Source: Diplonema japonicum
Taxonomy: Eukaryota > Protista > Euglenozoa: Diplonemea
Reading direction: 5' to 3'
Assembly (NCBI GenBank): GCA_964019335.1
Contig: OZ025750.1
Coordinates: forward strand, 1-64,000
Length of the DNA stretch: 64,000 nt
Both the position numbers and the translations under genes were made by a program. This document shows, in pieces, positions 1 to 64,000 of this stretch. The first letter of the stretch is position 1. Every line of letters starts with the position of its first letter. The notes beneath the pieces were generated by a model. It was not told where the DNA came from. It saw nothing but the letters and a program-made list of their open reading frames with translations, and searched no databases.

Positions 1-100
1 CGGTGTGGCCGGGCCTCCAGAGGGGGTAGATTGGGGTGGGTAAACCACTGGTTCGTGATAGTCCGCAAAGCAAGCTGGGCACAGATGCACGTTACAAGCC

Positions 101-817
101 TTGCAGATGAAGATAGTTTGCACCCGGACCCCCAAAACACGCATGTGGTGTGTGCATTGTCTTGCTGCATCCAATTTTTTGGGCCCCTCGGTCCCCATTT
201 CAGAACGGGTGCTTGCTGGGCGGTTGTTTCCGGACTGGCGCATAACAGTCGAAAAGCTGTTGTCGCTCATCGCGAACCCGTTTTTGGGCCTGCCTGGGCC
301 TACTTGCTTCTTCACTGGGGCAAGATTAGGTACATTACATTCTGGCGATTTTCTTCGGATTGTTACCACCATGGACTGGACTTTCCTCGGATTGTTTCCA
401 CCACAAACCCGATTCCCACATCTGTTGTACAAGGGTAACGCCAGTATAGAAGTTATCGATGCCGGGGTACAAGGGGAACGCTACCGATGCCGAGCCATCC
501 ACCAGGTGGACACGAATAGTGGCATCGACAAGTCACGTGGGGTGCGCTTTCAGACTGAGCACGACGTTCACTTCATGTCAAGCAAGACGCCATTGAAGGC
601 ACCGCAGGAGATATGGGAGAACGTTGTAAGAGCTTTCATTGTCGCGCTCGAGTTGCAGGACAAGAAGCTCGAAGCAGAGCTCCGCCGCCGAGACATTCTG
701 GTCGCCATGTTGTCCTTTTTTGGCATCATAAGCATTGGTGCTTCTGCAGTGATCACGTGGTACGCCAATCCTGCACGCGAGTCAGGGCTCCCAAACACCA
801 GCACCCCCCTACAATGA
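101..817 (+). CDS. Hypothetical protein with C-terminal transmembrane helix (true start uncertain)
   Basis: 238-aa ORF with a short coiled-coil-like stretch then hydrophobic ILVAMLSFFGIISIGASAVITWY; no family recognised. Confidence 0.45.
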   Translation: MQMKIVCTRTPKTRMWCVHCLAASNFLGPSVPISERVLAGRLFPDWRITVEKLLSLIANPFLGLPGPTCFFTGARLGTLHSGDFLRIVTTMDWTFLGLFPPQTRFPHLLYKGNASIEVIDAGVQGERYRCRAIHQVDTNSGIDKSRGVRFQTEHDVHFMSSKTPLKAPQEIWENVVRAFIVALELQDKKLEAELRRRDILVAMLSFFGIISIGASAVITWYANPARESGLPNTSTPLQ

Positions 818-839
818 CCTCGATCCTTCACCAAGAGGT

Positions 840-1600
840 AATATGCCAAGTGCTGAGATACCTCACATCAGGGTCCACAGTGCTGTGTTTGATTGCTTTC
901 ACGCTTTTACAATGGTATTACAGCAAGGTCTTTACAGTAGATCGACAAGTTGAACACGACCCTGTGTCAGATCCTGTCCGGTGCACAGCCTCACCTGTCC
1001 TCTTTGCAGGCTGGAATACTCTGAAGCGATGCCTACCGTGTGACTTGATCATACTCTCATCAATGATCGATTCTCCGGGGGAATAGTGTTGCAGACAGGT
1101 AGGGGAGCAAGAATCTTATTTTTTTGCAACCTGTCTGTCTCTTCACCCCTCCAAAATGCAACGACCGCTGTAAGCGCAAAAGCAGTAACGTTTCATTACA
1201 CTTGCCAAAAAAAGGTGTGGCGAGGGCACAAATGGTCGGCCAGTAATCTTTTATGCCAGCCTTGCGGATGATGTCCATGAGCACCCACAAGGCCAGAAAC
1301 TGATAGATATCGTCCACAGTGAAGTCAAAGTCGGGGTTGTGGTACTTGCAACGGTGCAAAGAGATTTCACAAACCCCATTGAGATGAACAGCTTGGAAAT
1401 CCTTGATGCACTCATGTGGGAAAAGGGTGATTTCTGCCCCCCCTGTGCCCTGTCACTTCTTACGCGTAACCTGCGTAATATCGCTCTCCCAGGGCATATT
1501 TTCACTCTTCTGGTCACTACTGGCGCTAGGTGAGGTCCCATCGTCAGTGAGAATGTCCCCTTTGGCACTCCCGAACTCGTCTGAATCAGTACTGCTCATG
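840..1600 (-). mobile_element. piggyBac-like transposase remnant (frameshifted)
   Basis: Minus-strand frames give FTVDDIYQFLALWVLMDIIRKAGIKDYW..TPFF, KIRFLL and YSPGESIIDESMIKSHGRHRFRVFQPAKR (piggyBac IDESM..GR catalytic region); ends not defined. Confidence 0.8.
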
Positions 1601-1779
1601 TGAGCTTTCGTGCCACCAAAAACTGGTTTCGAGGGTGTTTTTGGAGGTTAATCTAGGGGCCAAAAGTGATTTTCGATGGAAAAGAAATCGCGGAACTAGG
1701 TCATTCTGTGCAAGGGTAAGGGTCTATGGTACTTAAAATGCCTATACAAAAAATTTTAATTTTTTGATCGCTAGATATC

Positions 1780-1979
1780 TGGAGATGAGAACATATATTA
1801 TAGTGCGACATGATCAGACTGGAACGGCCGCCCCGGGGCATCCTCTGCTCAACCCGGCGGACGTGGGAGGCCCTTCTTCGGAAGGTGCCAGTCGCTTGAT
1901 CAGTGTCGTCGAATGCGCGCTGTATTTTATATTTTATAAGTACATATAACAATCGATTGAAAGAAGAAGAACGTTTACC
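1780..1979 (+). mobile_element. Short structured element family A (copy 1)
   Basis: Near-identical to 39067-39265; structured core at 1817-1893. Confidence 0.8.
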
Positions 1980-2351
1980 AAAGAATTGCAAACCGTGGAT
2001 TTGACATCCTTCACCAACCTTACCTCAATTGGCAATAGCTTCCTGTCTTCATGCTCTGGATTGCAAACTGTAGATTTGACAGTCTTCACCAACGTTACCA
2101 CCATTGGCAATTGGTTCCTGTCTTCATGCTCTGGATTGCAAACTGTGGATTTGACATCCTTCACCAACGTTACCTCAATTGGCAATCGCTTCCTGTTTTC
2201 ATGCTCTGGATTGCAAACCGTGGATTTGACATCCTTCACCAACGTCACCACCATTGGCAATGACTTCCTGTCTTCGTGCACGAGATTGCAAAACATCACG
2301 GCTTTGTCACTTCCTGAAAACCACATCCTGGGGAGCTTCTTAACAAAGTAA
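1980..2351 (+). pseudogene. 3' fragment of 22-aa-repeat LRR gene
   Basis: 66-bp repeats LQTVDLTSFTNVTTIGNxFLSSCSG ending NITALSLPENHILGSFLTK; no N-terminus; parallels 39290-39485. Confidence 0.8.
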
Positions 2352-2479
2352 AACACCAGCAGCCGACCGATCAGACGCAGCAGTGTGAAAAAAAAGACCT
2401 TTCAAACAAACTTTTCCCCACCCCTATAACGTGATTAAAACATCAAGGAGAGTGAATCACACACAGGGGCAGACGTGAA

Positions 2480-2810
2480 CGCACTGATCGCGTTAGTTCG
2501 GGAGGAGTATGAAGGTCGAGGGGGGGGTATTTTTGACGCATGCCACATCTGAAGTGCACACTAGCATGTGCGAGAATCGTGCGAGAATGACGCGAGAGTA
2601 TGCGAGAATGCGAGTCGTTTTGCGAGAATTTCGGCTCATGTTTTGTACGAGAATGCGAGAATGCATGGAAACGCGTTTCCATGCATTTTTTGAAAAATAA
2701 GGGAAACGGAAACGAATACGGAAACGTTTCCTTACGTTTCCAAGAAGGAAACGCGTTTCCATAAGAATTTTGAAAAATAAGTTTCCACGTTTCCTGCCAG
2801 CATAGCCCTG
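2480..2810. repeat. Non-autonomous DNA-transposon-like repeat with CGAGAATG / GAAACG subrepeats
   Basis: 2483-2660 recurs inverted at ~3440-3612; ends in CCCTG at ~2810, resembling the hAT-type CAGGG terminus. Confidence 0.5.
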
Positions 2811-3279
2811 GGTGTCTTCACCAGATTCGTCAGTGTGCCCTGCCCGTTGCTCCTGCTTTTCGCTTCTTTATTCTAGCTTACAATCATTTCAGCTGCCCGA
2901 CGCTCCGTTGAGGGTTGCCTTTGGGTGACAGCGACGGTACCGGTTCTGTCACAAAAGAATTAAGATGGCGTTTTAAGGTATCCAACTTGCATATTTCGTC
3001 GAAATGGGGTTTTTGGGCGACTTTGGGGGGGTGGTTAAGGTGGTTTTTTGCGCCTTTGTGTCACAAATGTGCAAGATTTAAGAAATCTTGGCCTAATTTC
3101 GACCCCTTTGACCACGATGATGAAGTGAACTGAACGTGTTCCCTTCTTAAGGGAAGAAAGTAGTGAAGCTCCAGAAGTGCTGTGTTCAGCTCTACAACCC
3201 AGCGCTGGCGTTCAGCATGCACTTGCGATGATCCGGGGGTCGGGGTCGGGGCTGAGAGTTGCGGTGCTCCAAAACCTCA

Positions 3280-3364
3280 TTTCTCCTTGGAGATGAGAAC
3301 ATATATTATAGTGCGACATGATCAGACTGGAACGGCCGCCCCGGGCATCCTCTGCTCAACCCGG
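3280..3364 (+). mobile_element. Family A element, 3'-truncated copy
   Basis: Matches the first ~85 nt of 39058-39265. Confidence 0.75.
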
Positions 3365-3612
3365 GTGGGATTTTCGGGTATAATTTACCCAGAAGTGCGT
3401 TTCCGGAAAAACACGAATTTCGAGCCGAGTGAAGCGAGTCGCATTCTCGCATTCTCGCACAAAAAGAATCTGAGCCGAAATTCTCGCAAAACGACTCGCA
3501 TTCTCGCACACTCTCGCACGATTCTCGCACATGCTAGTGTGCACTTCAGATGTGCATGTGTCAAAAATACCCCCTCTCGACCTTCATACTCCTCCCGAAC
3601 TAACGCGATCAG
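3365..3612. repeat. Second (inverted) copy of the CGAGAATG repeat element
   Basis: Reverse complement of ~2483-2660. Confidence 0.6.
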
Positions 3613-4194
3613 TCTCCTTCTCGAGCCCTTGTCTCCTTCTCGAATCGGGGCCCCTTTGCCAGCAGCGTGTCTGGTGTCGGTATCTTCATGCGCGAGCTCC
3701 ACCAATGATGCTGGCAGGGGGCGCATTGTGAGGAGGTGGTGACCCTCCCCCCATGGATTTAGATGATGAGCACACGGAGGTGCAGAAGGAGGGGGAAAAA
3801 GAAGGAACAGACAAACATCAATGCTGGATGGAAGGCTGCTCTTTCCAGCTTGGCAAGCTGTCTAGTTAAACACCTCAATGCAGTCCACCATCATTTTGTG
3901 AAACAAGAGCAGGTGAGGCCGGGCAAAGTCGAAATAATAATGTCGAAGTTTTCTTCTGCATATGCTACCCTTCTGCATACACATACATTCATGAAGTGGA
4001 CCGAAGCAACACGACAGACGAGTGGGGGGCAAATAGGCCGGGTAAAGACTTTAAAAAAAAAAAAAAAAGACGACCTCTTCCCATAGCTTACACAAAGGCG
4101 GCCTTTAATTACTGCAGCAACTGACCTGATTTCTTCTTTTTTTTTTCTTTTTTTCTTCCAGTAGCGTTCTTCAAAAGGAAAAAAAAAAAAAAAA

Positions 4195-6954
4195 ATGAAG
4201 GGCGCAGGAGGTGGCGAAGAAGGCCTGAAGGGCCGCATAGAGCGGCTCTCAGCAGCGATCCACAGCGGGACAGAGCTAGCTTTCGAGAAGCTAGGCACAG
4301 TAGTGGTGGACAATCCATGGTGGACGATCGGTGCATGCCTGCTTTTCACGGCAGCACTGGGACAGGGAGTGTGGTTCTTCGATGAAGAGCTGTCCTCCGA
4401 CAAGCAGTTCACCCCACGTGGCAGCCAAGCGGTAAAGGAAGAGACATGGGTGGTCGACACCTTCGGGCACGAGAACAGGGGTGTGACAATGATGTTCGAG
4501 GGGAACGAGAACACCAACATGCTGGCAAAGACCTCTTTGCTATACATGCAAAGCATGCACGAGTGGCTCCTATCGCAGACCCTCACAGTCGATGGCGAGC
4601 ACGTCACCTACAACACAGTCTGCGCGAGGTATACTCCACATGACGCATGCAAGTCCCCTGTATCCATATTGTCTTACTGGCAGCATAACCGCACCCTCCT
4701 CGAGGCCGATGCGAACCCTTTGAACACTGTCAACACTGTTGACTGGCGTGATATCGAACCCTCCGGCCCGCCCCTCTCGTACTACCTTGGCAGCGATGTT
4801 ACCCGGAACACCGCCGGAAAGCTTGCTTCAACCAGAGCGGCGAGCATCTCGTACAATTTGAAGAACGAGCAGAAGGAAGTCAGCGGGCTTGGGGTGGACG
4901 ATCCGCAAAGCAGATACTTCGAGATTCAATCTGCTGAAAAGTCCGAATCCAGACGCAGCGCTGACAGAACCGAACACGGTGCAGCGGTCTTCCTGATGAC
5001 AACAGGACAGGAAGAGGAGGCGGGCGACAGTGCGATCAGTTCCGATGTGAGCAACCTTGCTATGGGGTACGTGTTGATGCTTGCTTACGCCTCGTTCGTT
5101 CTATCTCGTAGCCGTGCTAAGTACTCCCACTCCGTGATGGGGGTCATCTCGGTGGTCTCGACTGGTCTCTCAACATTCAGCGCGTACGGATTTTGCTGGT
5201 TCATCGGAGTGAAGTTCAATTCGGTGGTACAAGTTTTAATCCTCGTCCTGCTTGGAGTGGGCATTGATGACACGTTTGTCATAATGGACTCCTGGTGGGA
5301 CTGCGGACACATCCCCAGCATGAGAGAGCGTATGATCGGAGCCATCAAGCACGCGGGACCCGCCATTACCGTAACATCGGTGACAGACCTCATTGCATTT
5401 CTCGCCGGGTCCAGTACAGAGCTGCCCGCGTTGAAGGATTTTTGTTACTATGCTACAGTGGGTATCACATTCGACTTTGCGTTTCAATGCACCTTCGTGG
5501 TTGCTATCGCATACCTTGACTCTTTACGGCAGGACAGGTCGAGGTCTGATTTGTTGTGTTGCTTGGTTGTGGCTGACGATGATGCGATGGGCCCGTGTTG
5601 TTGCGTGAAGAAGGAAACCCCGCCAGGATGGACAGAAACCGAACGCGGTCTGCAGGCCCGTGTAATCGGCACGCACCTACCACGGTTCATCATCGGAACC
5701 AACATCGGGAGAGGTTTTGTCATGGTCGTCTCCGCGTTCTTCCTAGGATACGGAGCATACGGCTGCACGAATGTAAAGATGAACTACAACAACGAATGGT
5801 TTGTCCCCGACAACCACGCCTACCAGGATGTACTAAGCGTCCGCGACAGATACTTCAAAGGAACTGATTTACCAGCTAGCGTTTACTACAAAGCGCTTGA
5901 TTATGCCAACGAGCAGCACATTGTTATACAAGGGAGCGAGGTGCTTAAGAAAAACCCTTGGGTGGTGTCGAAATCTACCTCATCATGGATGGAAGACTTT
6001 CACCTGTGGGTTCGGCAGAACCACGGCTACGCATGGGAACAAATGAACGGCGGCCGTGTCGCCACAACTCAGTTCTACCCCTTGCTGAAAAGCTACGCAT
6101 CTACCTCAACCGGGCCTCGAAGCGGGTGGCAGCACATCGACAACATCAGGTGGGACACCAACAACAATTCTCTCATCGCATCGAGGATAGGATATCTCAT
6201 AGTAGGCGACGCTCTGACAGAAGGCGAAAGCGCTGTTGAGGCCATGGACAGCCTCAGAACTGACCTACAAGAAACCACCGCATTCCCATGGACGAAGGCT
6301 TTCGTCTTTTGGGAGTCCTATAAGCTGATGATAGGGGAGATCACGAGGAACGTCGCGATCGCGGGGTCATGCGTTTTCGTCTTAGTCACCGTCATGATAG
6401 CAAATCTGCAACAAGGCCTTCTTGTCACGCTTGCTATTGGATGTGTGGATGTATGTATGTTGGGGTTCATGCCTGTTGTCGGTGTTGAGTTGAATGGTGT
6501 GTCTGTTATATGTATTGTGCTAGCGGTAGGCCTTAGTGTTGACTACAGTGTGCACGTTGCTGGTGCGTTTTTATTGGTGAGGTGTGATGATGATGATATG
6601 TACTCGGGTCGGGCGCAGAGGGCAGCGTTTGCGATTTGGAAGATGGGGCCTGCTGTTGTGAATGGTGGGCTGTCTACTTTTATTGCGATTCTGCCGGCTG
6701 CTTTGGCCATCTCCTACGTGTTCAAGGTGTTCTTCAGGATGTTCGCGCTGATTATATTCTTCGGGCAGTGGTTTGGGGTCTTGCTTCTTCCGGTGATGCT
6801 CTCCTTTGTGGGGCCGGACCCTTACCTCACCGCGAAGGAGCTTAATGCGGACCCGCGGCAGAACCCCCTCCATCTGGAACACGGGGGTGTTTCTGTGTCG
6901 GTTAAGAAAACCAGCTTTTCTGGTGAAATGTTGAGCCATCCGTTGATACCTTGA
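4195..6954 (+). CDS. Patched/NPC1-family sterol-sensing-domain membrane protein
   Basis: 919 aa, RND-like duplicated TM bundle; motifs LGVGIDDTFVI, GPAITVTSVTD, PALKDFC, AVGLSVDYSVH, GLLLPVMLS-type end. Confidence 0.93.
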   Translation: MKGAGGGEEGLKGRIERLSAAIHSGTELAFEKLGTVVVDNPWWTIGACLLFTAALGQGVWFFDEELSSDKQFTPRGSQAVKEETWVVDTFGHENRGVTMMFEGNENTNMLAKTSLLYMQSMHEWLLSQTLTVDGEHVTYNTVCARYTPHDACKSPVSILSYWQHNRTLLEADANPLNTVNTVDWRDIEPSGPPLSYYLGSDVTRNTAGKLASTRAASISYNLKNEQKEVSGLGVDDPQSRYFEIQSAEKSESRRSADRTEHGAAVFLMTTGQEEEAGDSAISSDVSNLAMGYVLMLAYASFVLSRSRAKYSHSVMGVISVVSTGLSTFSAYGFCWFIGVKFNSVVQVLILVLLGVGIDDTFVIMDSWWDCGHIPSMRERMIGAIKHAGPAITVTSVTDLIAFLAGSSTELPALKDFCYYATVGITFDFAFQCTFVVAIAYLDSLRQDRSRSDLLCCLVVADDDAMGPCCCVKKETPPGWTETERGLQARVIGTHLPRFIIGTNIGRGFVMVVSAFFLGYGAYGCTNVKMNYNNEWFVPDNHAYQDVLSVRDRYFKGTDLPASVYYKALDYANEQHIVIQGSEVLKKNPWVVSKSTSSWMEDFHLWVRQNHGYAWEQMNGGRVATTQFYPLLKSYASTSTGPRSGWQHIDNIRWDTNNNSLIASRIGYLIVGDALTEGESAVEAMDSLRTDLQETTAFPWTKAFVFWESYKLMIGEITRNVAIAGSCVFVLVTVMIANLQQGLLVTLAIGCVDVCMLGFMPVVGVELNGVSVICIVLAVGLSVDYSVHVAGAFLLVRCDDDDMYSGRAQRAAFAIWKMGPAVVNGGLSTFIAILPAALAISYVFKVFFRMFALIIFFGQWFGVLLLPVMLSFVGPDPYLTAKELNADPRQNPLHLEHGGVSVSVKKTSFSGEMLSHPLIP

Positions 6955-7710
6955 TTTTTTTTTTTCCCCTCCCCTCGAACCCCCCCCAATGCTTCGTTTG
7001 TCGGATTTATCCTTTCTTGCCCCGATTTTCCTCTTTTTTTCTTTATTTTTTTTTTCTTCTTTCTTTTTTTTTTCCCTCTCTGAGAGGGGGGAAGGAAAAA
7101 AAAGGGGAAAAAAAAGAAGAGAGAAAAAAAAAAAAAAAAAAAAAAAAAAGTATTCATCACTTTTCTCTTTCGAAAAGTTTTTACGATTTTGCATTTGAGA
7201 CAGCAAAAAAAAAAAAAAGAAAAAAAAAAAATCGAGTCTTTTGACTTGTCCGATTGGGGGACTGGAGCCTTCAGTCCCTTTTTCACTCCTTATGATATGA
7301 GCTCGTCGGGGGGAAAAAAGATGTCCACACAAGTACTGCCCGTGGAAAATGTCCGAAAAGTTTCTAAGTAAGGTCCGGCACAATTTGCGGGAAATCTCTT
7401 TTTTTTTTTTTCCGAACGAGCTTTTATTCAGAATACGTAAATGTTGATGATAGCCTATCTTAATTAGCCCCTTCCCTCTCTTTTTTTTCTCTCTTTTTTG
7501 TTTTGTTTTTTTATTTTCCTTTTTTTTTTAAGTCTTCTTTCCAGGCTAGCCTATATAATTAAGAAAAAAAGCCCCCGGACTTCCCGGACACGATTAAGTA
7601 AATGAATTGTTATTGCTTAAAAGAGTTTTAAAAAAAGAAAAAAAAGCTGCTTCCTGCAGGGCAAAACTGACTTTTGCTCAAGCAGCACGTAAGTGCGAAC
7701 CCAAAATGTT

Positions 7711-7748
<38 letters not shown>

Positions 7749-7832
7749 TGCGTTCCCCCTCCGTTCCTGTTTTGTTTCAAAAAAAAAAAAAAAAAGAAAA
7801 ATGACCATTTACTTAATAAAAATCAGATTACC

Positions 7833-8722
7833 CAGGGCCCCCGGTTCAAAATGGGTTTTTTTCGATAGACCTGCGGTGCTTTTTGGCCGATTTTTTGACC
7901 CTTTTTTTCAAAAAAAAAAATAAAAATAGGGCCTCTCGTTGGCTTGAACACTTTTTTTTTTTTCTCCCTGAACGTTTGTGCTACTCCTCCAGAAACTCAG
8001 CCTCAGTAAGGTTCACATGCCGTCTGCTTGTCGGCATATCATGAAACCGTCTTATGACGCAACTGATGAGGTCTTCACTCGGAACATCTGCCCCCTCCGT
8101 GCTTATCACCAATAGACGATTCAGTTTCTCACGTTTAATTGATGTCCCGAGCCTTGTGAACACGAGGAGCAGCTTGCTGAAACTGCGTTCGACCGCTGCT
8201 GTAGAGCAGGGAATTGCGGATAGCAGCAAGAAGAACTCTATCGATGCAGGGCTTAGGAAAGAGCCCTGATGGTGCCTCTGCCTAAGTGGTGAAGCAACGG
8301 CTCGACCAACTGCTTAGCTGTTTCGATTTCGGGCCTGAGCCTTATTCGTGGTTCAGACTGGATGCCGTGGAACTGAGTTGGACTCCGTGGGACACGCAAA
8401 AGCTCGTCCATGGGGGGTTCTCGACACGAGCTGCCGATTCAGCGAGCTTCATGATTGCATCAAGCAACCCGTTCACAGAACCGAATGAGAGGGAACTCTT
8501 CTGCAGTTTATTATTCAGTGGGTGCAGGCAATGCAATGCGGACTAAAACCACTCACCCCTTGATTAATAAAAAGAGAAAAATTCCTCACAAAGGGGGCAA
8601 CCCCTGCCCCCTTATGGCCTACCGCAGGTACTAGAAATTCGCCGGTCTGCGTAGATCGGCGGCGTTTTCAAAAAGAATTGCTTAGACCGGCGATCGCCGC
8701 CATCCACCTTACCGGGGGCCTG
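7833..8722 (-). mobile_element. Internally deleted hAT transposon
   Basis: TIRs CAGGGCCCCCGGT / ACCGGGGGCCTG, flanking duplication GATTACC, and hAT C-terminal dimerisation motif IPCSTAAVERSFSKL (7981-8229, minus). Confidence 0.85.
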
Positions 8723-9287
8723 GATTACCGAGTAAAAAATTTGGCTGATTTTTTTTATTTTTAGCATGATATTAAATGAGGGAAGACACCAAGAAAATTG
8801 AATTTAAATTTTTTTTTTTTTTTTTTCTCATTGAAACTATAAATCATATTGGAGTGTAAACTTTACAGAAATCAAATTTGGAAAAAAAAATTGGAAGAAA
8901 AAAAAAGAACCCTTGCTTTTCTTCTTAGTAAATAATAGCCACTTATTCAAGACATAGTACCCTACAGGGACCTGCCCTCATGTGTGCGTCCTTCAACTCT
9001 TACACTTCTTTTTTTTTTTTTTCCTTCCTTTTTTTTTCTTTCCCTTCCGATACTATCTGCAAAACCTAGCACTATTCCCCACACGGGCGACGTGAGTCCC
9101 CACTAGCTTCTTGAAGACTAGCTTTTCTTTTATTTTTGGATGGACCTGTATCCGCTGATGAGTGTGACAAATTACAAGGACGTAATCAGTGCAATCTGAT
9201 GACTTGCGCCTACCACGCATTCCTCATTCAAGGAGAATAATTGCAGTCTAGCGCAAAAACGCCCTAAAAACGGACCTTAAAAGAATA

Positions 9288-10905
9288 CTGTAAAACGAAA
9301 AACTCCCGGACGGAAAAATGTCCGAGTTTTTTTGGCGTCCGGGAATTTTTCCGTCCGGGAATTTTTTTTAGGTAAGGCCGTCAGGGGGCCTGGTCCACTA
9401 CCACCTACATACTGGCCTGGGCGTGCAAACGGCAACCGCGCGAAGAAACCCCCAGGGTTCCCTTTCTGCATCTTTGTCCTCCCTTGCTGCCCTGAGGCAA
9501 TCAGCTTGTCGAGCCTTCGTGTGGCCTACTACCTTTCTTAATAGATGCTTTACAGCTGCGTTCAACCCAATATCCATCGGTTGAACCATGTAGGTGAGCC
9601 CAGGGGGACAAAAGCAATGTGCACGTTTGCGCCTGCGAACCACTCTACGAACCCATAGGCATAGGTCGTGTGAGAGTTGTGGTCGCCGACAAGCAGCAGA
9701 ATCGGCCCGTTCGGCAAAACCATGGGAATCAATGATTTATAGCAAAAAGGAAGAAACAGCTCCGTAACCCAGATACCGAGTATCATAATTAGCCCAATGA
9801 TTGGGCGATGCCGTTAGGCTCCATTCGGTGGGCGGGTGCTTGACCGGGGCACGGATAATCCCTGCCGGTTGCGTTTCCGCTTTGCCTTTGTATTTAACCA
9901 TCCAGCCAAGGAAACAGCAGCTGTTCGGTTATAGCCCGTTTTGTCCCCCAAGCCACGGACTTTTACGACCTTAGCACCCCTTTTTGTTTTGGTTTTTAAC
10001 CCCGTATTCCAGACCAATTCCGGCCTTACTATGGGTGTCGATTATGGACCTGAATTCCATGGTGAAACAGCGTGCCTTCTCGTTGTCCTTCTCGTTTCCG
10101 GGCTTTCCGGAGGTGGCTTGCGGCTTTTGTCTTTCTTGCTGCAAAATTTTGTCAGCCTAGCCAGTGGAAAAGGACAGTGCCCCACCAAATTCGGGCTGGA
10201 TTGGCGCACAGCAGCCCTTCTGCATAGGTGCATATTTGTTGTGCTGGGATAGGCTCACCAAGCCCGTTTACCTATCGACTCAAGCAAAAACCTTTCAGCC
10301 CCCGAAGGATGCTAAATCCCGTATTGGGCGATATGCAGCTATCACGGCGTCGCGGCGGCCAGGGTGTGGTAGGGTGGAATAGCAACGTCCAGTATTTCCG
10401 TCCGGAAGAAACCGGGGGCTCTGTTGAACCTGTTGCTGCCGTCTTCTGACCGAGGCAGAGGCCGCCAAGCTGCTTTCGGGGGTTTGTACTGGCCCGGTGT
10501 GAGGAGTTTATCTCCTCCACCTCTCGGGGGTGAGCTGGCCGGGGGTGTCAGCACCAAAGTTGGGCCCCTCACAAGCCAGCTGCTCAACGTGCCTTGGGTA
10601 GTCGAACTGGTCAATCTGACGAAAGAAGTACGGGTTTTTTTTTTGAGAAGTTAAAGATCCCGTGGGTGTGGTTTGTTGGTGCATTGAAAGGGGAAGAAAA
10701 ATTCAAACTGCCACGCAGGGTGACATTTTGGCTCTGCACAAGGAATAAAGCCCTTCGAGGCAAACGTGGTGGGAGCTGCTACCCCCCTTAAGTAAAAAAA
10801 CTTCTTCCCAGAAAAACTCCCGGACGGAAAAATGTCCGAGTTTTTTTGGTGTCCGGGAGTTTTTCTGTCCGAGAATTTTTCCGTCCGACATTATTCGTTT
10901 TACAG
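9288..10905 (-). mobile_element. pogo/Tc1-mariner-type (DDE_1) transposon, decayed
   Basis: TIRs CTGTAAAACGAA / TTCGTTTTACAG with TA on both sides; transposase pieces ILLLVGDHNSH and PPGLTYMVQPMDIGLN. Confidence 0.88.
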
Positions 10906-10908
10906 TAG

Positions 10909-10940
<32 letters not shown>

Positions 10941-11400
10941 CTTCTTCTTTTTTTTTTTTTTTATGCTTCTTCTCCTTCCAAAAAAAAAAAAAAAAACACT
11001 CGAAGTTCGAAAAATTTGAGCTTCGCGTGTCACAGCCATCCGTTAAAAGGGAATGAGATTGCTTCAAAAGTCCTGACATCTTTTAAGTAAGGATGGTGTT
11101 ATTTCCCCCCCCTTTTGATCATGCAATATGGTACACATAAGTGCTCAGGGGGCAACTGCCACGAAAAAGAAAGAGAAAAAAAGGAATAATTTTTTCTTAA
11201 AGGTTTTATGGTTGATAAAGGGGGAGGACGCACAGAAACAAAAAACAAGAAGAAAAAAAAAAAAAGAAATATAGCTGGCGTCTTAACCTGTTAGTAGCGG
11301 TAAAAAGGCAAAACACAGCTTTCTTTTTTGTGGGGTAATCTAAAGAAAAAAAAAAAAAAGAAACGTCTTAGCTTTCTCTTTGCCGTTTGCTTCTTTTTTT

Positions 11401-12080
11401 GGCGGGACGCAGCCCTACAAGCGAAGAGGCAGGAGGTGTACCACACACACCAGTGGCTGGAGATCACACAAGGTCAAGAACACCCAGTACCGTCGGACAA
11501 GGACTTCGGCAAGCTACCGGCAGGGGATGTCCTACGGGAGTACACGAAGGAGGTGCTGAGGTGGATGCGGCAACTGCGCTGGTATGCAGGCAACAGGAAC
11601 ACGTCAGTGTCGACGGTGGAGCTGGCACTGGATTTCGAGAACGTGACCGGGAAGACCCTTGGAGGGAAGCTGGGGGATCTCGCAGAAGTACAGCAGAAAG
11701 CGAGGAGATTGCATGGACTGATGAAGAAGATCTGGCACACATGGGAGCTAGGGAGGGTACTGAAGAAGGTGAAAGGAAGGAGGGCCTTCCCAGCTGAGCC
11801 GAGCACAAGGGTGCACACACTACGATCCATCGGGAGGACAAAGGCGGTGATCGGATGGAACAGGAGGGCGATATTTGCATCACCGAAGACCAAGCATGAC
11901 CTAGAGGCGTTGAAAGGACAATGGGCGAGAGAACGAAGAGAAAGAGCGGCCAGGCTGGGGAGAAGGCCGGCAAGACCACCAAAGGAGGAGAAACCGCTGC
12001 TGAAAGGGGATAGGTGCAGGTAGAAGATGAGAACAAGGGGGCGTCTCACAAAGACTTCCTTTAACTCATATATATTTTTT
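11401..12080 (+). mobile_element. 5'-truncated non-LTR retrotransposon (ORF2 C-terminus and 3' tail)
   Basis: WMRQLRW..VSTVELALDFENVTG domain shared with the other LINEs here; 3' stem-loop then T-tract; T-tract also on the 5' side. Confidence 0.85.
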
Positions 12081-12419
12081 TTCTTTTTATCCTAAGAAAA
12101 AAAAAAACCCCCCTTCTTTTTTATATATTTTTAAAGATTCTTCCGGCTATACCAGATTAACACTTCCCTAAGGCCCACTTGCTGGTAGGTCACTGCCACG
12201 CTTTGGTGTGAAGTAATAAAGAAGAAGAAGGTGTAAACTTAAGAAGGCTGGTGGTGTAATGAAAAGCCCCTCCCCATGGTGGTGGTTACCTCGTGGGTTT
12301 TTACTTTTTCGCTTTTTTTTGTTCCCACTTGCAATGTCATTTCAGTTACCTCGTGGGGGGGGAAAAAAAAAAAAGAAAAGAAGCTCACCCGAGAAAAGAA
12401 AACAAAAAAAAAAAAAAAA

Positions 12420-13871
12420 ATGAGCATCACGGTGTTTGTAAGGACGCCTTCCGAAGTGCATGCTGTGGATATCACAGGCAGCGAGACGATGCAATGCTTG
12501 TATGACAAGGCTGCCAAGGCCACTGGTGCGGCAGGCAACGCGTTTCTGTTGAAGTACGAGGAGGTCACGCTGCAGAGAGACGACTCTAGCCAGATACAGA
12601 GCACCGACCTCATGGACGGGTGCGAGGTGACACAGTACAGGAAGAGGGAGTACCGGGCCCCTGTGGAGGACTTCGCGGACCGCAATAAGCTAACACAGAT
12701 ACTGCAATGCTTGAATGAGGACCCCGGTTTGTTCGCCATCGCTGATGTACCCAGCAAGGAGGTCCTAGTCCTCCGCACCGCCATCAACGTCCGTGAGATA
12801 TGTGTGGCAGACCCCTCGAACAAGGTGACCACAATAGGGGAGTATTTCATGAGCCCGCGCCCCGAGAACTTCCATGGACGTCCTGTTGGGTCCATCATAT
12901 CTTTCGACATCCCTGGGGCGACGGTGGCGAGTTTTTGTTTCTGCCGAAAATTGACGAACCTCAGTGCGGTGGATCTTACAGGCCTCCCGTGCCTGACTAC
13001 AGTGGCAAGCGACTTTCTTACCGACTGTCCTCAACTCACATCGGTCTACCTGCCACCTTCGCTCAAGGAGATCGGCGAGAATTTCCTGTCTCACAACCCT
13101 CTGTTGAAATATGTCGATCTCACCCCTCTTAGTAACGTGGTGCATATTGGGAGCGGCTTTTTGTCTCACACAGGGCTCACCACTGTTGATTTAAGCCCTT
13201 TGTCGGGGGTGCTGTCTAGGAAGGTAAGCATGAACTTCCTTTCACATTGCGGTTCGTTGTCGGCGGTCGATCTCTCCCCTCTCAAAGGGGTGGTGACTAT
13301 CGGGGACAGGTTTCTTTCCGAGGCGGGTGTCACCTCACTGGACCTTTCCCCTCTGGATGGCGTTAGGTCGATCGGCGACTTCTTTCTTTCAGGCACCAAG
13401 ATCTCATCGTTGGACCTGGCGCCGTTGTCTGCCATACGGCACAGATCGCTGGATGGCACCTTGTCCATGAGGGTCGGAAACAATTTCCTTTCAAACTGCG
13501 GGTTGTTGACACACCTCGACCTCGCCCCGCTGAAGGGAGTAGTGGCTGTCGGTGACCAGTTCTTGGCGAAAACAGGGATTTCTTCTCTAGACATCACTGG
13601 TCTCCAAGGCGTCCTGTCAATCGGAAAGAATTTCCTTGCAGGAACTGGCATCATTTCCATTGACCTGAGTCCACTGTCAGGCACGAAGTCCATCGGTGGA
13701 AGCTTTCTGGCAGGCACACCCATTACCTCCATTAATGTTAACCCCTTGCAGCATCTGGACAGTGTTGGTGCTGATTTTCTGAAGGGGTGTGACTCTCTTG
13801 GAGCGGTCGACCTTTCGCCTCTTCGGGGCGTGAGAAAGGAGGGGCGGCCGAAGACGTGCTGTATTGCATAA
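12420..13871 (+). CDS. Ubl-LRR protein with C-terminal CaaX-like motif
   Basis: ATG at 12420 (MSITVFVRT, ubiquitin-like beta-grasp), LRRs of type VDLSPLxGVxxIGxxFL, ends KTCCIA. Confidence 0.85.
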   Translation: MSITVFVRTPSEVHAVDITGSETMQCLYDKAAKATGAAGNAFLLKYEEVTLQRDDSSQIQSTDLMDGCEVTQYRKREYRAPVEDFADRNKLTQILQCLNEDPGLFAIADVPSKEVLVLRTAINVREICVADPSNKVTTIGEYFMSPRPENFHGRPVGSIISFDIPGATVASFCFCRKLTNLSAVDLTGLPCLTTVASDFLTDCPQLTSVYLPPSLKEIGENFLSHNPLLKYVDLTPLSNVVHIGSGFLSHTGLTTVDLSPLSGVLSRKVSMNFLSHCGSLSAVDLSPLKGVVTIGDRFLSEAGVTSLDLSPLDGVRSIGDFFLSGTKISSLDLAPLSAIRHRSLDGTLSMRVGNNFLSNCGLLTHLDLAPLKGVVAVGDQFLAKTGISSLDITGLQGVLSIGKNFLAGTGIISIDLSPLSGTKSIGGSFLAGTPITSINVNPLQHLDSVGADFLKGCDSLGAVDLSPLRGVRKEGRPKTCCIA

Positions 13872-14129
13872 GTGGTTAAGGAAAGAAGAAAAAGAAATGA
13901 TCCCTTCGTAAATAAAGAAAAAAGAAAAGATGCTGTTGTTTAGGTACCAGGAGTGGTGCCACGTGCACTAAATGCTAAAGAAGACTGACATACTTATTTT
14001 ATTTTGACACTCTTTTTTTATTTATTTTTGGATGGCGAGGAGCTACACGGGATCTTGCCAAGGGAACGAATTACCGACAAGCCCACCGACTAACCCCACC
14101 GACTGGCCGTCTACTTTCATTTTCCTACA

Positions 14130-14370
14130 TGTTTTTCGGTCCCGGGTATGACGTTAAACTGCGTCCGCCAACGCGTCTGAACCAGCACTTCCTGGCGACC
14201 AGGCCGTCTTTTTTTCTCTTTTCTTTTTCCGCTTCGTTCTGTTATTTTCATATTCTTTCCGGCTATAGACTGATACGGGCCTATTCCTGGTACGTGGGAG
14301 GCTCCTCTTGAGGATGTCAGTCACCTTTATTCTTTTTTATTCGACTCTCTGTTTTCGTATGCAGTATTTA
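14130..14370 (+). mobile_element. Short structured element family B (copy with deleted arm)
   Basis: Aligns to 41650-41908; core 14268-14322 lacks the GCA-ACCTC-TGC arm. Confidence 0.7.
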
Positions 14371-14609
14371 TCCTTCTTCACTTGTTTTTTTTATACTTTT
14401 TCGCTTTTTATTCCCACTTGCAAATATAAACAAATGAAGTGTAATCAAATAAAAAAGAAAGGAAAAAAAAAAAAAAAAAAAAAAAAACGTGCGTGGCATA
14501 AGTGGTTATTTCCCCCAATGGCCTAGAAAACGATCCGGCGTCCACTCTGTCCAAACGTTGAATCCCTGCATTAAAGAAAACTAACCGACACTCTTTGTTT
14601 CCAGGTGTC

Positions 14610-14860
14610 ATCACCGGTAGCGCCCGAGTGGAAGATCATAAAGCAGACGCTCAGGGTGACGAACAGGCAGCAAACTGCACGAGCGCAGAATCTTGGTTAC
14701 CCGGGACGCACCGGCTGGGGTTGAGCTGCACGCATTAAGGACACGACGCGGAACGCAGAAGAAGCTACAACTCGGCCGCGGTGCGCCCCCTGTAATCAAG
14801 TAGACAGTTCTTGTGCAGGGCGCCGCCAACACCGGCCTCCTTTAACTCATATATTTTTTT
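14610..14860 (+). mobile_element. Short retroelement 3' fragment with stem-loop and T tail
   Basis: Related to 21630-21752 and 30369-30435; ends CTCCTTTAACTCATATA-T-tract like the LINE tails. Confidence 0.6.
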
Positions 14861-15099
14861 TCTCCGTGTTGTAGGTAAGTGGGATACCATCCTTAACCAA
14901 CAAAACAAGAAGGGGGGAAAAAAAAAAATAAAGAAAAAGAGAATATGAGCTTGTCCGGAAAAAAATGTCAACAAATGACCCTCTTTTGCAACGGAAAATC
15001 CTCGGAAAATTTCTAAGTAGAAAAGTAGTCCGACACCACTTTGTGTGCAGAATTGCGGTCTAAGTGTGTTAACTCCACTTCCCCCATCACGCTCTTAAC

Positions 15100-17830
15100 A
15101 TGGACCCCCATCAACTGGTCCAGAGAGCCCAGAGCCTGCTCGCAGGCGAACTTTCCGAGGAGAACAGAAGCCTCGTCCTGACCACCCTAGGCTGCATCCT
15201 GCAGCTGGTCGAGATGGCACAGAAGTCCTCACCCCAGCAGCCCACTCCGCTACAGGCCCAAGTTCAACAACAGCAATACCAAAATTCCTCACCACAACCC
15301 CAACAATCGTACACGCAACAGCCGCCACTCAAGCAACAGCAACAGGTTCAGCAGCAACAATATCAACAGCCTAAAGGACAACCTCACAAGCAGCAAGGCA
15401 AGAATAGTCAGCAGCAACAACCCACCACCAAGACGAACGAGAAGAGGACCCCGCCAAGGAAGGCTTCAAGAGGTAACACCAAGTCCTACCTTGGAGCCGC
15501 CACCAACTGGATGAGCAGACCAGGCCCCGCCAAACCCCCCTTAGCCCTGATCCAGCAGCACTGGGGAGATATGCAGATACACAACGCGCTCCCGGACAAA
15601 CTCACGACAGGAATATATTTTAATCCCGCAGACCCTGTCCAACTCTCCGCACGCCTCAAGGCCCTCGGCCTGACTTTCAGAATCATCAGCACCCGACCAT
15701 TCTCTGGTGGAACCGAGTCCGACTCCCCAACCTCGAGGGGCATTATGAAAACCTGGGTCCTGGGGGACGAAGTACTACCGCAAGCCATGGACGCCCCTCC
15801 CAAGGACAGCAAAGGGACCGTTATTCTCAAGGCAGTGATTGCAAAGGACCATTGCTCAGCTGCACAGTGGAAGCGAACAGCGGACGGCAATGCCATTAAA
15901 AGAATGACACTTCTAGCGGCGCGAGACAAGGAGGGTCCCTTCAAGGTAACCCCGCAAAACGTCTTCAGGATCAACCGCTCGACCGAGAACAACACCGCCT
16001 CTGCCCTGGCGGGTGGACCCTGAGCACGCGATTAGACTGCTGGTCGCATCGGGAGACCAATGTGTATTCTGGACACACGCGTTCGCTGCAGACAGACTGG
16101 AGGTCATCCAGTTGAAGAAGGGGATCAAGGCGGCCGATGTCCCCACAGCATCAATAGGCACCTACGCCGATCGGACTGGCCCTAATGCTACCGAGAGGAG
16201 CAGTCCGCAGCGAGGTACTGGCAAGGGTCAACCTCCCGGCGCGGAAGGCTGGGGACAAATATATCCTGGAAGGGTGCCTCAGCTGGGAACACCCGTGTGA
16301 CTTGATGAACGACCTCGCAGGATGTGGATGGTCCATTAGCCACTTGGACAGACTAGAAGGTTCGAGATGGCTCGTTCGGGCCACCACCCCTCCCACTGCC
16401 AGGCTTATTGCGAGGGGGGAAAAACTTCATTCCCTGACGATTAGGGACTGGACTCGTGAAGATGCACCAAACAAGAACGAAAGAAGCTTCCGGGGGAAAC
16501 AGCATAGGGTGAAACTGTCGGAGGCAGAATTCCCTCAAGGGCGGCGCAGGAGAAAGCACAGGCGGAGGCTGCCAGGGCCGAGAGCTCACGGAAGAGGGGA
16601 GAATCGGAGACCCACGCACAGACGTCGCCGAGCCCCAAGAATCAAAAGATCTGACAGGAGGGTCTGAGGCATCTCGGGGAAATTCTATCCCTCCCCGTCA
16701 TCATCATTATTAGTCTATCAATCATTGACCTCCTAACCTTTTCGGCCACACCACGCCCCTTTGCCCCTCTCTCCTGCGACTGGTCCGGCTCCCCGACCGA
16801 GAACAATAATCTGATCTACTCGTTGGCAATAATCCACCTCCCGCGGGCGCATTTCCTCATTATGAAAAGGTCGAAGCGGTCCATTGCGCGAGAAGCGAGG
16901 AAACGGCTCATGACACACGGTGACGTCCACCCTAATCCGGGGCCCGAGAAGGGGAAAAAGGAAATCACTATTATCTCTGTGAACGTGACGAACCTCCTAA
17001 ATCAGCTGAACAGGGTCAAACTACAGGAGTTTGACGTGATTTGCCTGCAAGAGACCGCCCTTACGCAAGCGGGGCAATGGATGATGGACAAGGAAGCGAA
17101 GCAAGACGTTTTCCTAAAAGAACACCGTCTCTTTTGGGGACCCCCACAACAGGGGAAGGTGTCAAAAGGTGCAGCACGTTCCGGTCATTGTGACAGGAGA
17201 CTTCAACACTACGATAATGGACTCCCCGGTCCTCTCGTACGCCCTCTCTCAACATTGGACAGACGCTTCGAACAAGATATCGCGCCTACATGGAACACTA
17301 GCATGCCAATCAGAAGGCGGCTGAGGCACTTCTGATTCATTCAGAATCCCGAGATCCCATCCCAGATCCCCAATCCTATTTCTCGCAGAAACAGAGAACA
17401 CCACCAACCCCCCCACTACAGCAGCCGACGAGACAGATGCAGCAGTGAAAATAAAAACCCCCCTGAACAAGTTTTCCCCCACCCCTATAACGTGATAAAA
17501 AAAAAAAAAAAAAAAAAAAAAAAGTGTAAAGTGCCAAACAACCAGCAAAGCTTGTGGATGAGAACACCAGTACGGTCATGAGTACCCGGGCAACCGGGTG
17601 AGCGTCTCGAGACACTTCCAACCCACCTAGTGGGTGCGGCCTTAGCAAGTCGAAAAGGAAGTGGAATTTAAAAAAAAAAAAAAAAAAAAGCCCCTCCCAC
17701 CTTCGTAACTGCAACAGCGAAGACCAGGCCAGACTACATCTCGATGAACAAGACAGCAGCGATGGCGCTGATCGACTGCCAGACTCTGGACATTGGCGTA
17801 CCCTCACACCTGCCTGTTGAGGTCCTTCGA
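15100..17830 (+). mobile_element. Decayed 5' half of an APE-type non-LTR retrotransposon (family 2): ORF1, UGA, linker, 2A-like motif, APE
   Basis: Q-rich ORF1 in frameshifted pieces ending ..PKNQKI-TGA (16652-16654); open in-frame linker to GDVHPNPGP (16919-16945); APE motifs ISVNVTNL and DVICLQET; further APE scraps to ~17830. Confidence 0.85.
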
Positions 17831-18031
17831 AGATTTTGACAAAAACCGATCCGGGACTTTGGGTCAGGATCATTTATATCTCAGGCGTCCTGCCACATAC
17901 CGCGGGTACCCTTAAATAAAAAAAGAAAAATGTCTCTTTTTTAACTTTTCTTTTTTTTTATATTTCCTTGTAAGATCACTTTCAAAAACAGGCTTGAGAG
18001 GAAGAGAACAGAAAACACAACAAAAAAAAAA

Positions 18032-19186
18032 ATGAACGATATGACAGTGTTCGTGAAGACGGAAGGCGGGGTCCACAATGTGGAAGTGTCGGGGAAGGAG
18101 ACGGTGGGGAACCTGTACAAGAAGGCGGGGTGTGCTGCTGGTTTACTCGAAGGCAAGTTCAAACTGGTTTTGGAAGGGGAAGTCCTGGACAAGAACGGCG
18201 GTAAAGAGCTTCAGGAGCTTGGGCTCGTGGAGGGCTCCGTGGTCCATGTGGAGGCGAAGATGAGAACAGTTCGTCTGGAGGAGCTGAAGGACGAGAATTC
18301 AGAAGTACTTTCGGAGCTTGAGGGTCTTGTGTCAGCTGACCCTGAGCTGGTTCTGGTGGTGGAGGTGGGGGACTCGCCAGATGTCGGGGACTTGTTCATG
18401 AAATGGACAAACCTTCCTTCTGCTCTTCGGTTCCTCGTTGTCACCGACTCCACAGGCTGTGTTACAAGTATAGACGAAACTTTTCTTCAATATTGCAACA
18501 ACCTGAGATCTGTCGATCTCATCCTCCCCAATGTTTCTACCATTCAATGCGATATCTTAAAGAGCTGCTTCTCACTGGTATTCGTCGACTTGAGTTCGAT
18601 GACCAAAATAGCTTCCATTGATGATTCCTTCCTGTCAAGGTGCCACAAACTAGAAACCATCAACTTGAATGCGATGACCAATCTTAATTCTATTGGTGAT
18701 GATTTCTTGTCTGGGTGCATCAATTTAAGAACCATCAACTTGAATGCGATGACCAATGTTAATTCTATTGGTTCTCACTTCTTGTATGGTTGTGAAAACC
18801 TTGAAACCATCAATTTGAGTTCGATGACCAATCTTAATTCTATTGGTGCTGAATTCTTGAATGGTTGCAAGAAACTAAAAACCATCAACCTAAATGCGAT
18901 GACCAATCTTTCTTCCGTTGGGAGTGGCTTCTTGTTTAGTTGCAAGAAACTAGAAACCATCGACTTGAGTTCAGCAACCAATCTCTTTTCTATTGGTTCT
19001 TACTTTTTAGATGGCTGCGAAAATGTAGCTGCCATCTACCTGAGTTCGACCAATATTTCTTCCATTGGTTCTCACTTCTTGTCAGGGTGCGAAAAACTTG
19101 AAACCATCGTTTTGAGGGGAGGGGGTGATAATTTTAACAGTCTCTTAAAGGCACAGATACCAACGGGGGTAACAATACAGAAATAA
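18032..19186 (+). CDS. Ubl-LRR protein
   Basis: N-terminal MTVFVKT..LVLEGEVL Ubl, linker, then 22-aa LRRs LETINLNAMTNLNSIGxxFLxGC; paralog of 45087. Confidence 0.9.
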   Translation: MNDMTVFVKTEGGVHNVEVSGKETVGNLYKKAGCAAGLLEGKFKLVLEGEVLDKNGGKELQELGLVEGSVVHVEAKMRTVRLEELKDENSEVLSELEGLVSADPELVLVVEVGDSPDVGDLFMKWTNLPSALRFLVVTDSTGCVTSIDETFLQYCNNLRSVDLILPNVSTIQCDILKSCFSLVFVDLSSMTKIASIDDSFLSRCHKLETINLNAMTNLNSIGDDFLSGCINLRTINLNAMTNVNSIGSHFLYGCENLETINLSSMTNLNSIGAEFLNGCKKLKTINLNAMTNLSSVGSGFLFSCKKLETIDLSSATNLFSIGSYFLDGCENVAAIYLSSTNISSIGSHFLSGCEKLETIVLRGGGDNFNSLLKAQIPTGVTIQK

Positions 19187-19345
19187 AAAAAAAAAGAAGA
19201 AATCTTAGTACTTTAGCAAGGGCAGCCTTAGCTCTTTTCTACTAGTATTAGCGACACCTCACAAGTAACAAAAAAAAAAAAAGATTTCATTTCGCCTTCT
19301 TTTTCATGGTTTAAGGTTTATTAAAATCGAGACAACTTTATTATT

Positions 19346-20305
19346 TCGGAAGAGGAAGGGGACGAGACACACGAGCGTGTGAACAAGAGACCAACAACAG
19401 ACGAAGTCACATGCGACGCGTGCGGTGCGGAGGAGGACGAGAGCAACATGCTGCGACACGCACTATGGGAATGCAGTGTGGCGAAGGAGGTGCAACAGAA
19501 GGAAGTACATGCAGAAGTAGTGGCCAACAAGACGGAAATGCCAATCTGCATGCAGCTACATGGAACGCTCCCGCGTGGTCACCGATCACACCAACACCGG
19601 CTGAGGAAGACGCAGTAGTACTTGCTGGAAGTGGTGGCAAAACGAGACCAGCTTCTCCAGGACAAGAGAATGCTAGAAACGTACACGACGCACCCCTGGG
19701 AACAGATAACGGAAGGAAACGCTCATGCGCCACCTGAATGGAAGGAGCTGAGGAAGCATGTGAGCGGGAGCCTGATGATGAAGCACGGTGAAGACATCGT
19801 CAAGTGGCTCAAAAAGCTGAAGTGGTACGATGGACCGAGGAAGACGACAGTCACCACAATGGAACTCGTACTAGACTTCGAGAACACGCTGGGCGTCGAG
19901 CCGATCACGGGGAAGAAGGGTGATCTAGACATGATACAGAAGAAAGCGCGGAGTTTCCACGGCCTCCTGGAAAGAATCCAAGAAGGGTGGGACACAGCAC
20001 GCATACAGAAGAAGGTCAGAGGCAAGCGGATCTTCCCAGCGGAGAGCAAGAAGAACCACGCGCTTAGAACCATAGGTGCGAAGAAGAGTCTGGGATGGAA
20101 CGAAGGCCAGTTTTTGCATCAGAGAAAACCAAGAAGGACCTTAAGAAACTGGGCAGAAAGTGGCAGAAAGAGAGGATACTTTGAGAAAGGCAACACAGCC
20201 AAAAAAGAAAGAAAGGCCGAGGCCCCAGAAGGGAGAAAGGGGTAGATAAGTAAAGACAAGGGGGACGTTCCAAAACAGGAACCTCCTTTATCTCATCACA
20301 TTATT
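19346..20305 (+). mobile_element. 5'-truncated non-LTR retrotransposon (zinc knuckle, C-terminal domain, tail)
   Basis: CDAC..RHALWEC knuckle, WLKKLKW..TTMELVLDFE domain, 3' stem-loop AAGGGG..GTTCC/GGAAC..CTCCTT. Confidence 0.85.
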
Positions 20306-20314
20306 TTCCACTTA

Positions 20315-21540
20315 CTGTAAAACAAAAATCCACCGGAAGATAAAATATCCGGACCGCCGAAACATCCGGTGGTTTCTTCCGGACATTTTATCTTCCGGAC
20401 ATTCTTTTGGGCACTTTTCTAAGGGGGTACCTAGCCTGACCTACGCACTGCCCCCTCTGTCTGGAAAACTTATATTTCTGTTGCAAGAGTCTTAAGAACG
20501 GCAAAAATAAAATTCAAATTAACTCCAGCCTTTTGGGGGGTGCAACACGAGGGACGGACCCGAGGTATTTCCTGCCGCGAGCTGGTTCTGTTTTTCCCGT
20601 GTAAATTAGCTGCGGGTGCAGTTTGCCACCAGTCAGGGAAACGCAAAACTGTCCGGTGACGGCGCGCTTGTCCTAAATCCCTAACCTTGACAACCTTGGG
20701 ACCCCTTTTCGTCTTCTTCCCAGCGGCAGCAGCTGGTCCATGTTCCAGGTCAACCGGCCTGATCTTTGTGAACCTCCTCGCTGCTTGGGTGTCTTTGGGG
20801 CTGCTAGACTTCCCTATTGTTGTCGGCTTGTGATGCCATGCTTGGAGCACAGCTGGTTGGCCCTCTGCATACAGGCAGATGTCCGACGCTGCTACCGGCA
20901 CCCCCCTTCCGTTCTGCATCTGGATCTAAACAAAGAGCCTTGTTGTTTCTTCCTAGTTCAGAAGAGGCTTGCGACCCGCAGTAACGGGTGCGGCAGGGGG
21001 ATCGACCTTGGAGCTACCAAAGCGGTGCTTCCAGTCTGATATACTGGACATTGGCTCCATGACGCAAACCCGCAAAAAATAAGAACAACCCTAAAGCAAG
21101 CACAAGAAATGGTTTGGTTCAACAAGCTTGTGGTAGAAGCAAACAATCAGGATCTGAGGTGTCTTTTAGTTCTTGGAAAAGTCCGTAATTCAATTCTCTG
21201 ATTTTTGTTTGATTTTCTCTTGCTATAGAAACTAGTTTCATCTGTTTTCGGGTCCAGCCCTTTAATAAAAGGGGGGTCCCAGGAAAAAAAGGAAGAAAAA
21301 ATATCCGGACCGCCAGAGCTTCCGGACATTATCCTTCGAACGGCCGCCCCGGGGCATCCTCTGCTCAACCCGGCGGACGTGGGAGGCCCTTCTTCGGAAG
21401 GTGCCAGTCGCTTGATCAGTGTCGTCGAATGCGCGCTATATTTTATATTTTATAAATACAGATAACAATCGATTGAAAGAAGAAGAACGTTTACCTAGAG
21501 CTTCCGGACATTTTTTCTTCCGGTGATTTTTGTTTAACAG
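20315..21540 (-). mobile_element. pogo-type transposon relative, decayed, carrying a nested family A insertion
   Basis: TA-CTGTAAAACAAAAATC ... GATTTTTGTTTAACAG-TA; KTKRGPKVVKVRDLG matches KTKRGAKVVKVRGLG of the 9288 element. Confidence 0.8.
21331..21496 (+). mobile_element. Family A element with target-site duplication
   Basis: Flanked by AGAGCTTCCGGACATT at 21315-21330 and 21497-21512. Confidence 0.85.
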
Positions 21541-21629
21541 TATTTGATTTTTCTTAGTAAAAAAAAAAAAAAAGAAAAAAAAAAGAAAAGCGAAGAGAGA
21601 GAGAGAAAAAAAAAGTACTGTAGAAAGTA

Positions 21630-21880
21630 CAAACTGCATGAACGCAGAATCTTGGGGCACACCGCACGCAACGAACGAGAAGCTCAGCTCGGCCGAGTTG
21701 CGTCCCCTGTCAAGTAGACATCCTTTATCTCTTTTATATTTTCTTTTTTTTTGCAAGAACGAGTCTTTGACTTGTCTAAAACAAAAGGGGAACATTGGCA
21801 ACGTGCTCCGGGTTGACAAGCTTTTCCAGGTTTTTACCCGGCACGTACAAACAAGGGCCAGTTCCTCTTTTTTTTCTTTT
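21630..21880 (+). repeat. Two abutting short T-tailed retroelement fragments
   Basis: 21630-21752 resembles 14670-14860; 21752-21870 matches the reverse complement of 40787-41085 minus an internal ~180 bp. Confidence 0.6.
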
Positions 21881-21979
21881 TTTTTTTTTCTTTTCTTTTT
21901 TGTAATACTTTCGTTTAGTTTTTCATTTTTTTTCCAATTCGAGAAAAAAAAAAAAAAAAAGAAAAAAAAAGGTGGAACT

Positions 21980-22618
21980 ATGGCATGGAAATCTCGACTT
22001 TACGGGATGGCGACTGACATGCGGTACTTCGTTGTTGGGTGGGTTGGGGGAAATTGGGCTTCCTGCTACATCGACGTGTGCGAAGTAAAAGGGCGGTCGA
22101 TGGACCCATCTCTGAGCGAAAACAGAGGCGACAGGGTTGTGGTTCTGAAGCACGGGTATCCAAAGAACGATCTTTTAAAGGGAAAAGTGTACACCATCCG
22201 CAATCCATCCGACCCAGAAAAGACCATCATTAAAAGGCTTGTGGGAACTGAGGGAGAACGTTATTACTGCAACGGAAGGGGTCCCGTAACGGTCCCACAA
22301 GGACACATTTGGGTAGAGGGTGACAACAGCCTCTTTTCGGAAGACTCCAGGTACTACGGTGCAATCCCCGCGGGGCTCGTTATAGGCGAAGCGAAAGGCA
22401 TAATCTGGCCGTTCTCGGCAGCTAGCCGTATTCCTGACTTCGACATTTCAGGCAGGGAGTACCAGGAGCCCCCACCGCCCTTGGTGCTACCTGAACAACC
22501 TGCCCCCTCCGACGCGCTCATAGATGATCATGACTACCCTTACCAACCTTCCGACATCTGTGCAACTGATGTTGACATGCCTGAGGAGGCTGCCGACGCC
22601 CCTTCGACATCTGATTAG
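21980..22618 (+). CDS. Mitochondrial inner membrane peptidase subunit (IMP1/IMP2-like, peptidase S26)
   Basis: ATG at 21980; GRSMDPSL (catalytic Ser), IIKRLVG (catalytic Lys), VPQGHIWVEGDN, DSRYYG. Confidence 0.92.
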   Translation: MAWKSRLYGMATDMRYFVVGWVGGNWASCYIDVCEVKGRSMDPSLSENRGDRVVVLKHGYPKNDLLKGKVYTIRNPSDPEKTIIKRLVGTEGERYYCNGRGPVTVPQGHIWVEGDNSLFSEDSRYYGAIPAGLVIGEAKGIIWPFSAASRIPDFDISGREYQEPPPPLVLPEQPAPSDALIDDHDYPYQPSDICATDVDMPEEAADAPSTSD

Positions 22619-22746
22619 TCTTTTTATTTCATTTTTTTGCCCCCGTTTTCGTCTTTTATTGCCACCCCCCCCCCCCCCCTCTTTGTGTGGATGATCGGGG
22701 GGGGGAATAAAAAGGAAGCCGCCGAAGTAATAGGTAATTTGTAACC

Positions 22747-23664
22747 ATGCCCCATGTGCCCTTGGCTGTGGTTCTCACAGCATGGCTTCTCGCGTCAGTA
22801 TGCGACGGTAAAGGCAGCGGCCTGTTCATGACAAGGGCGTACCGGGCCCCAAGGGGTGCGGTGTACAGCTTGAGCACCAAGGAGGGAGGGTTCCAGACCA
22901 GCAACGTGTACCACAGGTACGCAGGGTCCCATACGTATTTCCTCCACTCCCGAGGGTCCCTGCACAGAGCAGCAGGGAGAGAACACTGTGACGAGGTGAA
23001 GCTGAACCCTGGGGCAACAAAACAATGGGTGGTAGCGCAGGTGGTTCTAAGCCCTGTGGAGGAGCTGACAATGGAGGGCTTGGAAGTGGACTTGGTGAGG
23101 GAGATTGCATACAGGGCCGGGTGTGGGCACCACCCCACTCAGGTGGTAATCAGCCTGAAATGCATCTTTCTCGATGTGGACAAAATGGAAATCAGCGAGG
23201 AGGACGCAACAACACCTTCCCTCTGCGCCGTGACAGGGACGGAACAGACAAGAGCAAGACGCCGGCTGCTTCAAAAGGAAAGCGAACACCCGCAACATCC
23301 GATGATTGTGGAGATCTTCGTTGGCGCCACTGGGAGAGAACATGCAGAGGAGCTCTCCGCCATCATCACCGCATTGACAACAGATGCCAGCAGCTCACTG
23401 GCAACCGCTTACTCCCTAAGGGCCTCGTCGTTCCTGACAAAGATATTCGATGGCACGGAAGAAGCTGGCAGTGGTGATGATGATGAGGAAGAAATCGATG
23501 AATTCGGGTTCTGGTTTTTCGTTTGTATAGTACTCATAGCGGCCGTCGTGTGTGGGGACTGTTGTGGTGCGGTGTTGCGCGCTATCTGTCGAAACACAAG
23601 AAACAAGGCACTCTTGGCTGCCTTTATTGCGATTTTGTTTTTCTGGTTTGCTGTGAATCTCTAA
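22747..23664 (+). CDS. Hypothetical signal-peptide protein with C-terminal TM helices
   Basis: Hydrophobic N-terminus, acidic patch, two hydrophobic C-terminal segments. Confidence 0.7.
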   Translation: MPHVPLAVVLTAWLLASVCDGKGSGLFMTRAYRAPRGAVYSLSTKEGGFQTSNVYHRYAGSHTYFLHSRGSLHRAAGREHCDEVKLNPGATKQWVVAQVVLSPVEELTMEGLEVDLVREIAYRAGCGHHPTQVVISLKCIFLDVDKMEISEEDATTPSLCAVTGTEQTRARRRLLQKESEHPQHPMIVEIFVGATGREHAEELSAIITALTTDASSSLATAYSLRASSFLTKIFDGTEEAGSGDDDEEEIDEFGFWFFVCIVLIAAVVCGDCCGAVLRAICRNTRNKALLAAFIAILFFWFAVNL

Positions 23665-23674
23665 ATCTTTTTCC

Positions 23675-23712
23675 ACCAACGATTCTAAAGCTACAGTTTC
23701 TGTACTTTATTG
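23675..23712 (+). ncRNA. Spliced-leader (mini-exon) sequence, diplonemid type
   Basis: ACCAACGATTCTAAAGCTACAGTTTCTGTACTTTATTG; the 3' half equals the conserved kinetoplastid/diplonemid SL end and the whole is close to the Diplonema SL as I recall it; followed by GT. Confidence 0.9.
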
Positions 23713-23794
23713 GTGTCCGACCGTGCCAATAAAGTTTCACTCAGTAACGGTTTGAAAAGAAAATACAAATATTGGAAGTAAAGAACGCGACATC

Positions 23795-23940
23795 AAGGTT
23801 CAACGGAAGTGTAGTCGTTTAAAAGAAGTGTAAAGGTTTGAAGGAAGTATAAAAGTTAACGGAGTTCAACGGAAGTGTAAGGTTTAACGGAAGTGTAAGG
23901 TTTAACGGAAGTGCATAGGTTTAAGAAGTGTAAAAGTTTC
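23795..23940 (+). repeat. Degenerate ~18-bp tandem repeat in the LINE 5' UTR
   Basis: About 8 units of AAGGTTTAACGGAAGTGT. Confidence 0.85.
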
Positions 23941-24046
23941 GGGATTAGTGCAAAGGAGTGAAGGAAAAGAAAGGAGAGGAGAACGCAAGCATCACATCAG
24001 TATCTGCATCGTAAACATCAACATCAGCGATCCAGACGCATCAGCC

Positions 24047-26266
24047 ATGGACATCTTTAAAGCAATGAAGGGCTTCGGGATGACGGCGCACAGGAGGGCG
24101 TACGGGAACGGGAACGGGAACTCCTTCTACGGAGTGGTCGGGGAGAAGACGGGGAAGAAGGGGAGCGACATTAGACGCCGCATGGTACAGGAGTTGCGAG
24201 GGAGCGAAGAATACCGGGTGAACGTCACCGGGGACTACGATGCCTACTGCACCCAGCACGCGAAGGAAGGCACCGCCGCCGACCTGGTCACCATCCAGGC
24301 CACCGCCCGCGCATGGAAGATCGACATCCGCTTAATGGCAGTCGAAAACGGCGCCCTCACAGTCTCCCCTATCTCGGGAGAGTCCAAAAAGCTGCCCATC
24401 CACGTCGCCTTCGACGGCCGGGCTTACCTCAACGCGTCAGAACCGTTCAACGTGAACGTTCTGAAGAAAGTAGTGCAGGAGTTCAAGCTGCCACGGGTAG
24501 GCATCCCGACCTCAGACGGCGAGGCGAGAGCCTGGAGAGGGCCGAGCAGCAAACCGCCGCAGAAACAACCGCAGGCAGCGAAACGCTGGTCCCTGGAGCA
24601 AGGGCAGTTTGACCAGTCCTTCGTGACGTGGGATGAGCTGGTGGCGGGAAAGGACGGCGTTGCCATCGCAACCGAGGAGAACGTGAAGGAGGCCGAGAAG
24701 ATGGCATGGGACGGGAACAAAGCGCTCATCCTGAAGCGCCGCGGCACAGGACGGGATGAGTACGACGTTGTACTCAAGGCGGAAGGAGAGTTCACGAACA
24801 GGAAGATGTTCCTACTGGCAGTGAGCGGGAGGATTGCCATGCGCACATCAAGTGACACAGTGGACATCAACCTGGGGGCAAGATTCGCGCGGGTCGCGAT
24901 TATCTTCTCGAAAGCGCACGCCTCGGCCCAGACGTGGGAGAATATAACCTCCCAACCCCGAAAGCTCCTCCGGGACTTGAACTGCAAGACAATCCACAGG
25001 ATCGACAAGATCGTGGAGGGTCCGACCCCGAGGGTAGACGTACTGGTGACGGTCCCGAAAAGCAGCCTCGACAGATTCGTGAACACGTCCGGAAGGGGAG
25101 GGATCTTCGTTAGACCGAAGGATGTGCCGAGATCCCCCGTCGCTTGGCTCCCGAAGGAAACCACTTTAAAGGAAGCGCTCGAATTGGCAGAAGCGGAAAA
25201 GCAGGGGTTAGCGATTCGTGAGTCGGACTGCCGCCTCGGTGTGAGGACGTCGGAGGGGGAGAAGACCGCGCTCCTTGACAAGGTGTTGGGCGAGGATGAA
25301 CGACAGCGCGGACAACATGGGGAGCCGAGGTGGCGTCTGACGGGCCTGTACGGACAGTGCGGTGTGGAGCACGTGGAACTGATACTCCGCACCATGAAAT
25401 GGGATGCCGTTCCTCTACACGGCGGCTGGAGCAACGACGGGAGGTGCTGGTACATTCGGGGAGGCAAACCCCCTACCACGACGCTGAGAATCACATCCCC
25501 GACAGGGCTGATCCTCCACTGCAGGATAGCACCCGACATGGGGGGCCCGCCCACTAAAAAGACACCGACTGCACAGTCCTGGGGAAGACCGAAGACAGGG
25601 ACCACAGCCACAGGCAAATCCTACCTAGGCGCAGTGACGGGGTCCACCCAGCCCGGCCACAAACCACCTGCTACAGGGAAGAAGACCGCTCCCCCGAAAA
25701 AGACTGCCCCTCTGAAGTCCGGGAAGGCGCCCACAGCGACGGGAAAATCAGGTACCCCGGTAGTGGAAGACCGCCTCACAGCAATCGAAAATGCGATCCG
25801 CAAGCTGGCGGGGGAACCGAGCAGAGACGACGAGCCATCTGCGGAAGTGATCGAACTGCGGAGAGAGAACGCGCAGCTGCGAGGGGAGGTCCAGCAGATG
25901 CGCACCCAGATGGCAGCTCTCACCGAGCAGATAAAAGCCCTCACGGAGGCGACGATCTCGAGACTGGACAAGGACCAGCCCCGTTCGCTAACCGAGGAGG
26001 GAGAAAACGACGACATGGAGACGGAGGATGACTTGGGTCCCCCCCCGACTGACGATGACACCGACATCGACCTAGATGAGGGCACCGACATCAACGACTG
26101 CCTGGGCAAAGGCATATGCCACGTCTACAACGGGACATACCAATACTGGAAGGGGGTGTGCCACTACTGCAACGGGAATATCACGAAAAACAACCCAGCA
26201 CAGTCCTGCATAATATTAGACTGCAATAGGGTAAAGTGCCGCGGATGCGAGCAAAGCGAGCAGTGA
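24047..26266 (+). CDS. LINE ORF1 protein: OTU-like N-terminus, central domain, coiled coil, Cys-rich C-terminus
   Basis: First ATG at 24047 (MDIFKAM); GNGNSFYGV..YCTQHAKEGT..IQATAR..IHVAFDGRAY; heptads IELRRENAQLRGEVQQMR; CHYC..C..C..CRGC. Confidence 0.85.
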   Translation: MDIFKAMKGFGMTAHRRAYGNGNGNSFYGVVGEKTGKKGSDIRRRMVQELRGSEEYRVNVTGDYDAYCTQHAKEGTAADLVTIQATARAWKIDIRLMAVENGALTVSPISGESKKLPIHVAFDGRAYLNASEPFNVNVLKKVVQEFKLPRVGIPTSDGEARAWRGPSSKPPQKQPQAAKRWSLEQGQFDQSFVTWDELVAGKDGVAIATEENVKEAEKMAWDGNKALILKRRGTGRDEYDVVLKAEGEFTNRKMFLLAVSGRIAMRTSSDTVDINLGARFARVAIIFSKAHASAQTWENITSQPRKLLRDLNCKTIHRIDKIVEGPTPRVDVLVTVPKSSLDRFVNTSGRGGIFVRPKDVPRSPVAWLPKETTLKEALELAEAEKQGLAIRESDCRLGVRTSEGEKTALLDKVLGEDERQRGQHGEPRWRLTGLYGQCGVEHVELILRTMKWDAVPLHGGWSNDGRCWYIRGGKPPTTTLRITSPTGLILHCRIAPDMGGPPTKKTPTAQSWGRPKTGTTATGKSYLGAVTGSTQPGHKPPATGKKTAPPKKTAPLKSGKAPTATGKSGTPVVEDRLTAIENAIRKLAGEPSRDDEPSAEVIELRRENAQLRGEVQQMRTQMAALTEQIKALTEATISRLDKDQPRSLTEEGENDDMETEDDLGPPPTDDDTDIDLDEGTDINDCLGKGICHVYNGTYQYWKGVCHYCNGNITKNNPAQSCIILDCNRVKCRGCEQSEQ

Positions 26267-29200
26267 CTACAGGGGAACTCCCCCCAAACCCACCCTTCAA
26301 ACCCATTCCCTCCCCCCCTTTCCCGTCCATCCAAATACAATCCGATACGCCTATCTGACAAGAAATTTGAACGCCTCATCGAACAAGGTGTCGAACCCCA
26401 CCCCGGACCAGAGCCAGGACCAGAGAGTTTCACCATTTTCACACACAACGGCTCAGCACTAAACAACCGGCTGGGTGAGTACTCTACTGTCCTCCCGGAC
26501 GCATTCTGCATCCAAGAAACTGCCCTCACAGCACAGACTCAGATGGAGATTGAACACGTGCTGAGAGATGATGTTTGGGGCAAACAATACACCAGATTCT
26601 GGAGCAAACCTCAGCCGGGGAGGGAGACCAAGGGTGTCACGTCTCTGACGATAGCGAAGCGGGGCGGACTAGGAACCTTTGTGAAAAAACCACGGACAGC
26701 GGTGGTCTGTGAAACGGCTGGGCCGCACAAGGACAGATGGTCACACGTGAAAATCTCACTTGATGGGAACAAGCGATGGCTTCATCTGGTGAATGTATAC
26801 TGCCACTCAGGACAAGACCCGACGAAGGCGAAGTACCGTGAGGAGCTTCTCCATTACCTACTACACCGACTCAAGTTCGAGCTGGGAGACGTGCCGGTGG
26901 CCGTGATGGGTGACTTCAACACGGACGAAACCCGTTCCGCCACGCTAAGGAGGGCTCTACAGACGGACTGGGTAGACGCCGCTGCGTTCTGTGCTCGGAG
27001 GGATGGAGTGCAGGTAGAGAGCACGCTTGTCAGAACCAACTGCAGTACGCGGGTGGATAGGGTACTGTTGAACAACATCGCGGCCCAGGGGCTCGAACAC
27101 TGTGGAGTAAACGAGGCTATCTCCGGGTCGGACCACCGATGCCTGTCGGTAACACTCAACATCCCAGCCTTCCGACAAGAAGTCCTAAGATACACCGTCC
27201 CGCAGGAGATACCGAAGACCAAGAGGCACCCACCGGAGTAGCGGAGACACTGATGCAGAAGTCGAAATACCGTGAGTTCATTACGGCGCAGAAGCCCACC
27301 GAAGCGTTCTCGGAGATAGCAGACCTCGCGGAGCAGTACCTACTACATGGATACGTGGGTCCGGTGCGCAGCGTATACACCGGGAGAGGCAAGGTTCGGG
27401 AGCCTACGAAGTCGGAGCTGAGTGCGAGGTCTACGGAGTCGACAGTTGGGGCGGCAACAAATCGACAACAACGACTTGAGAAGTTGAAGCTCAAAATCCG
27501 AAGCGCAAAACAGCAAATGTTAAAGCTCTATGAGGGCGGGCACTGCGGGCCGCTCCCAGTAGAGGTACGGAACGTTGGGGGAAGAGCTGAAGGTCGAGTC
27601 CTGCAAGACCGACGCGGCAGGGAGTATTGATAGCATCAGGGGAGAGCTGGAAATAGCTGAAGACCACGCCCAGGGAATGTTATCGGAGCTGCTCCTACAA
27701 CGCAAGAACATGCAGGCGTACGAACGTTCAATACGCTCAGACTTTGGGAAGGAGCGCAGACACATCACGGCCTGGGTCAGAGACCGCCCAAACCAGAAGA
27801 CAGATGTGGTTGAGACAGCAGACGGCGGGGTGACCGCAAACCTACGGAAGATGGACGAGGTGATGCGGGATGCTTGGTCGGGCATCTTTTCTGCGCGGAC
27901 ACCAGAAGACGAGCCGCAGTACGAACGATTCGCACAACGCTACAGGGACTTAATCAAGAAAACCCCAATGACGCGGACCCCGATCACAGCAGAGCGGCTA
28001 AGAGAAGTGGTCAAAAAGAAGCCGGAGAAGGGAGCCTGTGGCGTAGACGGCTGGCGAATGAGTGAGCTGAAACGTCTCCCGGTGAGCATCCTGAAGGCCT
28101 TCGCAGACCTCTTCAACCTGATTGAGGAGACGGGCCAGTGGCCGAGACAGATCACGACAGCCCTGGTGTCACTGATACCAAAGGGTGAAGGGTCAGCACC
28201 GCTGAACCACCGACCCATCACAGTGACCAGCACCATCTACCGCTTGTGGGCGTGTACGAGGCTGAAGGATGTCCTTGACTGGCAGGAACGTTGGATCACG
28301 CCGAGACAGCACGGGTTTAGGCCCAAGCACAGTACGACAACAGCCCTCATGGAACTGTGTACCAAGCTGGAGCTGGCTTTGGTGGAAGGAGAGCCTCTGG
28401 AGGGACTAGCCCTGGATTTTGAAAGTGCTTCGACCTAGTCCCACAACAGCTGTCACTTGACCTCATGAACGCCCTGGGGATGGACGAGTCCATAGGGAAA
28501 GCACTCCAGGGGATGTATTCCCAGATCACAAGGAGGTTCAAGTACCCCATAGGAGTAGGTGACACATTTGAGGCCACAAACGGAATCCTCCAAGGGTGCC
28601 CGTTGTCGGTCATTGTCATCAACGCCCTTCTCTCCATCATGATACGGGCCATCGAGCAAGTAGCGCCGGACGCCGAGGTGCTAGCATATGCCGACGACGC
28701 TTACCTGTTAGCGAAGCTACGCGACTCCCTACAAGCAGCGGTCGAAGGGACTCTGGAGTTCTGCGACCTGACTGGCATGAAGGTCAACGAGGAAAAGACG
28801 GTTGGCTTTGGCACCGCAGAGGGTTACAAGTCGAGAGTCGTAGGAGACCGTACGGCGATTAGGAAAGGCTCGGTAGTTGCTGTACCTTACAAGACAGTGA
28901 CGGACTTCAAAGGGCTTGGCGTGAAGATCAACACGCGCAGGACAGGAACGAAATGGAACAGACCATCCACGGATGCACTTGACTCACTAGACCGGCTAGG
29001 GTGCACGAGATTAGCTTTCGAGACCAAAGCACACATGGTCAGCACGACAGTACTCCCGTCATGCCTCTACAGCGGGCCGTTCTCCCCCATGTGACGAGAC
29101 ACTCAAGAAGTTGTCAACGAGGGTAACATGCAAGCTGTGGGGCCCGCATCATCGTGGACGATCTCCAACCGCGGTCAACACGGTACTCTTGAAGGGGCAC

Positions 29201-30303
29201 ACCAGCGACCCCCTCTCCTATGTGATATACCACTCCCGGAGCAGGTCACTGGCGAACGAAAGAAGCACAGTGAAGGGGATGGAGGCGGAGCGGATCCCAA
29301 AACCAACCAACTGTGGAAGACAGCCAAGGACCCACTCATGTCCTACTGCCTGAGACGGGTGATCGCCGGAGGGGTCCCCTACCTTAGCCCGCATGCAGGT
29401 ACGAGTCAAAGGAGCGTCCCCCTGGCACCAGAAGGAGATGGCACCGAGGAAGACGGGGACAGCATAGACCACGTCCCAACGACGGAAGTACCACGCACAC
29501 AAGGGTTCAGGTGTGACCTGTGTGAGTCACCACACCCGGACACGGTAACCTTACTCCGCCATCAGCTTTACGAGTGTGCCTGCGCACGGGACGAGCTGGC
29601 ACAGGACGGTTTGGAACCGCTGCGCGACAGGACGGGATGGCCCCTGTGTCTTGAGCTACACGCAATACTGCCGAGAGGACATGCCTTTGCATACCTGGAA
29701 AAACTGCAACGATACTTGGCCGTGGTGGTTGAGAAGCGGGACGTGGAGCTCGTGCAGAAGGAGGACGTCAACACACAGCCGCTACCGTGGGAACGAAATG
29801 TAGTAGGAAAGAGATGCCCCGTTCCGATAGCAGGCGAGCTCGAGGGAGTGGGTGGGGTCCTGTCCCAGTACCTGAACCCGCTGCTACAATGGTTGTCACA
29901 GCTGCGCTGGGTGGAGAAGGACACCGCCTCGGAGGTGTCGGCGGTGGAGCTAGCCATTGACTTCGAATGGACGACCGGTAAATCATTAGGAGGCCTGCTG
30001 GAAGATAGGGCACGCAGAATCAAGGCCCTAATCGTAAAGATAAACGCAGCGTGCAGGGCACGGAAGAAGCGACGCCCCTTCCCAGCGGATGAGCAGAAAA
30101 GGGTGAAATCCCTCATCGCCATAGGAGGAAAGGCAGCTATAGGCTTCTCCAGGAGGCCCATTTTTGCTACCCAGTCCACGCACGACAAGCTGATGGATTT
30201 GAAGGCCGCCTACAAGCGGGATCGCATCACACGACTCCGCAAGACGCTCGCAGCCACAATCGGGATGAAAGCAATGCTCCAGAAGGGGAGTATTAACAGA
30301 TAG
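26267..30303 (+). pseudogene. LINE ORF2 (APE endonuclease, reverse transcriptase, zinc knuckle), several frameshifts
   Basis: APE: THNG, CIQET, MGDFN, VDRVL, SDH; RT: LIPKG, HRPIT, QHGFRP, LALDF, GILQGCPLS, YADD; no RNase H recognised. Confidence 0.92.
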
Positions 30304-30793
30304 ACCCCCCCCCTCCCATAGGGCGGCCCTCTAGCGGGGGGCTTGTCCTGTACTTTGAGTTTTTTTTAACGTCGCCCCAGTAGATAGTACAGTGCACAGG
30401 GCGCCACCAACACTGACTTCCTTTGTCTCGTATTTAATGTGTTCTGCCGATGTTGTTCTGTTATTTCAGATGAGCTTTCTCATTTTAAAGAGAGAGAAAG
30501 AAAAAGAGATTTCCTTCCTACCTTCCTTCATTTTCTATCTGCTTTCTTTTTTTTCTTTTTTTCTTTTATAGACAAAAGATAAACAAGCAAATCATCTTTC
30601 ACACATTTCAGCAACCTTCTTGTTCGGCAACAGTGGTTCGTGTCTAAGAAGGCCCACGACGATATCCAGTTCACCACTTCCTGGGGGGCAAAAAGAAAAG
30701 AAAAAAAAGAACAGCGGTGAGAGAAAGCAACAAATAAAAATACCCAAAAAAAAAAAAAGATTTTCCTTTTTTTGGGGAGAAAAAAAAAAGAAA

Positions 30794-31981
30794 ATGCCAA
30801 CACTAACCCTTCAAATGAAGGCACCTTGCGGGACAGTGAGCGTGGAGGTGGAAGGAGGCGACAAGATAGAAACACTAAAGGCGATGACCGCCTCGTCAAC
30901 AGGGTTGGATGTGGAGTACCTCACGCTGGTATTCGAGGGAGAAGAGCTGAAGGAAGGCAACAAAGTGTGCGACTACCCCTTTGCAGAACAGAGCGAGGTG
31001 GTGGTGACACCGAGCAAAAAACAAATCGCCATGGATCTCCTGAAAATGAAGGGATGGACCGACCCGTGGACAGTAGCTCTGATCCGCGACATGAACGACA
31101 GTGTGGACAACATGGAGAGAAGGTGCGTTGACGAAAAGTACTGTTTAATCCTCGCGGTGATGTGCGAGGGTGGAATGTGCGATGACAAGGAAGCAATGGG
31201 TGAGGTTCTGTACCACACAGCCGACTGGAACCTCCCCGAATGCCTGGAGCTGCTGCTGTCACGCGTTTCTACTGACGCTAGCACAACATACGCCCTCTTC
31301 GGTGCTGTCCTCGGCAGCCACATAGACTGCATGCGCGTACTTCTAGAACACAAGGCAGACGTGAATAATAAATGCTTCGGAACATGCGCCCCACTGCACT
31401 ATGCTGCGAAGGACGGGAAAGACGAGTGCATGCGGCTTTTGTTCGATCACAACGCGGACCCAAATGTCCGTGACAGGAACAGGCAGACACCGCTGCACTG
31501 TGCGGTGTTGAAGCCTCATGAAGAATGCGTCAAGATCCTTCTTGAGCATAATGCGGAATCTGATGCAAAGGATCTTGACGGGAACACACCGCTTCATCTA
31601 GCGATCGACGCGCTGGATGGGGATTCGCAGCTAACGCATCTGAGCGCCTTGCTCGGGTACCACGCCGACCCTAATTTACGGGACAACCAGGGGAGGACAG
31701 CTTTGCATCTTGCAGCGTTGAAGGGTCACGAGGAATGCGCCCGGCTTCTCCTTGACCACCGTGCGGAGCTCAACGCGAGGGATCTTGACGGCAACACACC
31801 ACTGCACCTCGCAACAGACAGGGAACAACAGCTGCGTCTCGCACGGGCGCTGATCGATTACCGCGCGGACCCCAATCTGCGGAACAACAAAGGAGACACG
31901 CCACTGCACCTTGCAACGTCGCGTAATAATGAAGCTCTGATGGGGCTTCTCACCCAGTGTTCGCGAGAGCCCGGGTTGTGA
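30794..31981 (+). CDS. Ubl-ankyrin repeat protein
   Basis: ATG at 30794 with Ubl (LVFEGEELKEG); ankyrin repeats TPLH.A...G...C..LL.H.AD.N. Confidence 0.92.
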   Translation: MPTLTLQMKAPCGTVSVEVEGGDKIETLKAMTASSTGLDVEYLTLVFEGEELKEGNKVCDYPFAEQSEVVVTPSKKQIAMDLLKMKGWTDPWTVALIRDMNDSVDNMERRCVDEKYCLILAVMCEGGMCDDKEAMGEVLYHTADWNLPECLELLLSRVSTDASTTYALFGAVLGSHIDCMRVLLEHKADVNNKCFGTCAPLHYAAKDGKDECMRLLFDHNADPNVRDRNRQTPLHCAVLKPHEECVKILLEHNAESDAKDLDGNTPLHLAIDALDGDSQLTHLSALLGYHADPNLRDNQGRTALHLAALKGHEECARLLLDHRAELNARDLDGNTPLHLATDREQQLRLARALIDYRADPNLRNNKGDTPLHLATSRNNEALMGLLTQCSREPGL

Positions 31982-32179
31982 GCAGGGTAGGGCATTAGGA
32001 CATCGGCGAGGACGAAGAAGCCAACTACCTGAGTCAGGCCTCGAATTAGTCAGGACGGAGCTGCAGGGCGGTTTCTTTTTCAAGAAACCTTTTTCGATCT
32101 ACCCCCCCCCCCGCCCGGTGCAAACAAAAGTTGGGCTCAGTGGGTATATTAGAAAACGGGGGTCAAAAAAAAAAGGGGG

Positions 32180-32820
32180 AAACACCGTTCACGGTAAGCA
32201 AATAACTTTTTTCCACCGTTTCCTTAAACCTAAAATCTTTTTTACACCACCAAGTACAGTAACCACAACTTTTTTTCCACCGTTACTGTAACCACCAAGT
32301 TTTTCCCTTATGCAACTACAAACTTTTTTTCCACCATCCACGGTAACCTGTATCATTTTTATGCCTGATTAGGGTTTACTGAACCCTACCAGTTGAGAAA
32401 TGGGGGTTCCTGCAGGTTGCAGCATTATGCCCAACCTTTCTGCAGTTGCTGCACATATTCTTCTCCTCCCCCTCACTCCACTTCCTCTTCGCCGGCCTGC
32501 CTATTTGTGACTTTGTAACGATTGGTGGCCTGAGGCCTTCACGTTTTCACAGGCAGAAGGGGGGCGGGGGGGGGGAGAAGTACATCAGACGCCATGCAGA
32601 GACCTGGTACTCTGTAACTAGGTCTGACGTGTCTTTTGAAACCTTGCGGGCCACAGCGCAGATGTGGACACAAGGTATACCCAAATACCGAAAATGCAAA
32701 AAAAATCCAAAATTTTATGATCACCGTACTTAGTGGAAAAAAAATTACCGTGAATAGAGGTAAAAATTCTGCTTACAGTACTTGGTGGAAAAAGTTATTT
32801 GCTTACCGTGGACGGTGTTT
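32180..32820. mobile_element. MITE-like element with ~37-bp inverted repeats
   Basis: AAACACCGTTCACGGTAAGCAAATAACTTTTTTCCACC and its reverse complement at 32784-32820; internal TTTTTTCCACC subrepeats. Confidence 0.7.
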
Positions 32821-33109
32821 TTCTCAAAAAAAGAAATGCCTGTACATTTAAGATCCATGGCCTATTCTGGAGGTCTTTTAGCAAAGTAGCACGTGTACCT
32901 GCTTGCCTCCTGGGTGGCGCCTAAGTGCTGCCTTCAGCTTTCTCATTCTGAGGCGATGCAATTTGTGGACTTGCCAACGAATAAAATTTGTCCAGGAGGG
33001 CCCAAAGGGGGTACATTAAGTGGGAGGGCGTTTGAAAAAAGAGGAGTGGGGCAAAAGGTGCTTTCTTTACAGTGAGCACCATGCACACTGAGGTTTTATC
33101 GACTTTCTT

Positions 33110-36100
33110 TTCATCATTCTTTCATTCACTGACCTCCTAACTTCTTCGGCCACGCCAATCCCCTTCGCCCCTTTCACTTGCGACTGGCTCGGCTCTCCAT
33201 CCAGGAACAACCTCCTGATCTACTCCTTAACAGTGATCCACCTTCCACGGGCACATTTCCTCATTTTGAAGAGGTCGAGACGATCTATCGCACGCGAAGC
33301 GAGAAAACGGCTCATGACCCACGGTGACATCCATCCGAATCCTGGACCCGAAGAGGAGAACAAGAAGGAGCTCACTCTTATCTCGGTGAACGTCACGAAC
33401 CTCCCGAACCATCTGAATAGGATCAAACTACAATCATTTGACCTGATCTGCCTCCAGGAGACAGCCCTAACGCAAGCTGGTCAGCGAGTGGATGGTGAAC
33501 GAAGAAACAAAACGTGACGCTTTCCTGAAAGAACACCGTCTCTTCTGGGGACCCCCGCAACAGGGAAAGATATCCAAGGATGCAGAGTCCCCCTCGGTCG
33601 CCCAAAGAGGAGGAGTGGGAATTATAGTGAACAAGCGGCTGACTGCGAAGAAGGAGACTTCTCTTTTCGAAGACCACGGCACCAACACACGCAGAGTTCA
33701 CGTAAGAGTCGCATTGGGGAAACGGGATTGGTTACACGTCATCACCCTCTACTGCCAGGTTAACGACGGCAGTAGTCACGCCAAAAGAAACAGGGAAGCA
33801 CTGATAGATGACACACTACGGAAAACTACGCAACTGGGCGACGTTCCGGTCATCGTAACGGGAGATTTTAATACTACCATTCAGGACTCCCCGGTGCTTT
33901 CACACGCCCTTGCACAGCATTGGACGGACGCCTCGGACAAGGTCTCACGCCTACGTGGTACACAGACCCCTCCCTCCTTCGTCACGGCAACGGCGAAATC
34001 CAGGCCAGACTACATCCTGATGAACGCAACGGCGTCAATGGCTCTGAGACTGCCAGACCATCGACATTGGTGTCCCCTCCCACCACGCACTTAAAATCTC
34101 GATTGATATCCCAAAATTCCACGAGCCCTCGATCCAATACCATCTGCCCAGGATGATCGTCCCCCTCCAGGACTCCCGAGACCGTACACCGCACAGTGAT
34201 ATTCTCCCAACATTGAGGGCCCTGAAGGACACCGGGGATCTAGACGCCGCTTTCTTAGCGCTCTCTACAGCTTGTGAAAAGCATCTCTTGAGGGGAACAG
34301 CACAATTGGGAAACTCGATATTCTCAGGCAGAGGCGAAGTAAACTCACCCAGCTTGCGAAGGACCGCAGCCCCATCCACGGAGAACAGTTTTGGAGCTGT
34401 ATCCAAGAAATACTTAACCCTCGAGAAAATCCGACAAAGCGCATCCGCCATTTTACTGAGAGTTCAGCTGTTGAAAGACCCAGCCTTGCCCTATGACCTA
34501 CGTAAAGGGTGGGACAAGATGAAGGCGAAAGCTATCAATGTCTTAAAGGTTCACCCTGAGACTTTTTCCGACGGCAACATCTCCAAGGAGGCAGACCTTG
34601 TGAGAAGGAAGGTGACAGCATTACAACGGGACATGGACATTGCCTCGAAGATCCAGCGCAGTGTGAAAGCACGGAGGGAGCTAAATTCAGGCTTCTCGGT
34701 GAATCGGAGCGCGATCATGCAGTTCGTAGCAGATAGGCCCGAGAGAGAGCTGGTAGCAGCAAAAACCAACGGTGCCATCTCGACCTCAATTGAAGAGATC
34801 GACCTAGCTTTCAGGTCGGCGTGGCGCCACATCTTTCGCAAATACGAAGAACGCCCCGAACCGCGCTACGACTCTTTTGAAGAGGCGTTTGGGACGCAGA
34901 TCTCCCACCACCCGATGGTAGACCTCTCACTCACTCTGGACGATCTACGGGTAGTCCTGAAAAAGAAGGAGAAGCAGGAGTACGCAGGGATCGACGGTTG
35001 GAGGCTGTGTGAACTCGCACATTTACCGGACGCTCTGCTGGAGGGTTTCGTCTTTCTGTACGAATGGATAGAGGAAGGGGGACGATGGCCCAAGGCAGTC
35101 CTCACGGCGCTTGTAACTATGATCCCGAAAGGTGAGTCCGAAGAACCGCTGGAACACCGCCCAATCACGGTATCGAGAGCGTTCTACCTACTCTGGGCAG
35201 GCGCTAGACTACCCGCGATCCTCGAGTGGCAAGAGGCGTGGATCACCCCTCTCCAGTTCGGTTTCAGGCCGAAACACAGCACGGACGACCTCCTCGCCCG
35301 AGTCTGCACTAGTGTAGAGACGGCGAAAGTATCAGGTAAGCACCTCTATGGCCTCTCGGTTGACTTCAAAAAGGGCTTCGACTCGATCCCCCATGCGCTT
35401 ACGTTCGATTTAGTGGAGCGTTTAGGCCTCAGCCAACTTATCCTGAGACCGATAAAATCCATCTACTCGGACCTAATCCGTCGGTTACGTTTCCCCATGG
35501 GGGTGGGCGCACCGTTCAGAACCACGAATGGGATTCTCCAGGGTTGTCCAATATCACCGGTCTTCATCAACGCGATCCTCGCTATATTCACCAAGAAATG
35601 CACGGCGAACCCTAGAAACGCCCATCCTGTGTCGTATGCAGACGACCTAAACTTCACGTCAGCTACTTCGGAGGCCGCGGTGCAACGCTCCGTTAACCTG
35701 CTTGGCACCCTCTGCAAGCTCACAGGGATGGCTATCCACCCGAAGAAAACTAAGTCGTTTGGAACGAAACCCAAGTACTGCGGCAACGTACAGCTACACG
35801 GGGAGACCTTCGACACGTCCTGCAAACTGCAGATCCTGGGGGTACTGGTCTACTTCCAGCCTTGTAGAAGAGAGAACACGAGAGCCCGCAAGGCACTTGC
35901 GGAAATTGAGCGCCTCGCAGCAACGAGACTTTACCACAACCGCAAGGTACAGATCATCGCAGAGAACATCCTACCGTCCGCCTTCTACGGCGTCCTATTC
36001 GACCCAATCCCAGACTCTTGGCTGGTGAAATTGAAGAAGCAGATCGTCATGCATCTGGGGCGCACGCAACCCGATGCGCTCCGCCAGTGCGCTGCTAGGG

Positions 36101-37505
36101 ATTGCCTACAAAGGACACACCCTAGACCCTTACTCTTCGGTGGTCTATAAAGCCATTTCGCCCCTAGGTCGCCTGTGCACACGACAGTCGAACAAGTCCC
36201 TATTCGAGTCGGGCTGGGAAACTTACAAGTACGCAAAGGAGCGAGATGGAACGCCGTCGCTTTCGAAGGGGCCATTTGGTAATGCGGAAATATGGCTACG
36301 GGACATCGGGACGAGATGGAAGGACTTTATTAAAGAGTTGCCACGGGGCATGCCACACCTGAAACACGAGGTCAGAGCGCGGTTGAAAGAAAAACTGCGG
36401 GGCGAGCTCGCCGAAGAGCGGGACACTTTCAAAGGAATCGAGACAGGAGTGGACGAGATGAAGACGAACGTCCTACACAACGAGGTGGCGATCACCAACC
36501 CGCAGAAAGCGAGGAGAATCCTTTGTGCCGTTACTGGCGCCATCCTTCCACTGCACCCTAGAGCCTACGGCGACATGGATGGCACGCGAACGAAATGCCT
36601 TGGGTGTGACGCACCCTTCGACATTAGAGGCGGGACCAGCAACCTCCTGCTGCACTACAATTTGGCACTGCCCGGCACACGCCGGTTTTAGAACGGCCAA
36701 CGCCGACCGCGAATGGCTAGTGCAAGAACACACTAACTGGCCAACCTGCACCCGCGTACACGGCATCATTACCTCGGACTTGGACATCAGCCTATTGAGA
36801 GTCAAGGAGCTCCACCTGATGCTAGCAGAAGTGGCAGGCAAGCTCGAGAACCTGCACGCCGACAAGCAGGTCAGGTACACGAACCAGCATTTCTGGAATA
36901 GACCATTCCGACCGGGGAACCTCTTAACCCCGAAGCCTCTCCCCTGGTACCACGAACATGGGCTGCAGAAGAAATACTTCCCAGGCCTAATCCCATTTGT
37001 CCTCAACTGGCTGAACGCCCTAAAATGGGGCGAGGAAGGCGGGCAAGTTTCGAAGGCGGAACTAGCAGTCGACCTCATAGCAACGGAAAGGCTCCACATG
37101 GGTGGGGAAGACATAGCGTGCTGGGCGAGAAAGCTCGGCAGGATTCTCAGCGTCTTAGAAAGGATCCATCTAAAAGGGACGGGGAATCATCTGATTCCGG
37201 CAGAAACTATGAAGTCAGTACACTCACTACGCACCCTAGGGCTCCACAGCCATGCCGTCACTGGCTACTCCACTCGTCCGATCTTCGCATCCCCGAAGGT
37301 CACCCACTCGATCCTAGAGGAACAAATGCGCACGCATTGCATCCTCAACAACTCGCTAGTTGGTTTCACGCCCAAGCTGCTGATGAGATACTACGACGGG
37401 CCTAAGGCACTACCACGACAGAAGGGATCAAACACTAGATGAATTGATTGTCGTTAGGCGATCCTGTCACATACTGCAGGTTCCCTTCAAAGACATCTTC
37501 TTTTA
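33110..37505 (+). mobile_element. 5'-truncated family 2 non-LTR retrotransposon with complete but frameshifted ORF2
   Basis: Linker plus GDIHPNPGP (33323-33349); APE (LQET, TGDFN, PDYIL); RT (HRPIT, QFGFRP, VDFKKGFD, LQGCPIS, YADD); C-terminal WLNALKW..VSKAELAVD. Confidence 0.92.
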
Positions 37506-37625
37506 GGGGGGAGGGCGGGGTACACTTACTTTTATTTTCCTGTATTGCTTTCATTTTCTTTGTCTCTTGTTTGTTCTCTGATTGAACTTGTAACACAGTC
37601 GGGTGGGGGGGAGTGTGCTACGAGT

Positions 37626-39500
37626 ATGCTGAAGACGACAACATGTCTGCTCTGTGCAGCGATGCTGCTGCACGGCAGCACAGCAGTGCAGGTCGACGCT
37701 GTCTACAGGGAAGCACCAGACTTTGCAAACCACCAGCACAGCTGCTTCAACGATGCCTCATGATGCAAGTGCACAGCTGACATGGATGATGACAGGGCTG
37801 AAGAGAACCGACGGGGATACTCTTGAGTCCTTGATGGTTATCAAGCGACCGACGAGAAGCGTGAGGAAGGAATTCGCCCTACAGGGGGGACAGCGTCGTG
37901 CCCTGCCGACATGCTTCTTAACGGCATGCACCGAACGAGTTGTGACCCCCTTGACTGTGTGGACCAGTTCGAATGCTGTCAGTTCGTTCCCTCAGTCGGG
38001 ACCTTCGTCATGGACACGCCTGTCAACTTTTCTTGGGAAGCATGCATGGACACCTGGAACAATTGGTGTGATGCAGACGCGGACCACCTCGTGGCGGGTT
38101 GGTCATTGGCGCACGCCCACGGCTGTGCCCACGGCGGCGCCGCCCACTGCTGAGCCGACGGCAGAGCCAACATCCGCTCCACCTACGGCAGGGCCCACAG
38201 CAGCACCGCCCACTGCTGAGCCAACTGCAGAGCCCACATCCGCTCCTCCAACTGCAGCCCTTCCCACAACAGCACCGCGTACAAGCGCTCCCCCTACAGC
38301 AGCCAACTGCAGGCCTCGTACCTTTGCACCGCTGACAACAACTGTGGATTTGACATCTTTCACCAACGTTGCCTCAATTGGGTGTGACTTCCTGTCTAAG
38401 TGCTCTGGATTGCAAACCGTGGATTTGACATCCTTCACCAACGTTACCACCATTGACGATAGCTTCATGTTTGAATGCTGTAAATTGCAAACCGTGGATT
38501 TGACATCCTTCACCAACGTTACCACCATTGGCCATGGCTTCCTGTCTGAATGCTCTGGATTACAAACCGTGGATTTGACAGCCTTCACCAACGTCACCAC
38601 CATTGGCAGTTGGTTCTTGTCTGAATGCTCTGGATTGAAAACCATGGACTTGACATCCTTCACCAACGTTGCCTCAATTGGCCGTTCCTGTCTTCGTGCC
38701 CGAGATTGCAAACCGTGGATTTGACAGCCTTCACCACTATTGGCAATAGCTTCCTGTCTTCATGCTCTGGATTGCAAACCGTGGATTTGACATCCTTCAC
38801 CAACGTCACCATTGGCAATGGCTTCTTGTCTCTGGATTGCAAACCGTGGACTTGACAGTCTTCACCAACGTTACCACCATTGGCTATTGCTTCCTGTATT
38901 CGTGCTCTGGATTGCAATCCGTGGATTTGACACCCTTCACCAACGTCACCACCATTGGCCATTGCTTCCTGACTTCGTGCTCTGGATTACAAACCGTGGA
39001 TTTGACATCCTTCACCAACGTCTCCACCCATTGGCAATGGCTTCTTCTCTGAATGCTTTTCTCCTTGGAGATGAGAACATATATTATAGTGCGACATGAT
39101 CAGACTGGAACGGCCGCCCCGGGGCATCCTCTGCTCAACCCGGCGGACGTGGGAGGCCCTTCTTCGGAAGGTGCCAGTCGCTTGATCAGTGTCGTCGAAT
39201 GCGCGCTATATTTTATATTTTATAAATACAGATAACAATCGATTGAAAGAAGAAGAACGTTTACCAATGGCTTCTTCTCTGAATGCTCTGAATTGCAAAC
39301 CGTGGATTTGACATTGGTTGGCAATGGCTTCCTGTATTCGTGCTCTGGATTGCAAACCTTGGATTTGACATCCTTCACCAACGTTACCTCAATTGGTGAT
39401 AACTTCCTGTCTTCGTGCCCGAGATTGCAGAACATCACGGCTTCGTCACTTCCCGAAAACCACATCCTGGGGAGCTTCTTAACAATAAATAAAAAAAAAA
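37626..39500 (+). pseudogene. Chimeric pseudogene: signal peptide, Cys-rich domain, PTA stalk, LRR array
   Basis: MLKTTTCLLCAAMLLHGSTA; in-frame stops and frameshifts; PTAEPTSAPPTA repeats at ~38110-38340; 66-bp LRR units from ~38340. Confidence 0.75.
39058..39265 (+). mobile_element. Family A element, complete (~208 bp) with 22-23 bp TSD
   Basis: (C)AATGGCTTCTTCTCTGAATGCT duplicated at 39035-39057 and 39265-39287 inside an LRR unit. Confidence 0.9.
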
Positions 39501-39545
39501 AAAGAAAAACAAAGTAAAACCATGAGGATTTTTTTTTTTTTTTTT

Positions 39546-40397
39546 TGTGCAAGACTCCACACCCGGACACGGTGACCTTACACCGCCATCAGCTGTATGA
39601 GTGTGCCTGTGCACAAGAGGAACTGGCACTAGACGGAATGGAGCCGTTGCGCAACAGATCAGGATGGCCCCTAGTCTGGAGCTGCACGCGATACTGCCGA
39701 GGGGGCATGTCTTCGCACACCTGGAGAAGCTGCAGCGATACATGGCTGTGGTGGTCGGGAAACGGGATGTGGAGCTCATGCAAATAGACAACGCCAGCAC
39801 ACAGCCGCTGCCGTGGGTACGCGATGTGGAGGGAAGGAGATGCCTCGTGCCAACGGCGGGGGAGCTCGAAGGAGTGGGAGGAATCGTCGCAGAATTCTTG
39901 AACCCGCTGCTGCAGTGGTTGTCACAGCAACGAAGGGTGAAGGAGGACACCAGCTCTGAAGTGTCAGCGGTGGAATTGGCCATCGACTTCGAATGGACGA
40001 CAGGCAAGTTACTGGGAGGTCTGCTGGAAGATAGGGCTCGCAAGATCAAAGCACTGATAAGAAAGCTGAACACGGCATGCAGGGCACGGAAGAAGCCACG
40101 CCCCTTCCCAGCGGATGAACAGAAGAGAGTGAAGTCCCTCATCGCAATAGGTGGGAAGACGGCTATGGGTTTCGCCAGGAGGCCCATCTTCGCCACCCAC
40201 TCCACGCACGACAAGCTGATGGAACTGAAAGCCGCTTACAAGCGAGACCGCATCACACGACTCCGCAAGACGCTCAAGGCCTCGATTGGAACGAAAGCAA
40301 TGCTCCAGAAGGGGAGTATAAATAGATAGCCCCCCCCAACCCACCCAAGGGCGGCCCTCCATGAGGGGGTTTGTCCTGCACTTTGAGTTTTTTTTTT
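39546..40397 (+). mobile_element. 5'-truncated, diverged family 1 LINE copy
   Basis: Aligns to ~29520-30368; T-tracts on both sides. Confidence 0.9.
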
Positions 40398-40786
40398 CAC
40401 ACTGCTGCGTCTGATCGGTTTGCTGGCTGCTGTGGTGGGGGGTAGTATTACCTGCCTGACTTCCGGCGGGTTGGCGGGTTGTTGTGGCTGGGGTCTCTCT
40501 TCAAGGAACACCATCGCTTCTTCGGGGAAAAAACCCTCCAAACAAACTTTTCCCCACCCTTATAACGCGATTTTTTAAAAAAAAAGAAATTTTAATCTAA
40601 GAAACCAAATGAAGTGTAAACAAATAGAAAGAAAAAAAAAAGGAAAGAAAGAAAAAAATAACATAAACCCCAACAAACCCTCTTCCCCCATGTGCATCAA
40701 AAAAAAAAAAAAATAAAAAAAAAAAATAAAAAAAAAATCCCGAGGACTGGCAGCCAACGGAGGAAAAAAAAAAAAAAAAAAAAAAA

Positions 40787-41085
40787 GAGGAACTGGCCGT
40801 TGTTTGTACGTTGTATGTCCTCTGCCCTTTAGCGCCACACCTCGCACAGTGAACCGCAGTGTCACCGTGCGAGGTGTCGCACTCCTCGAAGATGCAATCC
40901 GCGAGGTGAGGGGCGCGAGTGCTTCCCGATGGGTACTCGAGGTCCGCGTATTGGACCAGATCATCCCAGTCTAGTGCCGTCATTTTGTTTGTACGTGCCG
41001 GGTAAAACCTGGAGAAGTTTGTCAACCCGAAACACGTTGCCAACGTTCCCCTTTTGTTTAGACAAGTCAAAGACTCGTTCTTGCA
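40787..41085 (-). mobile_element. Short retroelement-like fragment with CCHC-like knuckle
   Basis: CIFEECDTSHGDTAVHCARC; T-tracts on both sides on the minus strand; partial copy at 21752. Confidence 0.5.
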
Positions 41086-41649
41086 AAAAAAAAAAAAAAA
41101 AAAGCCATTAGCCAACTGTGGAAAGAGAATTCCCATGTCACAAAAGGCGCTAGAACAATAACACAGGCCGACACGAAAGCACGAACGTCTCAACACACTT
41201 CCGTTGGCTCCACACAGCCCAGCTGGGTGGGGTCGGTCTGGCTAGACCAAGAGGAGGTGGAATTTTAAAATAATAAAAAAAAAAAACCTTAGTTTCATTT
41301 TCGAGTTGAGGTTTTAGATGCTCACAATTTTCGCCAAAGATTCCTTCCCTTCTTGTGAAGCGAGAAAAATATAAAACTTCTTCGTCTCTCATGTTTAGCA
41401 GTCCCTCCCCCCACTTTCTTTCTTTCTTTTTCCCCATCCTCTTTTCACCTCTTCCCCCTACTGTGCTGAACTCCTACAACTAGGAACTACTGGAGACGAC
41501 CCTACGCAATGTAGGAGTGCCGGCCCGGCGTGCTACGAGGGTGATAGGCTATGCAGGGTCTCACAGACCTCGCACCCTATGATTTTAGTTTCCACCTTTT
41601 CCTTTTCCACTTCTTGACTTTTAACTTCCCTTCTGCTCTCCCGACATGG

Positions 41650-41908
41650 TTTCCGTCCCGGGTATGACGTTAAACTGCGTCCGCCGACGCATTTGGGTCA
41701 ACATTCTCTGATGACCAAGCCGTCTTTTTCCGTTTCTTCTCCCCTTCTCTTTGTTATGTTATTTTCATTATTCTTTCTGGCGATAGACTGATACGGGCCA
41801 TGGAAGCAACCTCTGCTTAATTCCTGGTACGTGGGAGGCTCCTCTTGAGGATGTCAGTCACCTTTTCCCTTTTTTACTCGACTCTCTGTTTTCGTATGCA
41901 GTATTTAT
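41650..41908 (+). mobile_element. Short structured element family B (intact core 41786-41859)
   Basis: Aligns to 14130-14370; core is homologous in fold to the family A core. Confidence 0.75.
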
Positions 41909-42541
41909 TCTTTCCCACCCCCTTTTTATCTATTTCTTCGCTTCTTCATCCTAACTTAAAACCATTTCAGCTACCTCCCCGTGATGTGGCCCAACTGGCA
42001 GCGGTTTGCATAGCGCAAGAGCGCCTAAACTATGGCTCGCAAACTAGTCAACTTTGGGGAGCATCAACTCACATGCAACAATCTTACCTAACTCATAGAA
42101 AGCGGTATTCCCAAGCACTGCTTCAGTTGGCCTGTCATCTCTTATTTGGACGAAGAAGCGCTCGTTCTTTACATGCCCTCTCAGTTTCAGCTACCACTGA
42201 TCACAAACCTGCAAGAAACATGAGGGAAAAAAAAATAAAGTTACTTTTATTTTTTTGATGTTTCTCGCTAAAACAAGGGAAAATATAAATAAAGTCTACT
42301 TTATTTATAGGGTCCCCAGCCAAAAACACTAGGGAGGGGGGGGGCAAAAAGATAAAATAAAAAAAAAAGAAAAAAAAAATGCCTACTCGAAGACCCTGAG
42401 TCGAACGTGCACAACCTGTGCCTCACGCAAGCCGACTTCCGCACCGGCGATCGACAATTGAGCAGGTAATGCTCCTGTCCCAAACCTTGTGATTCCTCAC
42501 AAAAGGGGCAACCCCTGCCCCCCGTGGACCTACGAATATAA

Positions 42542-43000
42542 ATGCCAACACAAACCCTTCAAATGAAGGCACCTTGCGGGACAGTGAGCGTGGAGGTGGA
42601 AGGAGGCGACAAGATAGAAACACTAAAGGCGATGACCGCCTCGTCAACAGGGTTGGATGTGGAGTACCTCACGCTGGTATACGAGGGAGAAGAGCTGAAG
42701 GAAGGCAACAAAGTGTGCGAGCATGGTACTGGTAGGACTGAGCAAGAGACAACTCGCGCTTGACCTGATTAAAGAGAACGGGTGGGAGGACCTGGAGACG
42801 TTAGACACAGCAGCGGTACTGAGAGGAGACTTGCCAAGGGTGTGGGAGGACGTAACTTATTCAAAGGTCTTAGCAGTGATGTGTGAAGGGGGACTTTGTG
42901 ATGATAACAAGCTTGGAGACATGCTTGTGCTTCTCGCAGCAAGAGGCTTCATGAAGAGCGTGGAGGTTCTATTGTCGCACGATGTCCCGCGGGCTCACCA
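42542..43000 (+). pseudogene. Truncated Ubl-ankyrin paralog
   Basis: First ~180 nt almost identical to 30794-30972; frameshift near 42720; LAVMCEGGLCDD matches LAVMCEGGMCDD. Confidence 0.85.
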
Positions 43001-43415
43001 CCTTCTGCGGAAGCGAAGCTATAGAGTACATGTTAAACGGAAGATGAAGAGAAAAGAAAAAAAAAAAAGAGAGAAAAAAGAAATAACTAACAAATACCGT
43101 ATTTCTTTTGAATCTGAACGCCTCTAAGCCAGAACCCAGGCTAAGGTGATACTGACTAGTTTCTTGTCGGTTCAAAGGCAGTACGTTTTCGTCGTGAAGT
43201 TGTATTGTTTTTTTTGGTTCTCTGCCCTGTCTCCTGGTGTAGTGCCGTCATCGTGGCCGTTGCCTTCTTCGTTTTCCTTTTCTCCTTGCCCTCCGCAAAC
43301 CCCTTGAGGGTCCCATATAGGTATCAGACCACGACTAGTTTGCTGTGGCACGTTGCAGTCTTTCTGTTCGACAGTTTAAAAAAAAAAAAAAGAAAAAAAG
43401 AAAAATAATAATAAT

Positions 43416-43784
43416 ATGTCGGTGGCACTGAACGTCGTCCTGCCCAGCAAAGATGTCCTGACGCTGGAGGCCACTGGGAGCACGACTGTGTTGGAGTTGA
43501 AGAAGGAGATTGCAAATCTTGCGAATCTCGATGTTTCAACGCTCATCATGACGCATGACGGGGAAGAGCTCGGCAGCGAGGATGACACCAGAAAGGTGAT
43601 GGACTGTGCTTTTGAAGACCAGAGCGAACTGACTGTCGGCATCAGCGTCCGGACAGCGATCATTGAGCATCTAAAGGAATGCGGGTGGACAACAAGTGCT
43701 GATGACATTTACGAAGCTTTGGCCCACTTCGACAATCCTGACAATGATGATGACAAGCCTGATGCATGCGTTCTCGGGATATGA
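43416..43784 (+). pseudogene. Ubl-domain gene fragment (Ubl-ankyrin family N-terminus)
   Basis: MSVALNVV..TVLELKKEIA..LIMTHDGEEL; ends early next to a solo LINE tail at ~43803-43870. Confidence 0.6.
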
Positions 43785-44074
43785 TGTCTTTCATTTGGTA
43801 GTGGATGAGAACAAGGGGGGCGTCTCACAAAGACTTCCTTTAACTCATATACTTTCTTTTTTTTTTTTTTTCCCTACTACGGTCCTAAGGCACCACCACA
43901 ACAGAAGGGATCAAACACCAGATGAGTTGATTGTCTACTCCTTTTTTTTTCCTCTCCTTTATTTTTGCTTTTTTTTTTTTTTTCTGCCTGTATTACCTAT
44001 CCCACACACATTGGGTCAAAAAAAAAAATGCAAAAGTAATCTTTTCTTTTCGTTTCCTTTTTTTTTTTTTTATA

Positions 44075-44510
44075 TAACTCGAGCCGGGTTTTTCAAGGGT
44101 GGGAGTGAAAATAAGATTTTACTTTATGTCACTCTCAGCTTTTGACCTATTCCACCTAGGTTTAGGGCAAGTTACAGCAAGATCAACGCCATCATCCAAC
44201 GAAACTTCGGTAAAAAAATGCAGAGCTTTCCCAGGGTTGCACTTCTTTTGAAGAAGGCCATGAGGTGAAAAAGAGCTTCGGTGTTTAGTCAGGAACAAAT
44301 GAAAGAGTATCTGAATGGAATTCAGCGACCCCTACAACATAGTGCGTCAGGCATATGCAGCTTGCATGTTTGCAAGCGGGATGAGGACAAGGAGTCGCAC
44401 AAACTGAAATTTAGCGCGACGGTGTATCTCCCACACCCTGTAACCCAAATCCCACTTTTCACTTGTTGTAACCCTGTAACCTCCCACCCTTTCAAACCCG
44501 GCTCTTGTTA
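44075..44510. mobile_element. MITE-like element
   Basis: Inverted termini GAGCCGGGTTTTTCAAGGGTGGGAG / CTCCCACCCTTTCAAACCCGGCTC. Confidence 0.6.
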
Positions 44511-44523
44511 AATAAAACAACGT

Positions 44524-44690
44524 ATTAGTGAAAATAAGAGCATTATTCCACTTGTGGTGGCAGGTTTAACTCGTAGCTTTTTACTTCTACTAAACGGGAT
44601 ATTAGTTCAGCGAAGCGAGTGAACTAAGATCCCTACTCGTTAAACCCCCTGCCACCACGCGTGAAATAATGCTATCTTATTTTCACTTAA
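44524..44690. repeat. Short foldback element
   Basis: ATTAGTGAAAATAAGAGCATTATT..GTGGTGGCAGG pairs with CCTGCCACCAC..AATAATGCTATCTTATTTTCACTTAAT. Confidence 0.7.
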
Positions 44691-45086
44691 TAAATAGCTA
44701 TTTTTTTTGCCGTAGGGCTTTCGGGATTGATGGCAGACTGCTGAGGCAGAGGGGTTGTGCGCTGACGGCTTATACGAAAAACGCCCACCTTTAAAAGCTC
44801 AACCCTTTTTTTTTTTTTTTATAATGTTTTATGTTTCAACAAAATAGGTTTTCTTCGATTGTATTTCGTGCTCAGAGGGATCGGAGGATATAAAGAAGAG
44901 CCTTTTTTTTTTGGACGCCCCGACACTCCGGCATTTTTCTCTCCGGAATCTTTCGCTTTGCAGTAGTTTTTATTTTTCTTTCTTTTATTTTCTTGCTACA
45001 TTATATCTCAACAAATAGGTTTTCTTCGATAGAATTTCGTGCTCAGGGGGATCGGGAGGATATAAAGAAGAGCAGAAGAAGATAAA

Positions 45087-46268
45087 ATGAGCATCACAGT
45101 GTTTGTGAAGACGAAAGCAGGGGTTCACGATGTGGAAGTGGCTGGGACAGAGACAGTGGGAAGCCTGTACAGGAAAGCGGTGCGTGCTGCTGGCTTGCTT
45201 GAAAGGATGTTCAAACTGGTTTGGGAGGGAAAGGTGCTGAGCAGGTTTGGGGATGAAGATGTTCAGGGGACCGAGCTCGTGGAGGGGGCTGTTGTCGATG
45301 TGGTTCCGGGCACAGTGGTAGGGCTGACTGAGTTGAAGGAGAGTCCTGAAGTGAAACTGGAGCTTGAAAGGCTTGTGGCGGCAGACCCCGAGCTGGTTCT
45401 TGAGGTCGATGTAGGTGATTCGACAGACAAGGTGGTGTGCATGAAGCTGATGGACCTCCCTTATGGACTTCAGGGCCTCGTTGTCACCGACTCCACAAAC
45501 CGCGTCAGGGACATCGGTGATGATTTTCTTTCTGGTAGCCTTTGCTCACTGGAGTCTCTCGATTTGAAGTTGGAGCTCAACACCATTGGTGACAACTTCC
45601 TTAAATTCCTTAGCTCGTCGTCTATTAGCTTCGGGGATGCTAGTTTCCTTAACAATGTTACTTCTATCGGCGGTGGCTTCTTGTCGGACTCAGAATTGCA
45701 AACCGTGGATTTGACATCATTCACCAACGTTACCTCAATTGGCAATTCCTTCCTGTCTAGATGCTCTGAATTGCAAACCGTGGATTTGACATCCTTCACC
45801 AACGTCACCACCATTGGCGATCGCTTCCTGTCTTCATGCTCTGGATTGCAAACTGTGGATTTGGCAGTCTTCACCAACGTTACCTCAATTGGCATTTACT
45901 TCTTGTATTCATGCTCTGGATTGCAAACTGTGGATTTGACATCCTTCACCAACGTTACCACCATATGCGATGGCTTCCTGTCTTCATGCTCTGGGTTGCA
46001 AACCGTGGATTTGACATCCTTCACCAACGTTGCCTCAATTGGCGATGGCTTCCTGTCTTCATGCTCTGGATTACAAGCTGTGGATTTAACATCCTTCACC
46101 AACGTCACCAGCATTGGCGATTACTTCCTGTCTTCATGCTCTGGATTACAAGCTGTGGATTTAACATCCTGCACCAACGTCACCAGCATTGGCGATTACT
46201 TCCTGTCTTCATGCTCTGGATTGCAAACCGTTGATTTAACATCTTTCACCAACGTAACCTCAATTGGT
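45087..46268 (+). pseudogene. Ubl-LRR gene interrupted at its 3' end
   Basis: Paralog of 18032 in the N-terminus; ~9 LRR units of the 1980/38340 type; abrupt switch to unrelated sequence at ~46269. Confidence 0.85.
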
Positions 46269-47986
46269 GGACACGGACAGCCCGACCAGCGCAACGAGTA
46301 GCGAAAGTAGTGGAGTGATACCACCTGAACCACCCAGGGCACTACAACAAAAAGACACAGGCAAGAAAACCGCTAGCACAGAACCAAAGATCCTCACCGT
46401 CAAGCGTCTTAACGACAAAACTGAAAAGGAGACCGGCCACACCAAAACTACGTGCAGCCATAAGGGAATGGTGCACTCCCGGCTGGCTCCAAGCAATTAT
46501 AAACGCGGCGAGAAAACCACGGGAAGTACCCACAAAGGCCCCTACACCTCCGACGAAGGAACAACCGACGGCAAGGCAGCCAACGCGTAGGGCAGCACAA
46601 CCGACGGAGGAACAAGGACCAGTGCCAAAGCCGCAGCAACCAGCGCAAGCTAACAAGGAACCGCAACAGCCAACACAAAGAACGGCAGCCACCACGCCGA
46701 CACCGAGCAAGGCCAGCAAGGAACCGCAGCCACAGAAACAACAAACGCTGACGTCAATAAGAACACTGTCGCCAAAAACTATAAAGCCGATGCCGACGGC
46801 ACTACCGCCAACAGCACACGACAGCCGGCACCACCAAGACCAACACGACATGAACAACAGGGCCCGTACAGGGCTACCAGACTGGCAACAGCCAACACCG
46901 ATAAGGACAGCACCAAACACACACGAACAACCACAACCGCCAGGTTGGTATACAAGGTACAACCAGGCAAGTTGGCAACATCCAAGCTGTCACCAGCCAA
47001 GGAATGATCAACCAAGTTGGCACCAACCATACAGACACCAACCAAGTTGGCAACAGCCAAGCTGGCAAGCAAAGCACGACCAGCCAAGATGGCACCGGCC
47101 AAAGAACGACCAACCAAGCCGGTACCAACCATACAAACAACAGACAAGCTGGCAGACAAACACGACCAACCAAGTACCACATCAAAGTCAGCTCCACCAC
47201 CGACACCACAGACAGCTGCAACTACAACCCGAACTAACGAGAAGAAAGAGCCTGCAGAAGCGAAAGCAAGAAGAACAAGCCCGTAAAGAAGATAAACCGA
47301 ATGAAGAAGAAAAAGACAAGCCAGAAGAAAAAACGAAAACACACACGCCGCAGAAAAAGGAGACAATAGTAAGAGAGGAAGACACCCCCCAGACTATACA
47401 CTCCTGCACTTCAACAAAAAGCCAAAAGACAACATCGAACGTTGCACTCAATGAAAGCTCAGCCGCCACAAGAATGGAGACACCTCGCACACCGCAAGCC
47501 ACGCCGACGACGGAGACACCTGAGCAAGTACACGAGGACAAAAATACACTCCCCACCAGCACCACCCCTATACCGGATACAACACAGGTGACAACACCCC
47601 CCAAGGAACAAACACCTGAACCAAAAGCGATGACACCTTTAGAGATAAACTTTACCGTAACGCCACTACCACTTACCACCAGCCCTCCAGAGGAAACTGC
47701 GAACCATGACGAAAATCTCCCTACGCCTGCACCAGTTCAAGCCCCCACACCCACAATGGCTCTTACTCCGGCCCATACCCCTACGCCTGCAATAACATCC
47801 ACCCCGCTACCCCCGAACCCCACCAACCTGGACAGCAACACGATCACGACGCCCCCAAGGAACAAATCCTATGACAGTACCCCTTCGAAGACTCCCTCAA
47901 AGAGCATAGTACACCTGGAAGTACACCACGTGAACATACACATACGGGGAGTCCTACAGAAAGGAGCACCTCAACGGTCAGTATAA
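46269..47986 (+). other. Low-complexity Q/P/T-rich ORF region with QPSW repeats, probably part of the adjacent mobile element
   Basis: Long A/C-rich open frames (46264-46590, 46622-47986); no domain recognised. Confidence 0.4.
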
Positions 47987-48045
47987 ATCCAATCTAAGAG
48001 AGGAACACAACCTGAACGCGAAAAACGACATCACCGCGAAGGGGG

Positions 48046-49390
48046 TCATTTATGCACTGGTGTGCCCTCTTCATATGCTCTTCTGATCTTGTTGTAGAGG
48101 GGTGTTAGGATGTGGTTTTCGTGGGGGAATCGCCCGTAGATCGTGGTGCGCCACGCGTGATATGTTTTAGCGAAGTCCCTGCTGCTGTATCCTCGGTCCA
48201 GGAGCCTGTACACGATCCGGTGTATTTCGTGTTGAAGGTCAGCCATGTTGTTCGTACATCTGCTGGCCCGGATCAGCGCGCCTTTAAATATTCCCTTCGC
48301 TTGTCCGCTGGGGGCTGTTGTTCTGGCGTGTGTGTACTTTGTTCCGTATGTCTTGTTGAGGAGCGACATGCGGATGTAGGGTTGCTTGTCGTCCCATCTT
48401 TGGACTCGGTACCTGCAGCCCAGGTATTCCACATCGTCTATGCCGGTGGAGGTTTCTTTGTACTCCATCTGGTACAGCTCCGGGGGTGGTGGCAGGGCCC
48501 CCAGGTCAGGAAGTCGTCGATGTACCTGGTTGTGTTTCGGTGCGCCTTCGCCTCGTCGATCTTCCCTTCTTCTATCAGACTATTGATGTAAGCCTTCTCG
48601 ATGCTGTAGCAGTAGAGGTTGGCGAGGTCAGGGCGTTTCCGCCCATCGGGAGTCCGGTGGAGGGTTTTTGGTGCAGGACTTCGTTTCCTACTTGCACGTA
48701 TGTGTTACGCACTGCGTGCTCCACCATCTTCTTCGCTTTCTTGTACAAGTCCGTTGTTTCTTGTCGGTTTCAAAACAGTACATCTTCGTCGTAAAGTTGT
48801 ACTGTTTTTTGATTCTTTGTCCCTTCTTCCTGACAAGCCTCGCCTTGTTCTCTTCGGTGTCCATGTAGTCGAACGCTTCATCTATCGCCGACTGGACTCC
48901 TTCGATGAGTGCGTCTTGGGGAAGCATCGTGTACATTGTTGAGAAGTCAAACTTTTGGTTTGGCCGTCTGTTTCCTCTCCTGCGGTGGTGCTGCTTTGTT
49001 TTTGGAGAGCTTTACAGTCTTCTCCCGTTGCAGGTGTCCTGGCCTGAGGATGTTGCACTGCGGTCGCAGGTGGTGTATCCAGAAGTTCTCGGCAGGCGAG
49101 GCGATGCGCCTGAATTCCTCTTCGCTGAGTCCTTCGTCGTCAACCGTCGGCATTCTTTCCAGCACGAACGGTGTAAGTGGTCTGGTCATTTTGCCCATAA
49201 GTAATCGGAGTTTGGTTGGATCGGTTTCGTTCTTTTGGCGTCCCCTTTGTCTCCAGTGCTGGGTTGCACGTTCCACGGCTGTGTTCTTTGTCTGCCCGAC
49301 ACAGACTATGCGGCCTTTGTCGTTGGCTAGTCCGCCCCCTCCTCCGGTCTCTCTTGACGCCGGTCCCGCGGCCCCCGTGCTGCGCTAAGG
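48046..49390 (-). mobile_element. Penelope-like reverse transcriptase, frameshifted
   Basis: Minus frames: ADK, FDFSTMYTMLP, GLPMGG..ANLYCYSIEK, RYIDD, YLG, thumb YTHARTTAP..GIFKGALIRASR; no GIY-YIG domain downstream. Confidence 0.82.
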
Positions 49391-50714
49391 GATCGCCCCG
49401 CGTGTGTGTGTGTGAAATGAAATGTTGTGTTTCCCACTTTCCATTCCCTCTTTCCCTATTCCTCTCATTGTTTCCCATTCCCCTTTCCTTTTTCACACTC
49501 ACCACAACAATGATTCGCCCAATAGAAGCAATACCTCCCTGGGGGGCTTTCCGCCGGAGGTTCCAGCCAAAGAAGGACATCCAGCTGGAAGGTAGGCCCC
49601 CGTTTTTCTCTCACTTGACTGAGGGAATAATGTAATTCAGCCCTCTTCGGCTGTCCCAAAGCAGAGCACGGGTTGGTGGGGGACCAGGGCTCCTCCTGCT
49701 TGCAGAAGCCTGGCCCTTCGCCCTCCCTATTTCCCCATGGTTTCCCTTCACCTTTGTTCCCTTTTTCAGGTGTTGCTCCCCATGGCGGCCCTGCATTGGT
49801 AGTTTGGAGAGAAAAAAAGAATTTTTGTATAGTACAAAGTAAGGCAAATCACCAAAAAAAAATTTATTACAAAAGAAAATTCCATATGTCGATCATTGGG
49901 CCCCGGACGCAAATAAATCCATTCCAGCCCTAGAAAAAGCAATTAGAAATTTTTTTGGTGATTTGCCTTACTTTAAATGTTTCCAACCTCCCTGTGGTGG
50001 TTCCTGGTAATTGTGGTTTGGAAAAACACAAGCGAAAGGGAAACTCTCGTTCTAAAGCCGTACACGTGGGGAAACCTGGACGGGGGTGGAGAGCCCACCC
50101 TACGCGTGGCGCCAGTTAGCATCGCCCTCAACGGAGAGTCCCTTATCCCATTACATCGAACAAGGAGGTGGCTTCACCAGGTCAGGCAAGTAGCCTCCCC
50201 GCGGCATCGTGCCAGTGAAGCAAGCCTCCCACAACTCTCCAGTAGGTGTTTAATTGCTTCTGTGGCCTCTCTCCCTATTTCAATTTCCAAGCTTTCTTTA
50301 CCTCTCCACTTTTACTTTCTACGGGACCACAGGGGACTTGGGAGGCTTCGGGGTGAAGTTTCACAAGGGTGGCCGCTGTGTCACATACTGCATGGCACCA
50401 CTAAAATCGAGACAACTTTTTTAGCTTCAAAATGCGGGTTCTGGTGGGTCACTTAACGAATATGGAGCGAAATAAAAAATAAAAAAAACAAAACAAAAAA
50501 AAAAAAACAAGGGAGTTCTTCTTTTACCGTTATTATTGTGTCTTTCTTTCTTTCTTTTTATTTCTCTTTTTTTTTCTCCCTGCTTTTCTTTCTTTCTTCA
50601 AGAAGCATTATTATTGTGTGCCTGTGGATTTACCATGTCAATTTTCTTCTTCTTCTTTTTGCTATGCTCAAAAAAAATAAAAACACACAAACACAGGAAA
50701 AGGGGAGGAAATAA

Positions 50715-51233
50715 ATGTCTACCACTTGGGTACTCATATTAAGTTCTGCTGCAATGGTAGCAGGGCAGACGCATGATGACGATGACAGGCTGTGCTGGGA
50801 CACGGAGAAGAAGCTTGCTGTGAAAACAGGAAACTGCACACATGGGTGCTGTGTGGATGGGGATTGCGGCGGTAAGAGCCAGTGCAATGCGGTCCATTAC
50901 ATAGGCATTGTCATCGGTGTGGGTGCTGCTGTGGCACTGTGCGTCTTCCTTGTGCTGGCCTTCTTGTGGTGGCGCAAGCTTTACTGCTTCAAGAATAGAC
51001 ACCTTCCCTCACAACAAGCCCCTGCCCTTGCCTACCCTTACAACCCAAATGCCTATCCAGAGCCGTACCCTATGCAGGGACAGCCTGTTTACCCTGTCGC
51101 TCAAGGTGGTTGTGCCCCTGCCCCGTACATCCCTCCCTTGGCTCATGGCAACACGATGCCACCACAGTATGGCGACCCGGTGCCCCCTGTGCAGCAGCAG
51201 CAGCAACAACAACAACAACAACAACAACAATAA
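50715..51233 (+). CDS. Small single-pass membrane protein (Cys-rich ectodomain, Pro/Tyr-rich tail, polyQ), Shisa/WBP1-like architecture
   Basis: Signal peptide, CTHGCCVDGDC, TM IGIVIGVGAAVALCVFLVLAFLWW, YP-rich tail, terminal polyQ. Confidence 0.8.
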   Translation: MSTTWVLILSSAAMVAGQTHDDDDRLCWDTEKKLAVKTGNCTHGCCVDGDCGGKSQCNAVHYIGIVIGVGAAVALCVFLVLAFLWWRKLYCFKNRHLPSQQAPALAYPYNPNAYPEPYPMQGQPVYPVAQGGCAPAPYIPPLAHGNTMPPQYGDPVPPVQQQQQQQQQQQQQ

Positions 51234-51599
51234 TATTTTATTATTCCCACCCTGCTCCGGACGGATAACTCTCGGAGTTCTGTAAAAGAAAAAAAAAAAA
51301 AGAAAAAAAAGAAGAATTGTCAAAATCTGGGTGTTTGTGGGGGGGTTTTGTCAGTGCTTGCAGCTATTTTTTTAAAGCACGTGCAATTCCGCGCCTCTTT
51401 ATACATTTAGCTTTCTTGCTAAAAGGTAGTGGGTGTGCACGAGCCAAAAAAAAAGAAAAAAAGAATACTGTGTTTCAATAAATTTCACGGTAATGGTCAG
51501 AAAAGAATCAAAAAAAAGACCATCCCCCCCCCCCCCCCCCCCCCTCCCCCAAGCTTTTTCGATCAGTACTGTATTCCCGGCAAAGGAAAAAAAAAAAAG

Positions 51600-51727
51600 A
51601 AAATAATAGCTATTTACTGCCAACAAGTAATGCCTTTGCTGTCTACGGGCCCTCGATGGTAAAATGCGGAACCGAGAGGACGGTAAAGGTAAAGCATTAC
51701 TTGGCGGTAGGTAAGTGGTTTTATTTC
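51600..51727. repeat. Short imperfect foldback
   Basis: ACTGCCAACAAGTAATGCCTTTGCTGTC pairs with GACGGTAAAGGTAAAGCATTACTTGGCGGT. Confidence 0.5.
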
Positions 51728-53055
51728 ATGACACTCTGAAATTACTTCACCACGAGGGGCACAACAGGGTGACAAGGGGTACAACAAGAGAGGGGTTACA
51801 AAGGTTACAATACAAAATTGTGCCCTGTCACCATCTCTAATCAGGCCTTCTCATACCGCTTCGAGAAATGTAATATGTAACTGGGAACAAGGCCTAGCCA
51901 AAAGTGGGCAAATTTGGGAGGAAGAAATAGTCCAACTTGGAACTGAATCGAGGCAAAAATTGGCCCACTGAGGCCTATTGTTTACCGGAAACCCCTATTA
52001 CTTCACGGAAAACAGGCCATTATTTCTCCATGAAATAATGAGATTTAGCGTTGAAGTAATGGGCCCCCGAGAACGTGAAGTATTTTCAGAAGAGTGAAAT
52101 AAAAAAAAAAAACCTTTGCTAAGCTAGCCACCAATGCTTTCTCTCTTTAGTTTTTCTTTTTCTTTTCTTTTTTTTGGGGGGGGGTGAGGTATGGCTTCGG
52201 GACTGGGCAGTGGTCACCTGCTGTGAGGTTATTAACAGTGTTTAGGAAGCAGAGCTAAGCAACACTGACTGCATGCAAAGGTGTTCGAGCCAAGCCACCA
52301 CCCCGCACCCAATTGCTAGATGCAGATATCCAGTGGATAAGAACGGGGGGGGGGGCGTGTCACGAAGGCTCCTTTACCTCAAAAAAAATTCTTTTTTTTT
52401 TTTTGAGCTGTATGTTGTTCCTCTTTTTTTTTCTTTTTTTTTTTTTTTTTTTGTTAGCTTAAAACCATGACACAAGTATATGGTCAAATATACCGATATC
52501 CAGTAAGGAAAAAAAAAGAAAGAAAAAGAATGAATGTGTCAGAATGGTTAACAACACAGCGACACACGGGACAGAGTGGTGTTATAACAATGGCAAAAGA
52601 GAAAAAAAAAAAGAAAGGATAAAAGGAAATATGAAATAACGCCCCTTTTTCTTAAGTGAATGAGGGAGGAAAAAAGAAGGGGGGGGGAAAAAAAGAGCAC
52701 AATCTGTCTTTTTTTCCCCCCCTCTTTTTCTCTTCCCCCCCCCACCCCCTTTTTCTTTTTGAACAAAGAAAAAGAACTTTTTAAAAAGGAGCAGTATTTT
52801 TAGCGGGGCCGTTGCTATATTCATAGTGAATTTTTTTTACCCGTTCTACAGGACAACAAAGCAACAAAACCGCCAGATCTTTTTTTAAAAAAAAAGAAAA
52901 AAAAAAAAAAAAACTCCCCCTGAAGAAAAAAAAAAAAAAACCGACCCATTTCTCCCTTCTCCACCTGGTGTGTTTATAAAGTCTTTTTTTTCAAAAAAAA
53001 AAAAAAAAAAAACCAAAAAAAAAAAGGGGGGAGGGGGTGCGGGGGGGGACAAAAC

Positions 53056-55245
53056 ATGAAGCCGTTGCACGGTTACCCGCCCTTCCGCTGGGTGATGCGC
53101 CCCGAGGACACGCAGCAAGAAAATTTCAACAAGATCATAATTCTGTTGTGGTTCGTAGTGTCTACGCCGCTGGCCTTGGCAAGCTTCACGAATGTCAACA
53201 GAACACCTGTTGTCGCGCTGATGTCAGGCGGTATCACACTGGCATATGATGCGGTGCTGCTCGCAGAGATACTCGCCCGACAGGCCCGTCCTCTCTCGCT
53301 AGAGATTGCGTTATACTTATTCTTATTAGCTGTCATTTTGGATAGCTACCAGACAGCAACGGTTTTCGCTAACTTCCTAAACTGGTTTCACATTTTATTT
53401 ATCGCCATCCTCTGCCCCGTTCTGCAGCTTCCCAGCAGAGTCTTGAAGACCATCGTCATCACGTGGCTCTTCTGGATTACAATCCGCTTCTTGGAATTGA
53501 TATTCCGATTTGGGCTTCTCTCTGCCCCGTTCGCCACGTCACAGGGTGAAAGACGAGATTACATCCGATTTCTTGCACATTGCAGTGAATTGCCCTGTGT
53601 GGACCCCATGGTGGCGGTCAGCTACCTGGTCAGGGATGGTGTCATCTTTCTTGGCTGTTTGTTTTCCGTGCAGTACTTTGCGAACAGCCTGGCTAACGAG
53701 AAGGAAAGAATGGATAATGTTATAAGAACGGCGGAGCACATTGCCGACTCACTCTCGAAGTTCGATCTTGCACAAGCTGAGGCCTTCCTCGGAGAGACTG
53801 AACTCCCGGATCCTTTGCACGCTGCGTACGGCAGGGTCCTGTCCAACCTGCGAAGCTACCGTCCTTACCTCCCAGAGGCGCTGTTTTCGGAGACAGGGTC
53901 GAGCCTTGACTCTATTAACACGGATGAACAACAACTGCTTCGTGAAGTCCCTGCTCCCGGCCTTGTGTCGCAGCGTGTGGCGATGGTGTTCACTGACATC
54001 CAGGGGTCGACAGCTACATGGGAAGCATGCCCCGACGGAATGAAAAAAGGGCTTCGTGTCCACAACAAGGTAATGCGGGAATGTGCCGTGGCGTGGAACG
54101 GGTACGAGGTGAAAACCATCGGGGACGCCTTCATGGTCGCCTTCGAACGAACCTGCGACGCTGTGTCCTTCTCCCTGTCCGTTCAGGAAGGCCTTGTCCG
54201 AGCAACATGGCCTTCGGATCTTCTCCAGCTAGACCATTGCGCTTACGACGACGACGGCCCTTGGTGCGGGCTCCGAGTTAGGATTGGTATCCACTGTGGT
54301 GAAGTTGACATACAGCTGAATTCCTTGACAGGTAGGTACGACTACTTCGGGAACACTGTGAACAAGACAGCCCGCATGGAAGGCGCGTGCATTGGTGGAG
54401 CTGTAGCCGTGACACCTGAAGTGATGGACGAGCTCCGTGAGCGGGAAGAAGTGGATGTTTTGGACGCCGTCGTGATCTCAATGGGATCCACAAAGTTCAA
54501 GGGAATCGAGCAACACGTAAGGCCATTCCTTCTCCTCCCACTCTCACTTCTAGACAGACGCACCTTTATCGAGTCACAGCTCCTCCTCAGCAAAGAAGAA
54601 CGCAAGCTCATGGTACGCGACAGTATATCAAACAGCGTGTCCCTCCAAAACCCAGCAGCACTGAAAACATCTGCTTTGTCGACTGTGTGTAAAGTAGAGG
54701 TGGACCTCTGCACTGGGGATAGCTTCGAAGTGACTCATATGTTAAACGAACTTCTTGCAAAGGTGACGCTTTGTGTAGAACGAACGCACGGTGTGGTGAT
54801 CTCCCTCCAAGGGAGCAGAATTGCACTTGGATGGAACGCTTCGCGGCCCTGCTCCTCCCACATGGAAAGCGCCTTCACCTTTGTAAAAATGTTGTATCAT
54901 GCTTATGGGGATGGGGATGTGGAGGAAGTACATCTAGGGATGTCGAGCAGCCTCGTGCACCATGGAACGATTGGTGGAGGGAGCCAGCGATTTGTTGCGG
55001 TTGTGGGGAGCTGTCTTGGGGTGAGCGATGCCCTGTGCACGATGGGGATGCAGAGGGGGCTGTACTGCTTGTATGGGTCGTCGACATCTTCTGTTGGCCC
55101 CTTCCCACGTGTTCCTGGTGTGGAGTTGCAAGAGTACCCTGGTATGGGGAGCTTGAGGGCTCACAGGGTGATCGTCTCGACTGTTCCAGCAAGCCACCGC
55201 AACCCTCTCTGTCCCGGCATAGTCCGGTCAAGCGAATTCCCATAG
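53056..55245 (+). CDS. Multi-pass membrane class III adenylate cyclase with probable degenerate second cyclase domain
   Basis: N-terminal TM helices; VFTDIQGST, YEVKTIGDAFM, RVRIGIH, YDYFGNTVNKTARME (Lys/Asp pair indicates ATP specificity). Confidence 0.92.
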   Translation: MKPLHGYPPFRWVMRPEDTQQENFNKIIILLWFVVSTPLALASFTNVNRTPVVALMSGGITLAYDAVLLAEILARQARPLSLEIALYLFLLAVILDSYQTATVFANFLNWFHILFIAILCPVLQLPSRVLKTIVITWLFWITIRFLELIFRFGLLSAPFATSQGERRDYIRFLAHCSELPCVDPMVAVSYLVRDGVIFLGCLFSVQYFANSLANEKERMDNVIRTAEHIADSLSKFDLAQAEAFLGETELPDPLHAAYGRVLSNLRSYRPYLPEALFSETGSSLDSINTDEQQLLREVPAPGLVSQRVAMVFTDIQGSTATWEACPDGMKKGLRVHNKVMRECAVAWNGYEVKTIGDAFMVAFERTCDAVSFSLSVQEGLVRATWPSDLLQLDHCAYDDDGPWCGLRVRIGIHCGEVDIQLNSLTGRYDYFGNTVNKTARMEGACIGGAVAVTPEVMDELREREEVDVLDAVVISMGSTKFKGIEQHVRPFLLLPLSLLDRRTFIESQLLLSKEERKLMVRDSISNSVSLQNPAALKTSALSTVCKVEVDLCTGDSFEVTHMLNELLAKVTLCVERTHGVVISLQGSRIALGWNASRPCSSHMESAFTFVKMLYHAYGDGDVEEVHLGMSSSLVHHGTIGGGSQRFVAVVGSCLGVSDALCTMGMQRGLYCLYGSSTSSVGPFPRVPGVELQEYPGMGSLRAHRVIVSTVPASHRNPLCPGIVRSSEFP

Positions 55246-55773
55246 TTCCCTTATGGCCACCTTGGGTTTTTTTTTTTTTTTTTTTAGCGCTGGCAATTTT
55301 TTCTGTGTGGGTGGTAAAAGTTTTCGTATGCAGTATTTATTCACCTTTTTTTTTTTACTTTTTTTTTTTTTTTTTTTTTTTTTGTTCCCGCTTGCAATAT
55401 CATTTTTTTTTTTTTTTCAAACCACCTTTTTTTTTTTTTCCCCTCATTTATTTTTCTCTTCTGTCAACAAAGCGAGCATTATGCAGAAAAACCGTGTTGA
55501 ATGCTCCTCACTACATCTCCTTGACCACGGCAAAGCACCGGACAGCTAAAGAAATGCAAGGTGATCGTAAGCGGGACGAGCTGCGACCCAGTTTCATAAA
55601 GACCTCCTTTAACTCTATATGTAATCTCTTTTTTTTCTCCCCTGTTATTTGTTATTTGTTTTGTTATGGACCCAACAATCTCTCTTTTCAATGTTCTTAA
55701 AAAAAGAAAAGAAAAAAAAAAGAAGGTCGGGGAACAAACGGCCTTCTTCTTTTTTTTTTTTTTTTTTTTTTTT

Positions 55774-56320
55774 GGGAGTACACGAAGGAGGTGCTGAGGT
55801 GGATGCGGCAACTGCGCTGGTATGCAGGCAGCAGAAACACGTCAGTGTCGACGGTGGAGCTGGCACTGGATTTCGAGAACGTGACCGGGAAGACCCTTGG
55901 AGGGAAGCTGGGGGATCTCGCAGAAGTACAGCAGAAAGCGAGGAGATTGCATGGACTGATGAAGAAGATCTGGCACACATGGGAGCTAGGGAGGGTACTG
56001 AAGAAGGTGAAAGGAAGGAGGGCCTTCCCAGCTGAGCCGAGCACAAGGGTGCACACACTACGATCCATCGGGAGGACAAAGGCGGTGATCGGATGGAACA
56101 GGAGGGCGATATTTGCATCACCGAAGACCAAGCATGACCTAGAGGCATTGAAAGGACAATGGGCGAGAGAACGAAGAGAAAGAGCGGCCAGGCTGGGGAG
56201 AAGGCCGGCAAGACCACCAAAGGAGGAGAACCCGCTGCTGAAAGGGGATAGGTGCAGGTAGAAGATGAGAACAAGGGGGCGTCTCACAAAGACTTCCTTT
56301 AACTCATATATATTTTTTTT
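55774..56320 (+). mobile_element. 5'-truncated LINE copy, near-identical to 11536-12080
   Basis: Only a few substitutions; T-tracts on both sides. Confidence 0.92.
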
Positions 56321-57224
56321 GCATAGACCACGTCCCAACGACGGAAGTACCACGCACACAAGGGTTCAGGTGTGACCTGTGTGAGTCACCACACCCGGAC
56401 ACGGTAACCTTACTCCGCCATCAGCTTTACGAGTGTGCCTGCGCACGGGACGAGCTGGCACAGGACGGTTTGGAACCGCTGCGCGACAGGACGGGATGGC
56501 CCCTGTGTCTTGAGCTACACGCAATACTGCCGAGAGGACATGCCTTTGCATACCTGGAAAAACTGCAACGATACTTGGCCGTGGTGGTTGAGAAGCGGGA
56601 CGTGGAGCTCGTGCAGAAGGAGGACGTCAACACACAGCCGCTACCGTGGGAACGAAATGTAGTAGGAAAGAGATGCCCCGTTCCGATAGCAGGCGAGCTC
56701 GAGGGAGTGGGTGGGGTCCTGTCCCAGTACCTGAACCCGCTGCTACAATGGTTGTCACAGCTGCGCTGGGTGGAGAAGGACACCGCCTCGGAGGTGTCGG
56801 CGGTGGAGCTAGCCATTGACTTCGAATGGACGACCGGTAAATCATTAGGAGGCCTGCTGGAAGATAGGGCACGCAGAATCAAGGCCCTAATCGTAAAGAT
56901 AAACGCAGCGTGCAGGGCACGGAAGAAGCGACGCCCCTTCCCAGCGGATGAGCAGAAAAGGGTGAAATCCCTCATCGCCATAGGAGGAAAGGCAGCTATA
57001 GGCTTCTCCAGGAGGCCCATTTTTGCTACCCAGTCCACGCACGACAAGCTGATGGATTTGAAGGCCGCCTACAAGCGGGATCGCATCACACGACTCCGCA
57101 AGACGCTCGCAGCCACAATCGGGATGAAAGCAATGCTCCAGAAGGGGAGTATTAACAGATAGACCCCCCCCTCCCATAGGGCGGCCCTCTAGCGGGGGGC
57201 TTGTCCTGTACTTTGAGTTTTTTT
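56321..57224 (+). mobile_element. 5'-truncated family 1 LINE copy, apparently identical to 29462-30368
   Basis: Identical translated ORFs in the track; begins directly at the T tail of the preceding element. Confidence 0.93.
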
Positions 57225-58228
57225 GTTATTTTTGTTTGTTTTGGGTAAAAATATTTTGCATGAAAATGAAGCGTCACAAAGCCAGCAGGATGTGTCTGAC
57301 TTCTAAGAGAAAAAAAAAAGAAATACCGCTTGTGAGTACAAGCAAGGGTGGGCGGTGTTGACTCAATGACATACCCCCCACCCCCCCGCGGAAGAATTTT
57401 AATAGCTTTTTATAATGATAGAAAGAAGTTCACTTTTTCGTTGTTTTCTGTCTTCTTATACTTCTCTCTTTTTTTTTAGATTACAAAAGAAATCCTAGTT
57501 CCAAAAATCGGTTTTTTCGAAATCGAAAGAGATTTCCATCCGTTTTAAAACATTTTCATAACTGTTACTTTAAAAAAAAAAGAAGAAAAAAAAAAAAAAG
57601 AAAGAAAGAAAAAAAAAGAAAAGAAAAAAACTCGTGTTTTGTTCCATCTCCATTTTTTTTGATTTTATCCGCACGAGCGTTATTCTTACCCCTATTATAA
57701 TCACTCATTGCGCTGTGATAGATTTGATTGAAAAGGAAAAAGAAAAAGAAAAAGAAAACAAAAAGAGGTGACGGGACTTAGCATCAGGCGCTTGTACAGA
57801 TGGCTGGCTAGACACACCGTCTTTTTTTTTTTTTTTTATCTTTTTTCTTTTTCTTTTTAAACCTCGTCTCTAGACGCTTGATATCCACAATCGGAACGAA
57901 AGCGAGGCTCCAGAAAAAAGGGAGCATCAAAAGGTGGTCCTCAGGTGAGATTTGCCCTTAAACATCTCACGCCCCTTTTTTTCTTTTGCATGAATAAGAA
58001 GAATAATTTAACATTATTGATAATGAAACCAACCGACTCTTTTTTTCTGACAAGACGAGGGAGGAAAAAAAAAGAAGAAAGAAAAACGAGAGAGAGAGAG
58101 AGAGAAAGCACGTTTCACAGTACCCCTCCCCCCCCACACCTCCTTTTTTCCCCCTCACGCAATTATATAGCAAAAGAAATCACTCATAAAAAAAAAACAG
58201 GCTAGGGAGAAAAAAAAACCGAAAGGAG

Positions 58229-60856
58229 ATGGAGGAGGAGGGGAGGATTGTACCAGCAGGGCGCACAGCTGAAGGAAAGGCAGTTGGGGTGAGGCAGACA
58301 GGCCCGCCATGGCGGTTCTGGTACGAAGGGCGGGAGATCGCTGGTCCGGAGGGTGGGGCAGTGGAGAAGGGAAGGTACGTGGTGAAGCAGAAGGGAGGAA
58401 ACCTGGAACTACTCCGGAGGGAGGTGGTGAAAGGGGAGGGATGGGCAGTGTGGATAGACGATGAGGCCCTGGGGGAGTACGAAAAGGCCCGGGTAGTGGT
58501 GCACCCCCCCTCACTCACACGCGGTGTCCCGCACCCCACTCACACCAACGGCGCTCCCCTCAACACCATCGCCGCCTTCTTCTCCTCCGGAAGACACCTC
58601 CTTGGTGGGGGCAATTGCTGTGCTGTCCCCATCAGTAGACCGCCGCAAACCCGATCAAAGTTACATATTGTGAAACCATCTGATAGAAAGGCCAAGGAGA
58701 CCCGTCTCGTTCAGTGGTTCAAGGAGCACGAGGTGCAACTCATGTTGCAGGGCATATCACTCGACGCGGAGTCTTTGTACAACAATTGCATCGACATGCT
58801 GCATCTCGTGGAAGAGTCGATGGTGAAGGAGGACGAGCTCTTCTTCAGCGTTTACATCTCACAGGCGGTGGCGAAGGTCGGGCTCGCGCTTCTTCTCAAC
58901 TCCGCAGAGATCGACACAAGGCTGAAAGAACTGATCAACGATCTACTGAAGAAGAAACCCCCAAACATGGTGTTTTACGAGCTGGAGTGGCTTCGCAAGG
59001 GCCTGGAAATCGTCAAGGAGATCGAGGATTTCGAGTGGGACACCGTGGACATCCTTATCAAATGCGTCACAAGCATCACGTCCATGAGCTTTTCAGTTGT
59101 TCTAACCGACTTGCTAAATCTAAGCAGGAAGGCCTACAGCATGGCGAAGGGCAACTCCGAGCACAACCACTACTTCGGTATCGCGGCAATCGAGCGCACG
59201 GCAGCCGTAGTGAAGAACCGATTGCTATGGTATCACCTCTTACAAGCGGATGAAAAAGCGGCGGCGAAAGCAGAGCTAAAAACGTACCTGCTAGAAGTAC
59301 AAAGCGAACGTGGCAGGCTGGAGACATGGGAGGTCGCCTTCGCGTGGGTCAAGCTCATTGCGGACATCCTCATCTTCAACCCTGCCGTCGTCACGCAAGC
59401 CAGCATCAACAAACTTCTGAAAGATGAGAACATGGACGAGAATGACGTCACGTTAGAAGGCTTAAGGGCAAAAGGTTGGCTTGTGGAACACACCTCCGAC
59501 GGTGGGAAGCACAACGTCTCAGTACTTACAAGCTCCTGTTCAAGCCACTGGAGATCGGGTTCGACGGACAAAATCACAAATATGTTGGACAAGCACCCAA
59601 GACAGCCAATCCCGAACGATTTGCAGGAGCTTCTCGTGACGGGGTCAGAAGGGTTCCACGGGCTGGCACACTTCGCGAAGATGGGGATATCGACGCCTCG
59701 GAGTCTTGTGGTCGTCCTCGAGGAAGCGAACACCCTGCTCAAGGGGAAGAAACCTGTCAATGAGATGCAACAGGGTCTGAAAGGGCTGCTCAACAACACG
59801 CTGAACGGTGCGGCGAACTTCGCAGGTCTATTCGTTGAGAATAAAGCGAACATCTGGCGTGTCCGGGACAGGGCGGTGGTGGCCTGCATCGACGTCCTCT
59901 CCAGGAACAACGTGAGCGCCCCGTGTGCAAGAGAGCTGCAGGCGACCTTGACGAACTGCGAGGTGTTCGAGCAGAACAGCGACGTTCGTCGAACCCTCAA
60001 GAACCCCGGTGTGTACAAGGAAACAGCAGCATTTTTAAAGAAATCCTGGAAGACCCAGGAGGAGGAGGTCCAAGAGAGCATCAAGACCACGATGGACAGA
60101 CTCGAGGAGCTGCAGCATTCGATGCTCAACTGCACCTTACCCAACATAACCAAAGAGCTGCGTGCAGTTATGAACGAGGTCAACAACGAGCTCGACCATC
60201 AGGTGAAGAGCCTCCAAGGAATGCAAGAAAAGCTCGGGGTGACACTTGACTTCCTAATGGGGATACAACGCAGGCAGCTCTCGATGGAGAAGGACCTGAC
60301 CAGTAGTGGCGACATTCCCCCACCTGGGTATGAAGAACCACTTGCAGCTCCTACTTCAGCCGTCAGTGGTGGTGACATTCCCCCACCTGGGTTTGAAGAA
60401 CCGCTTGCAGCTACTACTGCCTCAGCCATCAGTGGCGGCGACATTCCCCCACCTGGGTTTGAAGAACCGCTTGCAGCTCCTACTGCCTCAGCCATCAGTG
60501 GCGGCGACATGCCCCCACCTGGGTTTGAAGAACCGCTTGCAGCTACTACTACTTCAGCCGTCAGTGGTGGTGACATGCCCCCACCTGGGTTTGAAGAACC
60601 GCTTGCAGCTCCTACTGCCTCAGCCATCAGTGGCGGCGACATGCCCCCACCTGGGTTTGAAGAACCGCTTGCAGCTACTACTACTTCAGCCGTCAGTGGT
60701 GGTGACATGCCCCCACCTGGGTTTGAAGAACCGCTTGCAGCTACTACTGCCTCAGCCATCAGTGGCGGCGACATGCCCCCACCTGGGTTTGAAGAACCGC
60801 TAGCAGCTACTACTACTTCAGCCGTCAGTGGTGGTGACATGCCCCCACCTGTTTGA
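58229..60856 (+). CDS. Large helical/coiled-coil protein with internal LLGG|GNCC motif and C-terminal 21-aa repeats
   Basis: 875-aa ORF; 5' part duplicated at 63257. Confidence 0.8.
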   Translation: MEEEGRIVPAGRTAEGKAVGVRQTGPPWRFWYEGREIAGPEGGAVEKGRYVVKQKGGNLELLRREVVKGEGWAVWIDDEALGEYEKARVVVHPPSLTRGVPHPTHTNGAPLNTIAAFFSSGRHLLGGGNCCAVPISRPPQTRSKLHIVKPSDRKAKETRLVQWFKEHEVQLMLQGISLDAESLYNNCIDMLHLVEESMVKEDELFFSVYISQAVAKVGLALLLNSAEIDTRLKELINDLLKKKPPNMVFYELEWLRKGLEIVKEIEDFEWDTVDILIKCVTSITSMSFSVVLTDLLNLSRKAYSMAKGNSEHNHYFGIAAIERTAAVVKNRLLWYHLLQADEKAAAKAELKTYLLEVQSERGRLETWEVAFAWVKLIADILIFNPAVVTQASINKLLKDENMDENDVTLEGLRAKGWLVEHTSDGGKHNVSVLTSSCSSHWRSGSTDKITNMLDKHPRQPIPNDLQELLVTGSEGFHGLAHFAKMGISTPRSLVVVLEEANTLLKGKKPVNEMQQGLKGLLNNTLNGAANFAGLFVENKANIWRVRDRAVVACIDVLSRNNVSAPCARELQATLTNCEVFEQNSDVRRTLKNPGVYKETAAFLKKSWKTQEEEVQESIKTTMDRLEELQHSMLNCTLPNITKELRAVMNEVNNELDHQVKSLQGMQEKLGVTLDFLMGIQRRQLSMEKDLTSSGDIPPPGYEEPLAAPTSAVSGGDIPPPGFEEPLAATTASAISGGDIPPPGFEEPLAAPTASAISGGDMPPPGFEEPLAATTTSAVSGGDMPPPGFEEPLAAPTASAISGGDMPPPGFEEPLAATTTSAVSGGDMPPPGFEEPLAATTASAISGGDMPPPGFEEPLAATTTSAVSGGDMPPPV
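60304..60853 (+). repeat. Coding minisatellite, 60-63 bp unit, ~9 copies
   Basis: SGGD(I/M)PPPGFEEPLAA(P/T)T(A/T)SA(I/V). Confidence 0.95.
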
Positions 60857-61868
60857 ACTTATATGATTTAATCAGAATCCCGAGATCCCATCCCTGATCC
60901 CCAAGAGATCCTCATCTTCTTTCTAAGCTTATCATCATCCGACGATGTGGTAGAGGCTGCTTCTTCCTCTTCTTCCTCTTCTTCCTCTTCTTAACAACGG
61001 CCTAAGAGCGGGTCGGCAACTAGATAAAAAATTGTAAAAAAAAAAGGTTGTATACCGGATTTTGTTTTTATTTTGTTCGCGCAGGAGCCACTAAGGACCT
61101 GGCTCTCCATAGCCTTGTCCACAGAGCGAATGCGGAGACCGTGGTCGGGAAAAGTACTCTCCAAACCTGCTGGGACGCTAGTGGGAGCCAATGAAGGGTG
61201 CTTCTTGCCTGAAGAGATCAGCACTTGGAGGAGTCGCAAGATTAGATCGAAACTGAGAGATACCTAGTACTGACCATACCCCCTCCCTTTTTAGGGCTTG
61301 CGGCTTTTGCTCTGGGAGTTTGCATGTTTTTGAGCTTGTTATGTGAAAGGTACAAAATATTTACAGAACACCATTAAAAACAGAACATAAGATTAACAAA
61401 AGTAGAAAAGAAATCCCAGAAAATATCCGGCTTCGAGGCAGTCTTGTTGGGGTGCTTCTCGTTCCATTTCCTCGTTCCGGCTCCGAATTGCTCTTAGGCT
61501 GGGAGCTGTCCCCAATACGTTCGTTGTGTGCTAGGCATGTTGGGGGGTTTCCCCCCCCGTTTTTTTTCTTATAGTTTCTGTTTGTTTCCCTTCTTTTTGA
61601 GTTCTTGTGGCCGGAGGAGGGATGGAGCGGGGAAACGGGGTGCCCCCCCCCCCCCCCCCCCCCCCTCCATCAATTTACCCCTTTTCTCTTTTGCACCGAA
61701 GCGCCAAACGTTGGGCTCTCTTTTTTTGTTCCCTTTTTTTTTGAGGCTGCGATATGTGCTGACGTGTACCTGTACTGTCTCATATGAAGTAGACTGTGCC
61801 TGCAGTTGCTTGTACGCCAGGCGGTTTATAAGCAACCAAAGTCATTCTTCTTCTTCTTTTTTTCCTTA

Positions 61869-62808
61869 CTGTAAAACGAAAAACTCCCGGACGGAAAAAT
61901 GTCCGAGTTTTTTTGGCGTCCGGGAATTTTTCCGTCCGGGAGTTTTTTTAGGTAAGGCCGTCAGGGGGCCTGGTCCACTACTACCTACATACTATACTGG
62001 CCTGGGCTGCAAACGGCAACCGCGCGAAGAAACCCCCAGGGTTCACTTTCTGCATCTTTGTCCTCCCTTGCTGCCCCTGAGGCAATCAGCTTGTCGAGCC
62101 TTCGTGTGGCCTACTACCTTTCTTAATAGATGCTTTACAGCTGCGTTCAACCCAATATCCATCGGTTGAACCATGTAGGTGAGCCCAGGGGGACAAAAGC
62201 AATGTGCACGTTTGCGCCTGCGAACCACTCTACGAACCCATAGGCATAGGTCGTGTGAGAGTTGTGGTCGCCGACAAGCAGCAGAACCGGCCCGTTCGGC
62301 AAAACCATGGGAATCAATGATTTATAGCAAAAAGGAAGAAACAGCTCCGTAACCCAGATACCGAGTATCATAATTAGCCCAATGATTGGGCGATGCCGTT
62401 AGGCTCCATTCGATGGGCAGGTGCTTGACCTGGACACGGATAATCCCTGCCGGTTGCATTCCCGCTTTGCCTTTGTATTTAAGTTGCGGATGCAACTCAT
62501 CCAGCCAACCAATTCCGGCCTTACTTCGGTGTCGATTATGGACCTGAATTCCATGGTGAAACAGCGTGCCCTCTCGTTGTCCTTCTCGTTTCCGAGCTTT
62601 CCGGAGGTGGCTTGCGGCTTTTGTCTTTCTTGCTGCAAAGTTTTGTCAGTCTACCAGGTCTGTCTTTCGGGCTGGATTGGCGCGCAGCAGCCCTTCTGTA
62701 TAGGTGCATATTTGTTGTGCTGGGATAGGCTCGCCAAGCCCGTTTTACCTATCGACTCAAGCAAAAACCTTTCAGCCCCCGAAGGATGCTAAATCCCGTA
62801 TTGGCGAT
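61869..62808 (-). mobile_element. Second, truncated copy of the pogo-type element at 9288
   Basis: Same TA-CTGTAAAACGAAAAACTCCCGG end and near-identical internal sequence. Confidence 0.9.
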
Positions 62809-63256
62809 AGGGTCTCGATCAATAAGGTGATTCTTCAGCCTTAACAGCACTCAGAAGTCTCTCCTTTCAGGCCCGTCTTGCCTCTGTCCTTGCACATCTG
62901 ATCTAAAAACAAAGATCTTTAAAGTCTGCGTTCATTCCACCAAATGTTTAATGTTTTCGAGCCATGGAGGTGCATTGATCGGATGTGCACAGAGGCGGTG
63001 AATTCCCACGCCCTTCAACTCGAGCTGAACACCACTATACCAATTGTCAACCGTGCTTTCCCCATTCCACCCCCCACGCAAATTTATAAGAAATCACTCT
63101 AGACCAGATCTTATGTTTTGAGAGAAAGAAAAAAAAAAGCACATTTCACAGTACCCCCTCCTTTTTTTCCCCATTCCACCCCCCCGCAAATATATAGCAA
63201 AAGAAATCACTCATAAAAAAAAAACAGGCTAGGGAGAAAAAAAAAACCGAAAGGAG

Positions 63257-64000
63257 ATGGAGGAGGAGGGGAGGATTGTACCAGCAGGGCGCACAGCTGA
63301 AGGAAAGGCAGTTGGGGTGAGGCAGACAGGCCCGCCATGGCGGTTCTGGTACGAAGGGCGGGAGATCGCTGGTCCGGAGGGTGGGGCAGTGGAGAAGGGA
63401 AGGTACGTGGTGAAGCAGAAGGGAGGAAACCTGGAACTACTCCGGAGGGAGGTGGTGAAAGGGGAGGGATGGGCAGTGTGGATAGACGATGAGGCCCTGG
63501 GGGAGTACGAAAGGGCCCGGGTAGTGGTGCACCCCCCCTCACTCACACGCGGTGTCCCGCACCCCACTCACACCAACGGCGCTCCCCTCAACACCATCGC
63601 CGCCTTCTTCTCCTCCGGAAGACACCTCCTTGGTGGGGGTTCTTGCTGTTCTAAAACCGACCTCCCCAAACGACACCGGGGGCCGACTGTACCAGCGAAG
63701 TTCATATCGGACCATATTACTGGAGTGGTGCAAAGTGTGAAACCATCTGATAGAAAGGCCAAGGAGACCCGTCTCGTTCAGTGGTTCAAGGAGCACGAGA
63801 TGCAACTCATGTTGCAGGGCATATCACTCGGCGCGGGGTCTTTGTACAACAATTGCATCGACATGCTGCATCTCGTGGAAGAGTCGATGGTGAAGGAAGA
63901 CGAGCTCTTCTTCAGCGTTTACATCTCACAGGCGGTGGCGAAGGTCGGGCTCGCGCTTCTTCTCAACTCCGCAACTCGGTCAAAGATCGACACAAGGCTG
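63257..64000 (+). CDS. Paralog of the 58229 gene (runs off the window)
   Basis: ATG at 63257; near-identical to 58229 except for an in-frame replaced segment after LLGG (GSCCSK...). Confidence 0.8.
   Translation, partial: MEEEGRIVPAGRTAEGKAVGVRQTGPPWRFWYEGREIAGPEGGAVEKGRYVVKQKGGNLELLRREVVKGEGWAVWIDDEALGEYERARVVVHPPSLTRGVPHPTHTNGAPLNTIAAFFSSGRHLLGGGSCCSKTDLPKRHRGPTVPAKFISDHITGVVQSVKPSDRKAKETRLVQWFKEHEMQLMLQGISLGAGSLYNNCIDMLHLVEESMVKEDELFFSVYISQAVAKVGLALLLNSATRSKIDTRL

Follow-up and report, generated by a model that had tools for sequence, protein, structure and literature searches.

Trans-splicing in euglenozoans discards the sequence upstream of the acceptor, and a LINE would thereby be deprived of its 5' end. 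The LINEs of trypanosomes avoid the spliced leader (SL) altogether (PMC1874656). SL-bearing retrotransposons have already been published as relics in flatworms, where 597 loci of retrotransposons with partial leaders were reported (PMC12582326) and six SL-bearing retrotransposon loci are on record for Schistosoma mansoni (PMC5832876). The genome paper of Diplonema papillatum refers to a rigorous analysis of transposable elements as still to come (PMC10161547), and the open literature, taken without subscription papers and Repbase, gave no report of a diplonemid SL-headed LINE, of an anti-SL or of a conserved masking fold. The element described here, from the marine flagellate Diplonema japonicum, belongs to a diplonemid family of APE-type LINEs headed by an SL exon and an anti-SL; this copy is full-length but defective. 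The family appears to take the opposite route to the trypanosome LINEs, keeping the SL as a conserved, structured head.

The element extends from 23675 to about 30360 of the window, by which we mean the whole stretch of 64,000 nt that was analysed (contig OZ025750.1, positions 1 to 64,000, forward strand). Its surroundings, its body and the two further copies are as follows.

22747..23664, + strand: upstream host ORF, 305 aa, no Pfam match; the element begins 10 nt past its stop
23780..24046, + strand: rest of the 5' UTR behind the head, purine-rich, with short tandem repeats and a candidate acceptor CAG at 24042-24044
24047..26266, + strand: ORF1, 739 aa, with coiled coil, Cys-rich end and OTU-like N-terminus
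26264..26410, + strand: ORF1 stop TGA, then CTA; ORF2 in-frame, with no Met ahead of the APE motifs; 2A-like GVEPHPGP at 26387-26410
26426..30303, + strand: ORF2, APE endonuclease and reverse transcriptase (RT), by Pfam
30304..30367, + strand: 3' UTR with a GC-rich hairpin, terminal CTGTACTTTGAG (30348-30359) and a T8 run
39546..40395, + strand: 5'-truncated, 81% identical copy from a related subfamily, T-runs on both sides
56321..57224, + strand: 5'-truncated copy, 99.9% identical, T-runs on both sides

The 334-nt 5' UTR has no ATG, and no pyrimidine run of more than 4 nt was found in its part from 23780 to 24046. The OTU-like label of ORF1 goes back to a weak Pfam match in P0062 only, a relative that is 76% identical. 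The TGA-CTA at the end of ORF1 is, we assume, a readthrough context, and GVEPHPGP is presumably a 2A-like peptide; the motif is non-standard and closer ones occur in relatives. The C-rich linker at 26267-26400 contains an AG ahead of the APE region, which could serve as a trans-splice acceptor for an ORF2 mRNA.

In agreement with the earlier note, which had called the element APE-type, ORF2 matches PF03372 (APE, E 2e-10) as well as PF00078 (RT, E 2e-12); human L1 ORF2p matches weakly. Pfam gave no RNase H match in the C-terminal part of ORF2, while the distant relative P0057 has RVT_3. P0003, a protein from the transcriptome of D. japonicum, is 97% identical to the RT over the shared part. Relatives from D. 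papillatum are numerous, at about 48% identity, and the named matches are diplonemid. The family is transcribed, as seen from the Trinity proteins P0001 and P0003. Set against P0003, ORF2 has four frameshifts and has lost about 75 codons by deletion; judged by its reading frame, this copy is therefore defective.

The two truncated copies share the 3' end of the element, and there are no LTRs, as is typical of a LINE. All three window copies end in a T-run followed by unrelated flanks. The earlier note had pointed to a 9-nt SL piece near the 3' end; it is present as CTGTACTTT, one base off, at 30348-30356, and it is not a target-site relic. The same 9-mer ends the second copy (57206-14) and the third copy has CTGCACTTT there, so that it is part of the 3' end of the element. 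Its occurrence at the ends of truncated copies led us to reject a target duplication. With SL 9-mers in 3 of 1134 background bins, its presence is mildly unusual. A pairing of the 3' end with the 5' arm of the SL was rejected as well: it allows 13 pairs, a number that 1000 of 9070 random 21-mers also reach, and the 81% copy breaks one pair.

The window holds further repeats. A second, distant LINE lies at 33280-37540 (protein 33-40% identical, 2A-like motif, T-rich end); it has no ORF1, and no SL head was found in the 1 kb upstream. Fragments of the 3' ends of further related LINE families lie at 11376-12085, 19346-20180 and 55773-56320, two of them ending in T-runs; the T tail of one such fragment harbours the 99.9% copy that starts at 56321. 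Genes of 75-nt (25-codon) repeats form a dispersed family (1841-2365, 18510-19116, 38265-39485 and 45626-46300), and a 66-nt repeat array occupies 60282-60917. Long inverted repeats at 2483-3613 enclose about 830 nt and may represent a non-autonomous DNA transposon.

The head of the element consists of the following parts, where S1 is the stem formed by the anti-SL and S2 a second stem crossing it.

23668..23674, + strand: T5 run and CC, the CC standing in place of the TA that precedes the 39-nt SL
23675..23712, + strand: SL exon, SL positions 2-39, by identity to diplonemid SL genes
23687-23708, + strand: the SL's own hairpin, within the exon
23704-23713, + strand: 5' arm of S1, within and just past the exon
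23713..23716, + strand: donor-like G/GTGT (G/GTAT in another head variant)
23719..23724, + strand: GACCGT, 5' arm of the predicted S2, in the S1 loop
23726..23735, + strand: anti-SL, the 3' arm of S1, 10 Watson-Crick pairs spanning the exon junction
23736..23746, + strand: spacer, loop 3 of the pseudoknot, about 11-12 nt, its sequence varying among variants
23747..23752, + strand: ACGGTT, 3' arm of the predicted S2
23753..23779, + strand: A-rich block common to the variants, which diverge past 23779 or 23807

The 38-nt exon at 23675-23712, which had been noted directly ahead of the LINE 5' UTR, has one match in the window and none in 100 shuffles. Over its 38 nt it agrees fully with positions 2-39 of diplonemid SL genes on metagenome contigs. 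It does lie close behind the upstream stop; this stop ends at 23664, leaving 10 nt in between. The T5 run before the exon is likely the 5' half of a T-run target. The reading of a GT (23713-14) and then a complement of the exon end, extendable by G-U pairs, also proved exact: CCAATAAAGT (23726-35) complements 23704-13 without a mismatch, and two more G-U pairs are possible. Of 63,701 other positions in the window, none has a 10-nt complement in the same test, and 33 have one of 9 nt. An SL complement longer than 7 nt was found in none of 92 contig-end SL+GT matches, one of which is itself an SL gene, and in none of 41 internal matches.

We compared the head with true SL genes. Scanning 21 of 64 metagenome parts for SL+GT gave 130 stretches and five distinct diplonemid loci with an identical exon. 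Their introns start with GTATRGAAACT (four) or GTAAAG (one), and none of the five contains the anti-SL. Four of the five have an Sm-like site at +35 to +43 and four a 12-bp stem that folds with the exon; the head of the element has neither. It carries 38 of the 39 nt of the SL exon plus GT, and lacks the intron pairing onto exon AGTTTCTGTAC, the Sm-like site, the terminal stem and the T-run. Derivation of the head from an SL intron was rejected, the best identity being 10/20, which is matched by 16 of 91 mRNA controls. A loose-end variant with GTATC was likewise rejected as a true SL intron; it continues into the element UTR, and real SL introns differ. From 23713 onward, where the earlier note had proposed a comparison with the SL RNA intron and Sm site, the sequence is thus unlike all five diplonemid introns and without an Sm-like site. 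On this comparison, in which the SL genes are those of diplonemid relatives and not D. japonicum's own, it is not an orphan SL gene.

The scan also turned up SL genes in other settings. A diplonemid-type SL gene is linked to U4, U5 and SRP RNA genes (L012:269-1531) and another to a cluster of eight tRNAs (L068:1-1277), an arrangement other than the SL-5S-U2 repeat known from D. papillatum. A stretch of 320 bp (L009:3611-3928) contains three SL genes of the kinetoplastid type whose introns differ. Full SL exons without a GT after them occur on AT-rich viral contigs (L124, L125, L127 and L129, on one 238-kb contig, L126 and L128): four are of the exact diplonemid type, one has a single change and one is of the kinetoplastid type. 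They lie downstream of AAAATTGA/AAAATGAA-like motifs, which we take to be a giant-virus early promoter, and 32-89 nt ahead of ORFs of 111-593 aa. This points to diplonemid-infecting giant viruses with a hard-coded SL. Headed relatives of the element were not among these sequences: the 129 SL-bearing loci of the SL+GT scan (21 of 64 metagenome parts) gave no RT or ORF1 match, and the viral contigs held no such relative, the match of L130 being due to chance. A genome-contig collection contained six RT relatives; all five that were inspected are short pieces without SL.

The head recurs elsewhere, as seen when contigs of five public runs were aligned to the head region; variants and loose ends were counted among the rows listed. 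A contig with 1000 nt of another flank covers 23679-23746, 34 nt on either side of the junction, and defines a second locus (X1, X2). A shorter contig with a different flank bridges exon and element in X4. Other T-rich flanks are joined to the exon start in six contigs of X1, three of X2 and 12 of X4, all too short to connect to the element body. There are at least four head variants, and the junction is the same in all those listed. SL plus anti-SL, whose constancy in other copies was put forward as a check on the earlier note, recur at the second locus and in at least four variants. No change of the SL exon appeared among the variant rows listed, which leave out changes near contig ends, and these rows contain neither an SL-less body start nor a tandem-SL joint. 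Variant depths in X1 are about 1250, 810, 300, 160, 100 and 100, with 105 for the unique flank; this suggests tens of head copies, depth being no copy number.

Between 23713 and 23760, 15 variant rows are listed, of which 11 fall in the spacer of about 12 nt behind the anti-SL, one of these reflecting how the aligner rendered a replaced spacer at 23733. The other four comprise one that shortens loop 1, one that shortens a T-run with S2 intact, one in which an S1 pair changes from U-A to U-G, and one that breaks S1 by deletion of an anti-SL base, on a contig at single-locus depth that is itself cut inside the exon. In two variants the spacer is wholly replaced and yet has the same length. The anti-SL 9-mer and the 6-bp S2 pairing are preserved across the variants, whereas the spacer between them is not. 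On sequence, conserved arms with a variable spacer fit an H-type pseudoknot over the G/GT donor.

The second conserved pairing adds to the hairpin that had been recognized before. In S2, 6 bp in length, GACCGT in the S1 loop pairs with ACGGTT behind the spacer. S1 (10 bp) and S2 cross, with predicted loops of 5, 1 and 11 nt that are workable for an H-type pseudoknot. A nested model, which takes no account of pseudoknot energy, gave the S1 hairpin 0.48 and the SL's own hairpin plus S2 0.52-0.61, and the pseudoknot over the donor is thus predicted to compete about 50:50 with the SL hairpin. The earlier description of the SL as locked in a hairpin was thus too strong. In this model, the SL hairpin would cover both AGs of the exon. 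As a nested fold, the 86-nt head is not unusually stable (z -0.8), and the 51-nt hairpin region is (z -2.75). Rfam gave no ribozyme match at the head. Among the variants listed there is no two-sided compensatory change in S1 or S2, one change keeping a wobble pair and one breaking a pair, as would follow from an SL arm that cannot vary and an S2 that is invariant. For this reason we speak of a predicted fold, and conservation at the level of sequence, for instance of a promoter or protein site, would explain the head equally well.

Introns of D. japonicum are GT-AG in 98.3% of cases, with donors (G)/GTATG and A-rich CAG acceptors (PMC12621601). The 5' UTR from G/GTRT to the CAG, three bases before the ATG of ORF1, resembles such an intron. 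As far as these cis-introns are a guide, a TG acceptor at the junction is unlikely. More than 1000 contigs on the SL exon in X6 and in X7, compared with 76-106 in X1 and X2, together with mRNA-like loose ends, led us to infer that X6 and X7 are RNA-like runs. In one contig of X6, with 23 nt on its short side, the SL exon runs into the start of ORF1 from a related subfamily; this joint is in none of X1, X2 and X4. X6 also has head-retaining contigs with 25 nt on the exon side, too few to count as bridging. The joint is weak evidence, compatible with cis or trans splicing.

We favour, as an evenly balanced call, an inherited SL head whose donor is masked by the predicted fold, which would let full-length RNA avoid splicing and act as the template for copying. 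The exon may first have been acquired when a trans-spliced RNA with a body starting with GT was reverse transcribed. SL-headed daughters would then have acted as masters, as they must if diverged subfamilies all bear the head. Element RNA would start at or near SL +1, most simply via an internal promoter as in L1Tc, and might toggle between the S1+S2 pseudoknot hiding G/GU and the SL hairpin (with S2) exposing it. The open form could be spliced to the CAG before ORF1, giving an mRNA that resembles a trans-spliced one, while the closed form could be copied into T-runs. Of the three alternatives in the earlier note, its masked SL mimic fits best, the masking itself being predicted. Against our preferred reading count the lack of two-sided compensatory changes among the variants listed, the contig with a deletion in the anti-SL, and the consideration that a mutation of the GT would abolish the donor more cheaply than a pseudoknot. 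An unchanged exon is also expected, without selection, from a fresh SL in each round.

The strongest rival, possible but on balance doubtful and also among the alternatives of the earlier note, holds that every copy arose as cDNA from element RNA that had been trans-spliced. The host would supply the SL afresh, and the anti-SL would fold on the leader and mark capped, full-length RNA; the acceptor would be an AG in SL-less masters, or the UG ending a genomic SL relic with the T-run as pyrimidine tract. The exon is indeed unchanged in all variants listed, no trace of an SL intron lies behind it, and the copy begins at SL position 2, as an RT halted by the modified cap might leave it. Both exon AGs would be hidden by the SL hairpin. 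Moreover, the SL is found on essentially all D. papillatum mRNAs (PMC10161547), such an origin has already been proposed for the flatworm elements (PMC12582326, PMC5832876), and 30% of Hydra transposable-element reads bear an SL (PMC12220107). However, masters lacking the SL would be unable to reproduce themselves, whereas the same head occurs in several subfamilies, and none of the rows listed shows such a master. A UG acceptor would run contrary to the 98% canonical usage (cis-introns only; PMC12621601), and the SL-to-ORF1 form of X6 is absent from the three other runs.

More tentatively still, we consider a LINE with its own leader, an unlikely case: transcription would start at SL +1, and the RNA would either hide its donor in the pseudoknot for copying or cis-splice its leader onto ORF1. 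If so, its mRNA would be indistinguishable from a trans-spliced one, and the element would possess a switch like that between spliced and unspliced retroviral RNA, built from the host's leader.

It is improbable that the active masters are located downstream of the promoters of SL genes, where they would be transcribed, receive a cap as SL RNA does and terminate at a T-run, with the dispersed copies as dead ends. Such masters would account for the SL +1 start, for the donor-like GTAT of one variant and for a tail of T instead of A. Nevertheless, the three copies in the window each occupy an ordinary intergenic T-run, T-runs likewise terminate related families in which no head is visible, and there is no likeness to the SL intron. 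Quite improbable, too, is a pairing of the anti-SL in trans with SL RNA or mRNA, upon which the RT would switch template onto the SL during integration. The perfect 10-nt complement and the GT/GTAT microhomology with SL introns would suit this process, by which the U1/U2 heads of SINEU and Tx1 were added (PMC4494074). SINEU-2 junctions, however, vary by up to 22 nt (PMC4494074), whereas here every variant listed has an identical junction, and the RT would have copied the anti-SL, undoing the pairing, before reaching the end. Capture of SL RNA during integration is accordingly the poorest fit of the three alternatives first offered. That an orphan SL gene or relic came to lie beside a LINE by chance, with a fortuitous hairpin, has next to no probability: genomic SL copies are plentiful in the runs, but the head recurs in several variants and at another locus, which largely refutes this idea, no background position of the 63,701 matches as well, and the sequence after the exon is not SL intron.

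If the inherited, masked head is true, the family would have found a second solution to losing the 5' end, and SL relics in retrotransposons can be selected parts rather than fossils. It would also provide a compact 105-nt module to probe the usability of an SL donor and the capping and translation of a genome-encoded SL.

Overall, the element shares traits with four described systems. Like L1Tc/ingi (PMC1874656, PMC4035085, PMC12278014), it is an APE LINE of a euglenozoan and bears a conserved 5' hallmark, here of predicted structure, that would counter loss by trans-splicing. L1Tc/ingi have a 2A peptide, where the 2A-like GVEPHPGP is non-standard here, and combine an unspliced RNA without SL with Pr77 and its HDV-like ribozyme, RNase H and poly(A); the present element has the SL inside its hallmark, two ORFs and a T tail, and no Rfam ribozyme match. 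With SLACS, CZAR and CRE1/2 of the CRE clade (PMC12278014) it has in common that a euglenozoan non-LTR element is tied to SL sequence. Those elements use an RLE nuclease, insert into SL genes and carry poly(A), whereas here we found APE, intergenic T-runs and the SL as head; neither an RLE nuclease nor an SL-gene target was seen, the 3' ends being those of the three window copies. As in Tx1-Mar LINEs and SINEU (PMC4494074), a piece of a spliceosomal small RNA forms the 5' head, in an APE LINE. The heads of Tx1-Mar and SINEU arose by template switch and have variable junctions, while the present head breaks off precisely where the exon does, and a complementary arm comes next. The SL-bearing LINE and LTR loci of flatworms likewise consist of retrotransposon DNA that starts with an SL exon, explained there as trans-spliced retrocopies. 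They bear partial leaders without any other SL feature, and the parts of the reports cited here describe neither a conserved anti-SL structure nor a family-wide head; the element of D. japonicum has a family-wide head with a predicted anti-SL structure.

What the first reader, a model, noticed from the sequence alone, without database searches (positions are those of the whole stretch)
41786..41859. Unassigned ~75-nt covarying, probably pseudoknotted RNA motif shared by two repeat families
Seen: family A core (1817-1893, 39103-39179): gactgg a acg g ccg cc ccggg gca tcctc tgc tcaa cccgg cgg a cgt gggagg c ccttc ttcg gaagg tg ccagtc. Family B core: gactga t acg g gcca t ggaa gca acctc tgc ttaa ttcc tggt a cgt gggagg c tcctc tt gagga tg tcagtc. 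Most stems change sequence while keeping pairing (gactgg/ccagtc vs gactga/tcagtc; ccggg/cccgg vs ggaa/ttcc; ccttc/gaagg vs tcctc/gagga), whereas the loop CCTC, the tYaa bulge, GGGAGG and the final TG are conserved. CCTC can pair with GAGG to form a pseudoknot across a three-way junction, and a cUUCGg tetraloop marks + as the likely RNA strand. Flanks of A and B do not align. By eye it does not fit hammerhead, HDV, twister or pistol consensus. Inference: candidate new self-cleaving ribozyme or RT-recruiting structure of mobile RNAs.
Basis: partly seen in the sequence, partly recalled or inferred. Interest (0 to 1): 0.85.

Follow-up and report, generated by a model that had tools for sequence, protein, structure and literature searches.

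The report
Conserved folded RNA in LINE tails
Two distantly related jumping-gene (LINE) families of a marine protist keep the same ~75-letter folded RNA in their 3' untranslated tails. It is most likely the handle their copying enzyme grips, not a self-cutting RNA, so this is a new example of a known strategy.

Summary
Family A cores are at 1817-1893 and 39103-39179, and the family B core is at 41786-41859. A 5'-truncated A copy ends at 21409, and a B copy with an internal deletion is at 14268-14321.

Both families fold into the same three-way junction of 25 base pairs. Nine pairs differ on both sides, none is broken, and RNAalifold finds the same fold on its own. The unpaired CCUC, UYAA, GGGAGGC and UG are identical. 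The CCUC:GAGG pseudoknot never varies, so it cannot be tested. Rfam and ARAGORN give no match.

The motif is not a free-standing element. It lies in the sense-strand 3'UTR of two non-LTR retrotransposon families: 87 nt (A) or 305 nt (B) after the ORF stop, and 87 or about 110 nt before a precise, poly(A)-less 3' end. The ORF C-termini are only 28% identical, yet subfamilies keep the motif at 100% while UTR flanks are 77-97% identical. A non-autonomous family shares only this 3' region with A. Copy 5' ends are scattered, with no pile-up at the motif.

Best reading (0.55): a recognition handle for the element's reverse transcriptase, comparable to R2 3'UTRs. A new ribozyme is unlikely (0.07) but not excluded. 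Earlier scan notes on other DNA of this genome (s1-858164, s1-867067) describe similar folds.

The parts
41786..41859 (+). Family B core motif (74 nt). P1 is 6 bp. A long bent hairpin follows: P2 3 bp, a G/A mismatch, P2a 4 bp, a U bulge, P2b 4 bp, a UUAA bulge, P2c 3 bp and the loop ACCUC. Then come the junction GGGAGGC, hairpin P3 (UCCU-CUUG-AGGA, or 5 bp), and UG.
   Evidence: (91.4 bits)
41460..41970 (+). 5'-truncated copy of LINE family B. It holds the last ORF codons with the TAG stop at 41481-41483, the 3'UTR, and the precise end ...CCATTTCAG at 41970.
   Evidence: contigs of other runs match from 41460
41498..41545 (+). 'Module 1', a second conserved 3'UTR module shared by A and B. It is a hairpin CCUAC-GCAAU-GUAGG (CUUAC-GCAA-GUAAG in A, one compensatory pair), followed by GUGCYGGCCCGGCGWGCUACGAGGG.
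41860..41970 (+). Family B tail. It is pyrimidine-rich and ends in UCCUAAC...CAG. The first bases, ACCU, match the family's own target-site preference.
1817..1893 (+). Family A core motif (77 nt), with the same architecture. P3 is closed by a C(UUCG)G tetraloop.
   Evidence: (105.9 bits)
1780..1979 (+). 5'-truncated copy of LINE family A, ending ...GTTTACC. No target-site duplication was found.
39103..39179 (+). Family A core motif, second full copy.
39058..39265 (+). 5'-truncated family A copy inserted in a BspA-type LRR gene. It is flanked by a 23-bp target-site duplication (39035-39057 and 39265-39287).
21338..21409 (+). Family A motif lacking the 5' strand of P1. The copy is truncated inside the motif. 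The copy runs 21331-21495 and has a 16-bp duplication (21315-21330 and 21497-21512).
   Evidence: 80.8 bits
14268..14322 (+). Old family B copy whose motif has lost 19 nt (P2b 3' side, P2c and loop). This is decay after insertion.
   Evidence: 55.1 bits
3325..3403 (+). Remnant of a family A motif (5' half only).

Best explanation
The motif is a cis-acting structured RNA domain in the 3'UTR of two related but deeply diverged non-LTR retrotransposon (LINE) families. Its most likely role is as the specific handle by which the element's own protein (reverse transcriptase plus an orphan C-terminal domain) recognises its template RNA and positions it for target-primed reverse transcription.

This would let elements that have no poly(A) tail, and that are probably transcribed inside host polycistrons, start cDNA synthesis at a fixed 3' end: ...GTTTACC in A and ...CATTTCAG in B.

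Shown here:
- the fold is under selection;
- it lies on the sense strand of the 3'UTR;
- it is the best conserved part of the UTR;
- it is shared by a non-autonomous partner family;
- the copies bear target-site duplications, 5' truncation and precise 3' ends.

Inferred: protein binding, the role in initiation, and the CCUC:GAGG pseudoknot.
For: 1. Selection on structure. There are 9 fully compensatory pairs of 25 and none broken, with P<5e-6 under random placement. The tool count and RNAalifold agree.

2. Context. In A the ORF stop is 87 nt before the motif and in B it is 305 nt before. The common 3' ends are sharp. Target-site duplications are 8-29 bp. Copy 5' ends are scattered.

3. Family A encodes an RVT_1 reverse transcriptase whose nearest solved relatives are R2 proteins, at E 4.5e-8.

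4. The A and B ORF C-termini are 28% identical over 174 aa, whereas the motif's unpaired bases are identical. Subfamily comparisons give the motif 100% identity, against 79-96% upstream and 77-97% downstream.

5. A non-autonomous family (L061, L064-L067, L079, L082, L090) shares with LINE A exactly the stretch from module 1 to the 3' end.

6. The motif-less LINEs of the window show no similarity to the A/B C-terminal domain. Protein domain and RNA motif therefore co-occur.

7. Strand. The UUCG and CUUG tetraloops, one G-U pair in B, and the sense orientation with the ORF all point to the + strand RNA.

8. Precedent. Vertebrate R2 proteins bind a roughly 65-nt pseudoknot-hinge-stem-loop of the 3'UTR, with a purine-rich hinge read base-specifically, and compensatory mutations restore activity (PMC11601368).
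Against: - There is no direct evidence of protein binding.
- The motif lies 87-110 nt from the 3' end, whereas the R2 element lies a few nt from the start site.
- Only two independent sequence families exist. All other hits are copies or decayed copies, so R-scape-type statistics are not possible.
- No homologue was found outside this genome.
- Folding energies are no better than those of shuffled sequences.
- The A/B co-occurring protein domain is an orphan. Its predicted model is unusable, with pLDDT 36.
- No endonuclease domain was recognised in family A.
Confidence: 0.55

Rival explanations
1. The motif is an RNA processing, stability or localisation element. It might protect the 3' part of the LINE RNA, help cut it out of a polycistronic precursor, direct export, or direct packaging by a protein other than the RT.
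For: All copies in the window, and nearly all on each contig, point the same way as the host genes. The elements are therefore probably co-transcribed and need processing. The elements lack poly(A). The B tail ends in a branch-point-like UCCUAAC followed by CAG.
Against: No copy ends or begins preferentially at the motif. The non-autonomous family keeps the motif together with the tail, which is what an RT handle predicts. No known processing motif matches.
Confidence: 0.2
2. The motif is a translation element. It could be a 3' cap-independent translation enhancer, or a signal acting on termination or re-initiation, for an RNA that may lack the spliced-leader cap.
For: It is a three-way junction with a G-rich junction strand facing a C-rich loop. 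From my own knowledge, this recalls the plant-virus PTE class of 3' enhancers. The element lies in the 3'UTR of an mRNA.
Against: Nothing was tested. The non-coding partner family keeps the motif although it has nothing comparable to translate. No Rfam match.
Confidence: 0.08
3. The motif is a new class of small self-cleaving ribozyme.
For: It is compact, pseudoknot-capable, conserved and embedded in retrotransposons. Retrotransposons are where HDV-like, hammerhead and twister ribozymes occur (PMC8501958). Earlier scan notes report predicted HDV-like heads on other LINEs of this genome. Its P3-like 3-bp stem, UCCUC loop and following GG superficially recall the HDV P3/L3/P1.1 arrangement.
Against: No ribozyme family matches at E<=10. 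The strand order here is outer helix, then hairpin, then junction, then hairpin, then outer helix. That is a nested junction, not the HDV double pseudoknot, and the two bases before the closing strand are UG with no catalytic C in B. The hammerhead core is absent. There is no pile-up of copy ends at or in the motif. Cleavage 90-110 nt from the 3' end would detach the priming tail from the coding RNA.
Confidence: 0.07
4. The motif has no function of its own. It is a module recently exchanged between A and B by template switching, and it hitch-hikes.
For: The unpaired bases are 100% identical although the ORFs are only 28% identical. These elements often insert into one another.
Against: A recent transfer would not leave 18 differences that all fall in matched pairs with none unpaired. 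The motif is also invariant among subfamilies whose flanks have diverged.
Confidence: 0.05

Closest known systems
R2 retrotransposon 3'UTR RNA (pseudoknot-hinge-stem-loop bound by R2 protein; PMC11601368)
   Same: Both are structured domains of about 65-75 nt in the sense-strand 3'UTR of a non-LTR element without poly(A). Both include a (possible) pseudoknot, a purine-rich single strand and a terminal stem-loop. In both, primary sequence diverges between lineages while the architecture is kept. The family A RT is nearest to R2 proteins among solved structures.
   Different: No sequence or Rfam similarity. The topology differs: here it is a three-way junction closed by a 6-bp helix. The motif lies 87-110 nt from the 3' end rather than a few nt. 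The elements are not rDNA-specific and show no recognised RLE or zinc-knuckle endonuclease module. Binding is untested.
Stringent LINE/SINE 3' tails (for example eel UnaL2/UnaSINE1 stem-loop, Bombyx SART1 3'UTR; my own knowledge, and background in PMC5135761)
   Same: The LINE and a non-autonomous partner share the 3' region that holds the conserved structure. The 3' end is precise and has no poly(A).
   Different: Those signals are simple terminal stem-loops next to short repeats. This one is a larger internal junction fold, accompanied by a second module at the ORF stop.
HDV-like self-cleaving ribozymes of retrotransposons (R2, L1Tc, RTE)
   Same: Both occur in retrotransposons. Both have a 3-bp stem with a C-rich loop that can pair with Gs after the next helix, and a stable distal hairpin.
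   Different: The helix order does not give the nested double pseudoknot. There is no catalytic C before the closing strand. The motif is in the 3'UTR, not at the 5' end. No Rfam hit.
Earlier scan notes on the same genome: s1-858164 (pseudoknot plus closing helix in tails of five LINE families) and s1-867067 (74-letter covarying fold)
   Same: Same organism. Same idea of a covarying 3'UTR fold read as an RT handle. The 74-letter note may be another copy of family B.
   Different: I could not see their sequences. The window's other LINE 3'UTRs (30304-30570 and 37443-37650) do not match my model, so at least two different tail folds exist.

Membership tests
LINE 3'UTR recognition element (functional kind, not a sequence family) | Lies in the sense-strand 3'UTR of a non-LTR retrotransposon that shows TPRT hallmarks | tested here: met
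   ORF stop 87 or 305 nt upstream. RVT_1 in family A. Target-site duplications of 8-29 bp, 5' truncation and precise 3' ends.
LINE 3'UTR recognition element (functional kind, not a sequence family) | Structure conserved by compensatory change between diverged families | tested here: met
   9 double changes and 0 broken pairs of 25. Searches agree. Only two independent sequences exist.
LINE 3'UTR recognition element (functional kind, not a sequence family) | Shared with non-autonomous elements mobilised in trans | tested here: met
   Eight loci with an unrelated body share with LINE A exactly the stretch from module 1 through motif and tail.
LINE 3'UTR recognition element (functional kind, not a sequence family) | Bound by the element's RT and needed for TPRT | not testable with these tools
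   Needs protein-RNA binding and TPRT assays.
HDV-like ribozyme | Nested double pseudoknot in the order P1-P2-P3-L3-P3'-P1'-P1.1-P4-J4/2(C)-P2' | tested here: not met
   Read from the sequence. The strand that pairs with the 3' end comes before, not after, the strand that pairs after P3. An extra helix (CCGGG/CCCGG) lies between the P1-like and P3-like stems. J4/2 is UG. There are no HDV-family hits at E<=10.
HDV-like ribozyme | Sits at the 5' end of the element, so copies begin at the cleavage site | tested here: not met
   The motif is in the 3'UTR. Copy 5' ends are scattered.
Hammerhead, twister, twister-sister, pistol, hatchet | Match to the family covariance model or conserved core | tested here: not met
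   Rfam 15 gave nothing at the gathering threshold over the window, and nothing at E<=10 over 41700-41950 and 1740-2000.
R2 RNA element, UnaL2 3' element (Rfam families) | Match to the family covariance model | tested here: not met
tRNA or tRNA-like | Cloverleaf detectable by ARAGORN or the Rfam tRNA model | tested here: not met
   (0 genes)
   There is no motif upstream of the family A ORF in L120. The A RT is nearest to R2 and L1 proteins, with no TERT hit, and Pfam finds no GIY-YIG. The family B RT was not recovered.

The most novel reading that the evidence does not exclude
The motif is not merely a binding site but an active RNA. It could be a new class of self-cleaving ribozyme. Alternatively, it could be a fold that defines the 3' end of a poly(A)-less retrotransposon RNA cut out of a polycistronic transcript, for example together with the splice-acceptor-like end of the B tail.
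Probability: 0.1. Interest if true: 0.85.

Novelty: new member of a known kind. Interest (0 to 1): 0.45.

Why it matters
Specific 3'UTR recognition is how 'stringent' LINEs choose their own RNA. It is also the feature now exploited to build R2-based gene-insertion tools. Well-defined examples outside animals are few.

This is a compact fold with clear covariation, from a poorly known branch of eukaryotes (diplonemids). It belongs to RT-only elements with R2-like polymerases, precise ends and no poly(A). It pairs with an orphan C-terminal protein domain.

It offers a small, testable RNA-protein recognition pair, and a marker (a covariance model) for annotating these elements in other diplonemid genomes.

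Tried and rejected
- **Rfam.** Searches at the gathering and E<=10 thresholds found nothing relevant. ARAGORN found nothing.
- **Third family in this genome.** The covariance model gave 673 candidates, of which 150 were scored. All were A, B or decayed copies. Patterns that exclude the A and B stems or change the loop found only point-mutated A copies.
- **Public runs.** Only assembled contigs were available, so RNA starts and ends could not be seen. Contigs in two possibly-RNA runs match family B up to 41859 and then diverge. I first read this as tail swapping. I rejected that reading because B copies often insert into the ACCT site just after the motif of another B copy.
- **HDV-like threading by hand.** It fails on helix order and on the catalytic C.
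- **C-terminal domain.** Pfam, PDB sequence search, a library-wide phmmer search (2 hits, both close kin), an AlphaFold model (pLDDT 36, so not searched) and the ESM Atlas (scores <0.8) were all uninformative.
- **Method note.** Majority-rule strings of the 3'UTR only (at most 489 nt) were used inside one script to compare subfamilies. They were not printed.

Full report
**Observation.**
- The word CGTGGGAGGC occurs exactly five times, all on the + strand.
It finds two full A copies (1817-1893 and 39103-39179, 105.9 bits) and one full B copy (41786-41859, 91.4 bits).
- It also finds an A copy truncated inside the motif (21338-21409) and a B copy with a 19-nt internal deletion (14268-14322). 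Nothing else scores above 19 bits.

**Is the fold real?**
- Each core forms 25 standard pairs in six helical segments.
- Between A and B, 16 pairs are identical and 9 differ on both sides. None differs on one side only and none is broken.
- I placed the same 18 substitutions at random on the 50 paired positions 200,000 times. The mean was 11.5 broken pairs and the minimum was 2.
- On the unedited MAFFT alignment, the count of structure pairs gives 98% of cells paired, against 37-45% when partners are slid by 1-3 columns, and 7 double changes.
- RNAalifold, given no structure, returns the same three-way junction with 8 compensatory pairs.
- The unpaired bases are identical in both families: G11, CCUC in the loop, U-AA in the bulge, A45, GGGAGGC and UG.
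- Two caveats apply. There are only two independent sequences. Minimum free energies are no better than those of shuffles, with z of -0.7 and -0.2, and the single-sequence MFE of A prefers another pairing.
- The proposed CCUC:GAGG pseudoknot never varies, so covariation cannot test it. The only loop variant is CUUC in four copies, which would keep a G-U pair.
- For the loop to reach GAGG at the base of its own roughly 15-bp hairpin, the hairpin must fold back at the 4-nt UYAA bulge. That is feasible but unproven (my inference).

**What carries the motif?** It is not a free element.
- Family B has at least 93 exact copies of a 30-mer of the motif, and family A has 66. The model finds 673 candidates genome-wide.
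- Aligning the loci shows sharp common 3' ends. A ends ...GTTTACC, 87 nt after the motif. B ends ...CCATTTCAG, about 110 nt after it. There is no poly(A).
- The 5' extents are variable, with no pile-up at the motif.
- Target-site duplications are 8-29 bp (in the window 39035-39057/39265-39287 and 21315-21330/21497-21512).
- Upstream of the motif lies a long ORF that stops 87 nt (A) or 305 nt (B) before it.
- For A, 3.6 kb further upstream was fetched. It holds an RVT_1 domain whose nearest solved relatives are R2 retrotransposon proteins (E 4.5e-8), ahead of LINE-1 ORF2p.
- Homologues are RT-only proteins in many eukaryotes, including Diplonema papillatum. No endonuclease domain was recognised.
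- A and B are therefore non-LTR retrotransposons, and the motif is the centre of their 3'UTR on the sense strand.
- Earlier scan notes name the organism Diplonema japonicum. I did not verify that.

**Signs of function.**
- The A and B ORF C-termini are 28% identical over 174 aa, so the families are old. Yet the motif keeps its fold and every unpaired base.
- Within each family, subfamilies have identical motifs, while the UTR is 79-96% identical upstream and 77-97% downstream.
- A and B share a second small module beside the ORF stop. It is a hairpin with one compensatory pair plus a GC-rich stretch (window 41498-41545).
- A non-autonomous family (eight loci) has an unrelated body. It joins LINE A exactly at the start of that module and keeps module, motif and tail.
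- The two motif-less LINEs of the window (APE plus RT) show no similarity to the A/B C-terminal domain. RNA motif and protein domain therefore co-occur.
- That domain has a conserved core of about 90 aa. It is an orphan: 2 hits in 1.8 billion representatives, no Pfam or PDB match, an unusable model and no Atlas lead.

**Mechanism.** The best-supported reading is that the motif, with module 1, is the handle by which the element's protein selects its own RNA and sets it up for target-primed reverse transcription at a fixed 3' end.
- This is how stringent LINEs and R2 work. In vertebrate R2, a roughly 65-nt pseudoknot-hinge-stem-loop of the 3'UTR is gripped by several protein domains. A purine-rich hinge is read base-specifically, and compensatory mutations in the pseudoknot restore activity (PMC11601368).
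- The present fold has comparable ingredients: a possible pseudoknot, an invariant purine strand GGGAGG and a tetraloop hairpin. It is not homologous to the R2 element, and it sits 87-110 nt from the start site.
- I put this reading at 0.55.
- A role in RNA processing, stability or transport (0.2) is the main rival. The elements point the same way as host genes and must be cut out of long transcripts.
- A translation element (0.08), a new ribozyme (0.07) and a functionless exchanged module (0.05) follow.

**Ribozyme question.**
- No ribozyme family matches, even at E<=10.
- Threading onto the HDV-like fold fails. The strand that pairs with the 3' end precedes the P1-like strand. An extra helix separates the P1-like and P3-like stems. 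The joining strand before the closing helix is UG, without a C.
- Copies neither start nor end preferentially at the motif.
- Cleavage there would separate the coding RNA from its priming tail.
- A new catalytic class cannot be excluded without a bench test.

**Dead ends and limits.**
- No third family was found in the genome.
- The metagenome scan found nothing real.
- Public runs were available only as contigs, so RNA ends could not be read.
- Contigs that diverge right after 41859 are explained by B inserting into the ACCT site that follows the motif in other B copies.

**Verdict.** The RNA fold is real and under selection, and it is absent from Rfam. It belongs to the 3'UTR of two LINE families and one dependent family of a diplonemid. 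It is most likely a new member of the known kind 'LINE 3'UTR recognition RNA'. Interest is moderate at 0.45.

Noticed in passing
L054:1000-1530 (= G000:C85:119007-119610), also in L085: There are at least 13 tandem copies of a 47-nt unit. The unit is made of family A positions -31 to +11 (up to GACTGGAACG of the motif) plus TCACC. The array lies directly upstream of a complete A motif. Its origin is unexplained; RT template jumping at the base of the fold, or replication slippage, are possibilities.
   Followed up: partly
L099, L103 (G000:C31:105839-105915, C35:353715-353790; 7 copies score 88 bits): Older family A copies differ from young ones almost only by CpG to TpG or CpA changes. Two of these, in opposite strands of a stem, mimic a compensatory pair. 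This suggests CpG methylation and deamination in this genome. It is also a warning for covariation counts on decayed repeats.
   Followed up: partly
window 41860-41976 and B loci L001-L030: The family B tail is pyrimidine-rich. It ends in a branch-point-like UCCUAAC, then 16 nt, then CAG, like a 3' splice site. The duplicated target always begins NN(A/G)CC(T/C). B copies often insert into another B copy just after the motif (TC|ACCT), building stacks.
   Followed up: partly
window 1980, 39266, 21496 and A loci L031-L090: Family A ends ...GTTTACC. It is nearly always followed by AA(A/G)G, which indicates a different target preference from B. With the next A, the end reads ACCA, like a tRNA 3' end. 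This may be a coincidence.
   Followed up: no
L120:1292-3601 joined to L046:1-1450 (G000:C62:495990-499680): The family A coding region has an N-terminal Cys/His-rich stretch, then the RT, then about 1 kb of Pro/Val/Thr-rich tandem repeats open in two frames (a -1 shift is needed in this copy), then the orphan conserved C-terminal domain. No endonuclease was recognised, although copies have target-site duplications.
   Followed up: partly
window 39058-39265 and 1780-1979: Family A copies sit inside or next to BspA-type leucine-rich-repeat genes with 75-nt repeats (37654-38724 and 45087-46301). The 39-kb copy splits an LRR array.
   Followed up: no
window 18032-19186 and 30620-31981: Host genes fuse an N-terminal ubiquitin-like domain to BspA-type LRRs, and to ankyrin repeats (Pfam).
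   Followed up: no
window 30304-30400: The 3'UTR of the window's APE-type LINE begins with C-runs and G-runs (CCCCCCCCUCCC ... GGGCGGCCC ... GCGGGGGG) that could form another pseudoknot. It does not match my model.
   Followed up: no
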